Source: Candidatus Moanibacter sp.
GTDB taxonomy: Bacteria; Verrucomicrobiota; Verrucomicrobiia; Opitutales; UBA2987
DNA length: 64,000 bases
Direction: 5' to 3'
Assembly: GCA_965215885.1 (NCBI GenBank)
Contig: CBDCEW010000088.1
Coordinates: forward strand, 14,737 to 78,736
Positions 1 through 64,000 of the stretch are shown here, one piece after another (position 1 is the first letter of the stretch; each line of letters begins with the position of its first letter). The notes under the pieces are model-generated. The model was not told where the DNA came from. It did no database searches and worked only from the letters and a program-made list of their open reading frames with translations. A program made the position numbers and the translations under genes.

Positions 1-328
1 AGGTGTAGGGGGTGGCTCCATTCTCCTGCTCGAAATACTCCCTCATATCCTCACTGAGCTTCATTAAGACATCGTTATCATTCTCAAAGTCGAGCTCTTT
101 GCCGCTGTCTTCTCTTTCCGGCGAATCCTCGGATATTTCGCTCTCTTCCAAACTGATATCATCCATGGGTAGTTCTTCCAGGGCCGGATTTGTCTGAAGC
201 TCCTCCAATATGGTAGTTCTAAGTTCCAACGCGGGGGCCTGCAGAATCTTCAACGACTGGCGCAGTTGCGGAGCCAGGACGAGAGTCTGTGTTTGTCGCT
301 GGACTTGTTGAAGTCCTAAGGCACTCAT
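1..328 (-). CDS. rpoN: RNA polymerase sigma-54 factor, N-terminal part (gene continues past window start)
   Basis: Absent from the ORF track because it runs off the edge. The reverse complement from the ATG at 328-326 reads [52 protein letters not shown], then an acidic stretch. This is the typical sigma-54 region I (Gln/Leu-rich) followed by region II. Confidence 0.85.
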
Positions 329-361
329 GGGAAGTTTCTTACACTCCTATCCGATATTGTC

Positions 362-1348
362 TTAAAGAAGCTTGGTGGGGCTACTTGCCAGCCCGGAATC
401 CGGTTCAAAGGCCATACCGTCGGCAAACACATCCTGGAGATAGTCTGCCAGCTTTGCATTAGTGGGACCGTAGCCGTCGCTGTATAGGTAGACTTCCAGT
501 GCTGTGAGCATGTCGTCGCCTGTCTGGTACCTGGCGTCACGCTCTCGTTGAAGGGTCTTATGAAGAATCTCGTTGAGCCTCTCGTCGATACCTGGACGTA
601 ACTCCGTGAAATCCGGTATCTCCATCTCCAGAATATTTTTTCGGGTCTCGGACCCTTCGTCGGCCTCGAAAATATTCCTGTCAAGAAGCAATTCGGCCAT
701 TACGATACCACAGCAGAACAGGTCTGCGCGAGCGTCTGTAATTTGCCTCTCCGCCTGCTCGGGTGAAAGGTATTCATCTTTACCAGCAATGACTTCACCT
801 TCTTCATTATACATGAGGTCGAAAGCCTTGGCGATGCCGAAATCGGTAAGTTTCACATCACCCTCCTGGGCGAGCATGATGTTCTTGGGATTTACATCGC
901 GGTGGACGATACCCAGCAACCTCCCATTCGCGTCTCTTTTGTCATGGGCGTAGGCAAGACCTCGGCAGATCCTTGATATAATAAAGACGGCAATCTCAAT
1001 AGGAATGGGACGGCCGAGACAGCGATGCTGGAAGATAAATTCCTCGAGATTAACCCCGTTAACGTATTCCATAACCATGAAATACTGTCCCTTGATCGTT
1101 CCCAAGTGGTAGGTTTGCACAATGTTGGTATGGATGAGATCGGCCACGAGACGGGCTTCTCCCACGAAATTGTCTCGAAATTCCTTGATAGCGGAAAACT
1201 CCTCGCGGATAAGCTTTATCGCGACGGTCTTGGAGAACTCATCAACACCCAGCTGGAGTGCTTCATAAACAACACCCATTCCACCAGAGGCAATTTTCCG
1301 CACAAGCGGGTAGTGGATTTCATTAAAGAGAGTATCTGGAGCAGCCAC
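362..1348 (-). CDS. Ser/Thr protein kinase (kinase domain only, 328 aa)
   Basis: Hanks-type motifs are present: GGMGVVYEA (Gly loop), VAIKLI (Lys), [10 protein letters not shown] (catalytic loop), DFGIAK (DFG) and YLSPEQ (APE-like). It ends 33 nt upstream of the rpoN start on the same strand. Confidence 0.85.
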
Positions 1349-1489
1349 AAAATGAAATTAGAATTATTTCTGGTGGCGTTGCAAGTGGGATATTACCGCG
1401 AAAATTGCTTCATCGTAATAAATATCGGAACTTTAAGCTCGAAATAATGCGCTGCTAGGCATTTATTTATTCTAAAGGCTGGTTTAGAG

Positions 1490-1807
1490 ATGATTACATT
1501 GACGGAACGGGCAGCGCAGCGTGTAAGCGAAATGCGGGCGGAGATCGATGATCCTGCCAAGATGCTGCGCATCTGCGTGGAGAAGGGCGGATGTTCCGGG
1601 CTGGAGTATGGAATGCGATTTGATGGAAGAGGGGATGACGATGTGGAAATCGAGAGCCGGGGGATTAAGGTAATTCTGGACCGCGGCAGTTTCGATCATC
1701 TGGAAGGCTCCGAGGTCGATTTTGATGACGGGTTGAATGGAAAGGGTTTCGAAATTCACAATCCCAACGCCAACACCACATGTGGATGTGGAAAGTCTTT
1801 CAGTTAG
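1490..1807 (+). CDS. A-type iron-sulfur cluster carrier (HesB/IscA/ErpA family)
   Basis: 105 aa. It has EKGGCSGLEYG and the C-terminal TCGCGKSFS cysteine triad typical of IscA/ErpA. Confidence 0.85.
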   Translation: MITLTERAAQRVSEMRAEIDDPAKMLRICVEKGGCSGLEYGMRFDGRGDDDVEIESRGIKVILDRGSFDHLEGSEVDFDDGLNGKGFEIHNPNANTTCGCGKSFS

Positions 1808-2066
1808 GAATCTGTCGGAACTAACTTTCGGAAGTCACCGAGATAATCCGCTTTCTGGGTGAGTGTGCATCACAAGCGTTTCGACCACCGACATATTCCT
1901 GAACCCGGCTAGCCGGGAAGCAGCAGAGCGGGGAGTGAATTAAATCCGGCGAGAGTTCTCCCAAACTCACCCTTAGGACATTTTCGATCTTGCGGCTGCG
2001 GAAAAGCTCGGTCAGATGAAGACTCCCCGTCTCGGCATGTACGTGTTTAGTGTGCCTTTGACTGCT

Positions 2067-2266
2067 GGCTGCCCCGGTCTTGTGCCGGGGTGGCGCGCGT
2101 TCCCTGCTGTAAACCGTGTGCCTCTACCAACCCCCGCCCGTCCCTTCTCGCCCCAGTCCCGGTGCACCGGGACTGGGGCGAGAAGGGACGGGCGGGGGGA
2201 GCACGGCGGCAATTGCGTATTATAGCTGTATACTGTGCGCCACCCCGGCACAAGACCGGGGCAGCC
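2067..2266. repeat. Nested inverted-repeat element with a 68-bp perfect palindrome core
   Basis: Core 2131-2198 is a perfect palindrome: 32-bp arms cccccgcccgtcccttctcgccccagtcccgg around tgca. Outer arms gctgccccggtcttgtgccggggtggcgc (2067-2095) pair with 2238-2266. Confidence 0.85.
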
Positions 2267-2343
2267 TCAGAAACGCTAAACAGGTACCCCGGCTTGCCGC
2301 GGACGGGGAATTAGCAAGTTCAATCGGGTGTTTCAACCCCCTG

Positions 2344-3015
2344 CTAGACTCGGGCGTGGTGGATGGCAGTGGTGGAGAGTGAGAGGGGCTGGGCCACGAC
2401 TTGAGAGAAGCCGGCCGTCAGCAATTCCTCCGAAAGCGATTGGCGGGTGGGGAACTCCGCGATACTGTTAACCAGATAGCGATAGGCCTCGGGTCTACCG
2501 GTTGCCAGACCAGCAATTCGAGGAAGGAGAAATCGCAGGTAAAAAAAGTAAAACGGTTTAAAAAGAATCATAGGCTGGCTGAATTCGAGGACGAAGAGGG
2601 AGCCGGTGGGTTTTTTGAGGACACGAAGTGTCTCTTTCAGACCACGATTCCGGTCTTCAAGGTTACGGATCCCGAATGCAATGGTTATGGCATCGATGGT
2701 GTCGTCTGCCAAGGGTAGATTCAGGCAATCCCCGGAAACCAATTTGACATCCTCGAGATCGCTTTTGGCATTTCTTTTCTGTTCCGCCCTTGCGAGCATG
2801 GGGGGACAGAAATCCATGCCTGTGACTTCAACTTCAGCCCCGAGACTGCGTTTGAGGGCAAACGCGACATCGCCGCTACCGGTGGCGAGGTCGACTACGA
2901 TCCTGGGATGGCATTGTTTTACGGCGCGGACGAGTCGATTCCTCCAGTAAAAATCGAGGCCGAAGCTAAGGAGGTGGTTTGCGAGATCGTAGCGCCCGGC
3001 AATCTGCGCAAACAT
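2344..3015 (-). CDS. ubiE: Demethylmenaquinone / ubiquinone C-methyltransferase (UbiE/MenG family)
   Basis: N-terminus FAQIAGRYDLANHLLSFGLDFYWR, SAM motif VVDLATGSGDVA, and TIAFGIRN. Length of 223 aa fits the family. Confidence 0.8.
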   Translation of the reverse strand: MFAQIAGRYDLANHLLSFGLDFYWRNRLVRAVKQCHPRIVVDLATGSGDVAFALKRSLGAEVEVTGMDFCPPMLARAEQKRNAKSDLEDVKLVSGDCLNLPLADDTIDAITIAFGIRNLEDRNRGLKETLRVLKKPTGSLFVLEFSQPMILFKPFYFFYLRFLLPRIAGLATGRPEAYRYLVNSIAEFPTRQSLSEELLTAGFSQVVAQPLSLSTTAIHHARV

Positions 3016-3078
3016 CTCTCTTACAGCGTCGGCGCTGATCCGCTGCTGTCCTTTTATCCGTTGCAGTTTATCTTTCTT

Positions 3079-4677
3079 CTAGGCGCTATCATCCTCTTCG
3101 TTATCAAAGCTCTCTACAACGAGACGGGAGAGTTCCTGGTCCGGATTCTCGACAAATTTTCTCGTGATGGTGAAAGCATTCAAGCCCGTATTATTGGATA
3201 CGATCTTAAGACCGTGTTGAAAATCGCGAAACTTACCTTCGCAGACAGCCCGGATTGTCATGTCACTTTCGAGGGAAATTCGAATGAGGGTGTTGCGCGC
3301 ACTACGATCAAACTTCAGGGTCAAACTATGCTCTCTCTTAAATCTATCGGCAAAATCGGAGACATCCTTGTTAAGAACTTTGCGTTGTGCTTCCTTCTGA
3401 TCCTTTAGAATCTCATTCAAGGAGTTTTCGGGATCGGCGATAGTGTCGCTGGTTACGTGGAAGGTTTTAACGGCTGTAGAAGGCAACTCGAACTTGAAGT
3501 TCCTAAAGATGCGCTCCAGAACGGTCATGAGCCCGCGAGCGCCGGTACGCTCTTTGAAGGCGCGTGCGGCGATTTCGTGAACCGCGCCTGGGTCGATGTC
3601 GAAACTGATCCGATAGCCTTTGAAATCCAGTCGATACTGTTCAAGGATGCTTCCTTCCGAGCTCGTAAGAATCTGGGAAAGATCCTCTTCTGAAAGCGCG
3701 TCACATACTTCGCGGACCGGTAATCTGCCGACAAATTCGGGTTCAAATCCATACTTGATAAAATCGGAGGTCTCGACGAACTTGAGAAATTCCGAATTGT
3801 CTGCTTCCTCTCTTTCCGGTTTGCTGCTGAATCCAATCTGCGAAGTTTCGACTCGCTTTCGTATCGTCTCAGCCAATTTGTCGAACGCGCCGCTGACAAT
3901 GAAAAGAATATGCCTCGTGCTGATGGTTCTGTTTCTCGGTTTACCGCCTCGGGTCATCTCCATTACGGCTTGCATCTGTGAGAGCATATCCGTGGGGCTG
4001 AACAAATTGACCTCAGTGTCTTCCATCAGTTTCAGGAGATTTATCTGAACTCCACGCCCGGAGACGTCACGGCCGTGGCCGGTCTGGACGGAGGCAATCT
4101 TATCAATTTCGTCAATGTAGATGATGCCATATTGGGCCAAATCTACATTTCCGCCGGCCATCTTGAACAGGTCGCGCACGAGGTCCTCGACGTCGTAGCC
4201 CACATAACCGGTCTCCGAGAACTTCGTGGCGTCGGCTTTGACAAAGGGCACACCGATCAACTTTGAGATACAGCGCATGAGATAGGTCTTTCCAACGCCC
4301 GTCGGTCCAAGGAGGATGATGTTCTGTTTTTGATATTCCTTGTCCACGAGGTCAGGATTTTCTATACACTGGCGGACGTGGTTGTAGTGATCGCAGATTG
4401 CTACGGAAAGTATCTTTTTCGCTTCTAACTGCTTGACTACAAACCGATTGAGGTAATCGCGAATCTCCTTCGGCCTGAGGTTGAATTCCTCGATGCGGCG
4501 CAGCACGACATCCTCATCCATTTCCTCAACCGCCGAATCGCCCTGAGATTCGCCCGTCTCGGGAGGAGGGCTCTCCAACGGTTTTTGGAAGCTGAAGCTT
4601 ATATTTGGGTTTTTGAGCGCCTCCTGAATCTGTTTTTGCAGGTCCTCAAAGGGGTTCTTAGGTTCTTTATCGCTCAC
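3079..4677 (-). CDS. ClpX-like AAA+ ATPase lacking the N-terminal zinc finger, with a C-terminal extension
   Basis: Walker [12 protein letters not shown], Walker [30 protein letters not shown], an IGF loop (SQIGFSS) and sensor-2 [10 protein letters not shown]. There is no CxxC N-domain. About 110 extra C-terminal residues are present. Confidence 0.7.
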
Positions 4678-4775
4678 AATTTATAGTTTGACAGATCTTT
4701 ACGGATTTACAGAAGTATCAGATAGTTAATAACTTTTAACGCAATATAACGCTCTTATACTAAAAAACAACTCAT

Positions 4776-5090
4776 ATGTCAGGGAACCTCACCAAGCGAG
4801 ACATCGTCCTCAATATCTACGATAAGACGGGTTTTGCTCAGAAGGAAGTTCGCGAGGTAGTTCAGTTGACACTGGATTCGATCGCGGAGGCTCTAGCGGG
4901 AGGACGCAATGTTGAGTTACGCAATTTCGGTGTTTTTGCAGCGCAGGTGCGCAAATCACGAATCGGCCGAAACCCCAATAGACCGGAAACCGACGTAATA
5001 ATTCCCAAACGAGCTGTCATAAAATTCAAGGCGGGCAAGGAACTCAAGGGAGCTCTGAAAAGTCTCGATCTTGAAGATATTGATGGCTAG
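4776..5090 (+). CDS. HU/IHF-family DNA-binding protein
   Basis: 104 aa. RNFGVFAAQVRKSRIGRNPNRPETDVIIPKRAVIKFKAGKELK matches the HU/IHF beta-arm signature. Confidence 0.85.
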   Translation: MSGNLTKRDIVLNIYDKTGFAQKEVREVVQLTLDSIAEALAGGRNVELRNFGVFAAQVRKSRIGRNPNRPETDVIIPKRAVIKFKAGKELKGALKSLDLEDIDG

Positions 5091-5138
5091 GTGTTTGGGA
5101 AACCCTCATAGGTTGCGCTGGAATTTAGTCCCTTCCCG

Positions 5139-6461
5139 ATGATCGAAAGTCTCCCGGGATTTCGTGAGTTTTACCCGGAACGTTGCGCTGTTCGCAATTA
5201 CATCTTCGAAACATGGCGGCGAACCGCGAAGAGTTTCGGGTTTTTGGAGTATGATGCTCCACTTCTTGAATCGCTCGAACTCTATGTAGAGAAGAGCGGA
5301 GAGGAGATCACTGAACAGCTCTTTACGTTTGTGGATCGGGGCGGCCGCGAAGTGGCGTTGCGGCCGGAAATGACCCCTTCCCTGGCGCGACTGGTGGGAA
5401 AGCGTGGGCAGAGTCTGAAACGGCCCATCAAGTGGTTTTCGGTGAGTCAGAACTTTCGCTACGAAAAACCGCAGAAGGGCCGGCTGCGGTCGCACTATCA
5501 ATTGAATGCTGATATTCTGGGTGAGCCGGGCCCTACGGCCGATGCCGAGCTCATGGCCCTTTGCATACAGCAACTTACGGAACTGGGTCTGAAGCCGGAG
5601 GATGTTTGGATCCGATTGAGCGATCGTGTGCTTTGGGTAGCCTTTCTATCATGTTTTGGATTTGAGGAACGACAGATCGCGGAATTGCTCGGCATAATCG
5701 ATAAGCGGGAACGGGAAGAGAGAATGGCTACAATCGAGAAACTTCGCACCTATTTCCCCGAATCTGCGGAGGATTTTCTGGATAAGGTTGAAGATCTGGT
5801 GTCGGCGCGGACCATGGAGGATTTGAGATCCACGGTCATAAGGCACGTAGACGGCGGGGATTTGAGAACTGAGGTCGAGCACCGACTGACCGAATGGGAG
5901 GCTCTCCTCGAAAGTCTGGACGCAATGAAACTGATGCCTTTTGTTGGAATTGATCTGGGAATCGTTCGTGGGCTGGCTTATTACACCGGTTTCGTGTTCG
6001 AAGCTTTTGAACGGTCCGGAGAGTCGCGCTCTCTCGCGGGAGGAGGCCGCTATGACGATTTGATAAAGAGGCTGGGATACATGGAGATTCCAGCGGTGGG
6101 TTTTGGCATGGGTGACGTAACCTTGACTGATGCCCTGGAAGCGAGAAATCTGCTCCCGGATATCACGCAGTCTCCTGAAATTTACGTCGTTATAGGCGGT
6201 GAGGCGGAGAGAATTGCGGCTCTCGGTGATATCGGACTTCTACGGAAGCAAAGGTTCAGAGTAGAGTATCCGCTAAAGCTCTCAAAAATCGGGAAACAGC
6301 TCAAATCGGCCGGTCAATCGGGGGCGAGGCTAGCGCTCATTTACGGTTCTGATGAGCTGCAGATACAATCGGTAAAGATCCGGGACCTCGACTCACGGGA
6401 AGAGGAATTGGTGAAGCGAGTGGAGCTGTTGGATAGGGTTAAAGAGCTTTTGGGGTCTTGA
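5139..6461 (+). CDS. hisS: Histidine--tRNA ligase
   Basis: 440 aa. Contains LRPEMTPSLAR, class-II motif 3 GGGRYDDL, and a C-terminal anticodon-binding-like block IYVVIGGE...LIYGSDE. Confidence 0.85.
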   Translation: MIESLPGFREFYPERCAVRNYIFETWRRTAKSFGFLEYDAPLLESLELYVEKSGEEITEQLFTFVDRGGREVALRPEMTPSLARLVGKRGQSLKRPIKWFSVSQNFRYEKPQKGRLRSHYQLNADILGEPGPTADAELMALCIQQLTELGLKPEDVWIRLSDRVLWVAFLSCFGFEERQIAELLGIIDKREREERMATIEKLRTYFPESAEDFLDKVEDLVSARTMEDLRSTVIRHVDGGDLRTEVEHRLTEWEALLESLDAMKLMPFVGIDLGIVRGLAYYTGFVFEAFERSGESRSLAGGGRYDDLIKRLGYMEIPAVGFGMGDVTLTDALEARNLLPDITQSPEIYVVIGGEAERIAALGDIGLLRKQRFRVEYPLKLSKIGKQLKSAGQSGARLALIYGSDELQIQSVKIRDLDSREEELVKRVELLDRVKELLGS

Positions 6462-6817
6462 CTCGGTTGAGCGCCGATGCTGCGTTTTCTATGGAAGAGT
6501 TTGCGTGTAAGTCAGGCGGAGGGAGCGTCGTGGTCCGCATTATTGAGAATGGGCTTGATATACTCTGTGTTGGCGGGAGGGTTTTTGAGGAGGACACGTT
6601 TCTGGTGTTGAGTGAGAAGGTTGCGGTGGAACGCATCAGGAAAAGCAGTGAGCAACTTGTGCGCGACACGGAGCAATGGATTTCAGAGGCCGCCATTCCC
6701 GGAACCGTTCTTGTGCGTGGAAGAGATCCCTTTCGATTGATGGCGATCGTGCACAATTTTAAGCGCTTCGGGTTTAATTCCCCGAAGCTTGCTTCGTTTC
6801 TAATTCATAAAGTCTAA
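6458..6817 (+). CDS. Hypothetical protein (possibly the 5' half of a split gene)
   Basis: The ORF overlaps the hisS stop (ATGA). No family was recognised. See the finding on 6458-7107. Confidence 0.4.
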   Translation: MTRLSADAAFSMEEFACKSGGGSVVVRIIENGLDILCVGGRVFEEDTFLVLSEKVAVERIRKSSEQLVRDTEQWISEAAIPGTVLVRGRDPFRLMAIVHNFKRFGFNSPKLASFLIHKV

Positions 6818-6882
6818 TATCAAATGCCTCGGGGCTTGCCCCGAGGATCTTTACTGAGACGCCTTCGTGGAGAAAAGAGTGG

Positions 6883-7107
6883 GTGGCTGAGGCGCTTGAC
6901 GGTGTATTCGAGCATGCGGAGATGCTCGATATCGAGGCTCTTCTTCTCCCTCTCCTGGGAAGAGTGCATGGTTCGTTGACTCCTTCGGAGTTTGTGTCGC
7001 TCTTCCGGGATGCACTCGAGCGCGTCTGTATCCAGAGCCTGAAGACGATTTTTCTCGAAGTTTCCGGCTCAGATCGATCTGAAGTTGAGCTTGCGATGAG
7101 CGAATGA
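6883..7107 (+). CDS. Hypothetical protein (possibly the 3' half of a split gene)
   Basis: GTG-initiated 74-aa ORF. Its frame stays open upstream to 6811. It overlaps the start of the next gene by 4 nt. Confidence 0.35.
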   Translation: MAEALDGVFEHAEMLDIEALLLPLLGRVHGSLTPSEFVSLFRDALERVCIQSLKTIFLEVSGSDRSEVELAMSE

Positions 7108-7931
7108 AGGACTTTCGGGGTCGAGCTGCCGTCATGGTGCTGTTTACCGTATTACCTTTACGAGGTGATGTCGAATCTATGGCCGAGAGACTGATAGGGG
7201 CACATGAGACCGGCGAATTGTTGCCTCTCGTATCGTCGGAGGATGCCGGTTTGAAATTGGATGCGGCTTACCGCATTCAACGCCTGTTTGTAGAAGAGCG
7301 GTCGAAGAAGGAGCGGATAAGCGGCTATAAGGCGGGCTTGACCACGAAAGCAAGCCAGAGTCGGTTCGGTTTGGGTTCGGCGCTTTCGGGAGTTCTTCTT
7401 GAATCGATGGACCGGACCGGAGAACGAGTCATTGAGTTGAATGAATTCCATCGTCTTTTGATTGAGACAGAAATTGCAATTATTGTGGATGAGCGAATTC
7501 GAGAGCGAGTTGAAGATACATCTGCGTTAAAGGAAATGGTAGGAGCGGTGGCGGCTTCCCTGGAGTTGCCGGATGTGCGGTTTGCGGAGGGAGAGAAGCT
7601 CAGGGGAATTGATTTAGCTGCCAGTAATGTGTCGGCAGCCGCTTACGTTTTGGGAGAGAAAACTGGTGATTTGACGGCGAATCTCTCCGAACTCGAGGTA
7701 ACGCTCACGCTCAATGGTAAGATCGTTAGTGAAGGGCACGGATCGGATGCTTTCGGTGATCCCTGGGAGGCGGCGCTATGGTTGGTGAACAGCCTACTTG
7801 AACAGGGTTGGGCTATCGAGCCGGGCCACGTATTGCTAACCGGGGCGTTGGGAGACATTGTCCCCGCCGAGGCAGGAAATTATGAAGCCGATTTTGGATT
7901 CCTGGGGAAGCTGTCGATCGAGATCCGTTAG
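7104..7931 (+). CDS. 2-keto-4-pentenoate hydratase-like protein (fumarylacetoacetate hydrolase superfamily)
   Basis: 275 aa. Contains DAAYRIQRLF and SGYKAGLT with C-terminal LLTGALG, the typical MhpD/HpcG-like pattern. The N-terminus is hydrophobic. Confidence 0.6.
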   Translation: MKDFRGRAAVMVLFTVLPLRGDVESMAERLIGAHETGELLPLVSSEDAGLKLDAAYRIQRLFVEERSKKERISGYKAGLTTKASQSRFGLGSALSGVLLESMDRTGERVIELNEFHRLLIETEIAIIVDERIRERVEDTSALKEMVGAVAASLELPDVRFAEGEKLRGIDLAASNVSAAAYVLGEKTGDLTANLSELEVTLTLNGKIVSEGHGSDAFGDPWEAALWLVNSLLEQGWAIEPGHVLLTGALGDIVPAEAGNYEADFGFLGKLSIEIR

Positions 7932-7940
7932 GAATCTGTC

Positions 7941-7983
7941 GGACCCTGACTCGAAAATTCCACAGATTTTCGAGTCAGGGTCC
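7941..7983. terminator. Perfect 18-bp-stem hairpin between convergent genes (no U-tract)
   Basis: ggaccctgactcgaaaat (7941-7958) pairs perfectly with attttcgagtcagggtcc (7966-7983), with a 7-nt loop. Confidence 0.35.
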
Positions 7984-7996
7984 GACTATAAGGCTG

Positions 7997-8186
7997 CTAG
8001 CCAGCAAATTTCACAAGCCATCTGCTACGATCCCGGCGCGCCGGGACACATCAAGGACTTGCCTCGTCCGCCGACTTCCACGTGTTCCAACACCCCGTCA
8101 TCCGCCGGACTTTGGTAAGCCCTTGATCCGCCGTCCCGGCAAGCCGGGACTGTCTCGCGACGAAGTGTGTGAAATATGCGGGCTAG
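7997..8186. repeat. MITE-like repeat, family B (terminal IR CTAGCC..ATTTCACA), copy 1
   Basis: The ends ctagccagcaaatttcaca and tgtgaaatatgcgggctag are inverted repeats. The element contains the GTCCCGGCAAGCCGGGAC hairpin at 8133-8150. Related copies lie at 36861-36946 and 39838-40021. Confidence 0.75.
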
Positions 8187-9298
8187 TGTTCTTCGATCAT
8201 TCTTCGAACGACCGCTTTGAGATCACCTGTTTCCTTGAAAATGGCCATTTGCTTGTCTGCACCGGTCGGTGATTGCACCATCTTTTCGATGAGCTTGAGT
8301 TCGTCAACACAGTCAAATCGGCGAGCATAATCGCCGAGCTCATCCGCCAGATAGGTAACGTGCTCACGCGCGGGAATCGGCTTATGGGTGACGGGGTCAA
8401 TCAACTTACCGTTCAAGCCGTAACGACATGCGGTCCATTTATTCTGCATGACCATGGTGGGATGAGTATCTCGCTGATAAACCCCTTCGTCGATATCATC
8501 GGAGAGTCTCCCCACGAGGCATTGAATGAGGGCAGTGAGTCCAAGCACTTCGTTGAGGCAGGAAGGCAGGTCGCAGATGCGGACTTCAATGGTTCCGAAT
8601 CTTGGGTGGGGCCGGACATCCCACCAGATTTCACGAATGCTGTTGATGAAGCCTGTCTGAATGGAGTGGTTTACGAGCCAACAGTATTCGCTGTAGTTAC
8701 GCAAGAATGGAGGCAGACCGGCAGCCGGCAATTGCTCCATAATTTTAGTCCGCTGGGAATGAAGGCCGGTATTGCGTCCGACCCAAAAGGGACTGTTTAC
8801 GGAAAGAGCCAGGAGAGTGGGGAGGTAACGCATTAGGCGATCCACAAGCATAACCGCCTTATCACCCGAATCCACGCCGACATGAACGTGCAAACTGAAA
8901 GTGACGATACGGCGTGCCGTATCTTGCATTTTTTCAACTAAGGAGAAGTAGCGATCGTTGGGAGTAATATCCTGATCAAACCAGTGAGAAAATGGATGCG
9001 TGGCCGACCAGAAGAGAAAGGTGTCAAGCTCCTCGGCCATCTCGCGCACGATACGGATTTTATCGGAGAGGTCCCTCCCTACATCGGCGACCGTTTCGCA
9101 GATCTCGGTATTGATCTCGAGGTAGCACTGCATGAGTTCGGGCTTGACGTAGGCGTGGTATTTCTTGGGTAGCCGCTCGAGAAGCTCGGTAATGATACTC
9201 TTTAAGGCGTAAGTTTCCTTGTCGACGAGTTGCAGCTCAAGCTCAACTCCGAGGGAGTGGCGGTCGTTTGTTGTAAAAGAAAGTTCTCCTTTACTCAT
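8183..9298 (-). CDS. ybdK: Carboxylate-amine ligase (YbdK / glutamate-cysteine ligase family 2)
   Basis: 371 aa. Contains LGVELELQLVD, HVHVGV, RFGTIEVRICD and MVMQNKW, characteristic of GCS2/YbdK. Confidence 0.85.
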   Translation of the reverse strand: MSKGELSFTTNDRHSLGVELELQLVDKETYALKSIITELLERLPKKYHAYVKPELMQCYLEINTEICETVADVGRDLSDKIRIVREMAEELDTFLFWSATHPFSHWFDQDITPNDRYFSLVEKMQDTARRIVTFSLHVHVGVDSGDKAVMLVDRLMRYLPTLLALSVNSPFWVGRNTGLHSQRTKIMEQLPAAGLPPFLRNYSEYCWLVNHSIQTGFINSIREIWWDVRPHPRFGTIEVRICDLPSCLNEVLGLTALIQCLVGRLSDDIDEGVYQRDTHPTMVMQNKWTACRYGLNGKLIDPVTHKPIPAREHVTYLADELGDYARRFDCVDELKLIEKMVQSPTGADKQMAIFKETGDLKAVVRRMIEEH

Positions 9299-10082
9299 TT
9301 CGGATCAGAATTTGGAGAGGTGTATGGCCAAATGCGCGAGTATCCTTGCGCCGATAAGGGGGGCATCTTCGTCGATATCGAATTCTGGAGAGTTAAGGTA
9401 GCGCCGCACCCCGCGAATCTCCTCAGCCATGCAGTCGAGAAAACGGCAGATTTCCTGGGAGAGCGGATTGGAGACCGATGCTTCCATTTACCAGTAGGAA
9501 AATCTGAGGCTTTGAAATGCCCTTCAATGCAGAACCTATCCTGATTAAACGCATCGTGAGAGCCGGTAGCAAACCGAAAAAATTCTATGTTCCTGACTCA
9601 TCAGCGATGCCCTTCATTGCTGCTCCTTCCCGCAGGAGGATCTCCCGAAGGGTTATCCGGGCGATTCTAATTGAGATCCGTTCTCATTATACATTTTTGT
9701 TAAATATATAATAAGAGAGCGCGGCTGATTTGGGGGGGGGAATTGGAGTAACGGCTGACGCCGTGTGGCAGACACCATCGCTCTGGATCGCAGGTATGAT
9801 AACGGTGCTCAGGGTACTGAGGGCATCATGGTTCTGTTATCGGTTTTCGGGTATAGAGAGAGGTGTTGTGGTCGTAGAACTGATGAGAAAGCTTCTTGGT
9901 CACATTTCAGCAGGAATCTGCCCGGCCTTTGGTCTATTCCGGGGCAATCTGGGCGGTCTCTATGGAGTTTCTGACTCTCCCTCCTCAAACTGACTTGACA
10001 ACGGAAACAATAAAAGTGTTCGTTCCGTTGCTCGAATGTTCTCGAATCGACATAACGTCACGGGCGAACCCGGCAACCCCTT

Positions 10083-10102
10083 AGTACTCGAATTCGAGTA
10101 CT
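10083..10102. promoter_or_regulatory. Perfect 20-bp palindrome 22 nt upstream of the pyrophosphatase start (candidate operator)
   Basis: agtactcgaattcgagtact equals its own reverse complement. Confidence 0.35.
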
Positions 10103-10124
10103 CGATGATTCCAAATCCAGAGTT

Positions 10125-12314
10125 ATGGAAACGATATTCTGGTTAGCTCCAATTTCCGCGGTAATAACCCTCGCGTTTGCCGGATTCTTTTTCCTGGGCA
10201 TGAAGCGGGAGGATCCAGGCAATGAGCGCATGGTGCAGATTGCTTCCCATGTTACCGCTGGGGCGCACGCCTACTTGCGCCAGCAATATAAGATCGTCCT
10301 GATCGTCTTTGTGTTTCTTTTTCTGGTATTTGGATTTCTTGCGTTTGGCCTGAAAGTGCAAAATCCTTTGGCGCCGGTGGCGTTTCTCACTGGCGGTTTT
10401 ATCTCGGGACTGGCCGGTTATTTCGGGATGAAGACAGCCACCCACGCCGCCAGTCGCACGGCCCAGGCTGCGAGCAATTCACTGGATCACGGTCTGCGTG
10501 TAGCGTTTCGAAGCGGAGCAGTGATGGGGTTGTCTGTGGTAGGGCTCGGGCTGCTCGCGATTTCGATTTGGTTTGTAGTTTTGAGTATGATCTATCCGGT
10601 GGGTGGCGAATCTGCGGGCGACAATCTGATTCTGATCACGACTACGCTCTTGAGTTATGGAATGGGAGCTTCCCTGCAGGCGCTTTTCGCCCGCGTGGGT
10701 GGCGGTATCTATACGAAGGCTGCGGATGTGGGAGCCGATCTTGTCGGTAAAGTGGAGGCGGGCATCCCCGAGGACGATCCGCGAAACGCCGCCGTGATTG
10801 CGGACAATGTTGGAGATTTCGTCGGTGATGTGGCGGGGATGGGGGCCGATCTCTTCGAGTCGTATTGTGGCTCCATCATCGCTACTGCCGCTCTCGGCGC
10901 AGCCGCGTTTGCGGCTCAACCCGAGATGCAGTTCAAAGCCGTGATCGCGCCGATGGTGGTGGCAGGTGCAGGTGCGCTCCTGTCTATACTTGGGGTATTT
11001 TTTGTTCGAGTGAAAGAAGGCGCCGACCAAAAGGCGCTTCTGCATTCCCTGGATCGTGGCATTAATATCAGTTCGATTTCGGTCATTGTCTGCTCCTACT
11101 TCATCATTCGTTACCTGGGTCTGGGGAATTCGGTGGGAATATGGGCGGCAGTGGTGATCGGTTTGGTCGTAGGTATCATCATCGGTAAGTCGACCGAGTA
11201 TTACACTTCGCATTCGTTCAGGCCGACGCAGAGTATTGCGGAGAGCTCGAAGACAGGTCCTGCTACCGTCATTATCTCCGGCATCGGCACGGGCATGATT
11301 TCGACCGTAATTCCAGTGGTGTCGGTAGCAGCCGGCATCGTGCTGGCATTTTTGTCTGCTTCGGGGGGATCTGGAAATATATCAATGGGGCTATACGGAA
11401 TCGGCTTTGCCGCTGTAGGGATGCTTTCGACGCTCGGCATTACGTTGGCAACGGATGCCTATGGTCCGATCGCGGACAATGCCGGGGGCAATGCCGAAAT
11501 GAGTGGACTGGATCCGCAGGTGAGGGATCGAACGGATGCGCTTGACGCTCTCGGAAACACGACCGCGGCAATCGGGAAAGGATTTGCCATCGGTTCTGCC
11601 GCTCTCACCGCGCTCGCACTATTGGCTTCGTATATCGAGCAGTTGAAGGTCGCGCTGAAGAAAACCGAAGAGACGCTCAAGATGCCAGACGGTCGGGAGG
11701 TAGCGATCGACAAGGCCTCCTACTATGACTTTATCGCCTACTTCGATATTACTCTCATTAATCCCATCGTGCTCGTAGGCATTTTCGTTGGATCGCTCCT
11801 GGCATTTCTTTTCTGCGGGTTGACGATGCAGGCGGTTGGTCGCGCGGCCTCTTCCATGGTGGAGGAAGTGCGGCGCCAATTCAGAGAGATTCCCGGGATA
11901 CTGGAGGGCAAAACCGAACCGGACTACGCCCGTTGCGTTGAGATTTCGACTCGCGGCGCCCAGCGCGAGATGCTCATGCCTTCAATGGTGGCGATCGGAA
12001 CTCCTGTTGTGATCGCGCTCCTCTTCGGTCCGGCCGGGGTGATTGGGCTTCTCACGGGTGGTCTCTGTTCGGGATTTGTGTTAGCTGTTTTCATGGCTAA
12101 CGCCGGCGGAGCGTGGGACAATGCCAAGAAATATATCGAGGAAGGGCATCTGGGTGGCAAGGGATCGGATGCGCATAAGGCGACCGTAATCGGCGATACG
12201 GTTGGGGATCCATTCAAGGACACCTCCGGACCGAGCCTCAATATCCTTATTAAACTCATGAGCATGGTATCGATCTCGATTGCAGGAGTCACGGTTGCTT
12301 ACAGTTTGATGTAG
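10125..12314 (+). CDS. hppA: Membrane-integral pyrophosphate-energised cation pump (K+-dependent-type signature)
   Basis: 729 aa with many TM segments. Contains [37 protein letters not shown] and [33 protein letters not shown] carries Ala rather than Lys at the published K+-dependence position. Confidence 0.95.
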
Positions 12315-12322
12315 AGGCTGAG

Positions 12323-12520
12323 ATGATATATAAACGCAGGGAATACTTTTCCGCCGGAACGGAGCAGGTTTGGGTTGTCGATCTAGAAAAGCAGGTGATC
12401 GAAGTGTTCTTTCCGGATTCGCGAAAGCTCATCGCCGGTTCCGGGGCGCTTGAAGGAGAGGGCATTGTCGCGGGCCTTACTCTGGACGTGGGTGCAGTTT
12501 TCAGGCCCCTGAAGCCCTGA
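12323..12520 (+). pseudogene. C-terminal remnant of a Uma2-family (DUF820) endonuclease gene
   Basis: The 65-aa ORF (REYFSAGTEQVWVVDLEKQVIEVF) matches only the C-terminal third of about 190-aa Uma2 proteins. The hppA stop lies 9 nt upstream, leaving no room for the N-terminal part. Confidence 0.55.
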
Positions 12521-12645
12521 GCTTTACACATATTGGGAACGACCTTGCGCGGGGCCTTCCCATTATAGTACATGGGTCCTCAGCGCCAATGCTGGTCATT
12601 CGTTCGCTGCTTCGCAATTTTGGCTGAGATCATCGGTGGAATGCC

Positions 12646-13881
12646 TTAAAATCTGCTAATGTCTCGGCCGAAGACAAGCGTCTTCAACCAGTCGAATAGG
12701 ACGAGGGTTTTGTTCTTCCAACTCACCAGCTTAGTAAGATAAGCAGAACGCCAGAAGAGCCAGGTCGGAAAGCCGTACCCCTTAACGCCCGGCGTATCCG
12801 CGAGAGCACGCTGACTGCCAATGTAGGCCAACATCCCGAGGTGTCGATACTTGAAAGGTTTGACTGCCTTTCCCCGCGCTTCGCGGTTCAGGAGCCGGGC
12901 GAGATATTTTCCCTCCTGCTGTGCCACTTGAGCGGTCGCGGGAAGCGATTCACCTTCCACGATTGCTCCATCCCCAATGGCATGGATGTTTCTTTGTCCC
13001 TTCAAGTTGAAATAATCGTCCGTGATGAGGCGCGATGCCCGATCTTTTGCAAAGGGGAGCTGCTTTACCAATGGAGTCGGAGCATTTCCGGTTGACCAGA
13101 CAATAAGCCCTGAGGGCAATGCGGAATCGTCGGTCAGGATGAGTTGCTCCGCTTCGATCGCCGTGACTGTTGTTCCCGTTCGCACATCGATTCCCTTGCG
13201 CCGAAAGAGCTTCAGGGCGTAGTCGCGGAGGACGGAATGAAAGGTGCCCAGAATCTGATCCTGGGCCTCTATAACCGTAATCTGCACTTCACGGGCGATG
13301 TCCGGATACCATCGGTACAAGTCCTGCCGAAGAAAGTCGTGCATCTCAGCGGCGAATTCGATACCAGTTGGCCCGCCGCCTACGACAACGAAATGGAGAA
13401 GCCTGCTGCGGTCCTTCTCCGGTAGACCCGGGGCACTCGCCCGCTCCAGGCATTCAATGATGCGCTGGCGGATGGCGCGCGCGTCGGAGAGCTGTCTTAA
13501 GAAGTATGCGTGTTCCCGTACGCCAGGCAGCCCGAACGTGTTACTCTCCGCGCCTACTGCAATAACAAGGCGATCATATTGCAGCTTAAATCGCTGTCCG
13601 TCCGAGGTGGCAGCACAGGATATCTCCCGCTGTTTGGAATCAATATCGATGCAGTTTGCTTCGTAGTAGTGGATTCCTTTTCGGGCAACTCGGATCGGCT
13701 CGATGATGCTGCGAAATTCAATTGTACCGACTGTGGTGCTGGGGAGGAGAGGTGTGAAAAGGAAGTGATTTCGAGGACTGACTACCACGATGTCGTAGTG
13801 GCGTATTTCAATCCTTTTGATAAGACTGAAAGCGGCGAATCCAGTTCCAAGGATTGTAAGATTGGAGCGTTGTGTAGGCAT
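12646..13881 (-). CDS. ndh: Type II NADH dehydrogenase (NDH-2)
   Basis: 411 aa. There are two dinucleotide-binding folds (ILGTGFAAFS and VVVGGGPTGIEFAAE) plus IHAIGDGA. Confidence 0.85.
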   Translation of the reverse strand: MPTQRSNLTILGTGFAAFSLIKRIEIRHYDIVVVSPRNHFLFTPLLPSTTVGTIEFRSIIEPIRVARKGIHYYEANCIDIDSKQREISCAATSDGQRFKLQYDRLVIAVGAESNTFGLPGVREHAYFLRQLSDARAIRQRIIECLERASAPGLPEKDRSRLLHFVVVGGGPTGIEFAAEMHDFLRQDLYRWYPDIAREVQITVIEAQDQILGTFHSVLRDYALKLFRRKGIDVRTGTTVTAIEAEQLILTDDSALPSGLIVWSTGNAPTPLVKQLPFAKDRASRLITDDYFNLKGQRNIHAIGDGAIVEGESLPATAQVAQQEGKYLARLLNREARGKAVKPFKYRHLGMLAYIGSQRALADTPGVKGYGFPTWLFWRSAYLTKLVSWKNKTLVLFDWLKTLVFGRDISRF

Positions 13882-13939
13882 CTTCGCTTCTGTGCACCTT
13901 TGCTAAGGAGTAAACGGCGCCGCCGGCATGCGAAAGATT

Positions 13940-15916
13940 TCAGCGGCCGTATTTCTCGAGATTCTGCGTCACTTGCCGGCCTATGAGGGGGTCGTTGCGG
14001 TAGGGTTCGAGAATATCGAGGGCGTCCGGATTGCTCTGCCACCTCTGAAGATTGTGGAGCGCAGTCCATTTGTCGGAAGTGTTCGGGCTTTGAATGAGGC
14101 CCTGAAGGACGGGGAGGACGTCATAGCTCTTCATCTCGGTGAGGGAACGGATGGCATTTTCACGGACTTTGGGAACGGGGTCGGATTTGGCGAGCTGAAG
14201 GAGGAGGGGCACAGCGCTTGAAACTTTGTAGCCGCCCAGACTAGAAGCGGCCCGCTCGCGTACATCTGGATCCTGATGCCGGCTGCCGAGGATGAATATC
14301 TCCTCGAAGCCATCATATTTGTGCCGTGCGGCTGTGTTGAGTGCCATTGCGGCTACGCGTCCTTCCGGCTCGTTGAGGAGGCGATCTTCACAGATTTTCC
14401 GGACGTCAAAAGATCGGAATTGATCGAGGCTACCGAGGGCTGAGAATCGAATATTAGCTTCCGAATGGTTGAGAGCGAGATTCCTGAGCGTCGTGAAGGC
14501 GAGTTCGCTGTCGGGATATTTCTTAATCTGGTAAATGGCGCGGTCGATCTCTCGAATGTTGTCAGACTTGGTTTTTTCGATCGCCTCGATGAGGAGGGGG
14601 TCGGGCGCGGCAATGAGCGTATCGGAGATTTTGCGAAGTACGGTTTGATGAGCCGCCAGGCTGTTCCAGCCGAGGGCACGCTGCCAGTAGTCGAAAAGGG
14701 CTTCTTTATTTTCACGGCGCTTCCCGGACTGTTCTTTAATCTGGTGCTCCATTCGGTTCCGAAAAAGTTTAATGAGATCGGCGTCCTTTTCGAAGGCTGC
14801 AAGGAGAGGGAATGACCTGGCGTCTTCCAATTTCAACAGGCGATAGGCGAGGAGGAATTGCACATGACGGTGTGTTTCCCGGCGCAATTGATGAAAGATT
14901 GACTCGGCGTTATTCACGACCTCCATGCCGATGAGATTTTTCAATGCGTCGAGGCGGATGTGCGGTTTGGGATGTTCTAACACATATCGCTTGAGCACCT
15001 CTTCGACCTCCGGCTCCACCTGGTATTTCAGCAGCGTTCGATTTCCCAGATGCGAACTGTAATTTGCCCCCGGATTATCGAAATCGACCTCCTTAAGAGC
15101 TTTAAGATACTCCTGGCGGGCAGAGGCAAGGAGGCGGAAGGAGGCAGGCTCGAGACCCATTTCGGTAAAGACTTTTGAGGCGGCTTTCAGCTCACCGTAT
15201 GAGGCGACCACGTGCTCGTGGCCGCTGGTCGGCGCCACGCTGTTCGCGACGGAGATATGAATACTCTTGAAATACCCGGGGAGAATGTCCTGAGAAAGCA
15301 TCCAGACTCCACTCTGCACAGAGCCCCAACTCAATTTTTTCTCCGACGCTTTCCTTACAAATAGGGCTATGAGATCTTCTGATCGGGCGGCGATGAACTG
15401 AAATTCATCATCTTGGGATGGACTTTTCAGTTTTTCGGAGTCAACCACCACAACCTCGATTCCAACGGGATAGTGTTCCTGCGGGTCTATCCTGGTCTCC
15501 ACCATCTTCCATACGTAATAGGTGGCAAGATTCGGATTATCGAGAGGAATGATCATTGTTCCTGCCCTAACGACGATTTCGATATACTTTTCAGCTTTCT
15601 CGAATCTGAGGACAAGCCTTTCGAAGCTGTAACCGTGGAGCCGATAGGCGGTCTCTTGGGCAAGTCGTTTGGCATCATCTGGTAGGATGAGAGTCTCAAA
15701 CTTCACGGTTTTCGGCACAGGAGCGGGAGAGGATTCGATGGTCGGCTCTTCTTTGGAAAGCGGAACCTCGGAAGCTTTGGGCCCCTCGGGTTTTTCGCTA
15801 TCTGCCTTGAACAGAGTCAGCAGTAACCAGACACCGACGCTTGCCGCAGCCAGGAAAACGATTGCGATAGCCGCAAGATCCCTGACAAGGTGCTTTCTAG
15901 TTTCGGAATCGGGCAT
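13940..15916 (-). CDS. Membrane-anchored HEAT/ARM-like repeat protein
   Basis: 658 aa. It has one N-terminal TM helix (LAAIAIVFLAAASVGVWLLLTLF). The C-terminal half carries HEAT-like repeats (DPDVRERAASSLG, DPVPKVRENAIRSL). Confidence 0.6.
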   Translation of the reverse strand: MPDSETRKHLVRDLAAIAIVFLAAASVGVWLLLTLFKADSEKPEGPKASEVPLSKEEPTIESSPAPVPKTVKFETLILPDDAKRLAQETAYRLHGYSFERLVLRFEKAEKYIEIVVRAGTMIIPLDNPNLATYYVWKMVETRIDPQEHYPVGIEVVVVDSEKLKSPSQDDEFQFIAARSEDLIALFVRKASEKKLSWGSVQSGVWMLSQDILPGYFKSIHISVANSVAPTSGHEHVVASYGELKAASKVFTEMGLEPASFRLLASARQEYLKALKEVDFDNPGANYSSHLGNRTLLKYQVEPEVEEVLKRYVLEHPKPHIRLDALKNLIGMEVVNNAESIFHQLRRETHRHVQFLLAYRLLKLEDARSFPLLAAFEKDADLIKLFRNRMEHQIKEQSGKRRENKEALFDYWQRALGWNSLAAHQTVLRKISDTLIAAPDPLLIEAIEKTKSDNIREIDRAIYQIKKYPDSELAFTTLRNLALNHSEANIRFSALGSLDQFRSFDVRKICEDRLLNEPEGRVAAMALNTAARHKYDGFEEIFILGSRHQDPDVRERAASSLGGYKVSSAVPLLLQLAKSDPVPKVRENAIRSLTEMKSYDVLPVLQGLIQSPNTSDKWTALHNLQRWQSNPDALDILEPYRNDPLIGRQVTQNLEKYGR

Positions 15917-15952
15917 ATTGGTCGTTAGTTTTCAAAGCCCGGAGTTCAGTGT

Positions 15953-18274
15953 TCAGGATGAGGCCGGAGCCTTAGAGAGGACTTCGCGATAGCGAGTGAT
16001 ACCTTTGCTTTCAGCGAATTTCGCGAGTTTATGGGCGAATTCCCGAACATGGGAATTCTTATGTTTAGCGCCCACCTCGATGAGGTTGACGAGCTCAGGT
16101 TGTTCCCAATTCCACCCTTCACGACTATTCCGTCTGTGGTAGAGTGTTCGGAGAATCACCAGGAGTAGATCCTGGTCCGCGGAATAGGTGTTCGACACTT
16201 CGTGGAGCCGCCGTATAATCGAGGTTCGTTCGTCTTTAAGGCTGAGAAGCTCCGTGATAGTCGATCGCTTTAATGATCTCTCACCGCGGCTGAGTTGATC
16301 CGAGCTCTTATTCTGCAAATCGCGAAGGACTTCTATGAGATATGCCTGCGCCTCGTCCGGTTTTACGTCTTTTATTTCGTCCACGAGCTCAGACTCGATT
16401 TTGATCTGATATTCAGGTGGCAGTCCAACCCTCTTAATTTGTAGAAGAGCGTGCCATGGTTCGGGACGATGGGAGGATTTGATAAGTGAACCGAGTGCAT
16501 TTTCTCTCAGTTTGGGGTGTCCAGTCTGGAGAACGCCTTCCCTGAGAATAGCGATCTCCTTTTCACTAATCTCGTCACGGTCGAAAGTGTACTTCCGCAG
16601 CATCGCTTCGCGAATTTTAGGATTGGCCGAATCATAGTGTTCTAAAACGGCCTTCCTGGCGAGGTTCGGCGCTCTCCCTTGCAAACTCAAGACGGTTTCG
16701 CGAGCGACAGCTACATCGCGATCGAGCACCCAGCCAAGGTAGTCGTCGAGTTTTTCTTCGGGAGTCTGTGAGAGTATGAATTCGGCGATTTGAGGTCGAT
16801 TCGGCTCTCTCGGATTGGTGGCGATTTTCGTCAATTCAAGACGAAGGGTGTCGTCTACGAGGTGACCCCGCAGTGCGCGGAGAGCCTTGGATTTGAAGTC
16901 GGGGTTGGTCACGCGAATGAATTCCAGGATCGGTTCGTAGTCGCCGTACCAGGGATTCATAGCGAGCGCTTCCAGAATCCTGCGCTGGCTGCTCGTGGAA
17001 GCACGAGGGAGAGAATTGGTAATCCAATCTGCGAATTGCTCATGGTTTCCCTCGATAAGAAGGCTCTGCAAGGCTCCCCACACGATTAGGCTTTTCGCCC
17101 CTATCGCTTCGTCCACTTGTCCGACAAACTCATCCGGTGCGACGTATGCGAGCACCCTTGCCGTTCTTTCGTCAAATCGGCCGCTACTATTGAGGATAGT
17201 GAGATTGTCATGGGGCTGTCCCGGGAAGAGTTCGAAATCGGGGAGGGAGGCGAAACCTTCCTTAATCGCATCAATAAGAAGGCGGCGATTCTTCTCTTTT
17301 AGCCTGTCGGCTTTATCGGGAGATTTTCCCACCTTTTCTTTTACCCAAAGTGTTTCCGGAACAGGAGTTTTTGCTTCCATCAGCGAGAGGTTATCCCATG
17401 AGGTCGGCACCTCCTTGGTTCCTTCTATCTGAAATGAGACGTTGACGGACTCGGGAATGGAAGGTGGCGCCCTCCTCTTGAATTCGTTGTGTTCAAAGCT
17501 GTAGTTTGCAGTCTCCTCGTTAACACGAACTGTGAGTTTTTTCCAAGTGGCCGTGGATTCGAGGCGCCCAATGCTCGAGCCGAATCTTAACTCAAAGCGT
17601 GATTGGGTGTTCCAATTCTTTTCCAGCGCTGATCTTACCAGTTGGTTATATTCCGAAGAGGCGGGGGCCAGGATGCTCACCCTGAACCATTGCTTCGCCA
17701 AAGGTGCTCGGGCCATTTCAATAATCGGCTTAAGCTTCGTGTATTCCTTAGCGAGAGGACTGAAGACCCGATCATTGTAGGTGCGCACAAAATTTTCGGC
17801 CTCCTCTACTGGCAGTTGTCCTGTTTTCAGCTTTTCGGCCACCCAGGTGAGTTCACTCATCAGGACTTCAAGGAAGATTTTGTCCTGTCCCTCTTTCCAT
17901 CCTCTCAAGGAGGTGCCGGACTCGACTTCGCGATTTCCGAAGCGATCGTGGTATGTAGCGATAGCTTCTCGCCCCTGTCTGTATAGCTTTGCGGCGGTTT
18001 CCCGGTCATGATTCTGGAGAGATTGAATTGCCTGGCTCCATTGGACCACGGCCTCTTCCATCGCCTTGATTACTTTCTCGTCGTTCCAGGCCGGTCCATC
18101 CAAGGTGTAGTCCTCGAAGGCCCGCTCGGTCTCCTGCTTCATGTATTTGTAGAATAGAAAGTAGGCCACAAAGGTTAAAGCGATGAAGGTGAAAACGTAT
18201 TTTTTCGTGTCGATCATGATGGGAATTGATTCGAAGTAGAAGACTACTGCGATGCCTTCTTTCGCCGCAACCAA
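15953..18274 (-). CDS. Membrane-anchored alpha-helical repeat protein (HEAT-like)
   Basis: 773 aa with an N-terminal TM helix (YVFTFIALTFVAYFLFY). A more likely start is the Met at 18217. The remainder is helical-repeat rich (NPKIREAMLR, HPKLRENALGSL, NSHVREFAHKL). Confidence 0.5.
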   Translation of the reverse strand: MVAAKEGIAVVFYFESIPIMIDTKKYVFTFIALTFVAYFLFYKYMKQETERAFEDYTLDGPAWNDEKVIKAMEEAVVQWSQAIQSLQNHDRETAAKLYRQGREAIATYHDRFGNREVESGTSLRGWKEGQDKIFLEVLMSELTWVAEKLKTGQLPVEEAENFVRTYNDRVFSPLAKEYTKLKPIIEMARAPLAKQWFRVSILAPASSEYNQLVRSALEKNWNTQSRFELRFGSSIGRLESTATWKKLTVRVNEETANYSFEHNEFKRRAPPSIPESVNVSFQIEGTKEVPTSWDNLSLMEAKTPVPETLWVKEKVGKSPDKADRLKEKNRRLLIDAIKEGFASLPDFELFPGQPHDNLTILNSSGRFDERTARVLAYVAPDEFVGQVDEAIGAKSLIVWGALQSLLIEGNHEQFADWITNSLPRASTSSQRRILEALAMNPWYGDYEPILEFIRVTNPDFKSKALRALRGHLVDDTLRLELTKIATNPREPNRPQIAEFILSQTPEEKLDDYLGWVLDRDVAVARETVLSLQGRAPNLARKAVLEHYDSANPKIREAMLRKYTFDRDEISEKEIAILREGVLQTGHPKLRENALGSLIKSSHRPEPWHALLQIKRVGLPPEYQIKIESELVDEIKDVKPDEAQAYLIEVLRDLQNKSSDQLSRGERSLKRSTITELLSLKDERTSIIRRLHEVSNTYSADQDLLLVILRTLYHRRNSREGWNWEQPELVNLIEVGAKHKNSHVREFAHKLAKFAESKGITRYREVLSKAPASS

Positions 18275-18413
18275 AGAGTTTGGAGCGAGAAAAGAGTTCA
18301 GGTTTCAGAGTTCGGAGTTTAGGGGATAGAACATCCATTCTGCCGTACAGAAGTGCTTGGGCGAGACAGGATGGAAGGGTGGAACCCACCGTGGCGTTGG
18401 GTAGGGCAGCTAC

Positions 18414-18566
18414 GGAATCAGTTCGAATACCCGCGAGGGATGTAGGAGCGAGTTTACCTCGCGATGGGACATGGTGGTAGGGATCGCGGCATAAAGCCGC
18501 TCCTACAACCTGGCGGTCGTCGATGCGGCCAAACGTCTGCGATGAGGATTGGGTGGGTATCCGTTC
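18414..18566. repeat. Dispersed repeat family E (..GTAGGAGC..hairpin..CTCCTACAACCTGGCGG..GATGAGGATTGGGTGG)
   Basis: It aligns by eye with 29483-29644. Partial copies lie at about 60395-60470 and 60820-60895. Confidence 0.7.
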
Positions 18567-18641
18567 GCAGGTTGTAGTCGATGGTGGACTTATTGGAGAT
18601 TCGTCAAGTTGTTTACGGCGAACCCGTCGTTACGATTACGA

Positions 18642-19352
18642 CTACGAATACGGCGGGGAGTTGCGAGTGGATCTTTTGACTGTAAATAGCCGTTTCATCC
18701 AACTGAAGGCGGAGCGGATGAGGTTAAAGAATCGCAGGGCACGGGGATTGTAGTCTTTGGTCGAGGTTAAGAGGAGGAGCCTGCAACCGGATTCGGAATA
18801 TGTGATGCCGTGCTCGCTCCCCGCTTCAGCTTGGAAAAAATCGCCTGCCTTCAGGAGACGGCCTTCCATATAGAGATCTCCTGACAATAAGAACCCTTCT
18901 TCCGGTCCCGCGTGATGATGGCGGGGGTACTCCGTGTTTGGATCGAGCTCAACGAGCATAACGGAATAGCCTCGAGTTGGCTGCAAAGAGAGTTCTTTTA
19001 TGCGAGCGCCTTTTGAAGGGAGTTCCTGCCAGTTTCCTTCGCTCTCCATCGTGAATGAGAAGCCTTTGGCGACAGACGCCTCCAGAAACTGTTCAATCCG
19101 TTCGCTCTCTGGGATCTCCGTCTCGGAAATACTGATAGACCGGAGGAGATTCTCCTTTATCTCCGGAGAGGGCGCGTGCGACGGCAAGTCGTCCGTTATG
19201 ATCAGGGAAAGGGTATCGTGAAATGAGGCCAGTTCCCGCTTTTCTTCGGAAGTGGCTCCGGACAGATAGGTTTCGAAATCCTCGAGATCGGGACCATCCA
19301 GTGCTCCAACAGCATATAGTGGAGCGAGTTCTGAGAATCTATCAGTATTCAT
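18642..19352 (-). CDS. Anti-sigma factor with C-terminal cupin domain (ChrR-like architecture, no TM segment)
   Basis: The N-terminus LAPLYAVGALDGPDLEDFETYLSG is typical of anti-sigma domains. The C-terminus YPRHHHAGPEEGFLLSGDL...GSEHG is a cupin metal-site pattern. The gene starts 13 nt after the sigma gene stop. Confidence 0.7.
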   Translation of the reverse strand: MNTDRFSELAPLYAVGALDGPDLEDFETYLSGATSEEKRELASFHDTLSLIITDDLPSHAPSPEIKENLLRSISISETEIPESERIEQFLEASVAKGFSFTMESEGNWQELPSKGARIKELSLQPTRGYSVMLVELDPNTEYPRHHHAGPEEGFLLSGDLYMEGRLLKAGDFFQAEAGSEHGITYSESGCRLLLLTSTKDYNPRALRFFNLIRSAFSWMKRLFTVKRSTRNSPPYS

Positions 19353-19364
19353 CGAGAAAGGACT

Positions 19365-20105
19365 TCAACTGTCGTCTTCCTTTTCTTCTAAGAGAATGCG
19401 GAGTTGAATCATACCGCGACGGATTCTGGCCTTGATCGTTCCGAGGGGTTGATGGAGGTCGCGGGCCACTTCGGATTGAGTAAGTCCCTTAAAGAAGGCG
19501 AGTTCAATGGCCTGTCGTTGTTCGTCCGGCAAATGGTTGAGGGACGCTCGCACGGTGAAAGCGGTTTCCATTGAAATTGCGAGATCGACCGAGCTTGCTA
19601 CAGCTCTTTCGCCAAGACCGGGTTCTAAGAGAATCTCCCGAGCGATCCGGCCCCTTCGACCCGAGGCTCGCAGAATGTCGATCGATTTGTTACGGGTTAA
19701 GGTCGAGACCCAACTCTTGGGTTTTCCGAGGTTCGAATCGTAATTTTTCGCGCCATTCCAGATTTTCAGGAATACTTCCTGAAGGACGTCTTCGGCGTCG
19801 TTCTCGTTTCTGAGAATGGAGTAAGCGATGTTGTAAACCGCACTCGAGAATCGGTTATAGAACCTCGAGAAGGCGGCTGGGCTACGATTCGCGACGGACC
19901 TGAGCAGCTCAACATCGCTCGTCTCCCCCTCTGATTCAGCGGCCTGCATTTCACGCGCGGTCGGCCATAAGTCCGGATAGTCGGAAACAAACCGACTTAC
20001 TGCAGAGAGGCGACTGAAAGCATCTTGTGATGTGGAGAGTTGCATCGGACTAAGGAATTCAGATTCCTCGAAAAGAGAACGCCCCGAAAGCCGATCCAGA
20101 TGCAA
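19365..20105 (-). CDS. ECF-type RNA polymerase sigma factor (sigma-70 family group 4)
   Basis: Region 2 is DAEDVLQEVFLKIWNGAKNYD and region 4 is LTQSEVARDLHQPLGTIKARIRRG. The true start is probably an internal Met, for example at 20045. Confidence 0.85.
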   Translation of the reverse strand: MHLDRLSGRSLFEESEFLSPMQLSTSQDAFSRLSAVSRFVSDYPDLWPTAREMQAAESEGETSDVELLRSVANRSPAAFSRFYNRFSSAVYNIAYSILRNENDAEDVLQEVFLKIWNGAKNYDSNLGKPKSWVSTLTRNKSIDILRASGRRGRIAREILLEPGLGERAVASSVDLAISMETAFTVRASLNHLPDEQRQAIELAFFKGLTQSEVARDLHQPLGTIKARIRRGMIQLRILLEEKEDDS

Positions 20106-20143
20106 TTTGGAGAAATTTGAAGCATTAGATTATTTCGAGGCAT

Positions 20144-20173
20144 GCAACTTCGAATGTGCGCCGTATATCTGAT
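20144..20173 (+). promoter_or_regulatory. Candidate ECF-type promoter GCAACTT-N17-TCTGAT facing the DUF4331 operon
   Basis: The sequence resembles the RpoE-type GGAACTT-N16/17-TCTGA consensus. It lies in the 130-nt divergent intergenic region. Confidence 0.3.
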
Positions 20174-20268
20174 GAGTAAAACGTTTGGCGATTTAGTGTG
20201 TGAGGGTAAGAGAAGTGAGAAACAAAAACGGGTAAATGTGCCAAAGGGCACCAAACAAGATAATGTTA

Positions 20269-22551
20269 ATGAAAATCATCTCCTCAAGGAAGACAAAGTG
20301 TATTTCGGTCGCAATTCTATTATGCCTCAATGGCGTAGCGCTGTTCGGCTCGAGCCATCGGGAAGCGCCTCTCATAACGACAACTCCAAAAGTGGATGGA
20401 ACGGACTTATATATGTTTACCAGTTATGAGACCGGCAGGGACAATTTTGTGACGTTGATTGCCAATTATATGCCTCTTCAGGATCCGGGTGGCGGTCCCA
20501 ATTATTTCACATTGGATGATGAGGCGGTTTATGAGATCCACATCGATAATAGCGGCGATGCAGTGGAGAATATTACTTTCCAATTTCAATTTACGAATAC
20601 GAATCGCGCGATCTCCCTGGACATCGGTGAACTATCCGTTGCGGTTCCTGTGATCAATGTAGGGGCTATCACAGCAGGCGACAATGCGTCGTTGAATGTC
20701 GATGAGACTTTCACTCTGAAATATATCTCGGGACCAAGACGAACCGGAACAGCATCTGACGTATCAAACGCTGCCTCCGGGTCTACCGTGTTTACGAAAC
20801 CGGTGGACAACATCGGAAATAAATCGATTCCCGACTACGAGAGCTACGCGGATCAGTATATTTATGAGATTGACATACCCGGATGTGCGACCGAGGGGCG
20901 CATGTTTGTCGGTCAGCGCAAAGAACCATTTGTCGTTAATCTCGGTGAGACTTTCGATCTGGTAAACTACCGGAATCCGTTCGGAGCGGTAAATGCCGCT
21001 GAAGACAGCCTTAGGGGCAAAAACATCACGTCCTTCATTCTGGAAGTGTCTAAGGATTGTCTCATGGGGAGCGGTGGTTCCGTTATCGCGGGTTGGACAA
21101 CCGCGAGCAGAATTGAAGGGGAAGATTTCTTCCAAGAATCACGACTTGGACAACCCCTTGTAAATGAAGTCGTTATCGGGCTACCCGACAAGGACTCCTT
21201 CAATGCCAGTGAGCCTAAGGACGATGGGCAGTTCGCCGATTACGTGACGCATCCAACCCTTCCTGCGATTATTGAAATTCTGTATGGGGCGGCTGGGGTG
21301 CGTGCGCCGACTCTATTTCCGAGGCAGGATCTGGTGGATGTCTTCCTGACCGGTCTGGCCGGCCTCAACGCTGACGGAGGTGTCGCCGAGTTACTCCGGT
21401 TAAATATGGATACACCGCCGGTAGCGGCGTCGGCTCAGAATAATATGGGAGTAATCGCAGGTGATAGTGCAGGTTTTCCCAATGGCCGCCGGCCTGGGGA
21501 TGATGTCGTGGACATCGCGCTACGGGTGGTAATGGGTGTTCTTCTTTCGGAGGATGATGCACCCTCCGGACAGCTCCTGTTCACGGATGGAGCCTGGATC
21601 AACGCCTCCATGTATGCCGACGAATTTCCATACTTGAACACGCCATTGGCGGGATCTCCGAATCCGGTGCCGGATGGCGGAGGATCAAACCTGCGCGTGG
21701 ACGGAGACGCTTTCTTTGTCAACGATGGGACCACTTTCCAGGGAAATACCTACAATGGATTTGAGTTGAGTGGAAGCCAGGCTTCGTTCTCGTCTGTTGG
21801 GGGCGAAATTACCCGCGTCTCATACCTTGATCCGGATGGGGATCTCATTTTTGTGGAATTCGGAAGTGAAGATCCAGGAACGACGCTGACGGTTAACCTT
21901 GCCAACGCACAGGAAGATGTGGCGTCGCCATATAACCAGCCCGACGTAACCTATACCCAAGGTTTGGCCTCATTTACAATCAACAATCCAACCGACCTGA
22001 CATTCTTCTCAATATTCTCCCTGGGTAATGATTCCGATCGGGTGGATCTCACGCTGATTAATGATGACACATTCACGGGAAACGTGGATGGCATAGCGGA
22101 TGTAAAGCTGCTATCGGTACTGGGTGATGAAGGCGGCAGTAGTGAAATTGCTGGAATTAATGCCGCAAATGCAAACTTCATAGACTCATCCGGGATAATA
22201 GGCATCGACGCGGAAGATGTCGCGGTGACCGACTTCCTTTTCATAGGTGATCTTACCCGCTCGGACGACGCCCGACCCCGGATTCGTGTGAGCGCGGACT
22301 CAACCATCGATGAGATTCGCATTTCCGGGGGCGATTTGGCGGAGGCGAGAGGAAGCCGCCAAATCGATACGAACGGTGTCGTCTATGCGTGCCCGTTTAA
22401 TGCTGCTGATGGGCAGCGCTCGATTAGCGATAGGCCACTTCGAGAAGATCTGGGGGATGGCGCTTTGCGCGCGGTGACCGACACATTCGCCGAAGGGGTG
22501 AATTTCTTCTTCATAACCAACGGTCAAACAGGAGGGGTTTCCGATGATTAG
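20269..22551 (+). CDS. Secreted DUF4331-family protein with about 270-aa C-terminal extension
   Basis: The ORF track lists 20236-22551. The signal peptide MKIISSRKTKCISVAILLCLNGVALFG is followed by SSHREAPLITTTPKVDGTDLYMF, the hallmark DUF4331 N-terminus. Confidence 0.75.
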   Translation: MKIISSRKTKCISVAILLCLNGVALFGSSHREAPLITTTPKVDGTDLYMFTSYETGRDNFVTLIANYMPLQDPGGGPNYFTLDDEAVYEIHIDNSGDAVENITFQFQFTNTNRAISLDIGELSVAVPVINVGAITAGDNASLNVDETFTLKYISGPRRTGTASDVSNAASGSTVFTKPVDNIGNKSIPDYESYADQYIYEIDIPGCATEGRMFVGQRKEPFVVNLGETFDLVNYRNPFGAVNAAEDSLRGKNITSFILEVSKDCLMGSGGSVIAGWTTASRIEGEDFFQESRLGQPLVNEVVIGLPDKDSFNASEPKDDGQFADYVTHPTLPAIIEILYGAAGVRAPTLFPRQDLVDVFLTGLAGLNADGGVAELLRLNMDTPPVAASAQNNMGVIAGDSAGFPNGRRPGDDVVDIALRVVMGVLLSEDDAPSGQLLFTDGAWINASMYADEFPYLNTPLAGSPNPVPDGGGSNLRVDGDAFFVNDGTTFQGNTYNGFELSGSQASFSSVGGEITRVSYLDPDGDLIFVEFGSEDPGTTLTVNLANAQEDVASPYNQPDVTYTQGLASFTINNPTDLTFFSIFSLGNDSDRVDLTLINDDTFTGNVDGIADVKLLSVLGDEGGSSEIAGINAANANFIDSSGIIGIDAEDVAVTDFLFIGDLTRSDDARPRIRVSADSTIDEIRISGGDLAEARGSRQIDTNGVVYACPFNAADGQRSISDRPLREDLGDGALRAVTDTFAEGVNFFFITNGQTGGVSDD

Positions 22552-22627
22552 GTCAGAAATGGTAATGAGAAACTATTCAGGAATGAAGCCGAATTTGAAA
22601 ATGAACACATCAGGATCGATTAGAAAC

Positions 22628-24037
22628 ATGAAAATTAGAATCCTTCTTCAGACATTGCTCGCCGGTACGCTAATTCATACGCTGGCCGTGACTGGATCGA
22701 AGCTAAATGCATCCAGTCATCGTGAAGCTCCGCTAATCACGAAGTCTCCCAAGGTCGATGGTACCGACTTCTACATGTTCAGCAGCTATGAGACGGGACG
22801 GGAGAATTTCGTTACTCTCATCGCAAACTACATTCCGCTGCAGGATCCGGGTGGAGGCCCGAATTACTTCACCCTCGCTTCTGATGCCGCCTATGAGATC
22901 CATATCGATAATGACGGCGATGCGATCGAGGATATGACATTCCAGTTTCAGGCTACGAATACGAATCGCAACATCTCCCTTGAAATCGGTGCTCCGGGTG
23001 AGACGAAAATGATGCCGGTCCCGGTGATCAACGTAGGAGCGATTACGGCGTCGGACAATGCTTCCCTCAATGTCGATGAAACCTATACGCTCAATATCAT
23101 CCGAGGTCCCCGTCGCACGGGCACGGTGGAGAGTGTGACTAACGCCGCGGATGGGTCGAGTGTCTTCACGAAACCGGTTGATAATGTTGGAAACAAATCG
23201 CTGCCCGACTACGAATCCTACGCAGATTCCTATATGTATTCCGTCAATATTCCGGGATGTTCCGAAGTGGGTAGGGTATTTGTCGGCCAGCGGAAAGACC
23301 CTTTTGTTGTCAACCTCGGTGAGACGTTTGACTTGATTAACTACAGCGATCCGCTCGGCGACGTTGATCGCGGGCAGGACACTCTGGCAGGAAAGAACGT
23401 GACATCATTTATTCTCGAGGTAGCCAACGCTTGTCTTGTTTCACAGAATTCGATCATTGCGGGTTGGACGACTGCCAGCCGAATCGAGGATGGAGCGTTC
23501 ACGCAGGTTTCGCGCCTCGGACAGCCCCTGGTCAATGAGGTTGTAATCGGAGTTCCCGATAAGGACGCCTTCAACGGCAGCGAGCCGATGGATGATGGAC
23601 AGTTTGCCAATTACGTCACCAATCCCACACTCTCGGCTATCATCGAGATATTGTTTTCGGGGGCCGGTGTTCAGGCGCCGACATCGTTACCACGCAATGA
23701 TCTCGTCGAGGTCTTCCTTACCGGATTGACCGATTTGAACGCGGACGGAAGTGTTGCTGAAGTGCTTCGTCTGAATACCGATACCGCGCCCGCAGCGGCC
23801 TCCTCCCAGAATAATATGGGAGTGATCGGCGGTGATGTCGCCGGATTTCCGAACGGGCGTCGTCCGGGAGATGACGTCGTCGACATTGCGCTCCGAGTAG
23901 TGATGGGGGTCCTGCTCTCGGCCGAAGACGCCCCCTCGGGTCAACTGCCTTTTACAGATGGCGCTTTCGTCAATGCGGATATGTTTGGGGAGACATTTCC
24001 CTATCTCAATTCTCCATTGCCCGGTTCGCCGCAGTGA
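22628..24037 (+). CDS. Secreted DUF4331-family protein (tandem paralogue)
   Basis: The ORF track lists 22544-24037. The signal peptide MKIRILLQTLLAGTLIHTLA is followed by SSHREAPLITKSPKVDGTDFYMF. It is highly similar to the upstream gene over about 470 aa. Confidence 0.75.
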   Translation: MKIRILLQTLLAGTLIHTLAVTGSKLNASSHREAPLITKSPKVDGTDFYMFSSYETGRENFVTLIANYIPLQDPGGGPNYFTLASDAAYEIHIDNDGDAIEDMTFQFQATNTNRNISLEIGAPGETKMMPVPVINVGAITASDNASLNVDETYTLNIIRGPRRTGTVESVTNAADGSSVFTKPVDNVGNKSLPDYESYADSYMYSVNIPGCSEVGRVFVGQRKDPFVVNLGETFDLINYSDPLGDVDRGQDTLAGKNVTSFILEVANACLVSQNSIIAGWTTASRIEDGAFTQVSRLGQPLVNEVVIGVPDKDAFNGSEPMDDGQFANYVTNPTLSAIIEILFSGAGVQAPTSLPRNDLVEVFLTGLTDLNADGSVAEVLRLNTDTAPAAASSQNNMGVIGGDVAGFPNGRRPGDDVVDIALRVVMGVLLSAEDAPSGQLPFTDGAFVNADMFGETFPYLNSPLPGSPQ

Positions 24038-24265
24038 AGGAGAGTGATTACCTACAGACACTGGAACAGAGTAGAGCGGCGAATAGGAAAGGGCGGATGC
24101 AATCAGCTCTTACTATTCGCCGCGTCTCTTGGTAATCCAGTAAGTAAGAACGACCAGGTAAGCCGAGACATTCCGGCATCCTTCCCTGGAGGACGAACCC
24201 ACCACGCCCCTCCTTCTTCTCAAGGCTTCGCCGATAGTTACCGGGCACTTTCCCAGGAGTGCCAA

Positions 24266-24353
24266 CCCACCCCTGGCCCCTCCCAGGAGGGGATCTTTTC
24301 ACTTCGGAACTCTTTGTTCAGGTTCCCCTCCTGTGGAGGGGTCAGGGGTGGGT
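24266..24353. repeat. Inverted-repeat element in the DUF4331-TPR intergenic spacer
   Basis: cccacccctggcccctcc (24266-24283) pairs with ggaggggtcaggggtggg (24336-24353). There are also internal hairpins cccctcccaggagggg and cccctcctgtggagggg. Confidence 0.7.
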
Positions 24354-25380
24354 CCTTAACAGGCCAGTTTTCGCATTCAAGCAGGGTTAAACACTCGCGA
24401 GTGAACTCGCTATGCCCTACGGCAGAGAGATTACTGATTAGAATCTCCTCTATTCTGCCCGGCCTGCTTATCATCCTTTTTCCTGGAGATTTATTGAGTG
24501 AACCTTATCTCCCGGCGGATGACAGTGTGGTTTTGGAGCAGCTCTCCGGTGCCAGTAAATCTTCTGGCGAAGCCGGTGTGTTGAAAGAATTGCGGGCTCG
24601 TTTGCGGGAGAACCCCGAGCATCTCGGCTGGGCTTCCGAGTTGGCTCAGCTCTACATAATCAAGGGCCGTCGTGATTCCGATCCACGGTATTTGGGGTTC
24701 GCCCAGGCGGCGCTGCTCCCATGGTGGGAATTGCCGAATCCTCCCGTTCCAATCCTCGTGTTGCGCGCCACCATCCGGCAGAGCGATCACCGATTCGAGA
24801 GCGCTCTAGCCGATCTCTCGCTGGCCCTCAAGCACGAGCCCGATAATGTGCAGGCGCTTTTGACAAGAGCGACAATTCTACAGGTACAAGGAAATTACCG
24901 TGAAGCCAGGAATGCTTGTCTGCCCCTTTTCCGGGTCGCGAATCAGCTGGTTGCAGTGACTTGTGCGAGTAGTATTGGCAGTCTGATCGGCGAAGCCGAA
25001 AAATGCTATGATTTGCTGAATCGCACTCTATCAGGTTTTGGGAATGCCTCTGTCGAGGAGAGAGTGTGGGCGCTGACTCTCCTGGCGGAAATAGCGGCTC
25101 GACTCGGTCGGTCAGAAGAGGCAGAAGAGCATTTCCACGACGCGCTCGCCCTTAACCATCGCGACAGCTACCTGTTTGGCGCATACGCGGACTTTCTTCT
25201 CGACGAAGGGCGATCGACTGAAGTGTTGAGTCTCCTGCGAAACGAAATTCGCGCGGATGGTCTATTTCTGAGATATACCCTCGCGGAAGAAAATGTTGAA
25301 TCCGAAGAGGAATTAATCACGCGGGATATCGAATCGCTGGGTGCCCGCTTCGAGGCAAGTCGTCATCGAGGATCCAATTT

Positions 25381-27756
25381 CAGAACTCGCTATCATGCGG
25401 GTTGGCGGGCAGGGGGCAATCGCAGATACAATTCCCGGCTTTTAAGAGCTAAAGAAAACGGTAGGCTTCATCTTCGAACCATCAAATTCGAAGAAAAATG
25501 GAGAAACCTACCGTCAAAGAAGAGACCTTCTTACAGTGCATCCTTGGAGTGGACAAGGGTAATCCCTCGATCACGGTCTATCGGGATCTGAGGAAAGGCA
25601 AACTGCACGTCTATTACGGGCATGAGCTTTTTGAAGTCGTAGAGGACGATCGGGAGCAAGTTGAATTCAAGCTATTGGAGGGGCGCCTCTACAATGCGGG
25701 GGTTGAAGAAAGGGCGCTTAGAGAAGCAATTTGAGGTTGACCCCAAAACGATGAAGCGGTGGGGGGAGGCGCTTCAAAGCGGAGATGCCGAGACCTTAGC
25801 GCGAGTGCTGGCGGGACGCAGCGCTCATCGCAAATTGACGAGGGAAATCCGGAGTTTTGTGCGGGTGCGCTTCGGGCAGATCTATGGGGAGAGTCGGTAT
25901 GGCTACAGCAAGAAGATACGGGGGGAGATCGAGGAGGTGTTCGGAGTTAACCTCAGTGGGGAAACTTTGCGCCCTGTCTTTAAGGAGCTTAAAGAGGCCC
26001 GGGCAAAGGAGGCCGAAGCCGAGAGGGCGCAAAATCGGGGAGACTCCCTGGGATTGCCCGGAGGACTCGGGGAGGGACGAACAGGAGCAAGAAGCAGAAA
26101 ATAGCCCCGAAAGCGAAGGGGACAATCGCAAGGGGTCTCCCGATTTTTCGAGGGAGAGATCCGAAGCGGTGCAATGGTATCGGCACCTGGGAGTACTTCT
26201 GTTCAGTGCCGCGCTCAGAGAAGTCGCTCAGATTGATCGCGAAGAGGGCTGGCTTTTGAAACAATGGGTGGCTTGCGGGTTGTTGGCCGCGGTCAATATC
26301 GAGCAGAGCAAACTGCTCGATCTCGAAGACCTGCAAAAACTCATCGGGCGAGTCCTGTATACCCCCTATCTGCAACGCCAAAGCCTTAGCGCCCTGGCCG
26401 ATGAAGGGCTTTTAAGAGAGATCCTCAGAGTGAACGCGAGGGGCCTGAATGCTTCGGATGAAGAGAGCTTTTATTATGATCCGCACACCAAACATTACAC
26501 CGGAATGAGCAAGGTGCTGGCGGGATGGTGTCCGGGTATCCGTCTGGCCGACAAAGCGCTCCACAGCGATTTTATTCATACCCTCAAGGGCTATCCGGTC
26601 TATTTTGCGAGTACTGACAACTATGAGGATATAAGGGAACGGTTTATCCCCAACTGCGAAGCGATGCTCGAGCTGGTGCAGTTGCCGGCTGATAAGAAGG
26701 TGAGCATTTACGTGGACCGGGCGATCGCCGCGGAGTGGTTTTACGAAGCCATCGTGGAGCATCCTCAACTCGAAATCATTACCTGGGAAAAAGGTTACAA
26801 GGCCAGCGCCCAGCCCCTCCAACGGATCGACGGGCAGTTGCGCCTGCAGCGCGCGCGCAACCATGCCGAAGATCTCCAGGAGTATCATCTTCGCTATCAG
26901 CGGGGCCCCTGGAAGAAAAATCCTCAACTGGTGCAGTGGATCGTGGAGGCGACCAATCCAAAAAATCGAACCATTACCGTGAGCATCATGGCGACCGATC
27001 AGCAGGCCCGAAATGAAGAGGTAATCAAAGGGATGTTCAGTCGCTGGATTCAGGAGAATGACTTCAAATACCTCGATAAGCACTTTGGGATTAATCAGAT
27101 CACCTCTTATCGCACCGTCCACTACAAGCGATTAGCCCAACACCTTGAGGACAAGCAGGAGAAAAGCGGTGCCGCCAAAGCCCTCCTGAAGCAAAAACAG
27201 CAATGCACCGAAGAATTGAAAAGACTGCTCCTGGCCGAGCATGCCCACCCGGGCAAAAGCGCCTCAAGGGGCGAAAAGATCCGTCGACTCGATCAGGCCC
27301 TCAAAGCCCTCCAACTCGAACTGGAGCAAATCGACACCGAATGCTCGAGGCTGCAGCGCCTCATTGATGAAAACTATGTCCGCCTGGACACCGCTAACAA
27401 GTCCCTCATGGATGCCTTGAAAATCTTCGCCCGTAACAGCTTCTACAAGCAGCTCGAACCCTTTAAAGCTCGCTACAACAACTATCGTGACGACCACGAT
27501 CTGTTTCGCAATTTGACTCACTGTGACGGCGTTCTTATAGAGAGGGGCTGTGCGGTCGAAGCGCATTTATTCCCCACCGCAACTTATCCCCCTCGGGTGC
27601 AGGCGGTGGTGCTTGAGTATCTGCAAACTCTCAATCAGAAGCCCTTACTGATGCCCGACGGTTCAGGCCGAAGAATCATCTTCCGACTGGGCAAAAAATC
27701 GGGATTTAAACTTGCGATTGCATAGTGCCTTTAGAGGGGCAATATAGTGAGGTCTG
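25381..27756 (+). mobile_element. Insertion sequence (about 2.38 kb, family not assigned) with imperfect terminal IRs and a 5-bp AATTT target duplication
   Basis: The left end cagaactcgctat matches the reverse complement of the right end, cagacctcactat. AATTT occurs at 25376-25380 and again at 27757-27761. Removing the IS and one AATTT copy restores the TPR frame. Confidence 0.8.
25498..27725 (+). CDS. IS transposase, spread over three overlapping frames (25498-25734, 25661-26104, 25857-27725)
   Basis: The main ORF is 622 aa (FYYDPHTKHYTGMSKVLAGW, WIQENDFKYLDKHFGINQI, C-terminal coiled-coil). Two short upstream ORFs overlap it in the other two frames. The family was not recognised with confidence. 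Confidence 0.6.
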
Positions 27757-28001
27757 AATTTACACGGACGTTCGGAGGCCCGTTACCGGCTGCATCTGCG
27801 GAACGATCCTGGTGGGGCCCTCGAAATAGCCGTGCGCAACTGGCGAATTCAAAAGGAGCCACAGGACGCGCGCATTCTCCTGGAGTCGGCGCTGGCAGCC
27901 GGTGACATTGATGCCGCTGATCCCGTGGTGCGTTGGATTTCCGCCAATCGGTGGGAGGATGTCCGGTTGGAGAATCTAGTGAAAGAGCTCGAAAGTAAAC
28001 T

Positions 28002-29129
28002 GTGAAGAAGACTTCTCTGGTAATATGCCTTTTCTTCGGCTTGGCATACGCGGAGATTGGAGCACACAAGTTGAGCGATAGCTATCTCAACATCAAGGTA
28101 GAGGAGGACGTTATTTCAGGGCAGTGGGACCTGGCGCTACGGGATTTGGAGTACTCAATCGGTCTGGACGCCAATGGAGACAGTGAAATCACCTGGGGTG
28201 AATTGCGCGCCAGCCATCGGGTACTGGAAGATTATTTGCTTTCCAGAATCGTTTTGAGTTTCGACGACGAGGGGTGCGCACTTAGAGTCACTGAACACCT
28301 GGTTGACTACCATACGGATGGCGCTTACGCGGTGGTTAGATTTGAAGGGACGGCGCCCCCGCATTCGAAAACTCTTGAAGTGGGATATGGCTTCCTATTC
28401 GACCTCGATCCCCTGCATCGCGGTCTGGCAAAGATCGAATATGGAGGTTTGGTTCGGACAGCCATATTCAGTCCTGCTGAAACAACACAGCAGTATGCAT
28501 TTGGGCATATATCTCGTTGGCAGCAGTTCCTCGCCTTTGCGAAGGAGGGGATTCACCACATTATGATCGGATTTGATCATGTTCTTTTTCTGATCGCGCT
28601 CCTCCTGCCGGCAGTGTTGTATAGAGAAGAGGGAAAGTGGGTGGCGGTAACAAGGTGTGCCCCGGCGCTTATCAGCTTGGCAAAAATCGTTACAGCGTTT
28701 ACTATAGCGCACTCCATCACTCTTACTTTGGCGGTTCTCGAAGTAGTCAGTTTACCCGCGCGTTTCGTTGAGTCAGTCGTCGCTGCTTCCGTCCTTCTCG
28801 CCGCCCTCAATAATCTGCGTCCAGTGGTAAGAGAGGGAACTTGGGTAGTGGCGTTTGTCTTCGGACTCATTCACGGTTTCGGATTCGCAAGTGTCCTCGC
28901 TGATATCGGGTTGATTTCGAAAAATCTCGTTCTATCCCTGGTGGGATTTAACTGCGGGGTCGAACTTGGGCAATTAGCGATTGTAGGTCTGTTTATACCG
29001 GCAGCTTTTCTGTCCCGAAAATCCGGAATCTACCAGAAATCTGCCCTAATGGGCGGATCCGCATTCATCGCCGCGATTTCGATGATCTGGATGGCGGAGA
29101 GGATTCTTGGAATTACGGTGATAACGTGA
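28002..29129 (+). CDS. HupE/UreJ-family membrane protein with N-terminal periplasmic domain
   Basis: 375 aa with a signal peptide and a domain of about 170 aa. It then has a six-TM core with HHIMIGFDHVLFLIALLL, TIAHSITL and GLIHGFGFA. Its GTG start overlaps the TPR stop (cTGTGA). Confidence 0.8.
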   Translation: MKKTSLVICLFFGLAYAEIGAHKLSDSYLNIKVEEDVISGQWDLALRDLEYSIGLDANGDSEITWGELRASHRVLEDYLLSRIVLSFDDEGCALRVTEHLVDYHTDGAYAVVRFEGTAPPHSKTLEVGYGFLFDLDPLHRGLAKIEYGGLVRTAIFSPAETTQQYAFGHISRWQQFLAFAKEGIHHIMIGFDHVLFLIALLLPAVLYREEGKWVAVTRCAPALISLAKIVTAFTIAHSITLTLAVLEVVSLPARFVESVVAASVLLAALNNLRPVVREGTWVVAFVFGLIHGFGFASVLADIGLISKNLVLSLVGFNCGVELGQLAIVGLFIPAAFLSRKSGIYQKSALMGGSAFIAAISMIWMAERILGITVIT

Positions 29130-29175
29130 AATTGCTCTACGCTCGCAGCCAAACTGGAAGGCGCTTCAACGCTGA

Positions 29176-29644
29176 AGAAAATTGAACAGAAGCAAACCCC
29201 TTCGACGGGCTCAGGGCAGGAGAGAGAAACGGAGAGGAAGAGGGGAGATTTCTCACGCAAAGCCGCAAAGACGCAAAGGGGAGAGAGGAAACCCCTGCAC
29301 GGACTCCGCAGTTCCATGGATGGGCACGGATGAGGGAATGACCCCACGGATTCGAGGGCAACTCGGATCTGCTGTACCGCAGACTCTGCGAGATTGGGGG
29401 CAAAGGGATCGAGTCTACTGAAGAGAATCCAAGGAGAATGTGTGAGAGTGGTCCTTTCGTTTTAAGCTCAGCGAGGCGCAATGGAATCAGCTCGAATACC
29501 CGTTTGGGTTGTAGGACTGCGATCGCGCGGGATGATCCTGGAGCGACTTATCCGCTTGGCTCATCCCGCGCGAGCGCGGTCCTACAATCTGGCGGCCATC
29601 AATGCCGCTAAACGTCTCCGATGAGGATTGGGTGGATAACCGCT
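29176..29644. repeat. Repeat island: family C (GAAAATTGAACAGAAG..CCCTTCGACGGGCTCAGGGCAGG..CGCAAAGACGCAAAGG) plus family E copy (29483-29644)
   Basis: Family C aligns with 36536-36650 and 39808-39835. Family E aligns with 18414-18566. Confidence 0.7.
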
Positions 29645-29663
29645 GGACAGGTCCGATAGGCTC

Positions 29664-30374
29664 TTAGTCGCTCTCGGGATAACGACGTTGAGCCTCTTCG
29701 CGGCAGGCCTGCATCGTTTTCAACCAGACCTCACGTAAGTCGAAGAGATATCGGGCACATTCATCGACGCGATCGTTGCTGTTTCGATGTCTGTTCGCGG
29801 GTAGCCTTTGGAGTGTATCGAGAGAATGATTCACAGCGCTGAGGGCAGACTTGAAATGGCAGATTGCGAGTGCGTAATCGCCCATATCGAGTGCCTGAAT
29901 GGCGAGTATTGCGTTGCATTCACCATCACGGAGTTGCCTGGTGAAGTCCCAGACCGTTTTGCGGGAGATGGATCTTTCACACTGTTCCATTCTCTGCTCC
30001 CATTTTGTGATGAGCGAGTTGTACAATCCTCGTGTAACCACAAAGAGGGGATGCCGGTGAATCGTATAAGGATCCGAATCATCGTCCACATCCTCTTCTT
30101 CGCGCAAGTAGAACCCCGCATCAAATCCGTAATCAATCAGATCTACTGGACAGTCGTCGAGATCCAGCCAATTGTCTCCCTCCCAACCCATGAGTTGGGC
30201 GACCTTGTCGAGACGGTATTCTGCATCCCCTATCTTTTCAATATAGGCGCAGAAGCGATCAACTTCCGCCTCGTAACGATTGAGGAACTGGCGCCATTCC
30301 TTCTCGGACCAGGTAACTTCTCCCCGTCCCTCACTGTCACCGTCGAATCCACTCTCATGTTCGTAGTCACTCAT
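29664..30374 (-). CDS. Hypothetical acidic cytoplasmic protein
   Basis: 236-aa ORF with coding-like composition. No family was recognised. Confidence 0.5.
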   Translation of the reverse strand: MSDYEHESGFDGDSEGRGEVTWSEKEWRQFLNRYEAEVDRFCAYIEKIGDAEYRLDKVAQLMGWEGDNWLDLDDCPVDLIDYGFDAGFYLREEEDVDDDSDPYTIHRHPLFVVTRGLYNSLITKWEQRMEQCERSISRKTVWDFTRQLRDGECNAILAIQALDMGDYALAICHFKSALSAVNHSLDTLQRLPANRHRNSNDRVDECARYLFDLREVWLKTMQACREEAQRRYPESD

Positions 30375-30670
30375 CGACTTTCAAGGATCGCAGAAGACAG
30401 ACTTGAATTCTGAGAGAAAAAATCAAACCCTTTTTGACTGAATAGTCGGTCGCGGTTCTCGATCTCCTTGATCTCGAAGTAATCCGCTCTTGCGTTCCGC
30501 AATGCTTACTCGCTGTCGGCTCCACCCCTTAACTACACACCTGCGGATGACTCTCTTTGCGCTGATCGTAAAGAGTCGGCTTGAAAAAGTCCCTCGTGCG
30601 TTAGATGGACGCTCGTGCCTGAAGCTGGTTTTATTGGGGCTGTACGTTTTAGAATCCGCGCTACCCGCAC

Positions 30671-31696
30671 CTACCCGAAGACATCTCTTCGTAATTCCCG
30701 CAACACCATCAGTCCTTCCCAGTCACTCCCTTTCATCGGTCGAGGTCCCGTTCTTCGCTTGCCGCCAAACTGCTCGCGAAACTCTGTGTAAATACCATGC
30801 ACATACTCACGCGACCCCAAGACTGCTCCGTCCGTAAAATACCTTACCCGGCACCTCAGAGCTGCCGCTACTGGCAGCTTTCCCCCCTTCTCCATCACTG
30901 CTCTCCACTGCTCCTCCCTCATCATAGCTGATCCCGGCCCTTTCCCGGGCGCTGCCGTCGCTCCCTTGCGGTAGAGCAGCTTGCGATATTCTCTTGCTGC
31001 CGTGATCCACCTAATTTGCCTCTCCTCCGGCCTCCGCAACGCTACGCAGATCCCTCCCCGCGCTCTCGTTGCTCCTCCCATCGCCTCTCCATACCCGCTC
31101 CAGCGATAGTCCTTCGGGTCCTCTACCAGCTTCGCCCGTACCGGGTTCAAGTCAATGTAGGCCGCTACGATCCGCATGGCCGCTTCGCTTCCCTCCACCA
31201 AGGTGCTCTTGAAGCGCTCACTCCACAACGTCCCCACCCTCCCGTGGTTGCGGTTATACCAGATCGAAAAACGCTGCTTCAGGCTCTTCATATACTCCGA
31301 CACATCGTGCATCCGTCCCAATAGCTGCCGTCGTATCACTTCCCTCTCCTCGCCTCCTTTTGCCAGCTCCATCTCCATCACCTTTGCCTCGGCCTGCTGA
31401 TACTTTGTGGGCTTCGGATACAATACCCGATACCGCCGCATCAACTCCGAATCACTCATTTCTACCCCGTCCCTGTCAGGTACCCCCAACAGCACATGAA
31501 AATGTGTACTCATAATGCAGTAGGTCAATATCTCCACTCCGCTGAAGTCCGCCACCTGCCACAGCTGCTTTCTTAAAACCTCCCGGGCGAACCCTTCGAT
31601 CAACCGCTCCTTGTTTACTATACGGGTCATGCAGTGATACACCGCCCGTCTTCCTGACACTTTTATCCTTCGCTTTCTCATCCCGCCAATATGCAT
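30671..31696 (-). CDS. HUH/Y1 transposase-like protein (IS200-like, REP-associated tyrosine transposase type)
   Basis: The ORF track extends to 31867, but Met 31696 or 31681 avoids overlap with acyP. It has the HUH motif STHFHVLLGVP and the Tyr helix AAYIDLNPVRAKLVEDPKDYRWSGY. A long C-terminal extension ends RYFTDGAVLGSREYV. Confidence 0.75.
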   Translation of the reverse strand: MHIGGMRKRRIKVSGRRAVYHCMTRIVNKERLIEGFAREVLRKQLWQVADFSGVEILTYCIMSTHFHVLLGVPDRDGVEMSDSELMRRYRVLYPKPTKYQQAEAKVMEMELAKGGEEREVIRRQLLGRMHDVSEYMKSLKQRFSIWYNRNHGRVGTLWSERFKSTLVEGSEAAMRIVAAYIDLNPVRAKLVEDPKDYRWSGYGEAMGGATRARGGICVALRRPEERQIRWITAAREYRKLLYRKGATAAPGKGPGSAMMREEQWRAVMEKGGKLPVAAALRCRVRYFTDGAVLGSREYVHGIYTEFREQFGGKRRTGPRPMKGSDWEGLMVLRELRRDVFG

Positions 31697-31795
31697 ATTT
31701 TTCGGGTTATGTCCAGTATATAAATACCTGTCCCTTATAAGGGAGCCAGAATGGGCTGGCCAAGGGTAAGAAAATGGGCAATCTCTGAGGAGGAA

Positions 31796-32074
31796 ATGGA
31801 TGAAGCAGTTTTCCATATGGAGGTGCAATTTTCGGGTCGGGTGCAGGGGATAGGATTTCGGTATCATACATTACATATAGCCAAAGAATATGAAGTTTCG
31901 GGATATGTGACGAATCTGGCGGATGGACGTGTAAGGGTGGAGGCGGAGGGATTGGAGGCGGAGGTGAAGGCTTTCAAAAAAGAGATCGAAACGCAGATGG
32001 AAGCGTTCATAAGGCAGGTGGAAATAAAGACGCAAAACAGGCCCCGATCCTTTTCGGGTTTTACGATCCGATAG
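31796..32074 (+). CDS. acyP: Acylphosphatase
   Basis: VQFSGRVQGIGFRYHT and GYVTNLADGRVRVEAEG are the acylphosphatase signatures. The start at 31796 or 31817 is preferred over the ORF-track start at 31751. Confidence 0.8.
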   Translation: MDEAVFHMEVQFSGRVQGIGFRYHTLHIAKEYEVSGYVTNLADGRVRVEAEGLEAEVKAFKKEIETQMEAFIRQVEIKTQNRPRSFSGFTIR

Positions 32075-32411
32075 GAATCCGCCGGGCGTCGAAATTCTAA
32101 TTGGATGAAGCGCTTTGGCAGCGTTATTTTCAGATCGTGGTGTTGATGGGAATGGGCGTGTTGACCGCAGCATATCTTTTCTATTCGGATTTGGAACGAA
32201 AGGCGAATCTAACTCTATTGGCCCGTCCGGTGAGAAGAATAGAGTACGTTATAGGGGAAATTTCCGGGGATCATTCCGTCGTTTTTTCTCGAAGGGCTTG
32301 ACTCGTTGCGGGCTTTCTTAATTTGGTTGCCGGGGGGGGCACTACGCTGCCCTAAGTGAGATATTCTCGATTTTTCCGCAACGAACAAGATTCATATAGG
32401 AGGTCCATAGC

Positions 32412-32990
32412 ATGAAAGGAAATGGTGCAAGTAGGTCGATAGAACACATCCTTATTAAAAAGCTAGACGATGCAGTCGAGGCGGAAGATACCGCGACTAT
32501 CTGTGCAAATGTAAAACGGGTGCTCGTCGATGTAATGAATTGCAAGGAGCAGATTTTGTCGGAGGGATTTTTAATTCCAAATCCTGAATGTTATGCGCGG
32601 CGGCTTCTCCATAAGGATCCCGAAGGCAGGTATTCGGCCGTTGTCATGGTTTGGGACAAAAGCCAGGGCACGCCCCTTCACGATCACGCTGGCCGTTGGT
32701 GCGTGGAAGGCGTGTATCGTGGGAGAATCCGGGTGCGATCCTACAATTACGATGGGAAGGGAAAGGAAGGAATCCACCGCTTTACTCAAGAGACGGAAGT
32801 CACTACAGGAATTGGAGAAGCTGGCGCGCTCATACCTCCATTCGAATATCACTCCATCGAGAATCCGGATGAGCGACCGGCGATTACGATTCACGTCTAT
32901 CGGGGGGAGTTATTCAGCTGCAATGCTTTTTACCCTCTTGAAGGAGGAGGCTACCGCCGAGTGAGTAAATCGATGACTTATACGGAGTGA
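32412..32990 (+). CDS. Cysteine dioxygenase type I-family cupin protein
   Basis: VWDKSQGTPLHDHAGRWCVEGVYRGRIRV is a cupin His motif in CDO-like context. The protein is 192 aa. Confidence 0.55.
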   Translation: MKGNGASRSIEHILIKKLDDAVEAEDTATICANVKRVLVDVMNCKEQILSEGFLIPNPECYARRLLHKDPEGRYSAVVMVWDKSQGTPLHDHAGRWCVEGVYRGRIRVRSYNYDGKGKEGIHRFTQETEVTTGIGEAGALIPPFEYHSIENPDERPAITIHVYRGELFSCNAFYPLEGGGYRRVSKSMTYTE

Positions 32991-33026
32991 AGGAAAGTCC
33001 TCCTACGCTCAAGCTTCCCACTTCGC

Positions 33027-34510
33027 TCCCGCTGAGCGCATTTGCGTTAACCTAAGGAGAAGAAACAAGAGAGGAAATCAAGTCGAGAACGCTTTTCATA
33101 GGTGCAGTGTTTGGGGATTTGTTTGAGCCATCGGGGATGATCTGATCTTTGGGAATGTGAGAGAGGATGAAGAAGTAGGGAGCAAAGAAGAGTAGGAGAA
33201 TTTAAGGATACTCAGAGGAGAGGACAAACTGGTATTCGTGTCTAAGGGGACCATAGACGAAGTTGAGTAAGTGGGTAATGAGGATGAGACGGGCGTAGAT
33301 AAGAAGCTCAACCTGGTAGGGAGTAGTCTCTTTGACCTGACCGAGATTAAGATGTTGCTTAAAGGCCTTAAAGATTTCGATGCGCCAGCGAAGCCCGTAA
33401 AAGCTCAGAATCTGCGATGATGGAGGTTTGTAATAAAGATTAGCTGGTGCGCTGGTATATCGAAGTCTATTGTGGGATGCTCGCGGCGGCGTTTATGGGC
33501 CACCTTCTGAGGGAGTTTGACGGCGATCAGACGAACCGGAAGCTTGGCTTTTTTACCCACCCGAACGGGCATATCGAGAAGCTTTTGGCCACGTAAAAGT
33601 TTGCGTAGATCGAGCTCTTCATCGCCTTCGTTGGCTAAAAGGCAAGTGCCGGTTTTCAAACGACTCACAAAGAAGCAGCCGCGCTGATCGAGTTGCTTAA
33701 AGACATCGAGGACAAAATAGCCTAAGTCGCGCAGGATCAAGTCGTTGGGTTGGGCGAGAGCGAGAATGTCTTTGGAAGCATGATCGTTTTTTCGGAAGCT
33801 ACTGAGGCTGAATCAACGAAGGATTCATTCAGATCGTAATAGGCCTGAATCTTCAGTTGATGGAGCCTGTCTGATTGGACGCTCCGGGGAAGAAGGGGGC
33901 CAGGACCTTAGGGCCAATCGATGTCGGCAATGAGAATCAAAGCTCCTCATCATTTGGAACAGTCTGCCCACAGGCCCATAAGCTTTAAGTTCTAAAAGCC
34001 TCAGGAGCACTAAGGAGCACTTTTGGACCGCTTGTCATGGTGCGGTTGGCTAAGAATCCAATAAGCTCGGCTTCTTTGCCAAGGGACAAGGCCCCCTTAG
34101 AAGCCATCGCCAGCAAAGCCAAAACAAAGTTCAGAGGGGAGATCTTGCGCGATTTCCTCTCTCTAAAACCACTCTGTTTAGCGAGGGCTGTGAGGTTCAA
34201 CTTACGGAAGGTTTGACGGATACAATCAGCTTTTTTTATACTTTGCATCCGAAGGATAAATCCTATATATGAACGAATGTACAGTATAAAATGCTGCCAA
34301 AGTGAAAAAAAATGGGGTAGACGGAGTAGAGAAGATAACCCGGCCAAAAGTCGCTCAACTGCGAATTTCCTCACCGCTGTGGTCAAGCGAACAAATGGAG
34401 TGGAACCTCGAGGATAGAGACACCCTCATACTCCGCCGCAAAATACCTCGCAAGTCTTTGAATCTGACTAAGTTGCGAAAATAAGGTTTACGCGTATGCG
34501 CTGAGCGGGA
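33027..34510 (-). mobile_element. Decayed copy of the IS4-like element (transposase gene broken by indels)
   Basis: It is collinear with 58626-60255 and has the same terminal IRs (tcccgctgagcgcatttgcgttaacc ... ggtttacgcgtatgcgctgagcggga). It is about 146 bp shorter. The transposase is fragmented into ORFs 33405-33740, 33825-34010 and 33985-34386. CTTCG occurs at both junctions. Confidence 0.85.
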
Positions 34511-34690
34511 CTTCGAGGGACGAGTCGGAGGATGCAAGAGAGTGGGGTGGACGGTATCGTTCTCGACGATCGACTACGATTACGACGACCAGTTGCGATT
34601 GGATATTATTCGCAAATTTTGGGAGGGCGCTTTGTGTTTATATTGTGCAAAAGGTTGCTTTCGGGAATGAGGATATTCATTTTGTGATAT

Positions 34691-35137
34691 ATGAAGAATA
34701 GAATCGATCGGTTTTCAATCCTTCTGGTGATGGGTATAGTCATGGTTGGCTGTGCCAAACGAGCACAGGAAGAGGGTGAACAGGCCCGCGTCTTTTTTGT
34801 CGAACCCGTGGAGGGAGCCGAAGTGACGGCCCCCTTCAAGGTGGTGATGGGAGTGGAAGGTATGGATGTGCGTCCTATTGCAGACGGAGTTATTGAAGGA
34901 ACCGGGCATCATCATGTTCTGATAAATCTGGGGCCTCGATACGGCCCGGGTATTGTGATCCCGAACGATGAAATTAACCGGCACTATGGGGGAGGGCAGA
35001 CAGAAGGGGAATTGGACCTGGAGCCCGGAGACTACCGGCTCACTCTGCAGTTCGCGGATGGAAAACACCGTTCCTATGGAATGGAACTGTCGCATACGAT
35101 AAACATAACGGTGGTGGAAGGTGAAGGTGGGGAGTAA
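34691..35137 (+). CDS. DUF4399-like lipoprotein
   Basis: It has the lipobox VMVGC and the motif EGTGHHHVLINL typical of DUF4399. The protein is 148 aa. Confidence 0.55.
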   Translation: MKNRIDRFSILLVMGIVMVGCAKRAQEEGEQARVFFVEPVEGAEVTAPFKVVMGVEGMDVRPIADGVIEGTGHHHVLINLGPRYGPGIVIPNDEINRHYGGGQTEGELDLEPGDYRLTLQFADGKHRSYGMELSHTINITVVEGEGGE

Positions 35138-35140
35138 TGT

Positions 35141-36535
35141 GTGCCTCCGTGCTTCTCGTTGGTCCTCTTTGGCCCCTCTTTTGTCCTTCTGCCATCCAAT
35201 TTGATTTCGGCGGTAGGCTGCAGTAGGAAATTTCAAAATAATCAGGGAGTGCCGGCACCCCTTCGACAGAGCATCCCAATATTTCTCGCGTTAGCTGGGT
35301 GCACTTCCGTTCTCGAGGGACAGTTGACAGCCTTGGGAGAAGCGCCTGATTGGGACAAGCTGGAAAGGTATCAGGAGACGATTACTCGAGATGAGTTCGT
35401 GAGACTCCTGGAAGAGGTTTACAGCCCTGACGGAGGGTATCGAGAGACCGTAGAAATTACTGCCGACGAGGCGCTGATTAAGAAGGGGGAAGAACGCGGA
35501 ATTTCGCGGTATCGACTACGCTTTTCGGGAGGGGATAAGAAAGTCAACAGAAAGGATCGTTTCTGGCGAATTCGATCGGAGATTCCGACACACAGGGATA
35601 AAATCTTGAATGGGTTGCGAGTAGCTTTGGATCCGGGGCATATCGGGGGTCGCTATGCCAGAATGGAGGAGCGCTGGTTCAGGGTTTTGGATCAGAGGCC
35701 TGTAATGGAGGGTGATCTGAATCTGAGAGTGGCTCGATTGCTACGGGAGCGGTTGAGGGAACGAGGCGCCGCGGTTTGGCTGTTGCGGGAAGGTAGCGAG
35801 CCAGTTACCCAGGAGACTCCCGAAAGTCTGCGTACGGTTGCGGTGGAGGAGCTATCCCACGGGAGATTGAAAGGTGATGAGACGGATGGATATGGGATTA
35901 GCGGCTTCGGCGAGAATATTGCCGCCAAAGAAACTGAGTTAAGAAAGCTGAGTGAGTTGCTATTCTATCGAATGAGCGAAATAAGAGCACGGGCGAGGCT
36001 TATAAATGAGATTATCAGACCAGATCTAGTAGTTGCAATCCACTTCAATGCGGCGCCCTGGCGGGACGCGGAGAAGCGCACACTGGTAACGGAAAATCAC
36101 ATGCATGTTCTCATCAACGGCGCTTACAGCAGTGAAGAACTCGCTTACGACGATACAAGATTTAAAATGGTCCAAAAACTACTGTCGAACGTGGTGGAGG
36201 AGGAGTTGCCTCTTGCTTCCACAGTGGCAAAGTCGATGGCGAGGGCGACAGGTTTGCCGCCCTTTCACTACGAAGGAAAGAACGCTGCCGCGATTAAAGG
36301 AGAACCATATGTGTGGGCGCGAAACTTGATTGCCAATCGGCTCTATCAATGTCCCGTTATTTATCTCGAACCTTACGTCGTGAACAGCAGGATTGTTCAC
36401 TCCCGAGTCCAGGCGGGAGATTTTAACGGAGAGAGAGAGATCGAGGGTGAGCGCTACCCGAGTATCTTCCAGGAATATGCGGATGGAGTGGTGAAGGGGT
36501 TGGAATTGTACTATGGAGCCATCGGGCCACACTGA
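35141..36535 (+). CDS. N-acetylmuramoyl-L-alanine amidase (Amidase_3-like)
   Basis: Contains ALDPGHIGG, VAIHFNAAPW and YLEPYVVNS. A lipobox-like LALAGC lies near the N-terminus, so the start is uncertain. Confidence 0.6.
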   Translation: MPPCFSLVLFGPSFVLLPSNLISAVGCSRKFQNNQGVPAPLRQSIPIFLALAGCTSVLEGQLTALGEAPDWDKLERYQETITRDEFVRLLEEVYSPDGGYRETVEITADEALIKKGEERGISRYRLRFSGGDKKVNRKDRFWRIRSEIPTHRDKILNGLRVALDPGHIGGRYARMEERWFRVLDQRPVMEGDLNLRVARLLRERLRERGAAVWLLREGSEPVTQETPESLRTVAVEELSHGRLKGDETDGYGISGFGENIAAKETELRKLSELLFYRMSEIRARARLINEIIRPDLVVAIHFNAAPWRDAEKRTLVTENHMHVLINGAYSSEELAYDDTRFKMVQKLLSNVVEEELPLASTVAKSMARATGLPPFHYEGKNAAAIKGEPYVWARNLIANRLYQCPVIYLEPYVVNSRIVHSRVQAGDFNGEREIEGERYPSIFQEYADGVVKGLELYYGAIGPH

Positions 36536-36946
36536 GAGAAGAGAATTGAACAAAAGGAAATCCCTTCGACGCGGCTCCCGCCTTCGTCCAGCCGAGCAGG
36601 ACTTCGACGCGGCTCAGGGCAGGAAAGTGAAACGAAGAGGAGATTTCGAATCCTCCCGGTCCTCCCGGCAAGCCGGGACCGGGAGGACCGGGAAACATCC
36701 TTCAAAGGGAGATCGATGGAGTTTCCTTCTGCATTCGTCCCGGCATGCCGGGATGCATCTGCGCTTCTCATCTTCTTTTTTAGTTGCGGCCTGGCTGCGC
36801 TAGGAAATCCGTGGTTAATTCGATTTCCGCTGCCCACTTCTTTAACGCCTACCACGGGACCTAGCCCGAACATTTCACAAACCTTCTGCTACGATCCCGG
36901 CGCGTCTGGATCTCGCTACGAAGTGTGTGAAATGTCCGGGCTCGCG
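36536..36946. repeat. Repeat island: family C copy, nested CCCGG hairpins (36651-36688), and a short family B copy (36861-36946)
   Basis: gagaattgaacaaaaggaaatcccttcgacgcggctc...gctcagggcaggaaagtgaaacg aligns with 29176 onwards. cccgaacatttcaca and tgtgaaatgtccggg form inverted ends. Confidence 0.7.
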
Positions 36947-36993
36947 ATGACCGAAATTTTCGATGGCCTTCGGGTGGGATTTCGGTTTTTGTA

Positions 36994-37950
36994 GTGTTTT
37001 TCAGCGCCATGTTAATCGTTAGGCGAAATTTGATAGTTGTGCTATGCCTGGCAGTTGGTTGCCAATCGGCATTTGCTCTTTCGACAATTGAGCTTGCCAA
37101 TGGAAGTCGGTTGAGGGTGGAGGTGCTCTCAGAGAAACCGGATCGCATCTTTATAGATTTGGGTTTTTCGATACTGGCAATCCCGCGCGAGACAATACTT
37201 CGGATTTACAACGAAAAGACGGTTAAAGAGGGAGAGCAGTTCGGAGAGGATCTCTACCGGGAAAACGAAGATAGCGCGGAGCTTTCATTGAGAGAATTAG
37301 CTGAAAGAAATAGCGAATCCGTAGTGCTGATACGCACCGCGATTGGGCAGGGTTCCGGATTCGTCATACATCCGGAGGGCTATGTAGTAACGAACAATCA
37401 CGTAATTGCAGGAGAGCATGAGATTTCGATTACTCTTTTTGACGAGGGAGGGAAAGAGATGAAGAGAGTGCAATTCAATAACGTGAGAATTGTTGCTACG
37501 GTTTCGGAGTTGGACCTCGCTCTTGTAAAGATCGAAGATACAGGTAGTCACGTATTCAAGACGGTTGCTCTGGGAGAGTCCGATGATCTTCGGCAGGGAC
37601 AAACGGTATTTGCGATTGGAAATCCACTGGGGCTTGATCGGAGTGTTTCGGAAGGCATCGTGAGTTTGAAAAACAGGCTCATTGGCGGAAGACTCTTTGT
37701 GCAGACGACGGCTGAGATCAATCGGGGTAATTCGGGTGGTCCGCTCTTCAATATGAGAGGTGAAGTAATCGGCGTAAATAACATGAAAGTGGTGGCGCAG
37801 GGAGCGGAAGGCCTCGGATTTGCAATACCTTCGAGCGTCCTGAAGATGTTTCTAAGCAATCGAGACACATACTCTTTTGATCCGAGGAATCCCAATTCCG
37901 GATATCGCTATAATCGGCCGCCGCGCCAGTCTAGCGTTTCGGAAAATTGA
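36994..37950 (+). CDS. Secreted trypsin-like serine protease (S1C/HtrA-like catalytic domain, no PDZ seen)
   Basis: It has a signal peptide. The catalytic triad contexts are TNNHVI (His), DLALVKI (Asp) and GNSGGPLFN (Ser). Confidence 0.8.
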   Translation: MFFSAMLIVRRNLIVVLCLAVGCQSAFALSTIELANGSRLRVEVLSEKPDRIFIDLGFSILAIPRETILRIYNEKTVKEGEQFGEDLYRENEDSAELSLRELAERNSESVVLIRTAIGQGSGFVIHPEGYVVTNNHVIAGEHEISITLFDEGGKEMKRVQFNNVRIVATVSELDLALVKIEDTGSHVFKTVALGESDDLRQGQTVFAIGNPLGLDRSVSEGIVSLKNRLIGGRLFVQTTAEINRGNSGGPLFNMRGEVIGVNNMKVVAQGAEGLGFAIPSSVLKMFLSNRDTYSFDPRNPNSGYRYNRPPRQSSVSEN

Positions 37951-37978
37951 CCCCATCATTTCTCGAATTTTTGAAACA

Positions 37979-39790
37979 ATGGGGTTGAAGCACCGAGAAT
38001 TGCTTGGATATCTGCTGGTTTGCGCTCTGTATACTTTCCCGTCCGCAGTGAAGGGAGGTACAGGTGAGACGGTTAACCTGGAAGAAGCGTTGCCGGATAC
38101 TATTCTCGGGTACGTAAGAATACGCAGCATATCGCGCTTGGCAGAGGAATACCGGGAAAATCCGATTTTATCTCTCTGGCGAGATGATGAGGTCGTGGCT
38201 TTCTTCAAACCACTTCGTGACAGATACGGCGGCGAGGAGATATTTGACGAGCTTTTTGAAGAACTGGGTGTCAACAAGGAGGAATTTATTGAGCTCTTCC
38301 CGGGGCAGTGTGTTATGTCTTTACCCGACATTACATTTGGAGAGAAGGAACACGGTGACGACGGTGAATTTTCGAGTATGCTTTACCTGATCGATTACTC
38401 CGGTGATTTCGATACATTGAAAGCAATGATGGAGTCCTCGGCTCGTTACGATAGTAATAGTGAGGGGACAGAACATCGGCTGATCGAAGATGACTATCTG
38501 GAGGCGCCTCTCTTCCTCGAGGAAGTCGTGGACGGAGAGAGGGTATTCCTGGCTGGAGGATACGCATTGGTTGGGAAAGTGCTCGTGATCGCGTCTCCAA
38601 TTTCGTTGCTGAAAGAAACAGTAGCGCGTCTGCGAAAGGATGGAAGTTTGGCTTCTCTGGCTGAAGAATCGGGATACAGAAAAGTACGGGACTGGATCGG
38701 GGAGGGCGATGTGGAGATATTCTTAAACTTGAAGCCGATAGTAGGCAAACTGGAGGCCTATATTTCGAAGTTATCCGCCACGACTTCACTGAGCGCACTG
38801 GGCATTACCCCAAATAACCTGGTTGAAGCCCTCTCAGTCGATGTCCTGGAATCCATTTACATGTCGGTCGGATTCGGCGACGATTTCACGGCCTTTGATT
38901 CGGGGATTTTCTTCAGGGAGAAGCGGGGGCTGGTTTCACTTTTGACCTATGAAAACGGTGATATTCCTCAACCCGAGTTTGTTCCGCCTGACGTGCTGAC
39001 TGTCTCCGCTACCCGGTTCAGCTTGAGAGAGTTCTGGAAAAAGTTCGAGGAATTGCTAATTGGAGTCAGTCCCCTTGTTGGTGGAATTTATGCCGTTACG
39101 TGGGATCAGTTGAATGCATCGATGGGATTGGATTTTCGAGCCAATCTAATCGAAAATCTAGGCGATGAGTTTATTGTGTATAGCGGCTTTGGACAAGGAG
39201 AGGCAGGTTCCGGTCAGGAAGGGTTGGAAGATCTGAGCCAGGTCTACGTCATTTCGATCAAAGATCGGCAGGGGTTTGAATTGGGGATAGATGGCATTAA
39301 GAGGATCTTCGCAGGAGAAGGAGAGATTTTCGAGGAGCGTGAATACTTGGGGAACACAATATTTGTATTGAGGTCGGAGTATCGATACCCGGCTTACCAG
39401 ACGCTGGGAATTCAATCGCTAGCGTATGCCTTGACGGATAGCTACCTGTTTCTTTGTCTCGGTTCGACGACCCTTTTGGAGGCTGCATTAGCGCGCCTTT
39501 CCAATGGGAAAGATTCGATTTGGGAAAGTGAACCCATTCGATCTGCGCTAGGGCGAATTCCGGAAGGGGGCGTGGAGATCGATTACTACAATCTCGGAGC
39601 CCTTCTGAGAACCTTGTTCATTGCGCTTGTCCCGATTGAGGAGACTTTAGGTGTGGGCCGGGATGAACTCGTTTTCTGCAATCCCGCGGCACTCCCGAAG
39701 GAGGTGGATTTCCCATATTTTCTGATCGGGAAGATCTATTCTGAATCAGACCGGCTATACGGAAAATCGCTGCTCTTGAGGAAGGAATAG
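37979..39790 (+). CDS. Hypothetical secreted protein (about 600 aa)
   Basis: The ORF track lists 37877-39790. Met at 37979 gives the signal peptide MGLKHRELLGYLLVCALYTFPSAVKG. No family was recognised. Confidence 0.5.
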   Translation: MGLKHRELLGYLLVCALYTFPSAVKGGTGETVNLEEALPDTILGYVRIRSISRLAEEYRENPILSLWRDDEVVAFFKPLRDRYGGEEIFDELFEELGVNKEEFIELFPGQCVMSLPDITFGEKEHGDDGEFSSMLYLIDYSGDFDTLKAMMESSARYDSNSEGTEHRLIEDDYLEAPLFLEEVVDGERVFLAGGYALVGKVLVIASPISLLKETVARLRKDGSLASLAEESGYRKVRDWIGEGDVEIFLNLKPIVGKLEAYISKLSATTSLSALGITPNNLVEALSVDVLESIYMSVGFGDDFTAFDSGIFFREKRGLVSLLTYENGDIPQPEFVPPDVLTVSATRFSLREFWKKFEELLIGVSPLVGGIYAVTWDQLNASMGLDFRANLIENLGDEFIVYSGFGQGEAGSGQEGLEDLSQVYVISIKDRQGFELGIDGIKRIFAGEGEIFEEREYLGNTIFVLRSEYRYPAYQTLGIQSLAYALTDSYLFLCLGSTTLLEAALARLSNGKDSIWESEPIRSALGRIPEGGVEIDYYNLGALLRTLFIALVPIEETLGVGRDELVFCNPAALPKEVDFPYFLIGKIYSESDRLYGKSLLLRKE

Positions 39791-39807
39791 GCTCTTACCT
39801 GGGGAAA

Positions 39808-40420
39808 AGAGAATTGAACAGAAGAACACAAAGTATTCTAGCCCGAACATTTCACAAACCTTCAACTACGACCGCGTATGTCACTACGTCTCAAAGCCTT
39901 CCCTTGCCCGGCGCGACCTCACAGGGTCCCAACACGCTGTCGCCCGCCGGCCTGCAGAAAGGCCTTGATACGCAGCAACCTACGCCGTCTCGCAACGAAG
40001 TGTGTGAAATGTCCAGGCTAGCGCAGTAGAGCTGCAACCAAAAAAGAAAAAGAGAACCGCAAATGGACGCAAATGAACGCGAATAAAGAGGAAGGCACCA
40101 CGGATTCGAGAAAACCGAAGATTTGATGAAGAGGGATTCCCAACGGTTCGACAGGCTCGCCCCGAACTCATAAACAGTGAGGAGATTCTTGATCGAATCG
40201 AGAAGGTAACTCGGAATACCCTGGTAACCTTGTCCCGAACCTTGTCGACACCACAACATTGAATACCAACATGTTACACTCCAAAACGTGTTCAAAAAAC
40301 TAAGTTATGACGGATAGTAATACAGAGAGAAAGAGGAAAGAGTTCTCACGCAAAGCTCCCGGCAAGCCGGGACAAAGGGGGAGAGGAAAAATCTGGCGTA
40401 GGGCAGACTCTACGAGATTG
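39808..40420. repeat. Repeat island: family C fragment, family B copy (39838-40021), family D copy (40018-40117), and CCCGGCAAGCCGGG hairpin (40357-40372)
   Basis: The parts align by eye with 7997-8186, 46207-46302 and 58468-58579. Confidence 0.7.
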
Positions 40421-40553
40421 AGAGTTGAATAAGGAAAGCAGGAATGCAGGAAATTCAAAGTATTGTGGTCGAAGCGCCCCACCTGAACTTCAACCATTCA
40501 ATTCTCCCGGCGCGCCGGGACCAGGAAACACTGAAACCTCACACCCGAAACCT

Positions 40554-42881
40554 ATGACTTCGTATCTACTTTTAATCCGGACTGGACACCGCGGTGTTCT
40601 CGAATCCGTGGGCCTACTGCTCCTTCTCTTTTGCGGGGTCGGAATGGAGGCTCGACCCATTCACCTATCGGGACCTGAAGTAGCCAAAATCGACTGGAAC
40701 ACGCGATCTCTCGTGACGGGAGATCTCAATAATGACGGACTGCAGGATTTGGCGCTAATTAATAATGACCGAGCGAAAATAGAGATACTCTATCAGCAGG
40801 ATCCGAAGAATCCACAGAAGACAGCGTCTCGAAGGGTACGGAAAAACCGTTGGGAACCGATTCTTGAAGACTCCCGGTTTCGGCGAGAGAGCATTATCAA
40901 TGGCAGTTATCTCTATGCACTGGCGCTGGGAGATCTGAACGGTGACGAAACGGTCGATCTGATTTACACCGGTAGCCATGATCCCCTTACAGTACGCTAT
41001 CAGGACAAAGATTCGTTTTGGAATGAGACATGGACCTACGGTGAGCTGGAACCGCTACAGTGGACTTCGACATTGCGGGTTTGGGACGTTAATCTCGATC
41101 AACGTAAGGACTTGCTGGTTCTAGCGAAGGAAAAAATCCTGGTATTTTACCAGACCGCGTCCGGCGAATTGTCCGAACCGGAAACGATCAGAATAGCCGA
41201 GGAGAAGAGTATTGGCCTTAACGTCTCCGACATAAACGGTGATCAATTGCCTGATATTTTTTATATCGTGGCAAACGATCGGAGGGCACTGCGGCTTCGC
41301 TTTCAACTGATGGGAGGAGGGTTCGGACCGGAACTGGCACTCCCGTTGGCGACGGCGACAGGGAATCTGCAGTTCTGGGAATTGGACAGTAACGGGGGGA
41401 GGGTATTCGCGCACATCCAGGCCAGAAGCCACCTGATGGAGATATTCTCAATCGAGGAAGTTGAGGGGGGTGCACGGGAGACGTTTCAACCCCGGAGTTA
41501 TATGATCGGGACCACTTCACGTTCTCCCGCGATCTATGCGATGGGAGATTTCAACAATAACGATCGCCAGGATCTCGCAGTGGCTGATCCCAAAGGTGCG
41601 CGGGTTATTCTCTATTTGCAGGAGCCGGAAGGGACCTTTGCCGAACCGATATCGTTTCCCTCGTTTTCAAGTATTTCAGGGCTAGCCTCGGGAGATTTTG
41701 ACGGTAGTGGGCGGGAATCAATCGTCGTTGTAAGTGAGAGAGAGGGGATAGTCGGTGTTTCCCAATTATCGCAGTCCGGCAGGTTCAGTTTTCCGGATCT
41801 CCTGGAATTGAAGGGTGAACCGGTTTGCGCAACGGCAGGCGATCTCGATGGGGATCAGGTGTTCGAGATCCTTGTCGTGGAGAAAATTGAAAGGGACTAT
41901 GAGCTATCCGTTTACACTGCTTTACGAGGGAAATCCTACAGTCGCGGGAGCAGTCATTCGCTCAGCGAAACTCGGCGAAATCCGAACGCTCTGAAGCTTT
42001 TCGACCTGAATGGTGACAGCCGCCTCGATGTCATAGTGCTTGTCCCACGTGAGGCCTCTCAATTCCTCGTTCAGGAGAAAGGGGGAGAGTTTTCGGAAGT
42101 GGCCGTAAATTCAGCCATCCGAAAAGGCCTCCTTACGGATCTGCGGCTGGCGGACTTGGGTAGGGGAGACCTCGATGGAGATGGAGTCGATGAGCTAATC
42201 ATCGCTACGGAAGGATTTGCCCGATCAGTACGGTTGAATGGGGAGGGCAATCTAGAGATAATCGATCAATATAACGCCCGCCAAAGTGACGACCGAATCA
42301 GAGGTCCTATCGTCCACGACCTAGACCGTGATGGGGAGAGCGACCTGCTCTTTTATCATCAACCGGATCAGTCGATCCAGCTGCTGAAGAGAGATGCAAG
42401 TGGAGTTTACCGTTACGACAGCTCATTTGAAGTTGGGGATATTGAGCTCGTATCGAACGAACTGGTAGAATTGGGAAAGGAAAACGAAACTCACCTTATG
42501 TTCCTTGGCAAGGATCGATTTTGGGTCGTACCCCTGAATGGCCCGCGTTGGCAGGTTGAAATGATCTTCACCTATGAGACGGAGCTTAAGGAGATCAAAT
42601 ATACCAGCCTGGAAATAGGGGATTTGAATGCCGATGGAATTAAAGAGGTGATGGCTATTGATGCGAAGAGCCACATCCTGGAGATTCTCAGGGAGGTTCC
42701 TGAAGAGGGATGGACGAGTGCCTTGCATTTTACGATATTTGATGAGGATTTGCACTTTAAGGGCCGCCGCGGCGCGGCGTTGGAACCGCGGGAAACGGTG
42801 GTAGCGGATCTAACCGGCGATGGAAAAGAGGATTTCGCCTTCCTGATTCACGATCGGGTGCTGCTGTATTACCAAGACTAG
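40554..42881 (+). CDS. FG-GAP/VCBS-repeat beta-propeller protein (secreted or membrane-anchored)
   Basis: The ORF track lists 40425-42881, but its first 43 codons lie in repeat DNA. More than 10 Ca-binding-type repeats are present: GDLNNDGLQDLAL, GDLNGDETVDL, GDFDGSGRESIVV, GDLDGDGVDELII and DLTGDGKEDFAF. Confidence 0.8.
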   Translation: MTSYLLLIRTGHRGVLESVGLLLLLFCGVGMEARPIHLSGPEVAKIDWNTRSLVTGDLNNDGLQDLALINNDRAKIEILYQQDPKNPQKTASRRVRKNRWEPILEDSRFRRESIINGSYLYALALGDLNGDETVDLIYTGSHDPLTVRYQDKDSFWNETWTYGELEPLQWTSTLRVWDVNLDQRKDLLVLAKEKILVFYQTASGELSEPETIRIAEEKSIGLNVSDINGDQLPDIFYIVANDRRALRLRFQLMGGGFGPELALPLATATGNLQFWELDSNGGRVFAHIQARSHLMEIFSIEEVEGGARETFQPRSYMIGTTSRSPAIYAMGDFNNNDRQDLAVADPKGARVILYLQEPEGTFAEPISFPSFSSISGLASGDFDGSGRESIVVVSEREGIVGVSQLSQSGRFSFPDLLELKGEPVCATAGDLDGDQVFEILVVEKIERDYELSVYTALRGKSYSRGSSHSLSETRRNPNALKLFDLNGDSRLDVIVLVPREASQFLVQEKGGEFSEVAVNSAIRKGLLTDLRLADLGRGDLDGDGVDELIIATEGFARSVRLNGEGNLEIIDQYNARQSDDRIRGPIVHDLDRDGESDLLFYHQPDQSIQLLKRDASGVYRYDSSFEVGDIELVSNELVELGKENETHLMFLGKDRFWVVPLNGPRWQVEMIFTYETELKEIKYTSLEIGDLNADGIKEVMAIDAKSHILEILREVPEEGWTSALHFTIFDEDLHFKGRRGAALEPRETVVADLTGDGKEDFAFLIHDRVLLYYQD

Positions 42882-45376
42882 CGGAAACGGAGGATGCAAT
42901 GGTAGCGTTGGGTTTGTGCCGCAGAGAGGCGGGGGAGATCGGCGTAGTGGGCGGGCGGAGCGTTGCTGCCTATAGCATTTCGGGAAGCGGCCTTTAGTTC
43001 AGACCAGCGTTTCCAGGGGTATTCCGGTGCGTTGGAGATATGGTTGAGGAGGCTGCGCCACTCCAAACCGACCCGTTCTATGTCGCCCAAAAGCATATCA
43101 TTCTGTTCCGATAAGTTCATCTTTGATCCCATCGAAACGGATTCAGAAAGAACCTCGGCGGCGCCGTCTCCGTAATCGACCGGTCTACCCTTTTCGAGGT
43201 AACCTGGAAAAGAGTTACCGGAATAGGCGATCTGACAGATCGTACCAAGGCGGCTGCTGTAGGCTTCAAATTCGGTGAAACGGTGGCCGGCCCGTAGATT
43301 CGCGAGATCGTAGACAAGGTCCTGGATATCGTAGGATTCATCTTCCAATGCGGCGGTGATAGCGAGGCCTTCGCCGTAATTAAAGAAGCTGAATATGATT
43401 CCGCGGCGAGTGGGATGAGCGCGTCTATCGATCAAGCCGAGCTGGTACCAGGCGTATGCCGGGGATGGGGCGGGACCTTCCTTTCCGAGCGCCTTTTGAA
43501 AAGAGAAATCAAAGCCCTCGTCACGTTTTTTCTGGGGAGGGTTAATAAGACGTTTTCCCTCTGAGTCGGCATAGACGAAGAGTTCTGCTTCAGAGAAATC
43601 CAAGCGTGCGCTTATGAGGTCGGTTTTCTCTACCAGTTCGTGGACCCTGCCCCCGCCTGTGATTTGGATAAGGAGAGGAACGATCTCTTTTTTCAGGCGC
43701 GAGAGAGTCCATTTTCGACGGTAAATTCTCCTGTTCCTGTGATTGTGGCGTCCCTGCTCCCTGACTTTTCGGTGCAGCCATTTCGTGAGGATCAGCTCCC
43801 TGCCGTTCTCCCTTTCAAGGACAGTTGCCAGAGGCACTTCGCGACCATAGTTCACGCCCTCAGCCGTCTCGATTCTGCAGACACTACCGACCCGAATTCG
43901 GGTAATCGCGGCCGGAATTTGAAGGGCGGGTAACCATTGATTCCGGCTGTAGAAGAGCGCGTTTCCCAGAGTGTCTCTTACAGGCGCTTTGCGGCGTTCC
44001 CATTTGCCCTGTGAGTTGAGAATCTCGATCACGGTTTGGCGGGAGGGAGTAGTACCTGTGGAATGAAGATTTGTATCAGACTGAGAGGATTGCACTTTCA
44101 GGAATTCGTTCAGTCCAAGAGGAACTCTCTGATTGCTGAAAAGGCGCTCGGTTAAGAGTGAAGCGGCGCGTTCCGGGCTCCCATCCCGTTCAACCGCCGA
44201 TCGCATTACGGCAATGATGGCGGGCCATTCGAGTTGATTAATTCTCTTGAGCTGCATCGGTCGTCCCTCACTCAGACGGGGCTTTCCAGGCGTAACAAGA
44301 ATGAATCCTTTTTTGTCAAGGCCCCGGCGACCCGATCGGCCGAACATCTGCAGCAGTTCGTCCGGACGAATTTCGGAATAGAATTCACCCACCCGGTATT
44401 GGCGGTCGGTAACCGTCACGGAACGGAGAGAGAAGTTAATACCAGCAGCGAGGCCGGTTGTGCTCACGACTACGCGGAGTTGGCCCGATTTGGCCAGCGG
44501 TTCGACCAGCGCGGCACGTTGCCGGTAAGTGAGTCCACTGTGATGAAAAGCGATTCGGTTCTTGAGGAGTTTGGAGAGATCCTTTCCGGCGAGATGCTTC
44601 TGCTCACGGCTGAGAGGTAGAGTTTGGTCGATTGGCAGGGCCGAGGAAAGTTGGCGGGCCAGATTTTCGCTCGCTTGTCGACGTGGAGCGAAAACTAGAA
44701 TCGGCCCAAGATCCGCCATGAGCGCTTTGGCAATCGTCCGCGGCCAGAATCCACGAACTCTCTCTGGGACGCGGCCGGGAAGCGCTTCGACAAAGCACTC
44801 CTCCAGGGGTACGGGTCTCTCCATTGAGCGGATGAGGGCAGCATTTCGGCCAATGCGCACAAGCCAGTCAACGACATGTGTCGGGTTGCCGACGGTGCCG
44901 CTTAGGAGCAGGAGTTGGGTCTGGGGTGGCGCCAGGGCGAGAATAAGCTCGTAGTTTACCCCGCGAGCCGGATCGGCGAGCATCTGATATTCGTCCACGA
45001 CCAGAAGTCCGGGACCTTCCCCTTGTAGAAATCGCTGCTTTTGAGTCTCAAGAGTGGCGACGATGACGGGTGCATCGAGATTGTCTGATACGTCTCCGGT
45101 AGTTATACCGACTTCCCATCCGCGAATTCGCCATTCCAGTAGCTTGTCATTTGCCAAAGCACGCGTCGGAACGGTGTAGATGGCTTTCTTTCGATAGCCT
45201 CCCTGGATGAAGAGCTCAAAGATATAGGTCTTTCCAGCCCCTGTTGGAGCATCGACAATGACATCGCGGCCCGCCTTCAACTGGCGAATCGCTTCCTGCT
45301 GCCAGAGATCGGGAATTTGCAGATTAAACTCGAGGTCCTGCATGGTGACGAAATCCTTGCGGACGACATTGGACAA
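42878..45376 (-). CDS. Superfamily-2 DExH helicase (Ski2-like) with large C-terminal domain
   Basis: Walker A DAPTGAGKTY, VVDEYQ, LSGT, FHHSGL and motif VI QMFGRSGRRG. The protein is 832 aa. Confidence 0.8.
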   Translation of the reverse strand: MSNVVRKDFVTMQDLEFNLQIPDLWQQEAIRQLKAGRDVIVDAPTGAGKTYIFELFIQGGYRKKAIYTVPTRALANDKLLEWRIRGWEVGITTGDVSDNLDAPVIVATLETQKQRFLQGEGPGLLVVDEYQMLADPARGVNYELILALAPPQTQLLLLSGTVGNPTHVVDWLVRIGRNAALIRSMERPVPLEECFVEALPGRVPERVRGFWPRTIAKALMADLGPILVFAPRRQASENLARQLSSALPIDQTLPLSREQKHLAGKDLSKLLKNRIAFHHSGLTYRQRAALVEPLAKSGQLRVVVSTTGLAAGINFSLRSVTVTDRQYRVGEFYSEIRPDELLQMFGRSGRRGLDKKGFILVTPGKPRLSEGRPMQLKRINQLEWPAIIAVMRSAVERDGSPERAASLLTERLFSNQRVPLGLNEFLKVQSSQSDTNLHSTGTTPSRQTVIEILNSQGKWERRKAPVRDTLGNALFYSRNQWLPALQIPAAITRIRVGSVCRIETAEGVNYGREVPLATVLERENGRELILTKWLHRKVREQGRHNHRNRRIYRRKWTLSRLKKEIVPLLIQITGGGRVHELVEKTDLISARLDFSEAELFVYADSEGKRLINPPQKKRDEGFDFSFQKALGKEGPAPSPAYAWYQLGLIDRRAHPTRRGIIFSFFNYGEGLAITAALEDESYDIQDLVYDLANLRAGHRFTEFEAYSSRLGTICQIAYSGNSFPGYLEKGRPVDYGDGAAEVLSESVSMGSKMNLSEQNDMLLGDIERVGLEWRSLLNHISNAPEYPWKRWSELKAASRNAIGSNAPPAHYADLPRLSAAQTQRYHCILRFR

Positions 45377-45527
45377 TGTTCGGTATCCAGTGTCCAGTAA
45401 TCAGTTTCGTTGAGTTCGCGCAATGGTGGCATTGTTCGTTATTCGCCGAAATACGAACAGACCTACGGCTCTGATTTTGGGACTGATGAATTTCTTTACA
45501 TTTTTTTTAAATAAGTTTCATAAGTTA

Positions 45528-45572
45528 TTGACTATGTTATACCTTGACAATATGAGGACTATGCCGATTAAT
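45528..45572 (+). promoter_or_regulatory. Candidate sigma-70-type promoter(s) in an AT-rich spacer
   Basis: Two candidate pairs are present: TTGACT(45528)-N17-TATGAG and TTGACA(45544)-N17-ATTAAT. Both lie just upstream of the pseudopilin-like gene. Confidence 0.3.
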
Positions 45573-45582
45573 AAATGGAACA

Positions 45583-46059
45583 ATGAAAAGGAAGAACCGA
45601 TACTCCAACGAGCCGACGTTTCCACACCTTGGTAAACGTTCAGCAAAAAAGAAGGGATTTTCCCTGGTTGAATTTATGGTCGGGTCAGGAGTAATGACTC
45701 TGGTATTAGCTGGCTGCTTCAGCGGCATCGGTCAGGCACTCCAGATCAGCGAGAATGTGAAGAGCGGCAATTTCGCGGCGCAGATTCTTCAGAGCGAGAT
45801 AGATGAGATTCACACGTTGCAGTGGAACGAAGTCAATCAGCTACCGAGTAGTGGGAATTTTGATCCCAAGGCCTACTTTTCGATAATCCCGCTCAGAGAC
45901 TACAGTTGCCAGCGCTCCATCACGGACCTGGGAAGCCTTCAGAAGGAAATTCGGCTGACGGTGTCCTGGACGGATCTGAAAGGTCTCAGCCACGATCGCG
46001 AACACGTCACTTATTACACCAAAGACGGTCTATACGATTACACTTACCGCGCGCTGTAA
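45583..46059 (+). CDS. Prepilin-type N-terminal cleavage/methylation domain protein (pseudopilin-like)
   Basis: KKGFSLVEFMVGSGVMTLVLAG is the G/FxLxE class III signal. The protein is 158 aa. Confidence 0.7.
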   Translation: MKRKNRYSNEPTFPHLGKRSAKKKGFSLVEFMVGSGVMTLVLAGCFSGIGQALQISENVKSGNFAAQILQSEIDEIHTLQWNEVNQLPSSGNFDPKAYFSIIPLRDYSCQRSITDLGSLQKEIRLTVSWTDLKGLSHDREHVTYYTKDGLYDYTYRAL

Positions 46060-46080
46060 GCCCTTTCGTAGAGAAGAGCC

Positions 46081-46302
46081 AGCACCCATCTATCCTCACT
46101 GGGATTCCGCTTTAGGGCGTTTTCGCGTTTTTAGCAGGCATCCATCATGGAACGGGCAATTCGATGAAGTTTACGACGAGGATTGCGGCGAAGCGGTGTA
46201 CCGAGCGTAGCGCAGCCGCAACCCAAAAAGAATAAGAGAACCGCAAATGCACGCGAATGGACGCGAATGAAGAAAAATCGACCACGGATTCGAGAATACC
46301 GC
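46081..46302. repeat. Repeat island: CCATCTATCCTCAC..GCGTTTTCGCG motif (also at about 46770-46830; reverse complement at about 58441-58465) plus family D copy 46207-46302
   Basis: Family D reads gcagccgcaacccaaaaagaataagagaaccgcaaatgcacgcgaatggacgcgaatga...accacggattcgagaataccg. It aligns with 40018-40117 and 58468-58579. Confidence 0.7.
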
Positions 46303-47039
46303 GGATTGGGGAAGCGGATCAAGACTGCTGAAAAGTATTAAAATAGAATGAGTGAGAGTGCTCTCACCCGTATAATTACAAGGTTCGGGACAGGGTTTGC
46401 GACGAGGTTTGTTGCATTGGTATCCCGAGAAAGTTGACTGGCAGGACATTTTTGATCGGATTTCGAAGGTAACTCCTACTTCCCTGGTAACTTTGCGTGC
46501 CTCGGCAAAGCGGAGATACGACGGGTCGCGAACCTCACGCGCGATCCCGCTGAGCGGGACGACGGTGTGGAGAACATCAACGGGTTATAGTTGCGGATAA
46601 AAGATTTCTTCTTAAGGAAACAAGCCCTTTCATGAACCGCTGCTCACTCTCCCCTTTCACGTGAAAGGCCTCCTTAGGACCACCTTCTTACGAAGGCGGC
46701 TACGCAGCATTCAACATCGAACGTCGGAATGAGGCGTAGTTCCAGAAGGATTATCTTCACAGACTCGCCCGCCCCCATCTATCCTCACCGAGATTCCTCT
46801 TTCGCGCGTTTTCGCGGGCATCCCTCTTCTCAGTAGTTCTGTGAAATAGGCTCTTTGATCAATCTCCTCACCGGGTTCTGATCCTTACGTTAACGGCAAG
46901 CCGGGATGGCCCTCTGTGGCCCCTCTTTTGCACTCGGATGTCTTTCAGAAGGGAAGAGACCCTAGAGTGTGTACAGGGAATCACGGGACCCGGTCTCCAT
47001 TAATCCCTTTTCGAAAGATACGGGAAAGTCGCCATTCCC

Positions 47040-47612
47040 ATGGGTGAGGATATGGCGATTTATACTCTCAGTATGAACAAAAATAGTCTTCTTCTCAAAG
47101 CCAACCGTCTCCTGGGGGCCGAATTGGTGCAGAACAACGTTGTCGAACTCAATGATCTTGAAACTGCAAATGGCCACTTTCTGGAAGATTTGCAGAGGGT
47201 GGAACGCCGAAAGCTCTCTCTCCTGAAGATCATGCTCTACGACCTACAGAATCTCAAAGAAGAAGATCTTATTCATTATCAGATGGAAGAAGTCGGTTTG
47301 GGATTTTGCCGGCTGTCGAGCTATTCGATGTCATCGGAGGCTCTTGAGAGTGCCGATCTGGATATTTGCTGGGCGACGCGAACCGTGCCATTCGACCGTG
47401 TCGAGGGTTTCTGGTTTTTAGCCAGTTCCTATTATCTCAGCCCGGTCGTAAAAAACTACTGGGAAGAGACGCTCGATGATACCATAATCTGGTACGCGGC
47501 CGAACTCTCGGAGATAACGGCTATCCTTGAGTCGCTCACCCCGGATATGGAACCGGAGGTGGAGACTCCTGAGAAAAAGGAAGAGGAGGCGATTGAGGCG
47601 GTAGCGGTCTAA
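47040..47612 (+). CDS. Hypothetical protein with acidic C-terminus
   Basis: 190-aa ORF. There is a weak resemblance to GspE/MshE N-terminal domains, which I cannot verify. Confidence 0.4.
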   Translation: MGEDMAIYTLSMNKNSLLLKANRLLGAELVQNNVVELNDLETANGHFLEDLQRVERRKLSLLKIMLYDLQNLKEEDLIHYQMEEVGLGFCRLSSYSMSSEALESADLDICWATRTVPFDRVEGFWFLASSYYLSPVVKNYWEETLDDTIIWYAAELSEITAILESLTPDMEPEVETPEKKEEEAIEAVAV

Positions 47613-47649
47613 GAGCCTGCCGGGCAAGATATGGCAGGCTCTTAGAAAC

Positions 47650-47810
47650 AAGAAAATGAAACTGAATTTTAGTGGAAGAGTGCTTGAGATGCGGAAATCA
47701 GAGCATTTATGGCACATTTACGGAGAATATCATTCGCTTTCCTTGCCAGTTGATTACCTGGAACAAAAAGGAGAGAGTCAATCGGGCCAGAATTTCAGTT
47801 TCATTTTCTT
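47650..47810. mobile_element. 161-bp MITE-like element, copy 1 (20/21-bp terminal inverted repeats AAGAAAATGAAACTGAATTTT)
   Basis: The left end at 47650-47670 is aagaaaatgaaactgaatttt. The right end at 47791-47810 is aatttcagtttcattttctt. The length and termini match copy 2 at 56725-56885. Confidence 0.7.
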
Positions 47811-47909
47811 CATAGGAAAAGATCTCGCGCAACGGTCTTCGACCCGCAAGCGGCACTACGCCCTGTCAAAAAGAAGCAAAGGGTGTCGGGAAAGCGAAAA
47901 TTGGAGCGT

Positions 47910-48179
47910 TCAGCTGCCGGCGGGTTCCAGTGTTGCCTGATCTTTGAGGCAGTCTCGAACGAGTTCGATGATCTTTGAGGAATTCGGTGGTTTGGGAAGG
48001 AAGAGAAAGCCCTCCTCATTATCGAGATGGTTACCGACCTGCTCCTTATTAAAACCGCTGCTGATGATTACCTTGCATTCCGGGCGGTCCCGACGAACTT
48101 TTCGAGCCACTTCGAGTCCGCTGATTCCGGGCATCACAATATCCGTATAGAGCAGAGCGATTTCGTCTTTGCTGCGTCC
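47910..48179 (-). pseudogene. 3' part of the hybrid kinase gene: second half of its C-terminal receiver domain, cut off by an in-frame TAG
   Basis: Directly after the TAG at 48182-48180 the same frame reads GRSKDEIALLYTDIVMPGISGLEVARKVRRDRPECKVIISSGF. This carries the phospho-acceptor Asp and the rest of the REC domain. Confidence 0.8.
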
Positions 48180-49853
48180 CTAGATGTCCAGCGCGGCCTC
48201 ACCTGATGCTGCTTCAATTACACAAAAGCCTTCGTCTTCAAGGAGAGTCTTAAGAAGGAGCCGGAAGTCTTTTTCATCTTCGACGAGGAGGATTTTAGCG
48301 TCTGATGAGTAGAATTCGGAGAAAGGCATCTCATCATCCTGTGAAGGCTCCTTCTGGGGGCGGGCTTTTGCGGAAAGGGGCAGAAAGATCTCAAACCTTG
48401 AGCCGTGATCAACCTCGCTCTCCACTTCGATCCAGCCTTTGTGCTCTTCAACAATCCCGTAAACGGTGGAGAGGCCGAGACCAGTGCCCTTATCCGGTTG
48501 GCGAGTGGTGAAAAAGGGCTCAAATATCCTCTTTCTGATTTCCTCCGTCATTCCATGCCCGGTATCTCTGATACTGATAAAGGCATGATCGCGAGGGAGG
48601 AATGGATCTTTCGAGTTGGGATGGGGCGGCGTCCGTTCTTTACTGCCTACCTCAAAATAGAGATCACCGCCCTGGGGCATGGCATCGCGCGCGTTGAGTG
48701 CGATATTGAGGATGACCTGCTCGAGGGCGCTTCTATCGGCCTGAACGGTCACTGTTTGGGAAGTCGTTGAAAGGTGGAGACGGCTGTTTGGGCCGAGCAT
48801 CTTCTCGATGATTTCCTGAAGATTGCGTATCGTTTCATGCACATCGATGGGACAGAAACTGAGTTTCTGAGTGCGGGTAAAGATAAGCAGCTGTTTAACG
48901 AGGGAACCTGCCCGGCCGCTGCCGCGGCAGATGCGGGCGAGGCCTTCCTTGAATTCCCGATCCAGGTCCCGATTCCGCGTAAGCATTTCGGCGGAGAGTC
49001 TGATGACCCCGAGGATATTGTTGAACTCATGCGCGATTCCGGCCGAAAGCTGCGCGACGGCGAGTTTTTTTTGCTGTTGGACGAGTTGCTCCATCATCCT
49101 CTTGCGGTCCGTGATATCTTCGAGGCAGACCAGGAAAGCGGATTCTTCGTTCCATTCCGTTTTTATGGTGCGTATTTCGACGACAACGATCTCGCCGGTC
49201 GGTTTCGTGAAGTGTACTTCATTGCATTTGTGCCTGTCGGTGCAGTAAGCAAACGGTTGTCGAAGGAGGGATTCCCTCTCCTGGCCGAGAATTTTCCCGG
49301 CGGAGTGATTTGCATACACAACCGTATGCTGCTCATCGAGAACAAGGATTCCCCCGGAGTGATCCTCGATAATATGCTGAAGGCGGTCTTCGCTTAGTTT
49401 GAGTTGTCGAGTGTTTTCCTCTAACTGCAGCTGCATTCGATAGCGTTCCCGGGCATGCCGAACGGTACGGTCCAAAAGGTAGGGATCCATAATCTTGCCC
49501 TTGACGAGATAGTCCTGGGCGCCGTCCCGAAGCGATTTTTCGGCGATCCCGTCGTCGTCGAGTTCCGTCAGAAGTACGATCGGTACGTCATGGAGGATTT
49601 GCCGAGCAGCGTGATAAGTCTCGATTCCCTGACTGTCGGGAAGTCCGAGGTCGAGGAGAACAGCATCAAATGGCGGCACAGCCGGTTTGGCGGCGATTTC
49701 GTCGAGTCTCTCAGCATGCTCGATCGCGTAAGTCCGGTGTGGTACCTCTTTGAGAAGCTCCACAATGAGACGCGCGTCGCCAGGGTTATCTTCAACCAGG
49801 AGCAGGCGCAAATGCCTCCCGTTTTTGGGAGGCGTCTCTGAGTCCAGGTTCAT
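48180..49853 (-). CDS. Hybrid sensor histidine kinase / response regulator (REC-PAS-HisKA-HATPase-REC, truncated by in-frame stop)
   Basis: N-terminal REC ([18 protein letters not shown] ... LLDLGLPD), His[12 protein letters not shown], and HATPase DTGHGM / GTGLGLS. The second REC begins [23 protein letters not shown] and is cut at ALDI*. Confidence 0.85.
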
Positions 49854-49923
49854 AATCGAGATGCTTCCTGAGAGTTCCAGAAGTGTCTGATAGTATCAGC
49901 GGGCCGTAAACGGATGTTTTGCG

Positions 49924-50388
49924 TCAACCGCCGGCTGCTACCGCGACGGGGAGTTTTACAATCTCCAGCCAGAATTCTTCGATAGACTTTATCACCCTTA
50001 GGAAACTATCGAGTTCGACCGGCTTGTTGATAAAGCAATTGGCATGCCGCTCGTAACACTTGAAAATATCCTGCTCCGCTGTCGACGTAGTCAGTACGAC
50101 GACAGGAATGCGCTTTAAGAACGGATCCGACTTTATCTCTTCCAGGACTTCGGGTCCGTTTACTTTGGGAAGATTGAGATCGAGCAATATGAGGTCGGGC
50201 CTTGGCGCATCGCCGAACTCTCCTTCTCTTCGGAGAAACTCGAGCGCCTTCGCCCCATCTCTGGCAACATGGAGTGTGTTTGAGACTTTTCCTTCTTTGA
50301 GTGCTTCTTCAGTTAACCGCACGTCGCCCGGATTGTCTTCTACAAGAAGAATCTCAATTGATTTTACGTTGTTGTAATGATCGGTCAT
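49924..50388 (-). CDS. Single-domain response regulator (receiver only)
   Basis: [31 protein letters not shown] and VVVLTTS. The protein is 154 aa. Confidence 0.9.
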   Translation of the reverse strand: MTDHYNNVKSIEILLVEDNPGDVRLTEEALKEGKVSNTLHVARDGAKALEFLRREGEFGDAPRPDLILLDLNLPKVNGPEVLEEIKSDPFLKRIPVVVLTTSTAEQDIFKCYERHANCFINKPVELDSFLRVIKSIEEFWLEIVKLPVAVAAGG

Positions 50389-50599
50389 GGTTCGCTAATT
50401 CCCAGCCATTGAGACGGTTATTTTGGGCGTCGATTAATAGGAAACTTGCGCAGGTTGATCTACGGGATTCAGGATTCTTTCGGACTTTGGGTCTGTGCCT
50501 GATTAGCCTGCTTGAGGGTCCGACGGTCGGCCTTCGGCGAGGCTCTTGCGAAGTAGGGCGTAACTTTACGGCAAAGGCCCAATGTACTCTCTGTCGTGA

Positions 50600-52798
50600 T
50601 TAGACCGCTTCTGCCATCTGCAGAAGGTGATCTTCCTGTTCCTCGGCTTCACCGGAAAGGTCTGAAGTTGCCAGAGGAAGAGTAAATTTGAAGGTAGCTC
50701 CCTCTCCGAGTTTCGATTCCAGCCAGATACGCCCGCCATGCCGACGTAAGATCTTTTGGCAAATTGAAAGGCCGATTCCCGTTCCGGGAAGGTCCTCCTT
50801 GCGGTGCAGTCGCTGAAAAATCAAGAATATGCGGTCAAAGTATTTTGGATCGATACCAATACCGTTGTCGGATACAGAAATTCTCCAACCTGGGGAAATG
50901 ATTGCAGGACTCTCTCGATCGTCTGTACGAGGGACGGGACGGATATCATTAATCGGGTCAGCCGATATGTGAATCGCCGGCGCATTTTCGCCGCGGAACT
51001 TAATTGCATTCTCGACGAGATTTTGAAAAAGCCGCATCAATTGGCTCTCATCACCGAGAACGTTGGGCAGAGGATCCGAAGTTACTTTTGCTCCGGAAGA
51101 TTCAATCTTGCTCTTGAGGTTGGCAAGCGCTTGCGAAAGAACATTGCTGCAGGATGTGTGATTGAGAACTTTTCCCATTGTAGTTATTCTGGAATAGTTC
51201 AAGAGGTCTTCGATGAGTCTCTTCATTCTAGAAGCGCCATCTACTGCGAAAGTGATGAATTCATCAGCGTCGGTATCGAGCTTGCCCTTGTAGCGTAGAG
51301 CGAGAAGCTGCAAAAAACTCGACACCATCCGCAAGGGTTCCTTTAGGTCGTGAGACGCGACATTTGCGAACTGCTCCAGTTCATGATTGGAAGTTTCTAA
51401 TTCCTGTGCCTTAGCCTTCAGGGCTTCCTCGGCTTTCTTCAGATCAGTAATGTCGGTAATACAAACCGGTACTCTGTCGAACTGCTCGATGTCCCTGGGA
51501 AAAAGCATCGTGATGAGAAGATTGCGGAGTTCACCCTGTAGGGTGAGGCCGACAAACTCTCCTTCGAAAAACTCGCGCCCTTCGGCGACGGCGATCAGCT
51601 CTTCCTTGAATACCGTTAGTGCCTCAGGGGGTAACAGTTTCAGTAAGACCTCAAACAGCTCAGCTTTGCTTGTTGCATCAAAGAGTTTTAGAGTAGCCGG
51701 GTTTACATCTGTTATCTTGATCTTTTTCAGGGCCGCTTCGACTTGCTCCGGGTGGCTGTCGAAATACGCTCTGAAGTTTGTAATGCCTTGAGACTTAAGC
51801 TTCTCGATATCTTTGACATATTCGGAAAAGTCCTCTTCCCAGATTGAAAAGGCTGTTGTTTCGAAGATGTTTTTGTATCTTGACTCACTCTGACGAAGTG
51901 ACTTCTCCGTCTCTTTTCTAACTGCAATCTCGTTCCTGAGATTTTGGTTCACCGATTCAATCTTGAGAGCGCTCAATTCGGCCTGTTGAAAGAGATCGTA
52001 AGTGTTGCCAATCAATCCGGTGAGGACGCAGAAATAGCTCACTACCTTGAGTTGATGGGCTGAATCGAACATGATTTCGAAGACCTGACCGGAAAATGAC
52101 ATATACATAACCTGGGCCATCAGCCCCACAACGAGTGAAACTATAAGCCAGTGCTCAAAAATGTCAGTTTTCCAGTGTGCCTTCTTAAGAAAACCAACGA
52201 GAGCCAATAAAAAGAAGAGAGCCGAAACGAATTCCTGGGGACGGTGAAAAATAATCTCCGGAAAGTGCGCCCGTGGAAGCGGGACTAAGGCAAAAAAGAT
52301 GAAACTGAATAACGTAAGAATTCCGGCAGCACAATAGATCGTCCCTTCTTTGAGCTTTCCTGTTTCACCTATTCGGTCCTCTCTACGCCAGGCCAGGAAG
52401 CTGAATAGCATCATAAGAGAGAGAAAAGTACGAGAGGCGTTCCAATTCCAGGGGATGAGGTAGGGGGGCGCGGAGGGAAAAAACTGGTCGAAATAAGATG
52501 AGGTTACGATGGCGTGGTAGCCATCAAGAAGACCGGTACCCAAAAATCCAGTCGCGATGAATAGTATGGTATTGTTCTTCTTTGTGTAAAAGCGCACGAG
52601 AGCGATGACACCAACGAGGAGAGCAATTACGGTCGCGACCGCCTCAAGCAGAGTGTGATACTGTTTATCGCTCTGCCATCCTGAGTTTCTTAAGAGGAAG
52701 TGACCAAGAAACAGGCTTAGGAACGTAATTAAGTATAGTTTCGCTCGGGATTTGGTTAGAGTGTCTGATTCGATGGGGTTTGGATGTATTGGAATCAT
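50600..52798 (-). CDS. Membrane sensor histidine kinase (multi-TM N-domain, PAS, HisKA, HATPase)
   Basis: There are about 7 N-terminal TM helices and a PAS-like middle region. Also present are HisKA ASHDLKEPLRMV, and DNGIGI / GTGIGLSI. Confidence 0.9.
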   Translation of the reverse strand: MIPIHPNPIESDTLTKSRAKLYLITFLSLFLGHFLLRNSGWQSDKQYHTLLEAVATVIALLVGVIALVRFYTKKNNTILFIATGFLGTGLLDGYHAIVTSSYFDQFFPSAPPYLIPWNWNASRTFLSLMMLFSFLAWRREDRIGETGKLKEGTIYCAAGILTLFSFIFFALVPLPRAHFPEIIFHRPQEFVSALFFLLALVGFLKKAHWKTDIFEHWLIVSLVVGLMAQVMYMSFSGQVFEIMFDSAHQLKVVSYFCVLTGLIGNTYDLFQQAELSALKIESVNQNLRNEIAVRKETEKSLRQSESRYKNIFETTAFSIWEEDFSEYVKDIEKLKSQGITNFRAYFDSHPEQVEAALKKIKITDVNPATLKLFDATSKAELFEVLLKLLPPEALTVFKEELIAVAEGREFFEGEFVGLTLQGELRNLLITMLFPRDIEQFDRVPVCITDITDLKKAEEALKAKAQELETSNHELEQFANVASHDLKEPLRMVSSFLQLLALRYKGKLDTDADEFITFAVDGASRMKRLIEDLLNYSRITTMGKVLNHTSCSNVLSQALANLKSKIESSGAKVTSDPLPNVLGDESQLMRLFQNLVENAIKFRGENAPAIHISADPINDIRPVPRTDDRESPAIISPGWRISVSDNGIGIDPKYFDRIFLIFQRLHRKEDLPGTGIGLSICQKILRRHGGRIWLESKLGEGATFKFTLPLATSDLSGEAEEQEDHLLQMAEAV

Positions 52799-53012
52799 CT
52801 ATGTGTTTATTCCATTCTTTGGGAGGTGCATTTTGTCGGGGATCCTCGACGGAAGATCGAATCGGTTCGCGCTTCTCCCATCGTCACTCTTAACCATGAT
52901 CTTCAGTCGATCTTCTCAATTCGCTCCGAGGACGATTACGAGAAGGATTGAGCTCGATGCGCACTCGAAAGTCGTGGTCGTAATCAATGGTCGATCCTAT
53001 AGCGCGACTGAT

Positions 53013-53855
53013 CTACCCCCCTTTCAGGGAGCTCTGTAATTCTTTGAGGCGCTCGTGTGCACACATCAGGTACTCGCCGAGCTGCTCCTGGGTGATTTTT
53101 ACGACTTCGGTGGCTCTGGGGTCTGCCTTAAAAGCCCAGGCATTTTTTCCATGGTTAAGGCCGATATTGGCGACAACCCAGTTGGCGAGGTGGAGAGTGC
53201 TGGTGGCTTCTCTGCATTCGGGAACATCGAGGGGACGGTATTGGTACTGGATGGGGAGGTAAGTGTGGGATGCGAAATCCCATTGTTTCAGGAGGGAGGC
53301 GCCGATCTCGGCGTGATCGAACCCCAGGACTTCCCTCTCCGCTTCTGTCAAAGTGATACCTTTCTTTTCAACGATTTGAAAGACCTGTTCGTAGCAGTCG
53401 TTCAGGTAGCGATTAATGACAATCTTGCCGAGCGAATGAAGTAGCCCCGTAGTATACGAAGAACTGGGGTCCTGACCTGTATTCCTGGCCATATTTTCCA
53501 TAACCAGGGCACAGGCGAGAGATTGTTCCCAGAGCTGACCTTCATCGAGAAAAAACACGGGCTGAGCATCGCTGAGCAGTTCCATGCCGCAGACCATGGC
53601 GACAAGCTTGTAAACTTCCCGGATGCCAATGCGGCTGACGGCGTCTTCAATATCGACAATTTGAGTGGCCTGTCCGTAGTAGGCGCTGTTGCTCAATTTC
53701 AAGACCTGCGCGGTAAGGGAGGGATCTATTCTTATGAGGGAGACAATATCATCGAAGTTGGAATCCTCGCTCGTCAAGAGAGTCTGCAGTTTTGGCAGGG
53801 TCTGAATGGTGGGGGGGAAATTATCCACCTGTTCGATTAGTGATTCTAGAGTCAT
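53013..53855 (-). CDS. HDOD domain protein
   Basis: LPKLQTLLTSEDSNFDDIVSLIRIDPSLTAQVLKLSNSAYYG is the typical HDOD signature. The protein is 280 aa. Confidence 0.85.
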   Translation of the reverse strand: MTLESLIEQVDNFPPTIQTLPKLQTLLTSEDSNFDDIVSLIRIDPSLTAQVLKLSNSAYYGQATQIVDIEDAVSRIGIREVYKLVAMVCGMELLSDAQPVFFLDEGQLWEQSLACALVMENMARNTGQDPSSSYTTGLLHSLGKIVINRYLNDCYEQVFQIVEKKGITLTEAEREVLGFDHAEIGASLLKQWDFASHTYLPIQYQYRPLDVPECREATSTLHLANWVVANIGLNHGKNAWAFKADPRATEVVKITQEQLGEYLMCAHERLKELQSSLKGG

Positions 53856-54370
53856 CTTAGGCAGATCTGTCGGATGATGGTGGTTTTTACCTCCAGCAGG
53901 CCGGTGCTTAACTCGAAGTGAATCGTACGATTATTGAGGCCGCCCAATTCTTCTTCTGTAACCTGTAGATGCTCGCGCGCCAGGATGTTCTTTACTGCCT
54001 CGATATTACGCGCCCCGATATTGAAGAGTTCGCTTTCGCTGAGGTCCGATGCTCCGCCGGCCAGGAAGATCCTCAAGCTATTGCGGATTACCCCTAGGCG
54101 ATTCAGCTCTTTCAAAAGAGCACGCATGCCGGTGTCGACAAAAATGGAAGGCTGAGAGAGAGCCCGCTCCGGAGACATGCTGGAATCGGGCAGCATGAAA
54201 TGGGCAAGCCCGGAAATGATCTGAATTGGGTCGTATATCACGATTCCGAGACAGGAACCAAGGGCGTAGGTACTGAGGATATAGTTGGGTGAACTGGAGA
54301 TGCCAAAGTCTCCAACACCGACAACGATGTTTTCAGTTGTGATATTCAGGGTTATGGGTGCTTCCGGCAC
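53852..54370 (-). CDS. cheD: Chemoreceptor glutamine deamidase CheD-family protein
   Basis: ALGSCLGIVIYDP, GLAHFMLP and LAGGAS. The protein is 172 aa and overlaps the HDOD gene start by 4 nt. Confidence 0.8.
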   Translation of the reverse strand: MPEAPITLNITTENIVVGVGDFGISSSPNYILSTYALGSCLGIVIYDPIQIISGLAHFMLPDSSMSPERALSQPSIFVDTGMRALLKELNRLGVIRNSLRIFLAGGASDLSESELFNIGARNIEAVKNILAREHLQVTEEELGGLNNRTIHFELSTGLLEVKTTIIRQICLR

Positions 54371-54442
54371 GACTTTTTATACGTTAGTTCTTAAAGAGTC
54401 CTCTTCAGATCCTTCATGATACGGCTGATTCTACCCACGGCT

Positions 54443-54922
54443 TTACTCTAAATGTTGTGCGATTTTCGAGAGGGTGAGAGTTGGGTTTGATTCAGCGATT
54501 TCCTTCACCTGCAAGAGGCGATCAATACGGTGGGCGAGTTTTCCCAGCGGGCTTTGAGCATTAACCGTGAGCCCGTTCCCCACAGTGGTGGAGAGGATGA
54601 TTCGGGAATCTTTCGTGCGTGCGAACCGGATTGAACCCTCCCGGATGAATTCATGCGAGAATCCCGCCAGAGCGGGATCGTTCAACAGATCACGAGTAAG
54701 GTGTAGTAGATTAGCGTCGAGATCGGCGATGTTGTATATTCGGTGGGTCCTGAGATATTGAATGAGCTCAGTGTCATTGAGAGTTTCATTCGTGAGGGTC
54801 AGTACTTTCTCAAAATCGGGCACCGTTGCGTTTCCGGTATCCGGGTTGACTCGCCTAACGCTGAAGAGGGATGATAGTTCCCTGCCGATGGCTATAGCGC
54901 TGGTCGCAAGTATTGGGTGCAT
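54443..54922 (-). CDS. Hypothetical protein
   Basis: 159-aa ORF at the head of the cheD-HDOD-kinase gene string. No family was recognised. Confidence 0.45.
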   Translation of the reverse strand: MHPILATSAIAIGRELSSLFSVRRVNPDTGNATVPDFEKVLTLTNETLNDTELIQYLRTHRIYNIADLDANLLHLTRDLLNDPALAGFSHEFIREGSIRFARTKDSRIILSTTVGNGLTVNAQSPLGKLAHRIDRLLQVKEIAESNPTLTLSKIAQHLE

Positions 54923-55268
54923 TAGGAATCTTATAGTAGCTCCAGGTTATTCATCCAAGGGGCCGAGTGGAGCCGCAGGAAAAACTCGGCGAGGCCCCTT
55001 TGTGAATAACTTGGCCGATCAGTGGTTGGCGATGGGTCAAAGAGTTTGTTTGGCTAAGGGTGAAAATATTCAAAGGCAGCCGTCCACTACGAACTTAGGA
55101 ATCAGTCCGAAGAGGACTTCCGACAGAATTTCGAGTGGACGGCCTGCCTGGATGACCGAAAACGAACACTCAGTTTACATCCTCATAACAGGATCCAACT
55201 ATAAGGACTTCGCCTGGACATCCAGTGCCTTTGAAAAAAGCAAAAAGACAAACTAAAGGAACAAAGGG

Positions 55269-56579
55269 ATGCAGAAAAGGGAAAAAACAAATCGATATAG
55301 TGTGGTGATAGGAATTGATTGGGCGGATCAGAAAAACGATCTGTGGATCATAGAGAGCGAAACGGGAAAAGGGACCCATCGACAGGTGGCGCAGGATGCG
55401 GTCAGCTTGCACGAATTTGCCGTAGAGATGAGAGAAAAGTATGCCAGCGTGGGCAAGCGCATGGCCATGGTGGTGGACCAGAAGCGAGGAGGGTTGATCA
55501 ACTTTCTGATGGGCTTGGAGTTTGTCGATATCTATCCAGTGCATGCGGCCAGGGCGAAGGATTATCGCCGGGCGCTGTATCCATCAGGGGCCAAGAGCGA
55601 CCCGGTCGATGCGCAAATACACGCGGAGTTTTTCCTCAAACATCCCGAGCTTTTTATCAAATGTTTCATACCTGACACGGCCCAAACACGGGAGCTGAAC
55701 CTGTTGTGCGAGGACCGCCGTGGATTCGTCGATCAGGCTACCAGCCTCGAACAGCAGTTGGGCAGTTGTCTGAAGCAATATAACCCTTTGGTCTTGAAAT
55801 TGTTCGATGATCTAGGCAGTGGCCTGTGCCTGCACTTTATATTGCGTTGGCCGACCCTCAAGAAGCTGCACAGAGCATCGGAGGGTGTCTTGCGAAAGTT
55901 CTTCTATAAGCACAACTGTCGCAGTGACGCCAAAATCCAGGAGCGTCTCGAATTGATCGGTAACGCACGAGCCTTGATCGAAGATGCAGCCATCATTGAA
56001 GCATCCAGCAGAAAAGCACAGACGTTGGCCGGACAGCTTTTGACCCTGTGCCCGCAGATCAAAGCGTATGAGAAGCGTATCAGGGAGCTATTCAGAAGCC
56101 ATCCCGATGCAGCCGTGTTCAGTGGCATTCCCGGAGCCGGCGAGGTCATGAGTCCCCGGTTGCTGTGCGCGTTCGGGACCGATCGTTCGCACTTCGAAAC
56201 GGCCCAGAACATGACCCAGTGGAATGGATCCGCTCCGGTCACGATCAACAGCGGGCAGGACAAAAGAACCGGACAACCGAAACGAATGGTCAACTGGCGG
56301 TGGGCGGCTCCTACCTTCGTGCGGCAAAGTTTCGTTGAATTTGCCGAACATTCGATCCGAAACTGTGCCTGGGCAAAGGCCTTTTACCAGATCAAAAAAG
56401 AACAGGGCAAACCCCGCCAAACCATTCTTCGTGCCCTCGCTCTCAAGTGGACCCGCATTCTGTTTCGCTGTTGGCAAAATAGCGAACGCTACGATGAGCA
56501 AAAGTATCTCCAATCGCTCCAACGCACCGGTTCACCGGTGTGGAAAAGACTTCAGCAAGCAAATGCCAACGCCTTGTAA
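55269..56579 (+). CDS. IS110-family transposase (DEDD recombinase)
   Basis: The N-terminus is VIGIDWADQKNDLWI (DEDD/RuvC-like). The C-terminal part is GIPGAGEVMSPRLLCAFG (Transposase_20-type HhH). The protein is 436 aa. Element boundaries are not resolved. Confidence 0.85.
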   Translation: MQKREKTNRYSVVIGIDWADQKNDLWIIESETGKGTHRQVAQDAVSLHEFAVEMREKYASVGKRMAMVVDQKRGGLINFLMGLEFVDIYPVHAARAKDYRRALYPSGAKSDPVDAQIHAEFFLKHPELFIKCFIPDTAQTRELNLLCEDRRGFVDQATSLEQQLGSCLKQYNPLVLKLFDDLGSGLCLHFILRWPTLKKLHRASEGVLRKFFYKHNCRSDAKIQERLELIGNARALIEDAAIIEASSRKAQTLAGQLLTLCPQIKAYEKRIRELFRSHPDAAVFSGIPGAGEVMSPRLLCAFGTDRSHFETAQNMTQWNGSAPVTINSGQDKRTGQPKRMVNWRWAAPTFVRQSFVEFAEHSIRNCAWAKAFYQIKKEQGKPRQTILRALALKWTRILFRCWQNSERYDEQKYLQSLQRTGSPVWKRLQQANANAL

Positions 56580-56724
56580 ACACAACATGAGAAAAAACTC
56601 AAAAAATCCCTTGACGGACTACCTCAGTTTTCTGTCGGACTTTGCATTATTAACATCTCCGTGGTCTGGATTTCACGGTGACAGATCGATAATCCGACCG
56701 GGATCAGACCGACAGATTCCTCTG

Positions 56725-56885
56725 AAGAAAATGAAACTGAATTTTGGGGACGCATTAACTCACTTTATCTGTTATTGACCTAGAAAGTGCATGACTCTTA
56801 CCGGGAAAGAGACAATTTGGCCCTGATGCACGCATCGCGAGCATTCTTGGAGTTCGCTTCCACCAAAATTCAGTTTCATTTTCTT
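56725..56885. mobile_element. 161-bp MITE-like element, copy 2 (perfect 21-bp terminal inverted repeats)
   Basis: 56725-56745 is aagaaaatgaaactgaatttt and 56865-56885 is aaaattcagtttcattttctt. The interior is diverged from copy 1 and appears to be in inverted orientation. Confidence 0.7.
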
Positions 56886-56889
56886 GTCT

Positions 56890-56913
56890 CTAGTCCCGGC
56901 AAGCCGGGACTAG
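56890..56913. repeat. REP-like hairpin CTAGTCCCGGCAAGCCGGGACTAG
   Basis: It is a perfect 10-bp stem. The same GTCCCGGCAAGCCGGGAC core occurs at 8133-8150, 36663-36678 and 40357-40372. It lies 10 nt beyond the stop of the HD-GYP gene. Confidence 0.8.
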
Positions 56914-56923
56914 CCCGCTTTTC

Positions 56924-58297
56924 TCACTGATAGACCAGAATTCTTTGATTAATTGGATCTACCAGATTGTGTTTTTGAATTTTCTCCAGGGTTCTGTCAC
57001 TCAGTTCGCGGTCTTCCGGTATAAGAAGTAAACCGGTTGGGCTGTAGAGCCCTTTTGCCAGGATCATACCGGATTCCAACTCCGAAAAGAGTAGTTCTCT
57101 TACTTTGCGTGGGAGTTGGACCATGCGGGTCGCCTTGAGAAAAAGACGGACTGCCTCGGGTTCGAATGTTTTGCCTGACTGTCGGAGGATCGCCTCAATA
57201 GCTTCTTCCTTGGGGAGCCCGCACTCGACGAAGTAGACGGCAATTGCCAGAATCCGGGCGGGGCGCGGAATTGCCTCCCGGGCCAATCGGTCGGGATATC
57301 CTTTGCCGTCCCATCGTTCATGATGTGCGCGAATAGTCTCCCCGACCAGAGATAGATTATCGATAAAGGATGCGAGGGTCTGACCATAAATGGGGTGGTT
57401 GTATATGATCTCCCTTTCTCGCACACTCAAGGATTCCGGACTCTCCCTGGCTCTATGGAGCAGATCTCTGGATATACCGATGAGACCGATATTTTGCAGC
57501 CAGGCGCTGACGGTAAGTGTGCGCTGGTCTTTGGAGGAAAGGTTTCCCGAGTCACTGATTTGACGACAGATGTTGACAATTGCTTTGGTTTCCTCTCCCA
57601 GCACCGGGTGGTAAGCGTCAATAATGCGATAGCAGAGTTCGAGGGAATGCTCAAAGTTGGATTTAAGCGCCGTGTTCGCCTCGTCAAGGGCGAGCTTTTG
57701 TTGGCTCAGGATTTGATTCTTTTTTTTGAGTTCCGCATTCGAAAGGGAGAGCCTCTCGTTGAGTGTTAGGGTATCGGCTTGTAGTTTTCTGTTGACCTCA
57801 AGGAGTTGAAACCTCTGCACTGCGTTCTTGACCGTGGCGAGGAGTTCTTCTCGAATCCAGGGCTTTGCCAGAAATCTGAATATCTCACCTTTATTGACCG
57901 CTTCAATCACGGTGTTAAGGGTAAGCGCGCCAGTTATCAGGACACGGGAAGCATTTGGCTGCTGCCCTTTTACGAGGGCCAGGAACTCGAGGCCGGTCAT
58001 TTCATCCATTCGTTGATCCGATATGATGACGGCAAAGGAGTCCTCTTTTATATACTCGAGAGCCTTTATAGGTGATAGGGTTTCGACCACCCGATAGCCC
58101 TCAGCAGTTATCGTATCATTGAGGGCAAGCAGAATATCCTCGTCGTCGTCGACAATCAGAACCGGACATCTCCCGATTTCGTTGACTCTTGGCGCGCCGT
58201 TGCTCTCGCGCGACAGATGCTGAGCCTGCATATCGGCGGCACTACCTTCCGCGGAGAGCGAGCTCATGATAATTGCAGGTTCGTGTTGATTCGCCAT
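56924..58297 (-). CDS. Response regulator with HD-GYP phosphodiesterase domain (RpfG-like)
   Basis: REC (VLIVDDDEDILLAL, VIISDQRMDEMTG), a coiled-coil linker, and HD-GYP (HHERWDGKGYPDRL). The protein is 457 aa. Confidence 0.85.
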   Translation of the reverse strand: MANQHEPAIIMSSLSAEGSAADMQAQHLSRESNGAPRVNEIGRCPVLIVDDDEDILLALNDTITAEGYRVVETLSPIKALEYIKEDSFAVIISDQRMDEMTGLEFLALVKGQQPNASRVLITGALTLNTVIEAVNKGEIFRFLAKPWIREELLATVKNAVQRFQLLEVNRKLQADTLTLNERLSLSNAELKKKNQILSQQKLALDEANTALKSNFEHSLELCYRIIDAYHPVLGEETKAIVNICRQISDSGNLSSKDQRTLTVSAWLQNIGLIGISRDLLHRARESPESLSVREREIIYNHPIYGQTLASFIDNLSLVGETIRAHHERWDGKGYPDRLAREAIPRPARILAIAVYFVECGLPKEEAIEAILRQSGKTFEPEAVRLFLKATRMVQLPRKVRELLFSELESGMILAKGLYSPTGLLLIPEDRELSDRTLEKIQKHNLVDPINQRILVYQ

Positions 58298-58467
58298 AGG
58301 CGGAGCGCTCTTCCGTGGGCTTTTCGCTGGAATGGGAAGGCTGGCTCATTCTCTTACTGATTGCTGATTCCGGAGAACCGGTTCTAATATAACGGACATC
58401 GGAGAGATATTTTTCGCGAAATTTTGTGTTCATTCGGAGGGATGCCCGGAAAAGACGCGAAAAAGCC

Positions 58468-58579
58468 TAGCGCAGCGTAGCCGCAACCAAGAAAGAAGAA
58501 GAGAACCGGTCTGCCGTTCGGCAGACCACGCGAATGGACGCGAATGAAAAAGAATTTACCACAGATTCGAGAAAACCGC
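58468..58579. repeat. Repeat family D, copy 3
   Basis: tagcgcagcgtagccgcaaccaagaaagaagaagagaacc...cgcgaatggacgcgaatgaaaaagaatttaccacagattcgagaaaaccg aligns with 40018-40117 and 46207-46302. Confidence 0.7.
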
Positions 58580-58625
58580 TGATTGATTTAGCTTCCAGCT
58601 CCGAATTAGGTTTCAACCCGTTGGG

Positions 58626-60255
58626 TCCCGCTGAGCGCATTTGCGTTAACCTAAGGAGAAGAAACAAGAGAGGAAATCAAGTCGAGAACGCTTTTCATAG
58701 GTGCAGTGTTTGGGGATTTGTTTGAGCCATCGGGGGATGATCTGATCTTTGGGAATGTGAGAGAGGATGAAGAAGTAGGGAGCAAAGAAGCCAAACCAGT
58801 AGGAGAATTTAAGGATACTCAGAGGAGAGGACAAACTGGTATTCGAATAGTGTCTAAGGGGACCATAGACGAAGTTGAGTAAGTGGGTAATGAGGATGAG
58901 ACGGGCGTAGATAAGAAGCTCAACCTGGTAGGGAGTAGTCTCTTTGACCTGACCGAGATTAAGATGTTGCTTAAAGGCCTTAAAGAAAATTTCGATGCGC
59001 CAGCGAAGCCCGTAAAAGCTCAGAATCTGCTTAGGGCTAAAGTCTTTCTGATGGAGGTTTGTAATAAAGATTTGGAAACCGAGAAGGAAGCTGGTGCGGC
59101 TGGTATATCGAAGTCTATTGTCGCGGTTTTGTCTATGCTCGCGGCGGCGTTTATGGGCCACCTTCTGAGGGAGTTTGACGGCGATCAGACGAACCGGAAG
59201 CTTGGCTTTTTTACCCACCCGAACGGGCATATCGAGAAGCTTTTGGCCACGTAAAAGTTTGCGTAGATCGAGCTCTTCATCGCCTTCGTTGGCTAAAAGG
59301 CAAGTGCCGGTTTTCAAACGACTCACAAAGAAGCAGCCGCGCTGATCGAGTTGCTTAAAGACATCGAGGACAAAATAGCCTAAGTCGCGCAGGATCAAGT
59401 CGTTGGGTTGAGCGAGAGCGAGAATGTCTTTGGAAGCAGCCTGATCGTTTTTTCGGAAGCTACTGAGGCTGAAGTCAACGAAGGATTCATTGCGCAGATC
59501 GTAATAGGCCTGAATCTTCAGTTGAGCCTGTTTGGAGCCTGTCTGATTGGACGCTCCGGGGAAGAAGGGGGCCAGGACCTTAGGCAAGCCAATCGAAGTG
59601 CTGTCGGCAATGAGAACCCGTTCAAAGCTCCTCATGCAATTTGGAACAGCTCTGCCCACAGGCCCATAAGCTTTAAGTTCTAAAAGCCTCAGGAGCACTA
59701 AGGTCATAAAAGCGGTGGCTTTTTTGGCGCACTTTTGGACCGCTTGTCTGGAAATGGTGCGGTTGGCTAAGAATCCAATAAGCTCGGCTTCTTTGCCAAG
59801 GGACAAGGCCCCCTTAGAAGCCATCGCCAGCAAAGCCAAAACAAAGTTCAGAGGGGAGATCTTGCGCGATTTCCTCTCTCTAAAACCACTCTGTTTAGCG
59901 AGGGCTGTGAGGTTCAACTTACGGAAGGTTTGACGGATACAATCAGCTTTTTTTATACTTTGCATCCGAAGGATAAATCCTATATATGAACGAATGTACA
60001 GTATAAAATGCTGCCAAAGTGAAAAAAAATGGGGTAGCCGGTAAAAGTAGAGAAGATAACCCGGCCAAAATGCACTCGCTCAACTGCGAATTTCCTCACC
60101 GCTGTGGTCGAAACGAAGCAAATAGAAAAGGGCGAACAAATGGAGTGGAACCTCGAGGATAGAGACACCCTCATACTCCGCCGCAAAATACCTCGCAAGT
60201 CTTTGAATCTGACTAAGTTGCGAAAATAAGGTTTACGCGTATGCGCTGAGCGGGA
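58626..60255 (-). mobile_element. Intact IS4-like insertion sequence (1630 bp)
   Basis: The terminal IRs are tcccgctgagcgcatttgcgttaacc and ggtttacgcgtatgcgctgagcggga (22/26 complementary). TTGG occurs at both junctions. A second, decayed copy lies at 33027-34510. Confidence 0.85.
58646..59965 (-). CDS. IS4-family DDE transposase
   Basis: The 439-aa uninterrupted ORF fills the element. The IS4-type assignment is from general resemblance only. Confidence 0.7.
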   Translation of the reverse strand: MQSIKKADCIRQTFRKLNLTALAKQSGFRERKSRKISPLNFVLALLAMASKGALSLGKEAELIGFLANRTISRQAVQKCAKKATAFMTLVLLRLLELKAYGPVGRAVPNCMRSFERVLIADSTSIGLPKVLAPFFPGASNQTGSKQAQLKIQAYYDLRNESFVDFSLSSFRKNDQAASKDILALAQPNDLILRDLGYFVLDVFKQLDQRGCFFVSRLKTGTCLLANEGDEELDLRKLLRGQKLLDMPVRVGKKAKLPVRLIAVKLPQKVAHKRRREHRQNRDNRLRYTSRTSFLLGFQIFITNLHQKDFSPKQILSFYGLRWRIEIFFKAFKQHLNLGQVKETTPYQVELLIYARLILITHLLNFVYGPLRHYSNTSLSSPLSILKFSYWFGFFAPYFFILSHIPKDQIIPRWLKQIPKHCTYEKRSRLDFLSCFFSLG

Positions 60256-60394
60256 TTGGACGGTGGATGTGGAAATACGCAATACATTGAATATCAGCCT
60301 CTTCTACGCAAAACCTTGCTATAAAAACACGGTTCTTCCGGATTGTAATACGAAAGGGAGGGGAACAAGTGCGAATAATCAGACAGGTTGTTTA

Positions 60395-60900
60395 TCATTG
60401 CTCGCCGTGTCGTGAAGCCTCTCCTACAGCCTGGCGGTTGTCGTTTCGTCCAACCGTCTTCACCGAGTCAAGAGGGAAGTGCAGCCAGGAAAAAAACTTT
60501 GGCGTAAGCCTCGTCGTAAACTTTGTCGATTGATAAGAGGAGGTCCGACAGAGCATAGGACAAAGTTGACGACAGAAAATCGAAGGTGGTCGTCGACGCA
60601 CTTCCGAGTTTCTTCCCCAGCTTTGTCGCAAGCTCTGTCGATTTTCGAATTTAGATCACGATTATGATTACGATTAAGATTGGAAGTGGACGTGCGCTCG
60701 AAGGCTGGTGGTGGCGTAGAGAATACTGTCGATTCTCTTTTCGATTTTCGACTACGATTATGACTACGAATTTCGATTAGGAATCGGCTCGAAGTGCGGT
60801 CGATTCGTGGGTTTGAAGGTAGGGATCGAGGCGTAAAGCCTCTCCTACAGCCTGGCGGTCGTCGTTTCGGCCAACCTTCCACTCGCTACGGAAACATTCG
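60395..60900. repeat. Repeat island (two partial family E units, GATTACGA-type short tandem motifs, GACAAAGTT-type motifs)
   Basis: cctctcctacagcctggcgg occurs at about 60415 and 60840. cgattatgattacgattaag is at about 60655 and gactacgattatgactacgaa at about 60750. Compare 18630-18660 and 34566-34590. Confidence 0.6.
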
Positions 60901-61072
60901 GCGGAAGATTCTTAGAGAAGGGGGAAGATAGTTCCATGTATTTGAGGAAGTAGAGGGCAAAGAGCCCGTCGGACTTCGCCAAAGAGCCTGTTTCTCGTTA
61001 TCGAAAATCCCCCGGTCTCGTGCCGGGGATTCTTAGGTTATCAAGCTAAACGAGGAAGTTTTCTACCGTTGG

Positions 61073-61124
61073 CCCCGCCCCCTGTCCGACGCTCGCGAGC
61101 GCGAGCGTCGGACAGGGGGCGGGG
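61073..61124. repeat. 52-bp GC-rich hairpin with perfect 24-bp arms
   Basis: ccccgccccctgtccgacgctcgc (61073-61096) pairs perfectly with gcgagcgtcggacagggggcgggg (61101-61124). It is preceded by the hairpin cccccggtctcgtgccgggg, which is like the one at 2072-2090. Confidence 0.85.
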
Positions 61125-61275
61125 TAATATTCGGCTGCGATTGTAGCTGCAGGAACCAGCGCAAACCCGGCATCCCGCTGAGCGGGGCCGGGGGAATCGG
61201 ATACGCAAAGGATGAGACTGAGTACATACCTCACACCGACAGATTCCTGGAGAAACACGGAATTAGGCTGGTGCG

Positions 61276-61290
61276 TGGCACAGTGGTTGC
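61276..61290 (+). promoter_or_regulatory. Candidate sigma-54 promoter TGGCAC-N5-TTGC upstream of flgB
   Basis: tggcacagtggttgc matches the -24/-12 core consensus exactly and lies 14 nt before the ATG at 61304. Confidence 0.45.
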
Positions 61291-61303
61291 TGTGAGCCGG
61301 AGC

Positions 61304-61687
61304 ATGATCGAAGGAATTTTCGCGGATGGCAACTACCAGACGGCCAAAGCGCTACTCGACGCATCAGCTTTGAGGCACAAGGCGCTTGCGAGCAACCTGG
61401 CAAACCTGGAAACACCCGGATACCGGCGGGTTGAACTCTCGCGCTCTTTCGAGGAACAGCTGATTTCGCATGTGGAGCGGGGAGAGTTTGAGCGAATCTC
61501 TCAGCTGAAACCAACGCTGAGCGAAGATCCGAATAGTCCAGCGGTGAGGCCGAATGGAAGTAATGTTGAATTGGACAGCGAGCTGGTGGAAATCGGCCGA
61601 AACTCGCTTGAGCACGAAGTTCTAACGCGTTTTCTGAGCGGATCCCTAAATCTCTTGAAGAAGGCAATCACCAGTCAGAGTACCTGA
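61304..61687 (+). CDS. flgB: Flagellar basal-body rod protein FlgB
   Basis: ALLDASALRHKALASNLANLETPGYRRVEL. The ORF-track GTG at 61271 would bury the sigma-54 motif, and the ATG at 61304 gives the usual FlgB N-terminal length. Confidence 0.85.
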   Translation: MIEGIFADGNYQTAKALLDASALRHKALASNLANLETPGYRRVELSRSFEEQLISHVERGEFERISQLKPTLSEDPNSPAVRPNGSNVELDSELVEIGRNSLEHEVLTRFLSGSLNLLKKAITSQST

Positions 61688-61704
61688 CGGTAAACGGGGG
61701 AATA

Positions 61705-62139
61705 GTGTCTATGAATTTAATGCCCGGAATCTCAATTACGGCCGATGCGCTCAATGCGGAGAAGATTCGGATGAATCTTGTGGCCCAGAATATCGCCAAT
61801 GCGTTTACCACGCGTGGGGCCGATGGTGCAGTGTATCAGCGAAAGATGGTGTCCTTCGAATCGTTTCTTGAGAGAGAGAACGGGTTGAGTCGGGACATGC
61901 CGCAAGTGCGAAGCGTACGTGTAGGAGGAATATATAACGACGAGTCCCCCGGTAAAGAGATCTACAATCCCGACCATCCCCACGCCAACGATCAAGGCAT
62001 GGTGACACTGCCAAATGTGGAGATATCGCGGGAGATGGTTGACCTGATAACATCGTCGCGCACCTACGAGGCAAATCTCTCAGTTATTCGAACCGCGCGC
62101 CAGTTGGCGCGTCAGGCACTCGCTATCGGCAGGCGTTGA
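61705..62139 (+). CDS. flgC: Flagellar basal-body rod protein FlgC
   Basis: LVAQNIANAFTTR, YNPDHPHANDQGMVTLPNV and ITSSRTYEANLSVI. Confidence 0.9.
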   Translation: MSMNLMPGISITADALNAEKIRMNLVAQNIANAFTTRGADGAVYQRKMVSFESFLERENGLSRDMPQVRSVRVGGIYNDESPGKEIYNPDHPHANDQGMVTLPNVEISREMVDLITSSRTYEANLSVIRTARQLARQALAIGRR

Positions 62140-62160
62140 TCGGTTCTCCAGGAGGCTACA

Positions 62161-62427
62161 ATGTCCCTTTTTGATTCAATCCAGGGAATGGGTAATTCCC
62201 TTCTTGAAAATCTGGGGAGGAACAAGCTCGCGGGAGAGGTGGGTTCGGCCGGTGGGGATACTCCTTTCGAATCGTTTAAGAAGGTGAGGAAACAGCACCT
62301 TGTTGAGGAGATTGATAAGTTGCGCGATTCGGCCCTCATTGACCAGCTGAGGTCAAACGATCATTTAGGAAGGTTCCTGAATTCGAACTTCCCTGGAAAG
62401 ACCGGAATCGATAGGGGCAAATGTTGA
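62161..62427 (+). CDS. Small hypothetical protein between flgC and fliE
   Basis: A strong Shine-Dalgarno (AGGAGG) lies 5 nt before the ATG. The ORF is 88 aa and no family was recognised. Confidence 0.45.
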   Translation: MSLFDSIQGMGNSLLENLGRNKLAGEVGSAGGDTPFESFKKVRKQHLVEEIDKLRDSALIDQLRSNDHLGRFLNSNFPGKTGIDRGKC

Positions 62428-62476
62428 ATTCGATCGGTTTCAAACCGCGGGAGGCAGTACACCTTCTTTCCCTGAA

Positions 62477-62680
62477 ATGCTCGAGGACCTCGTCAGAAGC
62501 GTCGACGCCAAATCGAAGGCGGCAGGAGTGGAGAAGGAGAAGCTCATGCTGGGTAAGACGGATAATATCCACCAGAGCTTTATCGCAATGCAGGAAGCGA
62601 GCGTTGCATTTTCGCTCCTTGTTGAGGTTCGAAATAAACTCATAGAAACCTACCAGGAGCTGTCGCGCATGCAGGTGTGA
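62477..62680 (+). CDS. fliE: Flagellar hook-basal body protein FliE (start uncertain)
   Basis: The C-terminus IHQSFIAMQEASVAFSLLVEVRNKLIETYQELSRMQV is the FliE signature. The frame is open from 62381 but has no ATG, GTG or TTG before 62477. Confidence 0.75.
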   Translation: MLEDLVRSVDAKSKAAGVEKEKLMLGKTDNIHQSFIAMQEASVAFSLLVEVRNKLIETYQELSRMQV

Positions 62681-64000
62681 TGAGTAAATTTCTGCAGCAG
62701 ATTGCCGGTTTCTGGAGGGCACTGGGCCTCAATCAACGGGTGTCTATCGTATTTTCCATATTCGGCGTGTTTGCCGGAATGGTTGCGTTGCTGATCTGGA
62801 CGAGCCGGCCGAGTCTGCGGCTGCTCTACGGGCGGCTGGATTCAAAGGATATGGCGGAAGTCATCGCCGCCGCGGAGGAGAAAGAGATACCGTATCGAAT
62901 GGGTGCCGGAGGAAGCTCCATATTTGTGCCCGGCGATCAGGTCTACCGGTTACGTATGGAATTGGCCGCAAACGGAATTCCGAATGGAAGCGGGGTCGGT
63001 TTCGAGATCTTTGATCGCGGGAATTTTGGAATAAGCGATTTTGTGCAGCGTACAAACTATATTCGCGCGGTGCAGGGTGAGTTGTCGCGTACCATCAGTC
63101 AGTTGCAAGGCGTAGGTTCGGCCAGAGTGATGATAGTTGTGCCGGAGAATCGATTGCTGGTGACGAACGAAAAGGGTCGCGCCACCGCCTCGGTCTTTAT
63201 CGATACGGGTGGGGGACAGCTTGCGACTGAGTCAGTGAACTCGATACGCTTCCTGGTGGCAAATTCCGTTGAAGGACTACTGATAGACGATGTTGCCGTG
63301 GTCGACAATCATGGGAATGTACTTTCGGAGGAATTGCGGCAGGTTGGAGTAGCGGGCGCCTCCTCCGGGCAGTTGAAGTATCGAAGGGGACTCGAAGAGT
63401 ACTACACCAAGAAAGTGGAGACGATGCTCGGAACCGTGGTTGGTCCGGGTAATGTAGTGGCTCGGGTATCCGTGGAAGTGGATTCGGAGGCCTCCACGGT
63501 CCTGGAAGAACGTTTCGACCCGGAGAGTCAGGTAGCGCGGTCTGAGACGCAAGTGGAAGACACGACGGTTTCGAACGAATCCCGACCGAGGCAGACGGTT
63601 GGGGTGACGGCAAATGTGCCGAAAGAGGGAGAAACTGAGAACGCGGGATCGTCGAATGCCATGAGTACGTCGCAGGAAGTGCGGAAGAACAAGACGATAG
63701 CCTACGAAATAAATCGTTCCACCATAGAGACGGTGAAAAATCCCGGAAAGATTACCCGCATAAGCGCCGCGGTCTTTCTTGCCATGCGGATGGATGGAGA
63801 GGGCGAAAATGCCGAGCCTCTACCACGGACGGAGGAGGAGCTGAATTCGCTCAAAGCGATGGTCGGCAATGCCCTCGGGATCAATCTGGAAGCAAAGAAT
63901 AGCGCCGGGTCCCTTATAACATTAGAAGAAGCTGTCTTTGAAGGACTGCCGGCACCGAGCGAAGAGGGATTTACTCTGCTCCAGGACAAAATCATGCGCT
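62680..64000 (+). CDS. fliF: Flagellar MS-ring protein FliF, N-terminal about 440 aa (continues past window end)
   Basis: Absent from the ORF track because there is no stop in the window. The ATG overlaps the fliE stop (TGATG). Translation reads MSKFLQQIAGFWRALGLNQRVSIVFSIFGVFAGMVALLIW...YRLRMELAANGIPNGSGVGFEIFD...NYIRAVQGELSRTI. Confidence 0.9.
   Translation, partial: MSKFLQQIAGFWRALGLNQRVSIVFSIFGVFAGMVALLIWTSRPSLRLLYGRLDSKDMAEVIAAAEEKEIPYRMGAGGSSIFVPGDQVYRLRMELAANGIPNGSGVGFEIFDRGNFGISDFVQRTNYIRAVQGELSRTISQLQGVGSARVMIVVPENRLLVTNEKGRATASVFIDTGGGQLATESVNSIRFLVANSVEGLLIDDVAVVDNHGNVLSEELRQVGVAGASSGQLKYRRGLEEYYTKKVETMLGTVVGPGNVVARVSVEVDSEASTVLEERFDPESQVARSETQVEDTTVSNESRPRQTVGVTANVPKEGETENAGSSNAMSTSQEVRKNKTIAYEINRSTIETVKNPGKITRISAAVFLAMRMDGEGENAEPLPRTEEELNSLKAMVGNALGINLEAKNSAGSLITLEEAVFEGLPAPSEEGFTLLQDKIMR

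Follow-up and report, generated by a model that had tools for sequence, protein, structure and literature searches.

A conserved DUF4331-TPR-HupE/UreJ-2 operon as a candidate pathway for metal capture and import under ECF sigma control

The gene order DUF4331, TPR, HupE_UreJ_2 is a conserved operon found in several phyla, and we give about an even chance to its being a widespread, previously undescribed operon for the periplasmic capture and import of a transition metal, with Cu(II) and/or Ni(II) as the likeliest candidates, under the control of a dedicated ECF sigma factor. The window (the whole 64 kb stretch of DNA that was analysed, from Candidatus Moanibacter sp.) carries one copy of this gene set together with a divergent ECF sigma/anti-sigma pair. 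Judged from its sequence, the operon in this particular genome is probably non-functional or strongly impaired, because an insertion sequence (IS) splits the TPR gene and parts the HupE gene from the promoter, and because the -35 element has two derived mismatches. As a class the module is undescribed, and it is testable.

The locus and its interruption

The features, in order along the window, are as follows.

18642-19352, minus strand: soluble anti-sigma, an N-terminal sigma-binding domain (aa 1-73) followed by a C-terminal cupin
19365-20045, minus strand: SigK-like ECF sigma factor, 226 aa, with Sigma70_r2 and r4_2; start as in relatives
20139-20167, plus strand: ECF-type promoter, -35 GGCATGC (20139-20145), 16-nt spacer, -10 CGTATA (20162-20167)
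20269-22551, plus strand: DUF4331 paralogue A, 760 aa; PF14224, E 1e-135; signal peptide and SSHREAP N-terminus
22628-24037, plus strand: DUF4331 paralogue B, 469 aa; PF14224, E 1.1e-139; signal peptide ending ...LNA/SSHREAP
24038-24400, no strand: variable non-coding spacer with a GC-rich hairpin at 24277-24292
24401-25380, plus strand: 5' fragment of the TPR gene, with GTG start, signal peptide, TPR_19, TPR_1 and TPR_2
25381-27756, plus strand: IS of 2,376 bp with imperfect terminal inverted repeats and a weak Transposase_29 match
27762-28005, plus strand: 3' fragment of the TPR gene, whose translation continues the TPR protein; its TGA overlaps the HupE GTG (GTGA)
28002-29129, plus strand: HupE_UreJ_2 permease, 375 aa; PF13795, E 3.9e-45, 153.8 bits against a cut-off of 24.5

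A preliminary description of the window had listed these genes, with two DUF4331 paralogues, a TPR protein and a 375-aa HupE/UreJ-type protein on one strand, and both their existence and their domain assignments stand. It had the sigma gene followed by the anti-sigma gene on the minus strand, as is the case, with the gap given as 13 nt where it is 12. The distance of about 130 nt that it gave between the divergent transcription units is true for the longest ORFs only (that of the sigma factor reaches a TTG at 20105), and becomes 223 nt with the starts used by relatives, the ATG at 20045 for sigma and the ATG at 20269 for DUF4331 paralogue A.

What does not survive is the idea of a contiguous four-gene block, as the IS, which the preliminary description had overlooked, sits within the TPR gene. 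It is flanked by a 5-bp target duplication, AATTT (25376-25380 and 27757-27761), and contains a transposase ORF at 25857-27725 with upstream pieces, 25498-25734 and 25661-26104, that are possibly frameshifted. Removal of 25381-27761 in silico leaves one in-frame TPR ORF, and a relative, L004, has the empty site with TPR contiguous and an overlap of exactly 5 nt. The IS is present as a single copy within the window and is absent from all the compared loci. The overlap of the HupE GTG with the TPR stop at 28002-28005, from which translational coupling had been proposed, is real, yet with the IS in place the part of TPR that reaches into the HupE start is the 3' fragment alone, and coupling could apply to no more than that truncated piece. 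With the operon broken in this way, its annotation as four intact genes is unwarranted. Window and L004 cannot be aligned in the spacer downstream of paralogue B. In relatives this spacer is an IS insertion hot spot, with a DDE IS at this position in L088 and L085.

Conservation across phyla

The comparison set comprises 80 species-level loci from Verrucomicrobiota, Planctomycetota, Acidobacteriota, Beta- and Gammaproteobacteria, Nitrospiraceae and one cyanobacterium. DUF4331, TPR and HupE_UreJ_2 follow one another on one strand at 50 of the 68 loci with enough downstream sequence, bearing out the co-occurrence in other genomes on which the preliminary description had made its reading depend; TPR and HupE are missing beside DUF4331 at about a quarter of the informative loci. 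At many loci the TPR coding region runs into that of HupE or directly adjoins it. A SigK-like ECF sigma gene lies within approximately 5 kb at 29 of 54 loci. This cross-phylum synteny, with the conserved promoter upstream of DUF4331 described below, upholds the earlier view of a self-contained envelope module controlled by an ECF sigma factor. Chance neighbours or mis-annotation, with no functional module at all, might be thought of given the interruption of the block here and its splitting in some relatives. The probability of this is next to nil, as order and strand are kept in several phyla, the promoter is conserved at a fixed spacing and the TPR and HupE coding regions so often overlap, which together effectively refute it.

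A TonB-dependent receptor is linked at 12-14 loci. It comes first in the operon in Oxalobacteraceae and some other Proteobacteria, the order in one Duganella locus (L018) being motif, TonB-dependent receptor, DUF4331, TPR and HupE. Hydrogenase or urease genes are not adjacent to the permease gene, and scans of the window and of seven loci turned up no metal riboswitch.

Promoter, sigma factor and anti-sigma

Unbiased k-mer enrichment and a two-block scan across 83 loci yielded the motif TG[C/A]ATCC-N16-CGTA, which is present upstream of DUF4331 at 42 of the 83 (1.26 in shuffles), with the 16-nt spacer in nearly all motif-bearing loci; a PWM scan gives 48 sites upstream of DUF4331. The window promoter is the single best PWM match in 64 kb on both strands and is far beyond chance. 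An ECF promoter-like motif had been noticed here previously, correctly as to position, but about 5 nt out of register, so that the boundaries given, GCAACTT and TCTGAT, were wrong. The window -35, GGCATGC, has two mismatches to the consensus TGCATCC that are unique to it, and all four close relatives have TGCATCC (4/4), the two changes being derived mutations.

The best NCBIfam matches of the sigma factor are PRK12519 (161 bits, cut-off 222) and the SigK model PRK09646 (147 bits, cut-off 226), both top-ranked models being under their cut-offs. The protein has 0 cysteines and so lacks the redox pair of SigK; cysteine loss in such sigmas is associated with atypical anti-sigmas (PMC7509140). As the preliminary description had it, the anti-sigma has no membrane segment (maximum 19-residue Kyte-Doolittle value 0.48) and ends in a cupin (Cupin_7, E 3.7e-15, 56.1 bits against a cut-off of 27 in Pfam), in which the pattern HHH-AGP-E ... 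H provides a full His/His/Glu/His ligand set that is kept at other loci. There is no RskA_C match in Pfam and no transmembrane segment either. The N-terminus has a weak RskA_N match (Pfam, E 0.0037), and residues 1-73 align with the N-termini of RskA_C-type anti-sigmas at two other loci (L003 and L063); it is homologous to RskA-type anti-sigmas. RskA_C anti-sigmas are encoded at 19 of the 29 sigma-linked DUF4331 loci, and the promoter motif occurs with both types.

The preliminary description had called this anti-sigma ChrR-like, which is right for the cupin, but the zinc-binding HxxxCxxC is absent from the sigma-binding domain, the only cysteine being within the cupin half, and ChrR models score far under their cut-offs (TIGR02451, 29.3 against 124.5 bits; NF051881, 32.6 against 300). 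A ChrR-type singlet-oxygen or photo-oxidative switch, which would make the operon part of an oxidative-stress regulon and leave it without any role specific to metals, would account for the C-terminal Cupin_7 and the soluble architecture, and for the likeness of TGCATCC and CGTA to what we take to be the TGATCC/CGTA-type promoters of the RpoE-ChrR group. It is nevertheless very improbable in view of the model scores and missing motif, of a sigma factor closest to SigK models and of the pairing of operon and promoter mostly with membrane-spanning RskA_C anti-sigmas rather than a cupin. The singlet-oxygen regulon includes photolyase, cyclopropane-fatty-acid synthase and others, and such genes are not recurrent among the neighbours.

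DUF4331

Both paralogues cover PF14224 from position 1 to 421 of 421, with 453.7 and 466.8 bits against a cut-off of 27, and paralogue A has in addition a C-terminal extension of about 290 aa after the DUF4331 domain that has no Pfam match. Paralogue B has more than 8000 homologues, and the family comprises some 5,000 clusters at 50% identity. No experiment or publication on DUF4331 was found in the literature searched.

The sequence at the predicted signal-peptide boundary (marked here by a stroke) is A/SSHREAP in 76 of 82 homologues, with the two serines and histidine in 81 of 82, and the SSH motif is retained in divergent members, some with KR/SSH or PR/SSH boundaries. Its histidine is the only invariant one in DUF4331. 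The predicted mature N-terminus fits the ATCUN rule, with His at position 3 and a residue other than Pro at position 2, and Ser-Ser-His at the predicted cleavage point would then be an amino-terminal X-X-His site of Cu/Ni type. The hold of such sites on Cu(II) is very tight and its release slow, an awkward property for a relay. The AF2 model of paralogue B is of moderate confidence (pLDDT 71.7), with SSHREAP and the other conserved motifs in low-confidence segments; no metal site is visible in it and no structural neighbour was found for it in the PDB.

At 470 aa and with 52-67% identity between phyla, the protein has the look of an enzyme or of a complex binding protein rather than of a plain carrier of metal. 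DUF4331 might accordingly be a secreted protein that converts or binds something other than free metal ions (for example a metallophore, organic nutrient or envelope component), as an enzyme or as a ligand-binding protein, with the TPR protein as chaperone or docking partner, and with HupE_UreJ_2 importing the product or handling a metal cofactor. The cross-phylum identity would be in keeping with this, as would dN/dS values of 0.06-0.07 for paralogue A and 0.09-0.10 for paralogue B. The same can be said of the many invariant Asp, Asn, Gly, Pro and Arg blocks (GGPNYF, VGQRKDPFVVNLGETFDL, PLVNEVVIG, DKDxFN and GFPNGRRPGDDVVD), which have the appearance of an elaborate site for catalysis or binding, of the DNxGD acidic loop, which is like a Ca site, and of there being only one invariant His. 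TonB-dependent receptors usually carry chelates rather than free ions, and their linkage at some loci fits as well. We consider this unlikely all the same: no match to any enzyme was found by fold or sequence, the invariant SSH at a processing boundary looks like known amino-terminal metal sites, and the partner permease is from a family characterised for metal ions.

The permease

The permease has a signal peptide (residues 1-21), a beta-sandwich periplasmic domain (approximately 22-170) and a helical membrane domain, with PF13795 spanning aa 179-340. Among 45 locus homologues the boundary A21/H22 is conserved to at least 90%, and in 62 database homologues H22, predicted to be the first residue of the mature protein, does not vary. 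HX5DH, or HxxxGxDH, in the first membrane helix is the metal signature of HupE/UreJ proteins, and is present here as H186-IMIGF-D192-H193, with G190, D192 and H193 invariant; H237, H291 and E321 are also conserved. The classical HupE/UreJ family, PF04955, scores 18.5 bits, under its cut-off of 23.

The first-ranked Foldseek match to the AF2 model (pLDDT 82.4) is 9gce, the Cu-bound Ang-1 domain (E 5.8e-6, probability 1.00, target-normalised TM 0.63, 14% identity), followed by the periplasmic Zn proteins ZrgA and PA4063. The periplasmic domain has no sequence match to 9gce at E<=10, either as a single sequence or as a 62-sequence profile. On its best structural match it may be termed 'anglerase-like', and the fold match to a Cu-bound domain favours the metal role that had been raised as a possibility for the module. 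The proteins match no family with a well-characterised different function, an outcome that the preliminary description would have taken as refuting.

Metal could also be the occasion for a stress or detoxification response rather than uptake. Too much Cu/Ni, or else oxidative or envelope stress, would then trigger the sigma factor, with DUF4331 buffering periplasmic metal and HupE_UreJ_2 redistributing it. Stress response is typical of ECF sigma/anti-sigma pairs, the NCBIfam model nearest to the anti-sigma, though a weak match, is described as cadmium/peroxide/UV-responsive ChrR, and tight binding of Cu(II) by X-X-His sites would suit sequestration. The related DUF6702 is called a 'metal sequesterase' in the paper on 9gce (PMC12537917). 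Against this, TonB-dependent receptors in the operon point to import, HupE/UreJ proteins are importers (known nickel permeases according to PMC12537917, which cites Brito et al. 2010), and no efflux pump, multicopper oxidase or CopA-type gene is recurrent among the locus neighbours, which leaves detoxification quite unlikely.

A proposed pathway

For uptake, then, we infer the identity of the metal, the direction of transport, the order of hand-off, the role of the TPR protein and the sensing logic as follows. A dedicated SigK-like ECF sigma factor would be held by its anti-sigma, here a soluble cytoplasmic one whose cupin has the His/His/Glu/His ligands, and in other lineages one with a membrane-spanning RskA_C sensor on an equivalent sigma-binding domain. 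Once released, sigma would read the promoter upstream of DUF4331. Secreted DUF4331 would expose Ser-Ser-His, with its Cu/Ni-type site, after removal of the signal peptide, the secreted TPR protein would serve as adaptor, and HupE_UreJ_2 would receive the metal at its His1-bearing periplasmic domain before passing it through the HX5DH permease. Where present, the TonB-dependent receptor would carry the metal across the outer membrane.

More tentatively, and as a possibility about which we are rather doubtful, DUF4331 may be a new and very widespread periplasmic family binding Cu/Ni at its amino terminus, within a trans-envelope Cu/Ni acquisition pathway under a SigK-type sigma factor with a swapped anti-sigma sensor. 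Its partners there would be a dedicated TPR adaptor, the His1-'anglerase' HupE/UreJ-2 permease and, in Proteobacteria, the TonB-dependent receptor, and the sensor would have been swapped so as to be a periplasmic RskA_C domain in some cases and, in others, a metal-binding cupin in the cytoplasm.

To our knowledge bacterial copper import routes, and nickel routes outside hydrogenase and urease clusters, are poorly defined. The window and its 80 relatives tie one permease clade to DUF4331, a TPR partner, sometimes a TonB-dependent receptor, and an ECF sigma factor with a defined promoter. DUF4331 is a large, strongly conserved secreted family, unstudied in the literature searched, and this domain of unknown function now leads to concrete, cheap experiments in culturable hosts such as Duganella, Massilia and Marinobacter algicola.

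Comparison with known systems

Closest in architecture are the anglerase-HupE/UreJ-2 permeases Ang-1 and Ang-2 (Franco Cairo et al., Nat Commun 2025; PMC12537917; PDB 9gce), characterised only in 2025 with their partners and regulation left as 'proteins of unknown function'. There a mono-histidine brace for Cu(II)/Ni(II) was studied by thermal shift assay, EPR and crystallography, RbAng-1a has a Kd of 74 nM for Cu2+ and 220 nM for Ni2+, and the anglerase domains are proposed to feed the permease (PMC12537917). The window protein shares with them a signal peptide, His as first mature residue, an Ig-like beta-sandwich, a flexible linker and the PF13795 membrane domain. It differs in that its periplasmic domain is without detectable sequence similarity to RbAng-1a (14% identity), in its conserved candidate ligands (D48, D56, E67, D136 and H139, as against Asn41 in RbAng-1a) and in its context of DUF4331, TPR, ECF sigma and, elsewhere, sometimes a TonB receptor; DUF4331 occurs only twice in the neighbour tables of PMC12537917. 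Classical HupE/UreJ proteins (PF04955), such as HupE of Rhizobium leguminosarum, are likewise multi-helix inner-membrane proteins with HX5DH and a mature N-terminal His, but the window permease adds a periplasmic domain of about 150 aa, falls below the PF04955 cut-off and is not beside hydrogenase or urease genes.

ZrgA of Vibrio cholerae and PA4063 of Pseudomonas aeruginosa are encoded in zinc-uptake loci. They share the beta-sandwich fold (E 5e-5 to 1e-3, TM about 0.6) but are free-standing soluble proteins with no permease fusion and 11-15% identity, and are under Zur control rather than that of an ECF sigma factor. The near-invariant Ser-Ser-His at the predicted mature N-terminus of DUF4331 would be a likeness to ATCUN and His-brace proteins (CopC, YcnI, LPMOs), though its fold is unrelated and it is far larger than known ATCUN carriers.

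With RpoE-ChrR (ECF11) the shared features are a soluble anti-sigma and a C-terminal Cupin_7 with a full metal-ligand set, whereas HxxxCxxC is missing and both the sigma type and the regulon are different. As to SigK-RskA, of the ECF18/ECF19 clade and known from Mycobacterium tuberculosis and Yersinia (PMC7509140, PMC7826278), SigK-type models rank top for the sigma factor though under their cut-offs, and the anti-sigma N-terminus is homologous. The window sigma is without the redox cysteine pair, the regulon is DUF4331-TPR-HupE in place of mpt70/mpt83, and a cytoplasmic cupin stands in place of RskA_C and its membrane helix. This gives a natural example of sensor domains being exchanged on a single anti-sigma scaffold.

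Genes of the module

All the genes and domain assignments of the preliminary description were recovered in an ORF table and a Pfam scan. On the minus strand is an ECF-type sigma gene (Sigma70_r2/r4_2 domains) with, 12 nt past it, the gene for a 236-aa anti-sigma protein that ends in a C-terminal Cupin_7 domain (E 3.7e-15) and in which no hydrophobic segment was found, the maximum 19-residue Kyte-Doolittle value being 0.48. On the plus strand are genes for two DUF4331 proteins (E 1e-135 and 1e-139), a TPR protein and a 375-aa HupE_UreJ_2 protein (PF13795, E 3.9e-45). From the gene calls of close relatives and the sequence itself, the following were chosen as likely true starts:

20045, minus strand: ATG start of the sigma gene (226 aa)
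20269, plus strand: ATG start of DUF4331-A (760 aa)
22628, plus strand: ATG start of DUF4331-B (469 aa)
24401, plus strand: GTG start of the TPR gene

Loss of the TPR start codon is ruled out, as the in-frame GTG at 24401 yields a normal signal peptide.

DUF4331-A (20269-22551) has a C-terminal extension of about 290 aa (residues ~471-760) that is specific to this paralogue and gave no Pfam match. Gene calls in relatives often divide DUF4331-A (554+169 aa or 327+305+145 aa), the cause being either errors of long-read assembly or frameshifts within the extension. Adjoining the anti-sigma gene is a 773-aa minus-strand ORF (15953-18274) with no Pfam match; it is missing in L004, a locus of a close relative, where a Transposase_mut gene takes its place. 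Downstream of the operon a 398-aa minus-strand ORF (30671-31867) corresponds to a Y1_Tnp (REP-associated tyrosine transposase-like) call in relatives.

An insertion sequence in the TPR gene

The four plus-strand genes had been taken for one contiguous block, but an insertion sequence (IS) inside the TPR gene had been missed. Between the end of the TPR ORF at 25591 and the HupE start at 28002 is a 622-aa ORF with a weak transposase match and inverted repeats on both sides. Reading of the junctions places the IS at 25381-27756 (2,376 bp), flanked by the 5-bp direct repeat AATTT, and removal of 25381-27761 in silico leaves one in-frame TPR ORF whose TGA overlaps the HupE GTG as GTGA. The TPR/HupE overlap reported earlier does exist, but the TPR gene is split and only its 3′ fragment takes part in it. 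In L004, which is about 91% identical to the window in nucleotide sequence over the operon, the 399-aa TPR gene is unbroken; by BLAST, window segments 24453-25380 and 27757-29208 are contiguous there and overlap by exactly 5 nt. Given the restored ORF and this empty site, the insertion is real and recent. The only Pfam match of the IS is a weak one to Transposase_29, and it gave no NCBIfam match, no plasmid match and no further copy in the window or the compared loci. Two ORFs that overlap each other, at 25498-25734 and 25661-26104, occupy the remaining two frames upstream of the 622-aa ORF and resemble N-terminal parts of its protein, which on sequence grounds may signify either two programmed frameshifts or a decaying transposase.

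In the window 2.4 kb of foreign DNA now separates the promoter from HupE. The operon is uninterrupted in L004 and in L089, also of a close relative; in L088 a different IS lies in the spacer between DUF4331-B and TPR, and in L087 and L085/L086 the operon is split in two beside the same IS as in L088. The locus has thus been struck repeatedly in this IS-rich lineage, and the disruption in the window is probably recent. Long-term pseudogenisation is ruled out by the dN/dS of 0.06-0.10 for both DUF4331 genes, which signifies strong purifying selection and argues against long-term relaxation of the coding sequences.

A second IS, of DDE_Tnp_1 type, has two copies in the window, one of them fragmented (33027-34511 and 58625-60255; ORF 58646-59965, minus strand), and is 81-92% identical to the IS directly upstream of TPR in L085/L086 and L088. 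IS elements abound in the lineage and repeatedly target the DUF4331-B/TPR spacer. In the window this spacer (24134-24452) is not alignable with that of L004. At 24277-24292 it has a GC-rich hairpin, CCCCTCCCAGGAGGGG, with a T-rich run behind it; a gap of 250-380 nt between the DUF4331-B and TPR positions is present in many other loci too. The hairpin may represent a repeated element, or act as an attenuator within the operon that tunes the expression ratio of DUF4331 to TPR-HupE. Synonymous divergence from L004 and L089 differs between 18588-24133 and its flanks, being highest over the DUF4331 genes (dS 0.37-0.42), intermediate in sigma, anti-sigma and TPR, and 0.04-0.06 in HupE and the flanking genes, a pattern suggestive of a tract of recombination, or of an allele acquired from elsewhere, with DUF4331 at its centre.

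Conservation and promoter

DUF4331-B has more than 8000 homologues in 90% clusters, and about 5,000 clusters at 50% identity. A scan limited to one genome per species gave no fewer than 596 loci, of which 80 were retained; these come from six or more phyla, with 52-67% identity, and were searched with the window's own proteins. The co-occurrence elsewhere of DUF4331, TPR and HupE, on which the earlier proposal hung, is clear: of the 68 loci that extend 3.5 kb or more downstream, 50 have them one after another in this order on the same strand. Both flanks are available in 54 loci, and 29 of these have an ECF sigma gene at a distance of up to about 5 kb. Two further partners that recur emerged from de novo clustering of neighbours, an RskA_C-type, membrane-spanning anti-sigma in 24 loci and, in 14, a TonB-dependent receptor; in Duganella, sigma and RskA anti-sigma genes are divergent from a TonB receptor gene followed by DUF4331, TPR and HupE. 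For the receptor no PDB sequence match was found, and the only models hit, for siderophore, haem and PqqU receptors, were sub-threshold.

The promoter search was by k-mer enrichment upstream of DUF4331, unbiased by any motif proposed beforehand. TGCATC, GCATCC, TGAATC and CGTATA are enriched, and 42 of 83 loci contain the two-block pattern TG[C/A]ATCC-N16-CGTA, as against 1.26 in shuffles, with a spacer of 16 nt in nearly all cases. The motif is present in RskA-type loci, in cupin-type loci and in those with no visible sigma gene. With a PWM, 48 sites were located upstream of DUF4331, and in Duganella-type loci sites precede the TonB receptor gene at the head of the operon. In the window, over both strands of the 64 kb, the PWM has one strong match only, at 20136-20171:

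20139-20145, plus strand: -35 box, GGCATGC
20162-20167, plus strand: -10 box, CGTATA

The GCAACTT-N17-TCTGAT sequence of the preliminary description overlaps this site, though it is about 5 nt out of register. Where the window has GGCATGC, all four close relatives have TGCATCC, making two derived changes at consensus-fixed positions. With regard to sigma autoregulation, the window has no second PWM site on its sigma side, and a site upstream of the sigma gene is present in 4 loci only. In Rfam searches of the window and seven diverse loci, one tRNA was the sole match above threshold, and scans for terminators and sigma-70 promoters were at chance level.

Sigma and anti-sigma

The best NCBIfam models for the sigma protein are SigK-type, with scores below cut-offs, and it has no cysteines. 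SigK proteins lacking the cysteine pair tend to have atypical anti-sigmas (PMC7509140), a trend with which this Cys-free sigma and its atypical cupin partner agree. Of the ChrR-like architecture previously ascribed to the anti-sigma, the soluble character and the C-terminal cupin stand, but membership of the ChrR family does not: its models score far below threshold and HxxxCxxC was not found. A ChrR-style photo-oxidative regulon is quite improbable as the function of the module.

The first 73 residues of the anti-sigma are homologous to the N-termini of RskA_C-bearing anti-sigmas of other DUF4331 loci, a homology seen only with phmmer against L003 and L063; the RskA_N Pfam match is weak and BLASTP against Duganella RskA gave no match. 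The cupin has the ligand pattern HxHxxxE...H, which is kept in the cupin-type anti-sigmas of gammaproteobacterial loci. Because of this N-terminal homology and the ligand-bearing cupin, the comparison points to one sigma-binding scaffold with alternative attachments, RskA_C as a sensor in the periplasm or a metal-ligand cupin in the cytoplasm.

DUF4331 and the HupE permease

The full-text literature searched has no papers for DUF4331, PF14224, IPR025566 or SSHREAP. The DUF4331 profile found nothing among PDB sequences, Foldseek gave no meaningful fold match (best E 0.019, TM < 0.15), and no site geometry can be read from the predicted model, whose confidence is lowest over just those motifs that are conserved. 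Of 82 homologues, 76 have A|SSHREAP directly after the predicted signal peptide and 81 have Ser-Ser-His there, whose His is the sole invariant one of DUF4331. Divergent members keep the motif as SSH[RSG][ED]AP, some with SSH after basic KR or PR instead of Ala-X-Ala (ISPR|SSHSEAPG and SSKR|SSHSEAPG in the homologues P0308, P0323 and similar). Persistence of SSH past basic as well as Ala-X-Ala boundaries suggests that a free Ser-Ser-His N-terminus is what is conserved; the basic-site members, perhaps eukaryotic, may undergo propeptide processing. In established chemistry, the classical amino-terminal motif for Cu(II)/Ni(II) consists of X-X-His with its N-terminus free.

HupE homologues have a His directly after the predicted signal peptide (A21|H22, HKPSDSYL), with conserved D48, D56, E67, D136 and H139 in the periplasmic part and H186-x3-G-x-D192-H193, H237, H291 and E321 in the membrane part. 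In the AlphaFold model (pLDDT 82.4) residues 26-166 form a beta-sandwich, for which the best PDB match is 9gce, the Cu-bound Ang-1 "anglerase" domain (RbAng-1a) of a HupE/UreJ-2 permease (E 5.8e-6, TM 0.63), followed by the periplasmic zinc proteins ZrgA and PA4063. As there is no detectable sequence relationship to RbAng-1a, the domain is called anglerase-like by predicted fold and Ang-1 membership is not claimed. His1 anglerase domains bind Cu2+ (74 nM) and Ni2+ (220 nM) and are proposed to feed the fused permease (PMC12537917); TPR and sigma factors go unmentioned there, as does DUF4331 apart from two appearances in neighbour tables.

In L003 a single 452-aa call (11531-12889), downstream of DUF4331 and followed by an RskA_C anti-sigma, joins DUF4198 to an ECF sigma (r2/r4), either as a true fusion or because two genes were merged in calling. 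DUF4198 is reported to be a secreted Ni-binding His1 protein (PMC12537917), and is here a second link of DUF4331 loci to Ni/Cu-type N-terminal-His proteins.

A putative metal import route

The module combines a conserved operon, an ECF-type promoter, a secreted protein with a conserved N-terminal His motif and a permease with a His1 periplasmic domain whose predicted fold is one known for Cu/Ni binding, and capture and import of Cu(II)/Ni(II), with metal-set sigma activity, can be proposed with middling confidence. DUF4331 would capture the metal in the periplasm, after TonB-dependent entry where the receptor is present, and the TPR protein would dock DUF4331. The metal would go to the HupE His1 domain and then through the HX5DH permease, with the anti-sigma cupin, or elsewhere the RskA_C domain, setting sigma activity by metal status. 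The size and extreme conservation of DUF4331 speak for the main rival, a rather unlikely one, that it has an enzymatic function or binds a ligand which is not a free ion; that the operon has a detoxification or buffering role is less likely again. Taken together, the observation of the preliminary description is partly confirmed and its interpretation partly supported.

The assembly of DUF4331 and TPR with a specific promoter, alternative anti-sigma sensors and an optional TonB receptor is undescribed in the literature searched; the ECF sigma/anti-sigma pair and the HupE/UreJ-2 anglerase-type permease are of known kinds.
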